DNA from: Psychromonas sp. CNPT3
Lineage (GTDB): Bacteria > Pseudomonadota > Gammaproteobacteria > Enterobacterales > Psychromonadaceae
Reading direction: 5' to 3'
NCBI RefSeq assembly: GCF_000153405.2
Contig: NC_020802.1
Coordinates: 119,883 to 143,882, forward strand
Length of the DNA stretch: 24,000 bases
Shown: positions 1 to 24,000 of the stretch, one piece after another
Layout of the letters: each line of letters begins with the position of its first letter
How positions within the stretch are numbered: position 1 is the stretch's first letter
Translations under genes and position numbers: made by a program
Notes under the pieces: generated by a model
What the model saw: only the letters and a program-made list of their open reading frames with translations
Told to the model about the DNA's origin: nothing
Databases searched by the model: none

Positions 1-24
1 CCTTGGATTAATTAGGATATCTTT

Positions 25-252
25 ATGAGTAAACTATCAAAACGTTCAACGGTTTATTTTGAACCACATATACATCAAGCCTTAAAAATTAGAGCGGCTT
101 CTACACATGTTTCAGTTTCAAAATTAATTGATGACGCGGTGCGTTTATTGATGCTTGAGGATAAAGAAGACTTAAAAGCCATTTCAAGTCGAGCATTCGA
201 AGAAGAAATTAGTTATGAAAGCTTACTTAATGACTTGAAGAAACAGGGCTAA
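25..252 (+). CDS. Ribbon-helix-helix (CopG/ParD/RelB-like) type II antitoxin-like protein, 75 aa
   Basis: ORF with AGGA about 8 nt upstream of the ATG. The N-terminus has an RHH pattern: beta-strand STVYFEP, helix HIHQALKIRAA, helix VSKLIDDAVRLLM. The acidic C-terminal tail (EDKEDLKAISSRAFEEEISYESLLNDL) is typical of toxin-wrapping antitoxin tails. No toxin ORF follows it. Confidence 0.55.
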   Translation: MSKLSKRSTVYFEPHIHQALKIRAASTHVSVSKLIDDAVRLLMLEDKEDLKAISSRAFEEEISYESLLNDLKKQG

Positions 253-323
253 GCATTCCTCTATCATCAAAAAAAACATCAGGACTAACCTCTTAATTAG
301 CCCTAAAGCTTTTGTCGAAGAGA

Positions 324-1142
324 TTAAACCTCACTATTATCGTTTGCCTGTAAAATCAACTCTGCTAATTCTACAAAACCGTAGCCGCCATTTTTAGTGC
401 TGATGTAAGCTGGTTTGGCTTTAAATTGAGGTAAGATTGCTTCAATATTTTTAACACCAAAGGTGGTGGGTAGCCATGCAAACATGGTTTCATCATTGAG
501 TGAGTCACCAATATAGGCTATCTCATTAAGGCTCAGAGGTGGGCTCTGGCCATTATCAAACAAGTACTGCTCTGTAGATAAACGCTTATTGTGCTTTCCT
601 ACCCATGCGTTGAGGTGGATTGAGCTGAGGCTCGCATTGACTCTCTGGCCATTTACGGTTAATTTTTTTATTTTAGCAAGTAACTCATGGCTGAGTTTAT
701 CGCTAACTGGCTCACGATCTTGGCTTAAGTTAATGGCGACATCGCAGTAGCGAAACGGTTGATCATAAGCAAAGCGGATATCCGGATACTCAGTAAGCAC
801 CCTGTTTAAAAGTTTAATAAGCTCACCTTGCTGATGTTTCATGGTATCAAGGGGACTTGTTGTTTTCGTTACAAATTCAGCCTTCCTTTTTTGCATCCAA
901 AAAGCCCCATTTTCACCGATCACGCCATGTACTGGCCAAAGTTTTGCTATTTGATCGCACCAACCCGCGCAAGCACCGGTCACCGGTACTACTTTTATCC
1001 CCGCTAGGCTGAGCTTTTCAAGCGCAAGGAATGTTTGAGGGGGGAGTTTACCCTGCCACGTTAAGGTGTCATCAACATCGGTGAATAACCATTTAATGTT
1101 GCGTGCTTGGGTTATCGGTAGCTGAGCTAAAGGCTTAGGCAT
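324..1142 (-). CDS. HAD-superfamily hydrolase, subfamily IIB-like (Cof / mannosyl-3-phosphoglycerate phosphatase / sucrose-phosphatase-like), 272 aa
   Basis: HAD motif [10 protein letters not shown] (DxDxT, nt 1065-1079), motif II VVPVTG, motif III Lys in GKHNK, motif IV GDSLND. The large cap between motifs II and III fits type IIB. Its ATG (1142-1140) lies inside the end of ugpC (stop 1137-1135), minus-strand ATGCCTAA, an 8-nt overlap implying translational coupling. Confidence 0.8.
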
Positions 1143-2241
1143 AAATAACCTCTAAGACGCCGGGACTTTTGATATCAATATTAATACGTTTTAAGGTCTT
1201 GATATCAAATAGATGTAGGTGCTCTACATTGACATCTAGACCAAGAATATCATTGATTTTAATGGTGCTGTCACCTTGAACGCGTATCACCAGATCTTGC
1301 ATTGAGACATCGATGGTATGACAGTAAAGTAAAAGATCTGCCCCTAAAGACTCAATAAATTCAACTTTCACTTCAAACCATGGGGTGTCTGTTGTGATTT
1401 GTATATGCTCAGGGCGAAGCCCTAATTTAACATCGCCCAGCGCTAAAGATTGAGTATTAAAGGGTAAAAGTGAGCAACCGAGCTTAAGGCCTTGGGGAGT
1501 CACTTGAAAGTTGAGAATATTCATTGCGGGGGATCCAATAAACGTGGCAACAAACAAAGATGCGGGATCATTGTAAATCTCTAAAGGCGTACCGATTTGT
1601 TCGACCATGCCTTCATTGAGTACCACTAATTTATCTGCAAGGGTCATTGCTTCTATTTGGTCGTGGGTTACGTAGACAGAAGTGACTGCTAATCTGCGTT
1701 GTAATTTTTTTATCTGTAAGCGCATTTGCACTCTTAATTTAGCATCCAAATTAGAAAGAGGCTCATCAAAGAGAAATATTTTAGGCTCTCTTACTATCGC
1801 CCGTCCCATTGCGACGCGTTGTCTCTGGCCACCCGAGAGGCGCTTCGGTTTGCTCTCCAGTAGATGCTCAATTTCTAGCATTTTAGCGGTTTCATGGACG
1901 ATGCGCTTGATCTCTGCTTTGGGTATTTTACGGTTACGCAGCCCATATGCCATATTGTTATAAACGGTCATATGTGGATAGAGTGCATAATTTTGAAATA
2001 CCATGGCGATATCTCGCTCACTGGGCTCTAAATCATTCACGATACGACCGTCTATTTTGATTTCACCCGAAGTGATCTCTTCTAATCCTGCAATCATGCG
2101 CAGTAAAGTCGATTTACCGCAGCCACTTGGGCCGACGAGTACTACCATTTCACCATCATTAATAACTAAGTTTAATTTGTGAATGGCCTGATAGCCATTC
2201 GCATAGGATTTTTCAATATTTGAAATTGTTAGAGTTGACAT
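1135..2241 (-). CDS. ugpC: sn-glycerol-3-phosphate ABC transporter ATP-binding protein UgpC (MalK/UgpC family), 368 aa
   Basis: Walker [13 protein letters not shown] signature [14 protein letters not shown], Walker [14 protein letters not shown]-loop THD, and a C-terminal MalK-like regulatory domain. It is the last transporter gene after ugpB/A/E. TAA of ugpE directly abuts its ATG (TAAATG). Confidence 0.85.
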
Positions 2242-3090
2242 TTATTTCTCCGGATCTACGAGGCCTTTAACAAACACTTTTTGCATACTGATCACAACAA
2301 TGACGGGAGGTAGCATGGCAATAAGGGTGGTTGCCATGATTTTATTCCATTCAACCACGCCATCAACGACACCGAGCATTTGTTTGATGCCCATTACGAT
2401 GGTGTAATATTGAAGATCTGTGGTGATAAGTAGAGGCCATAAATATTGGTTCCAGCCATAAATAAAGGTGATAACAAAAAGAGCCGCAATATTGGTGCGT
2501 GAAAGTGGCAATAAGATATCAATAAAAAATCGTACGGGGCCCGCGCCATCGATGCGTGCAGCTTCAAATAATTCACGTGGAATGGTTAAAAAGAACTGCC
2601 TGAATAAAAAGGTGGCGGTTGCACTGGCAATGAGCGGAATGGTTAAACCCGAGAACGAATTAAGCATATTTAAGTTGGTGATCACTTCAAACGTAGGCAT
2701 GATGCGCACTTCTACGGGTAACATCAGGGTGAAGAAAATGATCCAAAAGGCAAACATCCGCCCCGGAAAACGAAAAAACACCACCGCGTATGCCGAGAGT
2801 ATAGAAATACTCAGTTTGCCGACAGTGATGGTCAGCGCCATGATCAAGGAATTAAGTAACATATGCGAGATAGGTAGCGTTGAATTGTTAAACGTACTCT
2901 CATTGCTGAGTAAATCTCGAAACACATCAAAGCCAAGATCGCCAAACCAAAGTGGCGAGCCAGTGACAAATGCGCTGTTCTCATGTGTTGTGGCGACGAT
3001 GGCTATCCAAATAGGGAAAGCAACGGCAATAATGCCAAGTATTAAAATGACATGACAAAAAAGAGTAAAGAGGGGGCTTCGTTGTACCAT
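2242..3090 (-). CDS. ugpE: sn-glycerol-3-phosphate ABC transporter permease UgpE, 282 aa
   Basis: Multi-TM protein with the ABC permease EAA loop (EAARIDGAGPVRFFIDILLP). Operon position is between ugpA and ugpC. There is a 1-nt TAATG overlap with ugpA. Confidence 0.8.
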   Translation of the reverse strand: MVQRSPLFTLFCHVILILGIIAVAFPIWIAIVATTHENSAFVTGSPLWFGDLGFDVFRDLLSNESTFNNSTLPISHMLLNSLIMALTITVGKLSISILSAYAVVFFRFPGRMFAFWIIFFTLMLPVEVRIMPTFEVITNLNMLNSFSGLTIPLIASATATFLFRQFFLTIPRELFEAARIDGAGPVRFFIDILLPLSRTNIAALFVITFIYGWNQYLWPLLITTDLQYYTIVMGIKQMLGVVDGVVEWNKIMATTLIAMLPPVIVVISMQKVFVKGLVDPEK

Positions 3091-3971
3091 TAGTACGCTA
3101 CCTTATTTTCGATATATTTGAATTGAACGACAGTTAAGAGTGCCACCATGATCATTAGGATCACCGATTGAGCCGCTGATGAGCCCAAATTCAGCCCGAT
3201 AAAACCATCGTTGTATACTTTGTAAACTAACGTGGATGTACTGTTGCCGGGCCCGCCTTGGGTCATTGCGTGAATGATGGCGAAGGTATCAAAAAATGCA
3301 TATACAAAATTAACCACTAATAAGAAAAAGCTGGTCGGTGATATAAGGGGGAAACTGATGCTAATAAAGCGTTTGATAGGGCCACTACCATCAATGGCCG
3401 CTGCTTCATGTAAAGACTTTGGAACAGATTGTAAGGCAGCTAAAAAAAACAAAAAGTTATAACTTATTTGTTTCCAAGTAGAGGCGATGATCACCATCCA
3501 CATGGCATGGCTACCATTGAGTATGGGATCCCAGTCAACCCCGAGCTTCCCTAATAATTCAGCAATAATCCCGATGGTGGGATCAAACAAAAACAACCAC
3601 AAAGAGCCGGCTACAACAGGTGCTACCGCATAAGGCCAAATTAAAAAAGTACGATAAAAGGTTGAGCCACGTACGATATGCTCGGCAAAGGCAGATAAGA
3701 GTAACGCACTTACCATGGCTAAAAAGGCAACGCTGATACTAAATTGCAATGTGGTGAATAGCGCATCTATATAGTTACTATCATTAAATAAATAAATAAA
3801 ATTTTCTAGCCCTACAAATTCACGGCTAAAGCCAAAGGGATCTTCTAATTGAAAAGATTGAAAAATGGCTTGGCCAGCAGGCCAAATAAAAAAAATAAAG
3901 GTGATCAATAATTGTGGCGTGATAAGCGCGATGGGTAACCATTTATTTTTAAAGACAACGTTCGATGACAT
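3090..3971 (-). CDS. ugpA: sn-glycerol-3-phosphate ABC transporter permease UgpA, 293 aa
   Basis: Multi-TM protein with EAA loop ([20 protein letters not shown]). It is the second gene of the ugpBAEC order. Confidence 0.8.
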
Positions 3972-4004
3972 ATTCGCTCTACCGTTTGCTCATAAGAGAA
4001 GAAA

Positions 4005-4034
4005 ATTGCCACCTCAGTAATAAAAAGTGGCAAT
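4005..4034 (-). terminator. Intercistronic hairpin / partial terminator between ugpB and ugpA
   Basis: Arms ATTGCCAC (4005-4012) and GTGGCAAT (4027-4034) form a perfect 8-bp stem with a 14-nt loop. On the minus strand it is followed by TTTCTTCTCTT (plus 3994-4004). Confidence 0.35.
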
Positions 4035-4114
4035 AAGATGGGGCGCTACAAATGAACAACAAGGATCTTTATTATTTTTTTGTCTGATACCGAGTTCTCC
4101 CCTTCGCTTGGACT

Positions 4115-5422
4115 CTATTTTTGAATGCGCTCAAAGCGTCTCAATTGCTCATTGCCGCGACGTACTGCATTATCGAGTGCAACTTTAGGGGAAATATTTC
4201 CCGCCCATACGCCTTCTAGCTCTTCGTTAATAATGTCACGTGTTTGTAGGAAATTACCAAAGCGAATACCTTTGGAATTCTTCGTTGGCTGGGTTGATGT
4301 CATTTGGATAACGGCCGTATCAGTACCTGGATGCGTTTTATAGAATCCTTGTTTCTGAGTTAGCGCATATGCTTTTTTGGTAATGGGTAAATAGCCTGTA
4401 AATTGATGCCAATCAGCTTGAACTTTGGCACTAGACAAGTAAGTAAAGAACTTAGCAACCCCTTTATACGTCTCACTTGAATGACCTCGTAGTACCCATA
4501 ATGACGCGCCACCAATGATCGTGTTTTGTGGTTTTGAGATGAGTGTTTCATCATATGGAAGTTCGGCAACGCCGACGTTAATACCTTTCATATTCTCCTG
4601 AATACCGGCAAGGCCTGCAGAGGATCCCATCGTCATTGCACATTTTTGAGTATAAAATAACGGCATGCCACTAGACTGACGGCCACCGTACTTAAATATT
4701 CCAGATTTAGACCATTTTTTAAGTTGTGCGATATGGTTTACAAAAGGGATGCTATTAAATGTGAAGGTCGTATCTAAACCATCAAATCCATTACTATTAT
4801 CAGCCATTGCAATATCGTTGCGCGCGCCAAAGTTTTCGATTTGCGTCCAAGATTGCCATGTGGTGCTAAAACCACACTCTGCGCCAGAAGCTAATAACTT
4901 ACGAGAAACATCACCCATCTCTTTCCATGTTTTTGGCGCAGATTTAATACCGGCCTTTGCAAACATATCTTTATTGTAATAGAGGACAGGTGTTGAGCTA
5001 TTAAACGGCATAGATAACAACTTGCCATCATTGGTTGTGTAATAACCGGTGACGCTTGCTAGATAATCATTGGCATCAAAAGGCTCGTTGGTATCTTCCA
5101 TTAGTTTATAAACAGGGTAAATAGCTTGTGTCGCACCCATCATCGTTGCCGTGCCTACCTCAAAAACCTGTACTATTGCTGGTTGTTGTTTTGCGCGAAA
5201 CGCAGCAATGGCACCTGTCATTGTTTCAGCGTAACTCCCTTTATAAATGGGTTTTATTTCATATTCAGATTGGGACGCATTAAAATCTGCGGCAATTTCA
5301 TTTACTTTCTGGCCTAAAGCGCCACCCATAGCATGCCACCATTCAACGTCAGTTTTAGCATGAACTTGTGCACTCAATAAAGTTGCCATTACAGCGAGTC
5401 CAGTGAGATGTTTAATAGACAT
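4115..5422 (-). CDS. ugpB: Periplasmic sn-glycerol-3-phosphate-binding protein UgpB, 435 aa
   Basis: Signal peptide MSIKHLTGLAVMATLLSAQVHA|KTD. Long blocks match E. coli UgpB as I remember it (FEVGTATMM, PFNSSTPVLYYNKD, PQNTIIGGASLWV, TGYLPITKKAY, RGNEQLRRFE). Confidence 0.93.
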   Translation of the reverse strand: MSIKHLTGLAVMATLLSAQVHAKTDVEWWHAMGGALGQKVNEIAADFNASQSEYEIKPIYKGSYAETMTGAIAAFRAKQQPAIVQVFEVGTATMMGATQAIYPVYKLMEDTNEPFDANDYLASVTGYYTTNDGKLLSMPFNSSTPVLYYNKDMFAKAGIKSAPKTWKEMGDVSRKLLASGAECGFSTTWQSWTQIENFGARNDIAMADNSNGFDGLDTTFTFNSIPFVNHIAQLKKWSKSGIFKYGGRQSSGMPLFYTQKCAMTMGSSAGLAGIQENMKGINVGVAELPYDETLISKPQNTIIGGASLWVLRGHSSETYKGVAKFFTYLSSAKVQADWHQFTGYLPITKKAYALTQKQGFYKTHPGTDTAVIQMTSTQPTKNSKGIRFGNFLQTRDIINEELEGVWAGNISPKVALDNAVRRGNEQLRRFERIQK

Positions 5423-5696
5423 ATGATTTCCTTTCTCGTCTTAATAGCAAAGGAACTAACAAAGTGATCCATCTTGCTTGTTAAAATTATCCCTACTTAC
5501 GTTGTGAGTTTTGAAGTGAGAACAACTATCTCCTGCAACTCACGCTTTATTAGTGCTAATTTTTCCTGCGCAATACATGACGCTTAATTAATTCCATTGC
5601 TATAAGTTATAATTTAAAGGAGAGAGGATGTTATGTATTCCCTCTCCATTGATTTGAATTTACAAATGCACAGTACATAAATGTTGTTACACTTTA

Positions 5697-5714
5697 GTGA
5701 CAGGTAGATGACAG
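5697..5714 (-). promoter_or_regulatory. Pho box (PhoB binding site), oriented toward ugpB
   Basis: The minus strand reads CTGTCAT-CTAC-CTGTCAC, two 7-bp direct repeats with a 4-bp spacer. This matches the E. coli Pho box consensus CTGTCATA(A/T)A(T/A)CTGTCA(C/T) in both heptamers. It lies in the ugpB/ugpQ divergent spacer, about 275 nt upstream of the ugpB ATG. Confidence 0.55.
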
Positions 5715-5825
5715 ATAAATGAAGCATGCTAAATCTGTCCTTTATTAAAATAATGTCATGCTGCAATAAAAGAGTCATAAAGGTTTGATAGGGTTGTTAA
5801 GTGCATTAGTGAACGAGGAGAGGTA

Positions 5826-6560
5826 ATGAACATAATGGCGCATCGAGGCGTTTCTAGTCTGGCCCCTGAAAATACTTTGGCAGCTTTTAATAAAGCCGCC
5901 GAGCTTGGTTGTGAGTGGATTGAAATTGATGTGCAACTGAGTTTTGATCAGGTGCCGGTGGTGATCCACGATCAATGCGTTGATCGTTGCTCAGATGGAA
6001 ATGGCGCCGTTTCTTCAATGACCTTAGCGAGTTTAAAATCACTGGATATGGGCCTGTGGTTTGCAGACACCTTTAAGAATGAGCGTATTGCTACTTTGCA
6101 AGAAACGTTATTATTGGCAGCCGATAAACATTTAAAAGTGAACATCGAAATAAAAATATATGCGCCAGATAATGTGTTTTTACTGTGTGAGAAAATCAAA
6201 AAAGTCATTATTGATTTAGAGGTTGATCCCTCACAAATATTATTTTCGAGCTTTAATGTTGAGGCATTAAAACTGATGCAATTTTGGCTACCACAAGTGC
6301 GTCGGGGGCTTCTGTTTAAAGTGATCCCCGATAATGCGTTGCTGTTATTAGCGCAAATAGACGCCTATAGTTTGCATTGTAATTACCTGTTTTTGACAGG
6401 GAAAAAGGCTAAATGGGTAAAACAACACGGCTATCAACTTTATTGTTACACCGCCGATGTACCGGAGCAGGTTTACCAATATTGGGAGTGGGGGGTAGAT
6501 ATGATGATCAGTAATGTGCCACAAGCATACCGGCACATCGATGATGAATTAAAGGCATAA
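5826..6560 (+). CDS. ugpQ: Glycerophosphodiester phosphodiesterase UgpQ/GDPD family, 244 aa
   Basis: GDPD motifs AHRGVSSLAPENT and IEIDVQLSFDQVPVVIHD. GGAGAGG Shine-Dalgarno lies just upstream. An alternative start at the second ATG (5835) is equally possible. Confidence 0.8.
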   Translation: MNIMAHRGVSSLAPENTLAAFNKAAELGCEWIEIDVQLSFDQVPVVIHDQCVDRCSDGNGAVSSMTLASLKSLDMGLWFADTFKNERIATLQETLLLAADKHLKVNIEIKIYAPDNVFLLCEKIKKVIIDLEVDPSQILFSSFNVEALKLMQFWLPQVRRGLLFKVIPDNALLLLAQIDAYSLHCNYLFLTGKKAKWVKQHGYQLYCYTADVPEQVYQYWEWGVDMMISNVPQAYRHIDDELKA

Positions 6561-6563
6561 GCT

Positions 6564-7832
6564 TTAAAGCGTATTTTTATATACTTTTTTATCTATTTCG
6601 TGCTTTTTCATCCGTAAATAAAGCTTTTTACGTGGAATTTGTAAATGCTCTGCAGCCTCTGAGACTCTCCCCGAAAACAAATACAAAGCATCTTCGATAC
6701 GTTTTTTCTCATATTCATCAACTAAAAGATCTAACGGGCTTTTACTATCACTAACGCTTAAGGTTTTATCTTTTTCAGAGAGTTTTACAATGCCGATGGC
6801 AAAGAGCTCTGCAATATTTCGTAATTCTCGAATATTTCCCGCCCACGGGTGAAGGCGCAGGGTATGTAAATAACTGGGCTCTATTTTAGGCACGCTTTTT
6901 TGTAATTTATGACAGCTCTTTTTCAAAAAATAATGAAATAAAGGCACGATATCATCTGGACGATAACGTAACGGGGGGATACTAAAATTCTGCTGGTTGA
7001 GAATATAATATAACTCAGGTAATAGCCTTTGTTTGGCAAGGTAATCTTCGGGTGAGTTATTTAAGATACAAATAAAACGCACATGTTTGTTTTGTTTTCG
7101 CTCTTGCATTAATAAATATTCTGCTAACCAATATTGTGCATCTTTATCTAAATATTCTGGCGCATTTAATATGATCGTCGCTTGAGTTAACTCGGTTAAG
7201 CTATCTTTTAGTTGTTGTTTCTTAGGCCTGCGTTTAGCGTCAATGTTGATAATAGGCGCTTTGCCTCGGGGGCTAAAATGATGCAGAAAACGGCAAATAT
7301 TGTGCCGACCCGTACCTGCCTCGCCCCACACACAAAGGTGGTTATCTAAGATCACAATTTCAGATAATAAGGATCGAACTTTACTTATCTGAGCGGATTG
7401 ACCGATTAACTCACGATGTAATGTTTGCGCAATATCATGTTTTTGTTGAAGGTGATGCTCTCTTCTTTTTAGCTGTTTAGTGATCAAACGCAGTAGCACC
7501 GAGGGCTCGATTGGCTTCTCTAAAAAATCACACGCACCTTGTTTTACAGCTTGTACTGCCATTGGAATATCACCATGGCCGGTGATCATTATAATGGGAA
7601 TAAAGGCATCAATTTTTTGAATTTTACTGAGGAGATCTAAGCCATTGAGCTGTGGCATATACATATCGGTAATAACAATGCCGGGCCAATCTTCTTTAAT
7701 GTAAGTGAGGGCGATGAGCGGATCTAATATTTTTTTGCAACGGTACCCTGAAAGTGAAAGTAAGTGCTGGTAGGCATCTAACACATCTTGGTCGTCATCA
7801 ACGAGTAAGATCTCTAAGTTATTATTTATCAT
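6564..7832 (-). CDS. pgtA: PgtA-like NtrC-family response regulator (receiver + degenerate AAA+ + Fis-type HTH), 422 aa from the MINNN start
   Basis: The receiver has the DDD acidic pocket, phospho-acceptor Asp in VITDMYMP (codon 7665-7667) and Lys in LEKP. The central domain aligns to NtrC (GEAGTGRH at 7302-7325; WAGNIRELRN sensor II). C-terminal HTH is GRVSEAAEHLQIPRKKLYLRMKK. I chose the start at 7832 because it overlaps the pgtB stop (minus strand ATGATAAATAA); the 22-codon upstream extension in the ORF track lies inside pgtB. Confidence 0.7.
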   Translation of the reverse strand: MINNNLEILLVDDDQDVLDAYQHLLSLSGYRCKKILDPLIALTYIKEDWPGIVITDMYMPQLNGLDLLSKIQKIDAFIPIIMITGHGDIPMAVQAVKQGACDFLEKPIEPSVLLRLITKQLKRREHHLQQKHDIAQTLHRELIGQSAQISKVRSLLSEIVILDNHLCVWGEAGTGRHNICRFLHHFSPRGKAPIINIDAKRRPKKQQLKDSLTELTQATIILNAPEYLDKDAQYWLAEYLLMQERKQNKHVRFICILNNSPEDYLAKQRLLPELYYILNQQNFSIPPLRYRPDDIVPLFHYFLKKSCHKLQKSVPKIEPSYLHTLRLHPWAGNIRELRNIAELFAIGIVKLSEKDKTLSVSDSKSPLDLLVDEYEKKRIEDALYLFSGRVSEAAEHLQIPRKKLYLRMKKHEIDKKVYKNTL

Positions 7833-10185
7833 AATGAGGTAGCTCCAGTATAAGCATGGCACCGCGTTGCAAGTTTGATGCGAGTAAAATTGAGCCATTG
7901 AAGCGTTTTATAATGCTTTGACTAATACTAAGCCCTAAACCTAAGCCCACTTCTTTTGTGGTGGTAAAGGGAGTGAATAAATGTTCGATAATACGTCCGT
8001 CAAAGCCATGACCCGAATCTTCAATTGCAATAATATAAAGCTTGCTCTGGGTGCTAAGAAGGCTGAGAGTGATGTCTTTTTTGGTGCATTTTGCAACCGC
8101 ATCAAATGCATTGACCATGATATTGATTAAGACTTGCTCTAATTGCACGTTATCTGCATATGTGAATAAAGGCTGCTTTATCTGGTTTTTTAAGCTAATA
8201 TTTTCTTGTTTGGCTTTACTGTTTAAAATAGAAAAGGTTTGTTCAATAACCGCGTTGATATCTGTTTTTTTCAATGCGATATCCGCCGGATGTTTTTTTG
8301 AAAAATGACGTAAGTTATTAATAATTTTATTCATTCTTAGGGTTAGTTTTTCAATTTTTCCTACGGCATTGTCAACTTCGTCATAGCGTTGCTGCGAAAC
8401 GGCTAAGGGGATACTAAAAAGATAACTGCTCATCGCATTAAGAGGCTGATTTAGCTCATGAGCCATACTTGTCATCGCTTGGCCGACCACGCTCATTTTA
8501 GCTGCTTGAATCAACTCTGTCTGGGTGTTTTTAAGGTCACTTTCTGTTTTCTTATGCTCTTCAATTTCATAGAGTAAACGCTGATTTGTTTCACTTAAAT
8601 GTAAGGTTTTTTGCGCAACATGGCGCTCTAAAAGTTTTTCTGTTTCGACGTGTTCACTGATATCTGTAATGGTGATAATAATTTTTGTTTGATGGCCTTG
8701 TTTAAAGCGCTGTAATTCTAAATTAATGTGTTGGTGTTGCTCCTCATTAAAAAGAGAAAGCACCACGCTGACTTCTCCGGTGTGATGGAGCTGGCTCCCC
8801 TCTTTAAACTGTATCTGGAGAGCATCTTGATTTTGATAAGAAAATTGCTGCCAATGCAATGCTGCATCATCTTCATCAAGGTGATGAAATAAGCGTTTTG
8901 CCGAAGGGTTTACCGACTCTATTGTCCCCTTTAAGTCACATGTAATAATACTTGCTGGCGTATTATTAATAAGATTAAGCGCATTGGTCCGTTCCATTTC
9001 ATGCATCTGTTGGCAGAATCGCTGTAAGCGCAAACTCAGTAAACCTATTTCGTCATGACCTCTGACATTATTAGGAAAATCAATGCGTCCATTATTAATG
9101 GCATCGAGATTGGCACTTAAATCGTTTAGGCGTTTAACGATACGGTGATTAACAAAGTACAGTGAAACAAAAATACTGATACAAAGCGATAAAGCAAAAC
9201 AAAAAATAAGGTATTGGCTACTTGAGGAGATCAACGTTTGCGTATCTGTTTGTACATTTTTCAATGTTTTTTCTGCACTGTGTACTCTTTTTTTAATTAA
9301 TAGATGCAGGATATTTAACTGTTTGAGTAAAGATAAGTGACTCTTTTGAATATTTAAGTCGAGATTTAAACGGTCGTTCAAAACGCGCTGATAAAGGGCG
9401 TTAGGGCGAATTAATTTACTGAGTTGATCAAATAATTGATGATAAGCGATAGTTGATGAATGGTGAAGCAGGGATCTGTTAGCTACTTCAATTTCATTTA
9501 TTTTATAATTTAAAACATGAAAAGCATTGATCACTTGATAGGGGTGTTGGATCAATTTTAAATCGGTAACTTGGCGTTGTAACTCATGGGTGTTGTTGAT
9601 CAGTTTTTGAATGGCAGAAAACTCTTGGTTGATCCGCTCTAAATTGTCATTACGATGATCAGATTTATTGGCAAGAGTGAGCTGCCACTGTAACTCTTCA
9701 CGTAACGGCTGTAATTCATCATTTATATCGTCTTGGATCCAGCGTATTTTATTTTCTATTTTGTTACTTTCTCTTTTCATATCGATACGTTGTAGCAGCT
9801 GTTTACTGAGAAAATTGATGTCTTTAGAGAGCGTCTTATAGGCGTTATTAAGTTGTGTGGCATCCGGAATGTCGGTAAGGATGGCATTGATCATGTGTAA
9901 TTGTGTATTTAATTGTATGGAGAGATCATTGTTATCTATTTTAGTACTGACATTTTGTATCTTGATGATCATACTTTGTAATTTTGCATTACTGCCTTCG
10001 AGCTCATAACTACTGTTTAGCGTCGGTACGCTTTGCTCGAGAATAGTGCTGACGTGTTTTTCAAGATTATTCCACGTACTTAATGCCATTAAACTAATAA
10101 TGACAATCAGTAATGGGCTACTGGCAAAAGACAGGATCAGTTTATAAGCGATAGTATTACTTTTGATTAATTTCATGTGCGTCAT
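7822..10185 (-). CDS. pgtB: PgtB-like membrane sensor histidine kinase, 787 aa
   Basis: TM1 is about aa 16-37, followed by a Q/L/N-rich predicted periplasmic region of about 287 aa, then TM2 at about aa 325-345. After that come a HAMP-like linker and a PAS-like region. H-box MAHELNQPLNAM (His codon 8458-8460), N-box NIMVNAFDA, G1 DSGHGF, G2 GLGLGLSIS. It overlaps pgtC by 29 nt and pgtA by 11 nt. Confidence 0.7.
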   Translation of the reverse strand: MTHMKLIKSNTIAYKLILSFASSPLLIVIISLMALSTWNNLEKHVSTILEQSVPTLNSSYELEGSNAKLQSMIIKIQNVSTKIDNNDLSIQLNTQLHMINAILTDIPDATQLNNAYKTLSKDINFLSKQLLQRIDMKRESNKIENKIRWIQDDINDELQPLREELQWQLTLANKSDHRNDNLERINQEFSAIQKLINNTHELQRQVTDLKLIQHPYQVINAFHVLNYKINEIEVANRSLLHHSSTIAYHQLFDQLSKLIRPNALYQRVLNDRLNLDLNIQKSHLSLLKQLNILHLLIKKRVHSAEKTLKNVQTDTQTLISSSSQYLIFCFALSLCISIFVSLYFVNHRIVKRLNDLSANLDAINNGRIDFPNNVRGHDEIGLLSLRLQRFCQQMHEMERTNALNLINNTPASIITCDLKGTIESVNPSAKRLFHHLDEDDAALHWQQFSYQNQDALQIQFKEGSQLHHTGEVSVVLSLFNEEQHQHINLELQRFKQGHQTKIIITITDISEHVETEKLLERHVAQKTLHLSETNQRLLYEIEEHKKTESDLKNTQTELIQAAKMSVVGQAMTSMAHELNQPLNAMSSYLFSIPLAVSQQRYDEVDNAVGKIEKLTLRMNKIINNLRHFSKKHPADIALKKTDINAVIEQTFSILNSKAKQENISLKNQIKQPLFTYADNVQLEQVLINIMVNAFDAVAKCTKKDITLSLLSTQSKLYIIAIEDSGHGFDGRIIEHLFTPFTTTKEVGLGLGLSISQSIIKRFNGSILLASNLQRGAMLILELPHYDK

Positions 10186-11443
10186 TTTTTTTGCTAAGTT
10201 GTGAGATGATATTGTTACTATCTTGGATTTGTTTGCTGAGTAAATTTTTCCATTGTAAAATTCGGCCTATTTTTTGAGGGTTCATTTGTTGTGAATTTTG
10301 ATAATAAGTGCTTTCCTCTTGTACTTCTTGCTCTGTGATTGGCAAGGTAAATAACTGATGCTTCGCCTGTTGTATTTTCTTGAGGTGACGCGCGGAATGC
10401 TTATACTTTTTTTGTGCGGTAATAATATTGAGCCAAGCATCTTGTAGCTGTGGCAGTTGCTCACTGATGGCTAAATCAAAGAGACGATTAATAATAAATT
10501 CCCGTGAGATCAGTAAATCTTTATCTAAAAAAAGATTTTTTTGGTGCAAAGGAAGGGCTTTATTAACCGAGTGTTTTGCAAAAGGCGTTTGTATTAAATT
10601 CGACTGTACGTTGTTAGACAATATATATTTAATAAACTTTAATGCCAGTTCGTTTTGTTGCTGTTTTTTAATAATACCGATATAAAGAGGCATCAGTGCC
10701 ACATTGTTTAATGCACTAGAGTCTAAAAAAGGAATGTCGTTTAAATTAACGGCATAGCTTTCTATCACCGCCCCTAAACCGATTTGTCCCCTTGAAATAG
10801 ACTCGCTAACACTAAAACTTCGAGAAGAGATAGTTGCTAAGTTTGCCCCCATATTGAGAATTAAGCGCCAGCCTTTTTGCCAACCATAATGTTGTAAAAT
10901 ACTCTCAATCATTATCTGTGTGGTGCCTGAGCGAGTTGGTGTTGTCATGGTTAGGTGATGAAAATAAATCGCGTTAGTGAGATCTTGCCAGTTGTGCGGA
11001 ATAGGTAAGTTATTGCGTGTTAAGTAGTCGCTATTCCATAATAAAACGGTATTTGAGTAACCAATAATGGCCACTTTTTGGGTGTCTACCAGTGAATGTT
11101 TACTTATCCAGGTTGGAGGCGAAATACTTAAAGGTAGCGTTGCTAATGAATTACTTTCAATTAATTGATTCATTAAAAAAGGGGAAGAGGAGATCACTAA
11201 GCAAATATTATTAATATAATCTTGTCTTAATAGCTTAATACTTGCTTGAGAGCGCCGATAAATTATTTTTATATTAATATCGGGGTTTTTACTTTTAAAG
11301 CCTTTTAATATGATTTGCAGTGGTTTTTCAGATAAAGAGGTCAGAATGATCATATTCTCTTTTTCTTCTCGGCTTTGTGCCGGCAATGACATCAATATTA
11401 TGAGCACAGTAAAAAAACATAAGAAATAGGGTTTGGTCGTCAT
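10157..11443 (-). CDS. pgtC: PgtC-like periplasmic solute-binding-fold regulatory protein, 428 aa
   Basis: N-terminal signal-like segment FLCFFTVLIILMSLPAQS. The body resembles Fe(III)/FbpA-like family-1 binding proteins (IILTSLSEKP..., TPTRSGTTQ). No ABC permease or ATPase partner is present. Instead it is first in an operon with the kinase and regulator, as in the Salmonella pgt locus. Confidence 0.6.
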   Translation of the reverse strand: MTTKPYFLCFFTVLIILMSLPAQSREEKENMIILTSLSEKPLQIILKGFKSKNPDINIKIIYRRSQASIKLLRQDYINNICLVISSSPFLMNQLIESNSLATLPLSISPPTWISKHSLVDTQKVAIIGYSNTVLLWNSDYLTRNNLPIPHNWQDLTNAIYFHHLTMTTPTRSGTTQIMIESILQHYGWQKGWRLILNMGANLATISSRSFSVSESISRGQIGLGAVIESYAVNLNDIPFLDSSALNNVALMPLYIGIIKKQQQNELALKFIKYILSNNVQSNLIQTPFAKHSVNKALPLHQKNLFLDKDLLISREFIINRLFDLAISEQLPQLQDAWLNIITAQKKYKHSARHLKKIQQAKHQLFTLPITEQEVQEESTYYQNSQQMNPQKIGRILQWKNLLSKQIQDSNNIISQLSKKNDAHEINQK

Positions 11444-11504
11444 TTTTATCTTCCTTTATTGAGCCCTGTTTACACAGAAACAGACAAATCCATTTAAAAT
11501 ATAC

Positions 11505-11516
11505 GACGCTATTTAT
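11505..11516 (+). repeat. Copy 1 of exact 12-nt direct repeat GACGCTATTTAT in the pgtC/pgtP spacer
   Basis: Read directly from the sequence; identical to 11853-11864. A third copy of the core sits at 11661-11668 (CTATTTAT); extended to CTATTTATTTT (11661-11671) it also matches copy 1's continuation at 11509-11519. Confidence 0.9.
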
Positions 11517-11852
11517 TTTTCGTGTTTGCTTTGATGCTTTTTAGAGCTACCAGTGGGCTGAGATAGGGATCAGAAAGCGATGTTTAAGTCCGCATTTTAA
11601 TCTTTTGATAACGGCCATTTAGCGCATTTTATGACGAAGAATAAGAAGCTAATGATAGCACTATTTATTTTATGATAGTGGCCTTTAAAAAGCACTTTTG
11701 AAAGAAGCTATAAATGAATTTGAGTCAAAACTGTCCCTTTTTAACACTTTCTTTCTGATTGTAAACCCTCGTGTTATGGGCGATTTATCACTATTGTATA
11801 GAAGGGTTTGTGCATAAAACGTCTAATATCACCTGAGTATAAAAGTGAAAGT

Positions 11853-11864
11853 GACGCTATTTAT
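11853..11864 (+). repeat. Copy 2 of exact 12-nt direct repeat GACGCTATTTAT
   Basis: Read directly from the sequence; lies 348 nt downstream of copy 1. Confidence 0.9.
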
Positions 11865-12151
11865 AATGCGCCGCAAAGACGTTTATGCGCTTTTGTGTGA
11901 TTCTAATCAAAAACTAGGCAGATACAGATATATTTTTTTATTTGCTGAGCAGTCAATATTGACCCATTAATTTCCTTATATGTTTTAAATCCCCATTGTT
12001 TATTATATTTTTTTTACTTTTATGGCTTAATTTTAAGTATTTGAGTTATTTTTATCTCAAAATTGCTTTTTTGCCATATTTATTACCTTCCCTGAATATC
12101 CCCTCATCTATTGAACTGCGTAATAACGCAAAAATTAAAATGAGGTGAAAG

Positions 12152-13492
12152 ATGTTTAATTTTTTTAAAACACGAGCAGATCTTCCCGTGCAAGGAACGA
12201 CGGAAGAGATCCAAAAGAAATATAAATCTTATCAATGGCAAGTTTTTCTTGGATTGGTATTTGGTTACGCCATTTTTTATGTGGTGCGATTAAGTTTAGG
12301 TGTGGTTAAAAAGCCGATGTTAGATGCTGACATCGTTACTTTGGCTGAGCTAGGTTTTATGGGCTCGGCTTTTTTCTTTACGTATGCTATCGGTAAGTTC
12401 TCCAACGGTTTGTTGTCTGATTATGCGAATATCGGCAGATTTATGTCGGTCTCTCTTTTCCTTTCAGGTCTCGCCGCAATTGGTATGGGCATGAACACCG
12501 CTAGTATGTTCTTCATTTTATTATGGGGCTTAAATGGTTGGTTTCAGTCAGTTGGCTCAGCGCCATCATGTGTGTCTTTGTTTCAGTGGTTCTCTCCTAA
12601 ACAACGTGGTAGTCGATATGCGCTTTGGGCCGGCTCTCGTAATATAGGTGAAGCCATTACGTGGATCTTAACGGCTTCTTTAGTGAGCTATTATGGTTGG
12701 CAAGCCGGTTTTATCGGCGCGGGTATTGCGGCTGTTTGTGCATCGATTTGTATGTTCAAAGTTTTAAAAGATCGCCCTCAAACTTATGGTTTACCAGATG
12801 CAGCAACGGCTTTTGGTGAAGACTCAGAAGATAAAGGTAAGAAATTAGACCCACAAGCAATTCGTAAAGCGCAAATGTTTATCTTAAAACAACCGACTTT
12901 ATGGCTGATTGCTGCTGCCTGTGCTTTTATGTATATCTCTCGTTATGCAATGTCTTCTTGGGCTGTTCTGTACCTTCAAGAAACCAAAGGATATAGCTTA
13001 TTAGATGCGGGTTTTGCCATGTCAGCTTACCCAATAGCGGGCCTTTGTGGCGCAATCTTATCCGGTATCATCTCTGATAAAATCTTCAAATCTAACCGTC
13101 ATATTCCTACACTTATGTATGGTATTGCCAACATTGCGGGCATGTGTTTACTCTTTTTTGGACCAACGAGTCACATGGTCGATAGTATTGCTTTGACTCT
13201 GATTGGTTTTGCTATTGGTGGGCTTGTTGTGTTTCTTGCGGGCTTAACGGCATGTGATTTAATGCCTCAAAAAGCAGTGGGCGCGGTGAAAGGCTTTATT
13301 GGACTTTGTGCCTATATTGCCGTCTCGATTCAAGAGCTTGTTTCTGCTTCGTTGATTGATGTGACTATGGTTAATGGCGTTGAAATTTATGACTTTAGCC
13401 GAGCGCAGTATTTTTGGTTGGCGTCTGCAGTGATCTCATTATTCCTTGCCTTAACCGTGTGGAATGCTAAAAAAATCACCATGGACGAATAG
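12152..13492 (+). CDS. pgtP: Phosphoglycerate/PEP:phosphate antiporter PgtP-like MFS transporter (organophosphate:Pi antiporter family), 446 aa
   Basis: About 12 TM segments with a central hydrophilic loop (DRPQTYGLPDAATAFGEDSEDKGKK), which gives a GlpT/UhpT/PgtP-family look. GAGGTGA Shine-Dalgarno is present. The assignment to PgtP rather than GlpT/UhpT rests on the divergent pgtCBA-type regulatory operon. Confidence 0.75.
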   Translation: MFNFFKTRADLPVQGTTEEIQKKYKSYQWQVFLGLVFGYAIFYVVRLSLGVVKKPMLDADIVTLAELGFMGSAFFFTYAIGKFSNGLLSDYANIGRFMSVSLFLSGLAAIGMGMNTASMFFILLWGLNGWFQSVGSAPSCVSLFQWFSPKQRGSRYALWAGSRNIGEAITWILTASLVSYYGWQAGFIGAGIAAVCASICMFKVLKDRPQTYGLPDAATAFGEDSEDKGKKLDPQAIRKAQMFILKQPTLWLIAAACAFMYISRYAMSSWAVLYLQETKGYSLLDAGFAMSAYPIAGLCGAILSGIISDKIFKSNRHIPTLMYGIANIAGMCLLFFGPTSHMVDSIALTLIGFAIGGLVVFLAGLTACDLMPQKAVGAVKGFIGLCAYIAVSIQELVSASLIDVTMVNGVEIYDFSRAQYFWLASAVISLFLALTVWNAKKITMDE

Positions 13493-13502
13493 CATTATTA
13501 GC

Positions 13503-13524
13503 AAGGTGGGTTACGACTCACCTT
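13503..13524 (+). terminator. Hairpin between pgtP and pyk (weak terminator or attenuator)
   Basis: AAGGTGGGT / ACTCACCTT forms a 9-bp stem with one G-U pair and a TACG tetraloop. It is followed by TTCCCCTTTCC, a poor U-tract. Confidence 0.35.
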
Positions 13525-13550
13525 TTCCCCTTTCCAAAATAGAGTAACTT

Positions 13551-15008
13551 ATGTGTAAAACAAAAATAATAGCAACACTTGGACCGGCGAGTCAGTCGGA
13601 GGATATGATCCGTAAGTTGATCCTTGCGGGCGTTAATATCGTGCGCCTTAATTTCTCACACGGAAGTGCACAAGAGCATATAGATTGTGCAAAATTAGTC
13701 AGAAGAATTTCTGCAGAGTTAGGTAAATATGTCGGTGTTTTAGTTGATTTACAAGGGCCTAAAATTCGCATAGCTTGTTTTAAAAATGATGTGGTTGAGC
13801 TTGTTGCTGGTCAACGTTTTGTGTTGGATGCGAAGCTTGCTGAATTTGACGGCAGCGTAAGCGCTGTGGGTTTAGGTTATCCGGATCTTATTGCTGACCT
13901 AAATATCGATGACGTTTTATTGTTAGATGACGGGCGTATACATTTACAAGTGACAGAAGTTAGTAAAGAAGAGCTTAAGGTTACGACCAAAGTGCTTAAT
14001 AGTGGAAAATTATCAAACAGAAAAGGCATTAATTTATTAGGAGGCGGATTGTCAGCGCCTGCATTAACGCCTAAAGATATTGAAGATATGTCCACCGCAG
14101 CCCTTTTAAATGCAGATTTTTTGGCTATTTCATTCCCGCGTAATGCACAAGACATTCATTATGCTCGTAAAAAAGCAAAGGAAGCGGGCTGTGATGTTCA
14201 AATTATAGCAAAAGTTGAGCGCGCTGAAGTAGTTGCTTCGGAGAAGGCGATGGATGAAATGATCCAAGCCGCTGATATTATTATGGTCGCTCGTGGCGAT
14301 CTTGGGGTTGAAATTGGAGATGCACGTTTAGCGAGAATACAAAAACAATTGATATCTCGTTCAAAGTACTTTGCAAAGCCGGTGATCACGGCGACACAAA
14401 TGATGGAATCTATGATTGAGAATCCAATGCCAACTCGCGCAGAGGTGCTTGATATTGCGAATGCAGTAATGGATGGCTCGGATGCCATTATGCTTTCTGC
14501 GGAGTCGGCTGCTGGGCGTTACCCTGTAGAAGCAGTACAAGCGATGGTGCGCATTGCGGCTGGTGCAGAAGAGCCTAATGTTGTTATGCATAAGTGTTGG
14601 GCTGACATTGAGCATCTGTGTCAGGATCCTGGGCAAAGCTTTGCGCTATCGGCGATGCTTTCTGCCTCTCAAGATGATACGCCTGTTGGCATGATCATTA
14701 TCAGCGAAAAAGGTCAAACACCTCGCATCATGTCCCGCTGTCAGAGTTCAGTATATATTTGGGCAGTATCGGATGATATTGAGTTATTAAGAGAATTTTC
14801 AATATTAAGAGGGGTAAAAGCCGTTTATTTTGATTATAAAAAATATTCTCAAGAAGATTTATTCCCTGCTATCTTGGCGCATCTCAAAGCGGATATTAGC
14901 GACAATAACTTAGCTCAGGTGCTCTTTACGCAATGCCAAAACCTCGAAAAGGTGGGTGATTTCAATGTTTGTAGAATGATTTCCTTATCAGAAAAAAATC
15001 ATGTTTAA
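13551..15008 (+). CDS. pyk: Pyruvate kinase, PykA-like (type II), 485 aa
   Basis: Strong PK motifs: TKIIATLGPAS, NFSHGS, DLQGPKIR, MVARGDLGVEIG, ITATQMMESMI, PTRAEV, DAIMLSAESAAG. Overall collinearity with E. coli PykA as I remember it through the catalytic domains. Confidence 0.92.
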   Translation: MCKTKIIATLGPASQSEDMIRKLILAGVNIVRLNFSHGSAQEHIDCAKLVRRISAELGKYVGVLVDLQGPKIRIACFKNDVVELVAGQRFVLDAKLAEFDGSVSAVGLGYPDLIADLNIDDVLLLDDGRIHLQVTEVSKEELKVTTKVLNSGKLSNRKGINLLGGGLSAPALTPKDIEDMSTAALLNADFLAISFPRNAQDIHYARKKAKEAGCDVQIIAKVERAEVVASEKAMDEMIQAADIIMVARGDLGVEIGDARLARIQKQLISRSKYFAKPVITATQMMESMIENPMPTRAEVLDIANAVMDGSDAIMLSAESAAGRYPVEAVQAMVRIAAGAEEPNVVMHKCWADIEHLCQDPGQSFALSAMLSASQDDTPVGMIIISEKGQTPRIMSRCQSSVYIWAVSDDIELLREFSILRGVKAVYFDYKKYSQEDLFPAILAHLKADISDNNLAQVLFTQCQNLEKVGDFNVCRMISLSEKNHV

Positions 15009-15450
15009 TATTGGGTGATTTAGGCAAGTTCGCAATATTGTGATTTGGGGGTAATACCCGGTTAGAAATATTGTTAGTTTATATTTATTAACCTGCCAAG
15101 CATCATAAATGCGCCACATCTTATATTATTTCTCATGCTGTTTTTTAACTTAAATAGTAAATAAAATGAGTTTTAATCTAAAGTGGTGCATACTTTGTTC
15201 ATTTTATTTAAAATCCCGCATTTTAAAAACGTCTTTAACTTCAGACAGACTTCACAAAAATATCACTTTTACGTATACGATTTACACAATTATCTCTGTG
15301 CGTCAGCTCGTATTTTACTTGTTTTTTTTAAAATATAATTATGTCTTAAGGTGAGATACGTGACTGAAGTATCGGTTTAAAATTGGATTTTTTACTACTT
15401 TAGGGCAGCTTATTGTGTGAATAAGCATTACATACCGATAGAGGTACAAC

Positions 15451-16968
15451 ATGCAACTTTTTAAAAAAGGAATGAAGTTCCCTACGGCTTTTACTATTTT
15501 ATTTATTATCACTATTTTAGCAATCGGATTAACATGGATTGTTCCTGCCGGCTCATATGCCAAATTGACTTATAGCGCAGCGGATCATGAATTCTCAATA
15601 GTAAATCCCGTTGGGGATGTTTCAACCATTCTTGCAACGCAAGAATCATTAAATGAATTAAACGTTAATATTGAGATTGATAAGTTTGTCGATGGCACTA
15701 TTCGTAAAGCCATTGCGATACCTGATACTTATGAAAGGCTTCCTCAATCACCTAAAACGTTAATGGATGTTGCCGTAAGTATGGTGCAAGGAACTATTGA
15801 TGGTGCTGATATTATTGTATTTATTTTAGTATTAGGGGGAACAATCGGTGTGATCAGTCGAACAGGTGCATTTAGTGCTGGTTTGATGGCGTTATCACAT
15901 AAGACTAAAGGCCGAGAGTTTTTATTCGTCGCTTTAGTCTCTGTTTTAATGGGACTCGGAGGAACCACTTGTGGGCTTGAAGAAGAGGCCGTTGCGTTTT
16001 ATCCTATTTTGGTGCCTATTTTCTTGGCGCTGGGGTTTGACTCCATTGTCTGTGTTGGGGCAATTTTCTTAGCCGGCTCTATGGGTACTGCCTTTTCAAC
16101 AATCAACCCATTTTCTGTGGTTATTGCATCAAATGCCGCCGGGATCTCATTCACTGAAGGTCTTGATATTCGCTTCTTTGGTTTTGTTGTGGGTATTACA
16201 ACGGTTATTCTTTATTTACGTTGGTATTGTAAAAAAATTAAAGCCGATCCTTCTTTTTCATATACCTATGAAGATAGACATAGTTTTAGGGCGCGTTTTA
16301 TTAAAGAGGAAGATAGCTCAGCTGATCTGACTTTCACATTACGCCGTAAAATTATCTTATTCTTATTTGCCATGGCATTCCCTATTATGATCTGGGGTGT
16401 TTCGATGGGCGGATGGTGGTTCCCTGAAATGGCAGCGTCATTCCTGACCATTGCGATCATTATCATGTTTATCTCAGGCTTAAGTGAAAAAGACTCGGTG
16501 GAAGCCTTTACACAAGGCGCTTCCGAATTAGTCGGTGTGGCATTAATTATAGGTATCGCACGTGGTGTGAACTTGGTGCTCGAAGAAGGTATGATCTCCG
16601 ATACTATTTTAGCTTATGCGTCAGGTTTAGTGTCGGGTATGCATGGTAGCTTATTTATTATTGCGCAGATGTTTGTGTTCTTTTTCTTAGGGCTCATTGT
16701 ACCATCATCTTCAGGCCTTGCAGTACTTGCTATGCCTATTATGGCGCCCCTTGCTGATACGGTCGGTATTCCGCGTGACATCGTGGTTTCAGCTTATAAC
16801 TGGGGGCAATATGCGATGTTATTCCTTGCCCCGACAGGCTTAGTATTAGTTACCTTACAAATGCTAGATATATCATATGATAAATGGTTAAAATTCGTTT
16901 TCCCTATGGTGTTATTCTTATTAGGGTTTGGTGGGTTACTCTTAGTCGCACAAGTTATGATGTTATAA
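15451..16968 (+). CDS. YfcC-family membrane transporter (DcuC/'C4-dicarboxylate anaerobic carrier' Pfam-type fold), 505 aa
   Basis: Polytopic membrane protein. It has the characteristic YfcC N-terminus MKFPTAFTILFIITILAIGLTWIVPAGSY, and its length is typical of the family. AGAGG lies upstream of the ATG. An alternative start at Met8 (15472) is possible. Confidence 0.7.
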   Translation: MQLFKKGMKFPTAFTILFIITILAIGLTWIVPAGSYAKLTYSAADHEFSIVNPVGDVSTILATQESLNELNVNIEIDKFVDGTIRKAIAIPDTYERLPQSPKTLMDVAVSMVQGTIDGADIIVFILVLGGTIGVISRTGAFSAGLMALSHKTKGREFLFVALVSVLMGLGGTTCGLEEEAVAFYPILVPIFLALGFDSIVCVGAIFLAGSMGTAFSTINPFSVVIASNAAGISFTEGLDIRFFGFVVGITTVILYLRWYCKKIKADPSFSYTYEDRHSFRARFIKEEDSSADLTFTLRRKIILFLFAMAFPIMIWGVSMGGWWFPEMAASFLTIAIIIMFISGLSEKDSVEAFTQGASELVGVALIIGIARGVNLVLEEGMISDTILAYASGLVSGMHGSLFIIAQMFVFFFLGLIVPSSSGLAVLAMPIMAPLADTVGIPRDIVVSAYNWGQYAMLFLAPTGLVLVTLQMLDISYDKWLKFVFPMVLFLLGFGGLLLVAQVMML

Positions 16969-16990
16969 TCAGAACCATACTGCGCAAAAA

Positions 16991-17015
16991 AACTCTCCAC
17001 AAGGAGAGTTTTTTT
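16991..17015 (+). terminator. Rho-independent terminator after the YfcC-family gene
   Basis: AACTCTCC (16991-16998), loop ACAA, then GGAGAGTT (17003-17010) running into TTTTTTT. An A-tract upstream (16986-16990) makes it potentially bidirectional. Confidence 0.8.
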
Positions 17016-17042
17016 GTTTGTGGCAGTATCCCTTTTTATATT

Positions 17043-17066
17043 GAAAGTTATGTCGAAAGTCATGTC
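17043..17066 (+). repeat. Tandem 12-bp direct repeat GAAAGTTATGTC|GAAAGTCATGTC upstream of yjjI
   Basis: Read directly; 11 of 12 positions identical and the copies abut. It lies about 91-114 nt upstream of the yjjI ATG. Confidence 0.85.
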
Positions 17067-17086
17067 AAAAATGGAAAAGAGTCTTG

Positions 17087-17105
17087 GCGTTAATTTCACT
17101 AACGC
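17087..17105. promoter_or_regulatory. Perfect dyad GCGTTA-N7-TAACGC (contains a T-N11-A core) upstream of yjjI; candidate regulator operator
   Basis: Both arms read directly from the sequence. It sits 18 nt upstream of a TACAAT -10-like hexamer (17123-17128) that has no good -35. The function is inferred only. Confidence 0.3.
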
Positions 17106-17156
17106 TATCAACCATGCAGGCATACAATAAAGGCTTACTATTTAAAGGGATATAAA

Positions 17157-18683
17157 ATGAGCCAGCAACGTATCTACAATATTATTAGCAACGCTAATTT
17201 ATCGGTAAAACAAAAAACACAATATTTAGCATTAGAGGCCGAAGCGAGTCTCCCTTACCTTGAAATTAATCAAAGCGTACAAGATGCGCTCGATGCGGGT
17301 ATTTTATGTGATATGTTTGAAGGTCACGCGCCTTTTAAAGCGCGTTATGTTTTACCCGATTATGCTAAATTTTTAGCGCAGGGCTCAACTTATCTGGAAT
17401 TAGAGGCGGCGACAAATTTTGATGAAGCCTTAAATTTACTGACTATTTTATATCACCATGTCCCCTCTGTTACTACGATCCCCGTTTATTTAGGTCAGCT
17501 TGATAGTGTCCTTTTACCTTATGTTGGCAGCTTAACGGATGATCAAATCTATCAAAAATTAAAATTATTTTGGATAATGCTTGATCGCACGCTTCCCGAT
17601 GCCTTTATGCACGTGAATATTGGGCCAACAGATAATATTATCTGCCGCACTATTTTACGTATCGATGCGCAGCTAAAGCAAGTGGCACCCAATTTAACGT
17701 TTATGTACGATGCAAAGGTGACGCCGGATGATTTATTGCGTCAAGTGACTCAAAATATCTGTGAATGTAGTAAACCCCATATTGCAAATTACCCTCTGCA
17801 TGCTAGCGCGTTTGACGAAAGCGGGTTTGGTATCGTGAGTTGCTATAACGCGTTGCCATTAGGTGGAGGCGCGAATACGTTAGTGCGCATGAATTTAAAA
17901 GAAGTGGCTAAAAAATCTAAGAATAAAGAGAATTTCTTTAATATCCAGTTACCTAAATACTGCGCCCTGATGTTTGATTTAATTGATGTGCGCAGTACTT
18001 TTCTGCATGAAAAATCACATTTTTTCAGTGAATTTTTAGTGCAAGAGGGTTTAATTCATGAAGATAGATTTGCGCCTATGTTTGGTATTTATGCCATGGC
18101 CGAGGCGGTAGAGATCCTTTTGCAAAAAGATAATATAAAAAGTTGTTATGGCTTAGATAGCGTCGCTAATACATTATCGTATGAAATTTCTAAAACGCTT
18201 TCCGAAATAGTGACGTCGACCAAGGTAAAGTATGGCTATCATGGACGCGCGTTATTGCATGCACAGGGCGGTATAAGTTTAGATCATGAGTGTACACCTG
18301 GCGTGCGTATCGCGTATGGGAAAGAGCCAGATCCCATTGCCTATATTCAAGCTACCGCGCCACATCATCAATATTATCCCTCTGGTATCAGTGATATTTT
18401 AAGTATTGATGAGACGGTAAAATCAAATCCTGAAGCGATGTTTGCGCTTGCTAAAGGGGCGCTAAAAATGGGATATCGAGAGTTTACCGCTAATATTTCA
18501 AGTAATGATTTAGTGCGAGTGACAGGCTACATGGTTAAACGCTCATCGATGGCTAAATTTGCTGAGCAAGGCTCGCGTACTAATACCACTTTTTTAGGAT
18601 CTGAAGCCTTACAAAATACAAACATTTCAAAACGTAGGGCGCGCGTTATTAGTTTAGAAAGCATGCCTGTCGTCATTAAATAG
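17157..18683 (+). CDS. yjjI: YjjI-family glycyl radical enzyme (small GRE, DUF3029-type), 508 aa
   Basis: C-terminal glycine-radical fingerprint NDLVRVTGYMVKR (Gly457 codon 18525-18527). Candidate thiyl-radical Cys in GFGIVSCYNALPLGGG (Cys229 codon 17841-17843). It is immediately followed by a GRE activase. Size and N-terminal sequence style match the E. coli YjjI family as I recall it. Confidence 0.8.
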   Translation: MSQQRIYNIISNANLSVKQKTQYLALEAEASLPYLEINQSVQDALDAGILCDMFEGHAPFKARYVLPDYAKFLAQGSTYLELEAATNFDEALNLLTILYHHVPSVTTIPVYLGQLDSVLLPYVGSLTDDQIYQKLKLFWIMLDRTLPDAFMHVNIGPTDNIICRTILRIDAQLKQVAPNLTFMYDAKVTPDDLLRQVTQNICECSKPHIANYPLHASAFDESGFGIVSCYNALPLGGGANTLVRMNLKEVAKKSKNKENFFNIQLPKYCALMFDLIDVRSTFLHEKSHFFSEFLVQEGLIHEDRFAPMFGIYAMAEAVEILLQKDNIKSCYGLDSVANTLSYEISKTLSEIVTSTKVKYGYHGRALLHAQGGISLDHECTPGVRIAYGKEPDPIAYIQATAPHHQYYPSGISDILSIDETVKSNPEAMFALAKGALKMGYREFTANISSNDLVRVTGYMVKRSSMAKFAEQGSRTNTTFLGSEALQNTNISKRRARVISLESMPVVIK

Positions 18684-18695
18684 AGATGATCTGCG

Positions 18696-19562
18696 TTGAT
18701 TAATTTTGAAAAAACAGCCTTGATCCATAAAATAATTTATTTTTCTTGTGTCGATGGACCAGGAAATCGAGCGGTTATTTTTTTACAAGGCTGTAATTAT
18801 CAGTGTAAAACGTGTCATAACCCACAAACCATTAATATTTGCGATCATTGCGCCTTATGCGTTGCACCTTGTCCTGCGCAGGCTTTAACAGTGGTTTCCG
18901 GTAAGGTGGTGTGGGACAGTCAATTATGTATCGGTTGTGATAACTGTATTGATATTTGTCCGACGCAATCGAGTCCTAAAGTGCGTCGCCACTCAGTGCG
19001 CCAGCTCCTTGAAAGGTTAAAAGAGAAACAGATGTTTTTAAGTGGTGTGACGCTTTCAGGTGGAGAGTCAACGTTGCAACTGCCTTTTATCATTGAATTG
19101 TTTAAAGCCATTAAATCGTGCCCTGAATTATCGCATTTGACGTGTTTTATTGACAGTAATGGCAGTTTATCGGCGCAGGGTTGGGATCGCGTGATGCCGT
19201 ATCTTGATGGCGCCATGATTGATTTAAAAGCGTGGCAAAATGAAACACATTTATGGCTGGTAGGACGTCAAAACCACCGTGTTTTTAAAAGCATCGCGCA
19301 GCTTGATAAAGCCGGTAAATTATATGAAGTACGCTTGCTACATATCCCCAATAAAACAGATTTATTAACGGAAATAGAATCACTTGCAAGGTATTTAAAA
19401 CAATTATCGAAGGGCGTTATGATTCGTATCAATGCCTTTCAACATAGTGGTGTGGTGGGAGAGGCTTTGACTTGGGATTGTGCCACTCAACAGCAAGTGC
19501 AGGATTTTCAGCAACAACTTGAGCTATATACTGGCAGAGATGTTTGTATCCCGTGTTTATAG
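18696..19562 (+). CDS. yjjW: YjjW-type glycyl-radical enzyme activase (radical SAM, with two extra ferredoxin-like 4Fe-4S motifs), 288 aa
   Basis: Activase N-terminal motif SCVDGPGNR. Radical SAM CNYQCKTC (CX3CX2C, 18792-18815). Two CX2CX2CX3CP motifs, CDHCALCVAPCP and CIGCDNCIDICP (18840-18959). SAM-binding-like SGGEST. The start must be TTG at 18696, because an in-frame TGA lies at 18687-18689 and the next ATG is at codon 113. Confidence 0.85.
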   Translation: MINFEKTALIHKIIYFSCVDGPGNRAVIFLQGCNYQCKTCHNPQTINICDHCALCVAPCPAQALTVVSGKVVWDSQLCIGCDNCIDICPTQSSPKVRRHSVRQLLERLKEKQMFLSGVTLSGGESTLQLPFIIELFKAIKSCPELSHLTCFIDSNGSLSAQGWDRVMPYLDGAMIDLKAWQNETHLWLVGRQNHRVFKSIAQLDKAGKLYEVRLLHIPNKTDLLTEIESLARYLKQLSKGVMIRINAFQHSGVVGEALTWDCATQQQVQDFQQQLELYTGRDVCIPCL

Positions 19563-19612
19563 TTTTATATATCTTATAAACATTCTTCGTTACATTCGTA
19601 TTAAAACTGCAT

Positions 19613-20542
19613 TCAGAGAATGGGCGAAATTAAAGTTGTTTTTATATTTTGTAACAGCCAATTTAATGCAGGATCATTACTCGCTAATTGATTGAAAACC
19701 ATACTATAGACGACTTTCCCACTTTCAAAGGGTAATTTTTTTGCAATTAAGCCTACGCTTTGTTGACTCCTTTCAAACCATTTTTTAGAGCAGGTAAATA
19801 AGAAGTGTGAATGTTGGCAGGTCGCGGCTGCACTACCAAAATCAGCCACTGATATCGCTATTTTACGGGCCTGGTATTGCTGTTTTAATAATTGTTCAAA
19901 ATAGGGTTGCTGTAACTCTTTATCAAAAATCGCAATATGTTTATAGGCTAAATAGTTTTCAATCGTTAAGGTTTTATCTGCGAGAGGGTGATTGCTTTGC
20001 ATGACGCAGATCATTTCGTCATCAAGGATAGTTTGCCAGCATAATTGCTTTTCATTGCTGGGTGGCTGGCTTTTATCATGTGGCAAAATGATCACATCAA
20101 CCTGTCCACTTAAGAGTGCGTCAAAGCCTCGTTGGGATCGTGAATGTATCTCAAGTTGGGCGTTCGGTGCTTGTTTCTCTATAAGCGTACAGAGGCTTGG
20201 CGCAAAAATATCGAAGGTGCTAGCGCGCATTGACAATCTGAACGTCCCTTGAAATTCCTCTGCATTAAAATCACGTTGATGTATTAATGTATTCATATTA
20301 TTTAAAATAATATGCACAGAAGGGGCGATGTGTAGCGCATAAGGCGTGGCAATAAGTTGTCTACCTTCACGGTAAAATAACTCGTCATTTAATAACGTGC
20401 GGAGCTGTGCGAGTGTTTTACTCACACTCGAGGGCGTGATGCATAATATAGAGGCACTTTTACTGACGCTATGCGTGCAGAGCATGACATGTAGGGTGCT
20501 AAGGTGCTTAAAGCTGAACCGTGAGAGTTGCATGAGATCCAT
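19613..20542 (-). CDS. LysR-family transcriptional regulator, 309 aa
   Basis: N-terminal wHTH (LSTLHVMLCTHSVSKSASILCITPSSVSKTLAQLRTLLNDELFYREGRQLIATPYA) followed by a LysR substrate-binding-type C-terminal domain of typical length. Confidence 0.85.
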   Translation of the reverse strand: MDLMQLSRFSFKHLSTLHVMLCTHSVSKSASILCITPSSVSKTLAQLRTLLNDELFYREGRQLIATPYALHIAPSVHIILNNMNTLIHQRDFNAEEFQGTFRLSMRASTFDIFAPSLCTLIEKQAPNAQLEIHSRSQRGFDALLSGQVDVIILPHDKSQPPSNEKQLCWQTILDDEMICVMQSNHPLADKTLTIENYLAYKHIAIFDKELQQPYFEQLLKQQYQARKIAISVADFGSAAATCQHSHFLFTCSKKWFERSQQSVGLIAKKLPFESGKVVYSMVFNQLASNDPALNWLLQNIKTTLISPIL

Positions 20543-20779
20543 AATGATCCTGTGTTGAGCGCCGAAAAATATTTTATACTATACGCATATAATCAAGCAG
20601 ATGCGTTGTTTCATCAGAATCTTAGCGTCAAGAGCAGACAACACACGAGATAAATCAAGCGTTAGAGAAGCAGATGCGAGAGTGCACTTTTTTTACTCGG
20701 GGACTTTTCTTTGCTCACTTCTTTTACCAAAGGCATGACGTATCACGTCGAGACTGAAAGAAGACCAAAGAGTAGAGGT

Positions 20780-20810
20780 GCGCCGTAACAAGAGAGAGCT
20801 GTTACGGCGC
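20780..20810 (-). terminator. Hairpin downstream of the TRAP operon (probable terminator)
   Basis: GCGCCGTAACA (20780-20790) pairs with TGTTACGGCGC (20800-20810), an 11-bp GC-rich stem with a 9-nt loop, 21 nt after the dctM stop. The minus-strand trailing sequence ACCTCTACTCTTTGG is only moderately U-rich. Confidence 0.5.
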
Positions 20811-20830
20811 TATTATGTTGCCAATTATTA

Positions 20831-22138
20831 CTATTTAATTAAACCCATCATGGTAGGAATAGTCATAGAAATAGCAGGAACATAAGTAACTAGCATTAAG
20901 ACGCCGGCAATAACCACGAAGAAAGGCAATAATAATTTTATGACCTCTTCAATGCTAATATCGGCGACTTTACAACCTGTAAATAGGATCGGCCCCACGG
21001 GTGGGGTGATGGTACCTAAAGAAAGGTTAAAGACTAATAAAATACCAAACTGTACGGGATGCATACCTAAGTTGACACAAATAGGGAGGAAAATAGGTGT
21101 GAAAATAAGCACAGCAGGCATTGGATCCATAAAGGTACCAATGATCAATAAGATAACATTAATGATCAAAAGAATGATAATTGGGTTATCGGTGACGGCC
21201 AGTAATTGTGCCGCAATCATATTTGGGATCTCTGTAAATGCCATAACCCATGACATGATCGATGAGGTCGCTAACATAAAGATCACAATGGCTGACATTT
21301 TAGCGGTCGCTAGAAAAATTTCAGGCAACATCTTAATTTTAAGGCTGCGGTAAAAAAGACTTAAAACGAAGGAGTAGATAACCGCAATGGCAGACGCTTC
21401 TGTCGCGGTAAAAATACCACCAAGAATACCGCCAATGACCACAATAATAAGCGATAAGCTTGGGATCGCCGCGATAAATACGTTTATACATTCTTTTAAA
21501 GACATGCGATTACGCAGTACATAACCCCGTTTTTTGGCCATGACTGCGGTAATAAGCATCACCCCAAGGCCCCATAATAAACCGGGAATGTAACCTGCCA
21601 TAAACAAAGCTGAAACAGAAACACTGCCTGCGACGGTTGCATATACGATCAATGTATTACTGGGCGGAATGATCATGCCAGTCGGTGCGGATGCAATATT
21701 AACGGCCGCACTAAAAGCGGGATCATAGCCTTCTTTTTTCTGTATTGGCGTCATAATGCCACCAATGGCAGCCGCAGATGCAACGCCTGAACCACTGATA
21801 GAGCCAAACATCATGTTAGAAACAATATTAGTTTGGGCAAGTGAGCCAGGGAAAAAACCACTTATAATTTTTGAGCAGTTAATTAAGCGTATGGCTATCC
21901 CACCATTATTCATAATATTACCGGCCAATATGAAAAAGGGGATGGCGAGTAAAGCAAAGGAGTCTAGGCCGACAAAAATCCTTTGGGCCGACGTTATCAT
22001 AGCGCCATTAAAGGGTAAAATAGATAACATAGCCATGAATGAAGCCATACCAATACTGATACTGATAGGCGTACCGATGAGCAATAAGAAAAATGCGGAT
22101 GCGAACATTATGAGCGCCGCAATAAGAGCTAAATCCAT
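20831..22138 (-). CDS. dctM: TRAP transporter large permease subunit (DctM family), 435 aa
   Basis: Highly hydrophobic protein of about 12 TM segments, of typical DctM length and composition. It directly follows the small subunit (TAA-T-ATG junction). Confidence 0.85.
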   Translation of the reverse strand: MDLALIAALIMFASAFFLLLIGTPISISIGMASFMAMLSILPFNGAMITSAQRIFVGLDSFALLAIPFFILAGNIMNNGGIAIRLINCSKIISGFFPGSLAQTNIVSNMMFGSISGSGVASAAAIGGIMTPIQKKEGYDPAFSAAVNIASAPTGMIIPPSNTLIVYATVAGSVSVSALFMAGYIPGLLWGLGVMLITAVMAKKRGYVLRNRMSLKECINVFIAAIPSLSLIIVVIGGILGGIFTATEASAIAVIYSFVLSLFYRSLKIKMLPEIFLATAKMSAIVIFMLATSSIMSWVMAFTEIPNMIAAQLLAVTDNPIIILLIINVILLIIGTFMDPMPAVLIFTPIFLPICVNLGMHPVQFGILLVFNLSLGTITPPVGPILFTGCKVADISIEEVIKLLLPFFVVIAGVLMLVTYVPAISMTIPTMMGLIK

Positions 22139-22139
22139 A

Positions 22140-22697
22140 TTATGACACCTCTTTGTTATTGATTTTTGTATCTAAATTTTTAAGCTTCTGCAGTAAATGA
22201 TATTCATTGTGGATCCCGTATAAAATAATTAAGACGCCACAGATAGGGATCGCTGAATAGATAACGCCCATGGGTATTTGTAGTGCAGAATCGAGTTGCC
22301 ACATTTGTCGAGCGGTACCACTGTAGCCACCGAGGATCATGATCATCAACACAAACGATGCAGTGACCAATTCAGAAAACATATCTAATAGTATTTGCAT
22401 TTTTTTTGAAAATTTATTGCGAAAAAAGGTGATTGCCATATGTTCACGTTGTCCAAAAACATAGGCACTACTAAAGAGGATCAACCAGATGAATAAATAT
22501 CGGGATAACACTTCACTGATTGCACTTGGGCTATCAAAGAGGTAACGCACAACAACTTGATAGGTGACGAGGATCGTCATGATACCGACAATGAAAATAC
22601 AAATAGTCGAGACTATTTGATCGATAAAATATTTCGATTTATTGATGATTTTTGATAAACCATTTTCATTTTGATTTAGTTTATTATTTGTATGCAT
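22140..22697 (-). CDS. dctQ: TRAP transporter small permease subunit (DctQ family), 185 aa
   Basis: Small protein with 4 TM segments, located between the DctP- and DctM-type genes. Confidence 0.75.
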   Translation of the reverse strand: MHTNNKLNQNENGLSKIINKSKYFIDQIVSTICIFIVGIMTILVTYQVVVRYLFDSPSAISEVLSRYLFIWLILFSSAYVFGQREHMAITFFRNKFSKKMQILLDMFSELVTASFVLMIMILGGYSGTARQMWQLDSALQIPMGVIYSAIPICGVLIILYGIHNEYHLLQKLKNLDTKINNKEVS

Positions 22698-22716
22698 AAG
22701 AGATCCAAAGAAAAGG

Positions 22717-22741
22717 AGGTTGGAGTATTAAACTCCAACCT
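22717..22741 (-). terminator. Intercistronic hairpin / attenuator between dctP and dctQ
   Basis: AGGTTGGAGT (22717-22726) pairs with ACTCCAACCT (22732-22741), a perfect 10-bp stem with a 5-nt loop. On the minus strand it is followed by CCTTTTCTTTGG, immediately before the dctQ ATG. Confidence 0.5.
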
Positions 22742-22765
22742 TAATATTGAATTATAAAAAGAGGA

Positions 22766-23755
22766 TCAACCTAATGAACGAATAGTCTTAAATAATGCAA
22801 TTTGTGCAGGTTTAACCAATAATTTTTCTTGTAATGGTTTGCAACTTTTTTGGAAAGGGGCAATATCAACGTCAGTAAATGTCGCGCCGTTAGCTTTAGC
22901 AACTGCAATCGCTTTAGAAATGTTGTTATTCCAAATTGTAAATTCAGTTGTGGTACTTTCTTTTGCTAGTTTTCTAAGTATTACTTGATCGCTAGGCGTC
23001 ATTGCATCAATAAAGTCATTATTAATAACCACTAAATCGGCAACCATTACGTGACGAGTTCTTGAATAGAAAGGAGCAACTTCATAATGTTTTAAATCAG
23101 CATATGTGATTTCATTATTTTCTGCGCCGTCTAATACACCTTGTTGAATAGCGGTATAAACTTCACCTTGGCCCATTGGTACGCCTGTGCCACCCATGCA
23201 AGCAAGCATGCTGATCATAGTGTCTGACTGCATAACACGAATTTTTTGACCTTTCATGTCAGCAATTGAAGTTACTGGTGCTTTTTTTGTATACATACTA
23301 CGAGCGCCCGCTGTGTATGCAGTTAATACTTCAAAACCAAACTTTTTAGAAGAGGCAAATAAATCATCTAAAACATTAGAGGTATATACCGCTTCTTGAT
23401 GTTTTGGACCATTATAAATATAAGGTAGAGCCAATACGCCAAAGTCAGAATTGTAATTTTCAACGAGAGGATTAGCAACGATAGCCATTTGGATCGCACC
23501 AGATTGTACAAGCTCAAGTGATGCACGTTGATCGCCAAGTAATTCATTTGCATAAATGGTTAAGTGGTAACGACCATCTGTTTGCTCATTCAGTTTTTGC
23601 CCAAAATCTTCAAGTGCAAGATATTGAGGGTTAAATTTAGACTGGTTAAAGGCAGCCTTCATTTCTGTTGTTGCGCTTGCAAATGAAGCAAAACCGATTG
23701 ATGTGCCGAGGGTAAGTGCAAGAGTGGCTACTTTGAAAGCCTTTTTGTTCAACAT
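22766..23755 (-). CDS. dctP: TRAP transporter substrate-binding protein (DctP family), 329 aa from the MLNKK start
   Basis: Signal peptide MLNKKAFKVATLALTLGTSIGFASFASA. DctP-family body including the conserved Arg region (TAGARSMYTKK) used for carboxylate binding in this family. I chose the start at 23755 because GGAGA lies 7 nt upstream and the signal peptide begins there; the ORF-track extension to 23824 has neither. Confidence 0.85.
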   Translation of the reverse strand: MLNKKAFKVATLALTLGTSIGFASFASATTEMKAAFNQSKFNPQYLALEDFGQKLNEQTDGRYHLTIYANELLGDQRASLELVQSGAIQMAIVANPLVENYNSDFGVLALPYIYNGPKHQEAVYTSNVLDDLFASSKKFGFEVLTAYTAGARSMYTKKAPVTSIADMKGQKIRVMQSDTMISMLACMGGTGVPMGQGEVYTAIQQGVLDGAENNEITYADLKHYEVAPFYSRTRHVMVADLVVINNDFIDAMTPSDQVILRKLAKESTTTEFTIWNNNISKAIAVAKANGATFTDVDIAPFQKSCKPLQEKLLVKPAQIALFKTIRSLG

Positions 23756-23827
23756 GATACTGTCTCCATAATAAGATACATGTGTGATGCATTGATGAAT
23801 GTCGGTCATCCAGATGAATTCCATCTC

Positions 23828-23839
23828 ATCAACGTTGAT
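23828..23839. promoter_or_regulatory. Perfect 12-bp palindrome ATCAACGTTGAT upstream of dctP; candidate operator
   Basis: Read directly from the sequence. Its centre is about 78 nt upstream of the dctP ATG. Function is inferred only. Confidence 0.3.
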
Positions 23840-23926
23840 TATTTTTTAGCATGTTATGTAAAAAATAATGACTTTAACAATATGAGTCAGAATAAGCAGA
23901 GGACTTACCTGACAAATATTGTCAAT

Positions 23927-23960
23927 GTTGCTCTTTGTAAGAAAATCCTACAAGAGCAAC
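23927..23960. repeat. Long inverted repeat GTTGCTCT(T)TGTA / TACAAGAGCAAC (12 bp with a 1-nt bulge, 9-nt loop)
   Basis: Read directly from the sequence. No U-tract follows on either strand, so it is not a classical terminator. It is adjacent to a second small dyad, GACAA-ATA-TTGTC (23911-23923). Confidence 0.6.
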
Positions 23961-24000
23961 AATATGACGCTTATATTACGATTAAATATCATACGATCAA

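Follow-up and report, generated by a model that had tools for sequence, protein, structure and literature searches.

A YjjI/YjjW glycyl radical enzyme cassette of Psychromonas sp. CNPT3 with a probable LysR-type regulator, and a nucleoside-gene association among its distant homologues

The closest described relatives of the genes analyzed here are yjjI and yjjW of Escherichia coli (b4380/b4379), which in strain K-12 are among the last glycyl radical systems still to be given a reaction. The current classification of glycyl radical enzymes (GREs) has only two divisions, the RNR and PFL-like InterPro families; the YjjI family is not listed in it and receives no mention in the June 2026 review that sets it out (PMC13450708). 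The direct activation of E. coli yjjI by FNR, which we take from the literature, has been reported (PMC3688515), yjjI and yjjW of Yersinia intermedia are induced anaerobically 4.3-fold and 2.1-fold, respectively (PMC3792023), and a bicluster conserved between E. coli and Salmonella groups yjjI with nitrate-respiration genes bearing FNR and NarL-type motifs (PMC3228777). Published mentions of the family found by our literature search are expression tables, genome notes and one computational prediction from 2011, and the searchable literature held no report of a glycyl radical or an activity for any member. Neither that literature, nor any PDB entry, nor the RefSeq annotation of E. coli K-12 from 2026 assigns a substrate to YjjI, in agreement with the original prediction, made from the DNA alone, that this was a recognized family lacking a substrate. 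A PDB sequence search with YjjI returned zero matches even at E <= 10.

The window examined in this work is a stretch of 24,000 nucleotides from Psychromonas sp. CNPT3 (NC_020802.1, positions 119,883 to 143,882 of the forward strand). It contains both genes, with 12 nt between the yjjI stop and the yjjW start:

17157..18683, plus strand: yjjI, YjjI-family glycyl radical enzyme, 508 aa
18696..19562, plus strand: yjjW, YjjW-family radical-SAM activase, 288 aa, TTG start

In HMM searches the 508-aa product scored 746.7 bits against TIGR04040 (cut-off 498.3, E = 9.8e-225), a full-length match above the curated cut-off, and 736.9 bits against PF11230, where it covers model positions 1-485 of 485. 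The 288-aa product scored 411.2 bits against TIGR04041 (cut-off 250.2, E = 2e-123), and these two E-values put the YjjI/YjjW identification far beyond chance. The models TIGR04040, TIGR04041 and PF11230 (formerly DUF3029) had been named in the original prediction, and both genes pass their curated cut-offs; the positions it gave for the 508-aa ORF, the RVTGY glycine codon, the candidate cysteine codon, the activase motifs and the 12-nt spacing were likewise correct. The two ORFs are members of a known and already catalogued orphan family, equivalent to E. coli yjjI/yjjW, with which YjjI is orthologous at 60% identity over 500 residues and of the same length class. The protein itself is already in public databases, where it is 100% identical to PCNPT3_00530 of Psychromonas sp. 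CNPT3.

The family's characteristic residues, SCYN at 228-231 and RVTGY at 454-458 beside an adjacent YjjW-type activase, are all present in the window. The residues predicted to carry the radical are encoded as follows:

17841..17843, plus strand: TGC codon of Cys229, in the SCYN motif; predicted thiyl-radical residue
18525..18527, plus strand: GGC codon of Gly457, in the RVTGY motif (residues 454-458); predicted glycyl-radical site

The segment GIVSCYNALPLGGG, which begins at YjjI residue 225, contains Cys229, the sole conserved cysteine of the family, retained in 144 of 144 members. The Cys loop reads Cys-Tyr-Asn, with Asn231 kept in 142/144, and a glycine motif of the form R[VIL][TSAC]G[YF] is found in 139 of the 144 full-length members. 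We considered whether the remaining 5 represent non-glycine radical variants and rejected this, as their low-complexity C-termini look like frameshifts or chimeras.

The activase carries the SCVDGPGNR motif typical of the N-terminus of GRE activases at residue 17, followed by two cysteine-rich regions:

18792..18815, plus strand: CX3CX2C motif, C33/C37/C40 (CNYQCKTC, residues 33-40); SAM-binding [4Fe-4S] cluster; PF04055, PF13353
18840..18959, plus strand: ferredoxin-like insert with two CX2CX2CX3CP motifs (C49-C59, C78-C88); two auxiliary [4Fe-4S] clusters; Fer4_10, Fer4_7, Fer4_9

All three cluster motifs are kept in 73/78 YjjW orthologues, and yjjW follows yjjI in 78/81 related loci of one set and 74/96 of another. 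The HMM match, the CX3CX2C motif, the paired CX2CX2CX3C motifs and the N-terminal motif together mark YjjW as a radical-SAM activase having three [4Fe-4S] clusters, of which one binds SAM and two are auxiliary.

The confident structure model of YjjI (pLDDT 90.6, pTM 0.90) places C229 between strands 224-227 and 231-234 and G457 between strands 452-454 and 459-461, each at a hairpin tip. Foldseek returned a probability of 1.00 against NrdD, PFL, glycerol dehydratase, HypD and others, with class III RNRs as top matches (9dau_A, E = 7.8e-17, TM 0.76); next in rank come PFL-type dehydratases, PflD and PFL. Profile alignment with hhalign sets S228-C229 of YjjI on C418-C419 of PFL, G457 on G734 and the near-invariant R244 on R435, the carboxylate-binding residue of PFL. 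Against NrdD the alignment has a probability of 90.8% over residues 11-431; C229 falls in the Cys-loop region, and a PRY..LPDY motif stands in place of the NrdD C175 segment. These candidate pocket residues come from profile alignments of low identity (13-21%). Foldseek, the model and the profile alignments agree on the ten-stranded GRE barrel with its Gly and Cys loops, and the two residues singled out in the original prediction map to both radical loops. Sequence and model together describe YjjI as a minimal enzyme of 508 aa, in which a predicted ten-stranded barrel has two opposed hairpin loops, one tipped by Gly457 and the other by Cys229.

The genes surrounding the pair in the window are a PF03606/YfcC-like carrier gene upstream, a convergent LysR regulator downstream and TRAP DctMQP genes, as had been described previously, and the carrier is followed by a hairpin:

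16977..17029, plus strand: strong hairpin flanked by runs of A and T; terminator downstream of the YfcC-like carrier gene

The folding energy of this hairpin is -28.2 kcal/mol (200 shuffles give z = -7.09), which upholds the earlier description of a terminator separating the carrier from yjjI, and because of it yjjI forms its own transcription unit. An Rfam scan of the whole window found no RNA element. Neighborhoods were compared across 160 loci plus 14 look-ups. Of 81 related loci none other than the window has the YfcC carrier gene beside the pair, and just one shares the TRAP genes. The suggestion that these carriers point to an imported organic acid or amine, which the original prediction itself called weak, is not borne out by their conservation. 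The LysR gene, to which the original prediction gave no weight, is on these gene orders the only conserved partner among the listed neighbors. Among the matches listed, 16 came from records labelled as plasmids, mostly of E. coli, Proteus and Vibrio. These records are 0.4-4.9 Mb long, apparently mislabelled chromosomes or chromids, and therefore give no sign of real plasmid mobility of yjjI.

Orthologues of the LysR gene are found just downstream of yjjW in 54/81 loci and within 7 genes in 63/81, with identities of 48-70% against about 25% for unrelated LysR genes, while all other neighbors vary. The elements of the proposed regulatory unit are:

19613..20542, minus strand: LysR-type regulator, 309 aa, convergent; PF00126 and PF03466; proposed dedicated regulator of yjjIW
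17063..17077, plus strand: upstream dyad TGTCAAAAATGGAAA, a TTTCC-N5-GGAAA copy with 2 mismatches, of T-N11-A type; proposed LysR recognition site
17094..17108, plus strand: related second site TTTCACTAACGCTAT, weaker than the first and overlapping the -35 region; proposed site of activation
17123..17128, plus strand: probable -10 box TACAAT, aligned with a conserved TAgAAT block

The first dyad is centered at about -65 from the inferred transcription start, and the second site lies 31 bp further downstream, where a TTTCAC(T)..GGAAAT block is conserved among 20 aligned upstream regions that represent 9 genera. With <= 1 mismatch, the TTTCC-N5-GGAAA dyad occurs 40-200 nt upstream of yjjI in 63/81 loci, mostly 88-105 nt (about 95 nt) before the ATG. 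We counted 86 copies upstream of yjjI, where about 0.4 would be expected, and 49 in the other 1.54 Mb, an enrichment of more than 200-fold at a fixed distance. Among loci having the LysR orthologue, 56 of 62 carry the dyad at this stringency; the copies in the window are degenerate, with 2 and 4 mismatches. Six loci without a LysR orthologue in the sequence fetched still have a dyad (<= 2 mismatches), which makes the link between regulator and site correlative. No matching dyad precedes the LysR gene itself, nor is the motif enriched there, and autoregulation was set aside. Control by FNR was also rejected for the Psychromonas clade: the region upstream of the window's yjjI has no TTGAT-N4-ATCAA site (<= 2 mismatches), and across the 81 loci such a site never falls at a conserved position.

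With HTH_1 and LysR substrate domains in the regulator and a target promoter that combines a T-N11-A dyad with a weak -35 and a good -10, the locus resembles LysR-type activators, whose recognition and activation sites lie near -65 and -35, as do the two dyads here. We propose that two dyads followed by a -10 box form the layout of a LysR-activated promoter, and it is probable that in the Psychromonas clade the LysR protein activates yjjI by binding the two TTTCC-N5-GGAAA-type sites near -65 and -35. The arrangement differs from typical divergent LysR activators in that the regulator gene is convergent with its presumed target. Its closest solved relatives are DntR/NahR-type proteins (1utb, E = 3e-21), and a guess at the effector from DntR-type structures (E about 1e-21) was abandoned because these relatives are too distant.

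A second association emerged from more remote homologues. In a distant subgroup of about 34% identity, nucleoside uptake or catabolism genes adjoin the pair in 22/70 loci, or 17/58 when distinct gene orders are counted, within -4 to +5 genes of yjjI/yjjW; the PfkB and ABC families are broad, and the background rate for these figures is an estimate. The genes encode Bmp/PnrA-type ABC transporters, NupC, DeoD-type phosphorylase, nucleoside hydrolase and PfkB kinase, and they often stand directly after yjjW on the same strand. NupC is directly upstream of the pair in one Moellerella locus, and E. coli yjjI is divergent from deoCABD. The association is absent from the window, from nearly all of the 81 loci of its own clade, and from archaeal and other distant contexts, where the activase alone is constant.

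A two-gene glycyl radical enzyme system with its own regulator is the best explanation of the cassette, and on balance we favor it. By analogy with the established mechanism of the superfamily, YjjW would under anoxia cleave SAM and strip Gly457 of a hydrogen. The glycyl radical stored in this way would generate a thiyl radical on Cys229, which would in turn abstract a hydrogen atom from the substrate. YjjI has Ser228 where PFL has its second cysteine (C418), no counterpart of the reducing cysteine of NrdD, and Asn rather than Glu two residues past Cys229, which together make PFL-type C-C cleavage and canonical ribonucleotide reduction unlikely. The reaction we consider most likely is redox-neutral, either a rearrangement or an elimination, with a small metabolite that is polar and anionic as its substrate. 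Our leading candidate for the substrate, put forward tentatively, is a ribosyl or pentose(-phosphate) compound derived from nucleosides. More doubtfully, the YjjI family may be a third deep GRE branch beside the RNR and PFL-like ones, with a reaction outside the seven recognized classes in which an RNR-like hydrogen abstraction would lead to rearrangement of, or elimination from, a free ribosyl or pentose-phosphate compound of nucleoside origin. Such a reaction would supply an oxygen-independent step of nucleoside catabolism to facultative anaerobes (E. coli, Haemophilus, Vibrio), with LysR as the sensor of that metabolite in marine gammaproteobacteria.

Other substrates and roles have been weighed against this candidate. 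If the substrate were a small organic acid or amine brought in by the neighboring YfcC-family carrier or TRAP transporter, this would account for the physical closeness of those genes in the window, and an anionic substrate fits the near-invariant Arg244 aligned with the carboxylate-binding Arg of PFL; the rarity of both carriers among the 81 related loci, the strong terminator between carrier and yjjI, and the position of the TRAP genes past the regulator on the other strand make this very unlikely. A better case, if still an improbable one, can be made for an aldehyde-forming 1,2-eliminase, comparable to choline TMA-lyase or isethionate sulfite-lyase, that would convert an X-CH2-CHOH-type substrate to acetaldehyde or a related carbonyl. 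In up to 18 Shewanella loci an ExaC-type acetaldehyde dehydrogenase gene (958.9 bits, cut-off 900) is directly upstream on the same strand, and E. coli yjjI adjoins deoC, another acetaldehyde producer. GRE eliminases carry a Cys-x-Glu motif on the Cys loop, and YjjI has Cys-Tyr-Asn instead. Eliminases are the largest GRE class (PMC13450708); however, the Shewanella synteny amounts to one evolutionary event, and neither microcompartment nor aldehyde-handling genes were found at the other loci.

Class III RNRs are the closest fold and profile matches, and with a weak Pfam NRDD match and the link to nucleoside genes they invite a reading of YjjI as a pared-down reductase of ribonucleotides or ribonucleosides, with formate as the reductant. 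We give it little credence: the NRDD match (PF13597) reaches 18.8 bits against a cut-off of 26.2, no NrdD NCBIfam model matched, the protein has a single conserved cysteine and none on NrdD C175, and NrdDG is retained alongside YjjI in organisms such as E. coli. Co-expression with narG in E. coli and Salmonella has led to the prediction of a role in anaerobic nitrogen or nitrosative metabolism; the bicluster with its FNR and NarL-type motifs (PMC3228777) speaks for it, as does a weak similarity of the window's LysR to YidZ (94.5 bits, cut-off 314). Common FNR control alone can produce such co-expression, the FNR box is not conserved in marine loci, and none of about 180 loci has nitrogen-oxide genes beside the cassette, so that we hold this role to be more unlikely still. 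Least plausible of all is that the pair is an inactive relic in Psychromonas sp. CNPT3; the window's promoter dyads are indeed degenerate, the first of them directly bordered by a 12-nt tandem duplication, yet both ORFs and the LysR regulator are intact, with all invariant family residues and the three cluster motifs retained.

A YjjI orthologue in Psychromonas is in itself unsurprising, and the window leaves the reaction of the family unsolved. What is new is the conserved convergent LysR gene with its operator, from which a reporter could be built to screen for the inducing metabolite; the recurrent link to nucleoside uptake and catabolism in unrelated lineages, which narrows the panel of substrates; and the evidence that neither the YfcC nor the TRAP carrier is conserved next to the pair. 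Were the substrate indeed nucleoside-derived, the enzyme would represent a new GRE reaction class and a missing anaerobic step of a central pathway.

Set beside the known systems, the cassette is nearest to E. coli YjjI/YjjW, which likewise has SCYN, RVTGY and a tightly coupled activase with two ferredoxin-like motifs. Unlike the Psychromonas locus, E. coli yjjI is FNR-activated and divergent to deoCABD, and has neither an adjacent LysR gene nor the TTTCC-N5-GGAAA dyad. With PFL and the PFL-like GREs (PflD, YbiW) YjjI has the fold in common (TM 0.67-0.74) as well as the aligned C419, G734 and R435, and YjjW resembles the activases of HypD, CutC and HPAD; YjjI is, however, 250-300 residues shorter, matches neither PF02901 nor PF01228 at E <= 1e-3, and lacks both the Cys-x-Glu motif and the formate-lyase Cys-Cys pair. 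Class III RNR provides the best structural (TM 0.76) and profile (90.8%) match, with the same barrel and Cys/Gly finger loops. Compared with it, YjjI is about 200 residues shorter, has no ATP cone, no second catalytic cysteine and no Zn ribbon or CX2C pairs before the Gly loop, and is paired with a long activase bearing a ferredoxin insert rather than an NrdG-like one.

The genes and predicted radical codons of the orphan system were re-read from the open reading frames of the window, 12 nt separating the two genes, and the positions originally predicted proved exact:

17157-18683, + strand, yjjI, a YjjI-family glycyl radical enzyme (GRE) of 508 aa
17841-17843, codon of Cys229, in the GIVSCYNALPLGGG motif starting at residue 225
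18525-18527, codon of Gly457, in RVTGY (residues 454-458)
18696-19562, + strand, yjjW, the activase, 288 aa, TTG start

Both proteins score above the curated cut-offs of the predicted families: YjjI reaches 746.7 bits against TIGR04040 ("YjjI family glycine radical enzyme"; cut-off 498.3) and 736.9 bits against PF11230, and YjjW, which carries SCVDGPGNR, the CX3CX2C motif CNYQCKTC and two CX2CX2CX3CP clusters, reaches 411.2 bits against TIGR04041 ("YjjW family activase"; cut-off 250.2). Matches of YjjW to the HypD, CutC, HPAD and PFL activases are weaker and all below their cut-offs. YjjI matches PCNPT3_00530 of Psychromonas sp. CNPT3, already labeled YjjI family in UniRef, at 100% identity, and E. 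coli YjjI at 60%. The family is a compact one: of 1.84 billion representatives, 464 clusters at 50% identity reach E <= 1e-3. The original prediction of an orphan YjjI/YjjW system is therefore correct, with HMM and structural support, and the finding is real, the locus having already been catalogued within a known orphan family. That no substrate or reaction has been assigned also holds: RefSeq, in its 2026 annotation of E. coli K-12, still names the product "DUF3029 domain-containing protein YjjI", and a June 2026 review, which divides the superfamily into two InterPro families (anaerobic RNR and PFL-like) and seven functional classes, nowhere mentions YjjI (PMC13450708). The functional statements on YjjI found in the literature are limited to direct activation of E. 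coli yjjI by FNR (PMC3688515), anaerobic induction of the YjjI/YjjW genes in Yersinia intermedia (PMC3792023), and a role in nitrogen metabolism guessed computationally in 2011 from narG co-expression (PMC3228777). The value of the window locus lies in this orphan status and in two leads, a conserved LysR-operator module and an association with nucleoside genes.

To compare neighborhoods, ORFs were called and clustered at 80 loci from species genomes of Vibrio, Aliivibrio, Photobacterium, Enterovibrio, Grimontia, Shewanella, Psychromonas and a few Enterobacterales, with counts taken over 81 loci. The yjjW gene follows yjjI in 78 of the 81. An imported organic acid or amine had been proposed as substrate from the neighboring YfcC-like carrier and TRAP transporter; this loses its footing, as none of the other loci has the carrier and just one shares the TRAP genes. 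Other immediate neighbors are unrelated housekeeping genes (L,D-transpeptidase, chemoreceptor, methyltransferase, LysE, lipoyl synthase, FolE, MoeAB, SpoU, HMG-CoA reductase, ProAB). The exception is the convergent LysR regulator, whose orthologues are 48-70% identical to the window copy, versus ~25% for other LysR genes, and lie immediately after yjjW in 54/81 loci and at most seven genes away in 63/81. Across Shewanella (loci L046, L049, L052-L054, L057-L066 and L069), a conserved arrangement places an ExaC-type acetaldehyde dehydrogenase gene immediately upstream of yjjI, followed further out by AcuI-type acrylyl-CoA reductase and flavocytochrome c genes and by another LysR gene that is unrelated to the first.

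The left two-thirds of the window is an organophosphate-scavenging region. Positions 324-6560 encode a Ugp-like ABC transporter, made up of a binding protein, two permeases and a MalK-type ATPase, together with a HAD hydrolase and, divergently, a glycerophosphodiester phosphodiesterase. A Pgt-like uptake system follows (6564-15008), whose sigma-54 response regulator resembles PgtA (443.5 bits, short of the 650 cut-off); it also has a kinase like PgtB, a binding protein like PgtC and an MFS antiporter of the PgtP/GlpT family. Its pairing with a pyruvate kinase gene directly after it on the same strand suggests that imported phosphoenolpyruvate or phosphoglycerate is channeled straight into pyruvate.

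Alignment of upstream regions from 20 loci in nine genera uncovered three conserved blocks before yjjI within otherwise unalignable DNA: a dyad, ATTTCC-N5-GGAAAT; a related TTTCAC..GGAAAT block ~31 bp downstream of it; and a -10 box, TAgAAT. With at most one mismatch, the dyad occurs 86 times 40-200 nt upstream of yjjI (63/81 loci), mostly 88-105 nt before the ATG, and 49 times in the other 1.54 Mb; 56 of the 62 loci carrying the LysR orthologue have it. In the Enterobacterales loci, the dyad (at least 3 mismatches) and the regulator are both absent, as they are in E. coli. LysR-activated promoters classically bear two dyads about three helical turns apart, centered near -65 and -35, a layout that the yjjI upstream region appears to match. 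The elements in the window are:

16977-17029, strong terminator between the carrier gene and the yjjI promoter
17063-17077, site 1, the dyad, with 2 mismatches
17094-17108, site 2, weak
17123-17128, probable -10 box

The terminator, as originally described, insulates the promoter from the carrier gene. A 12-nt tandem duplication, perfect but for one position (GAAAGTTATGTC GAAAGTCATGTC; 17043-17066), overlaps the left arm of the dyad and may be the source of that arm's degeneracy in this genome. No dyad was found upstream of the LysR gene itself, nor a conserved FNR box upstream of yjjI in the marine clade. A different solution to anaerobic control is seen in metagenome loci L122, L127, L130 and L132, where a CRP/FNR-family regulator (cNMP_binding and HTH_Crp_2) adjoins yjjI-yjjW, immediately upstream and divergent in L127 and L130.

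Among ten distant YjjI representatives (33-42% identity), no partner but the activase is constant. The activases of several archaeal and other distant homologues (L083-L087, L097) are just 247-251 aa long, without the ferredoxin-like two-cluster insert, so the auxiliary clusters are not universal in the family. Since nucleoside genes occurred in three of these distant contexts, metagenome contigs were scanned with an alignment led by this subgroup, and 99 loci were clustered. Among the annotated neighbor clusters were a Bmp/PnrA-type binding protein, accompanied by a double ABC ATPase and two permeases, as well as NupC, a purine nucleoside phosphorylase of the DeoD type (414.9 bits), a nucleoside hydrolase resembling RihB/UriH, and PfkB kinases. 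Nucleoside genes lie at -4 to +5 genes in 22/70 loci (17/58 distinct gene orders), often immediately after yjjW on the same strand, and make up ~7% of flank ORFs versus <1% by a rough estimate of genome expectation rather than a computed control. A recurrent layout (RNase T2, pgk, fba, heptosyltransferase, yczE, yjjI, yjjW, nupC, deoD, and L11 and L1 ribosomal genes) presumably matches the Haemophilus influenzae HI0516-HI0526 region, of which the literature record confirms solely that HI0523 sits between HI0524 and HI0521. The yjjI gene and deoCABD are divergently oriented in E. coli; nupC is immediately upstream in a Moellerella locus and 5-7 kb off in five Vibrionaceae loci, and the window and most of its clade have no nucleoside-gene link. 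In Haemophilus-like contigs L107, L109, L116, L117 and L131, yjjI is followed by recQ, without the yjjW, nupC and deoD all present in sister contigs L106, L110, L111 and L113, which looks like a presence/absence polymorphism leaving the enzyme without its activase. In one clade (L134-L137, L140, L148, L149, L157), yjjI-yjjW precede ruvA, ruvB, spoIID, queA and tgt, probably inherited synteny, although queA and tgt also encode ribosyl-transfer enzymes.

A confident AlphaFold2 model of YjjI from 22 diverse homologues (pLDDT 90.6, pTM 0.90) matched only GREs in a Foldseek search of the PDB, best the class III ribonucleotide reductases (9dau_A, E = 7.8e-17, TM 0.76), then proline-derivative dehydratases, PflD, glycerol and propanediol dehydratases, PFL and benzylsuccinate synthase. 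The PDB holds no YjjI-family structure, sequence search giving no match even at E <= 10. In YjjI, the Pfam PFL-like and Gly_radical domains have no match, and NRDD is sub-threshold (18.8 versus 26.2 bits). Both predicted radical residues map to the radical loops by model and profile alignment: C229 (between predicted strands 224-227 and 231-234) and G457 (between 452-454 and 459-461) are modeled at the tips of hairpins that resemble the Cys and Gly finger loops of GREs, and alignment with E. coli PflB (70.8% probability) places S228-C229 on C418-C419, G457 on G734, R244 on pyruvate-binding R435 and F150 on W333. C229 is the sole conserved Cys (144/144 members); the Gly motif is present in 139/144 full-length members, the other five having low-complexity C-termini resembling frameshifts or chimeras. 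Both YjjI subgroups share the invariant polar residues R63, Y64, D116, D143, H152, N179, K206, N211, S228, N231, R244, E297, H368, Q370 and R384, pointing to a substrate that is shared or similar. The leading candidate class of substrate, though with low probability, comprises ribosyl or pentose(-phosphate) compounds derived from nucleosides.

From the conserved architecture and the known superfamily mechanism, YjjW would install a radical on G457, to be relayed to C229. NrdD (712 aa) and PflB (760 aa) each exceed YjjI in length by 200-250 residues. Residues 11-431 align with E. coli NrdD (90.8% probability), the conserved PRY..LPDY motif occupying the place of the second catalytic Cys175; the lack of a second Cys speaks against C-C cleavage of the PFL type and against canonical ribonucleotide reduction. 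GRE eliminases have a Cys-x-Glu motif as their standard set-up, against which the Cys-Tyr-Asn of YjjI argues. Together, the missing Cys and the Cys-Tyr-Asn sequence favor a redox-neutral rearrangement or elimination whose substrate is a small, polar, anionic metabolite.
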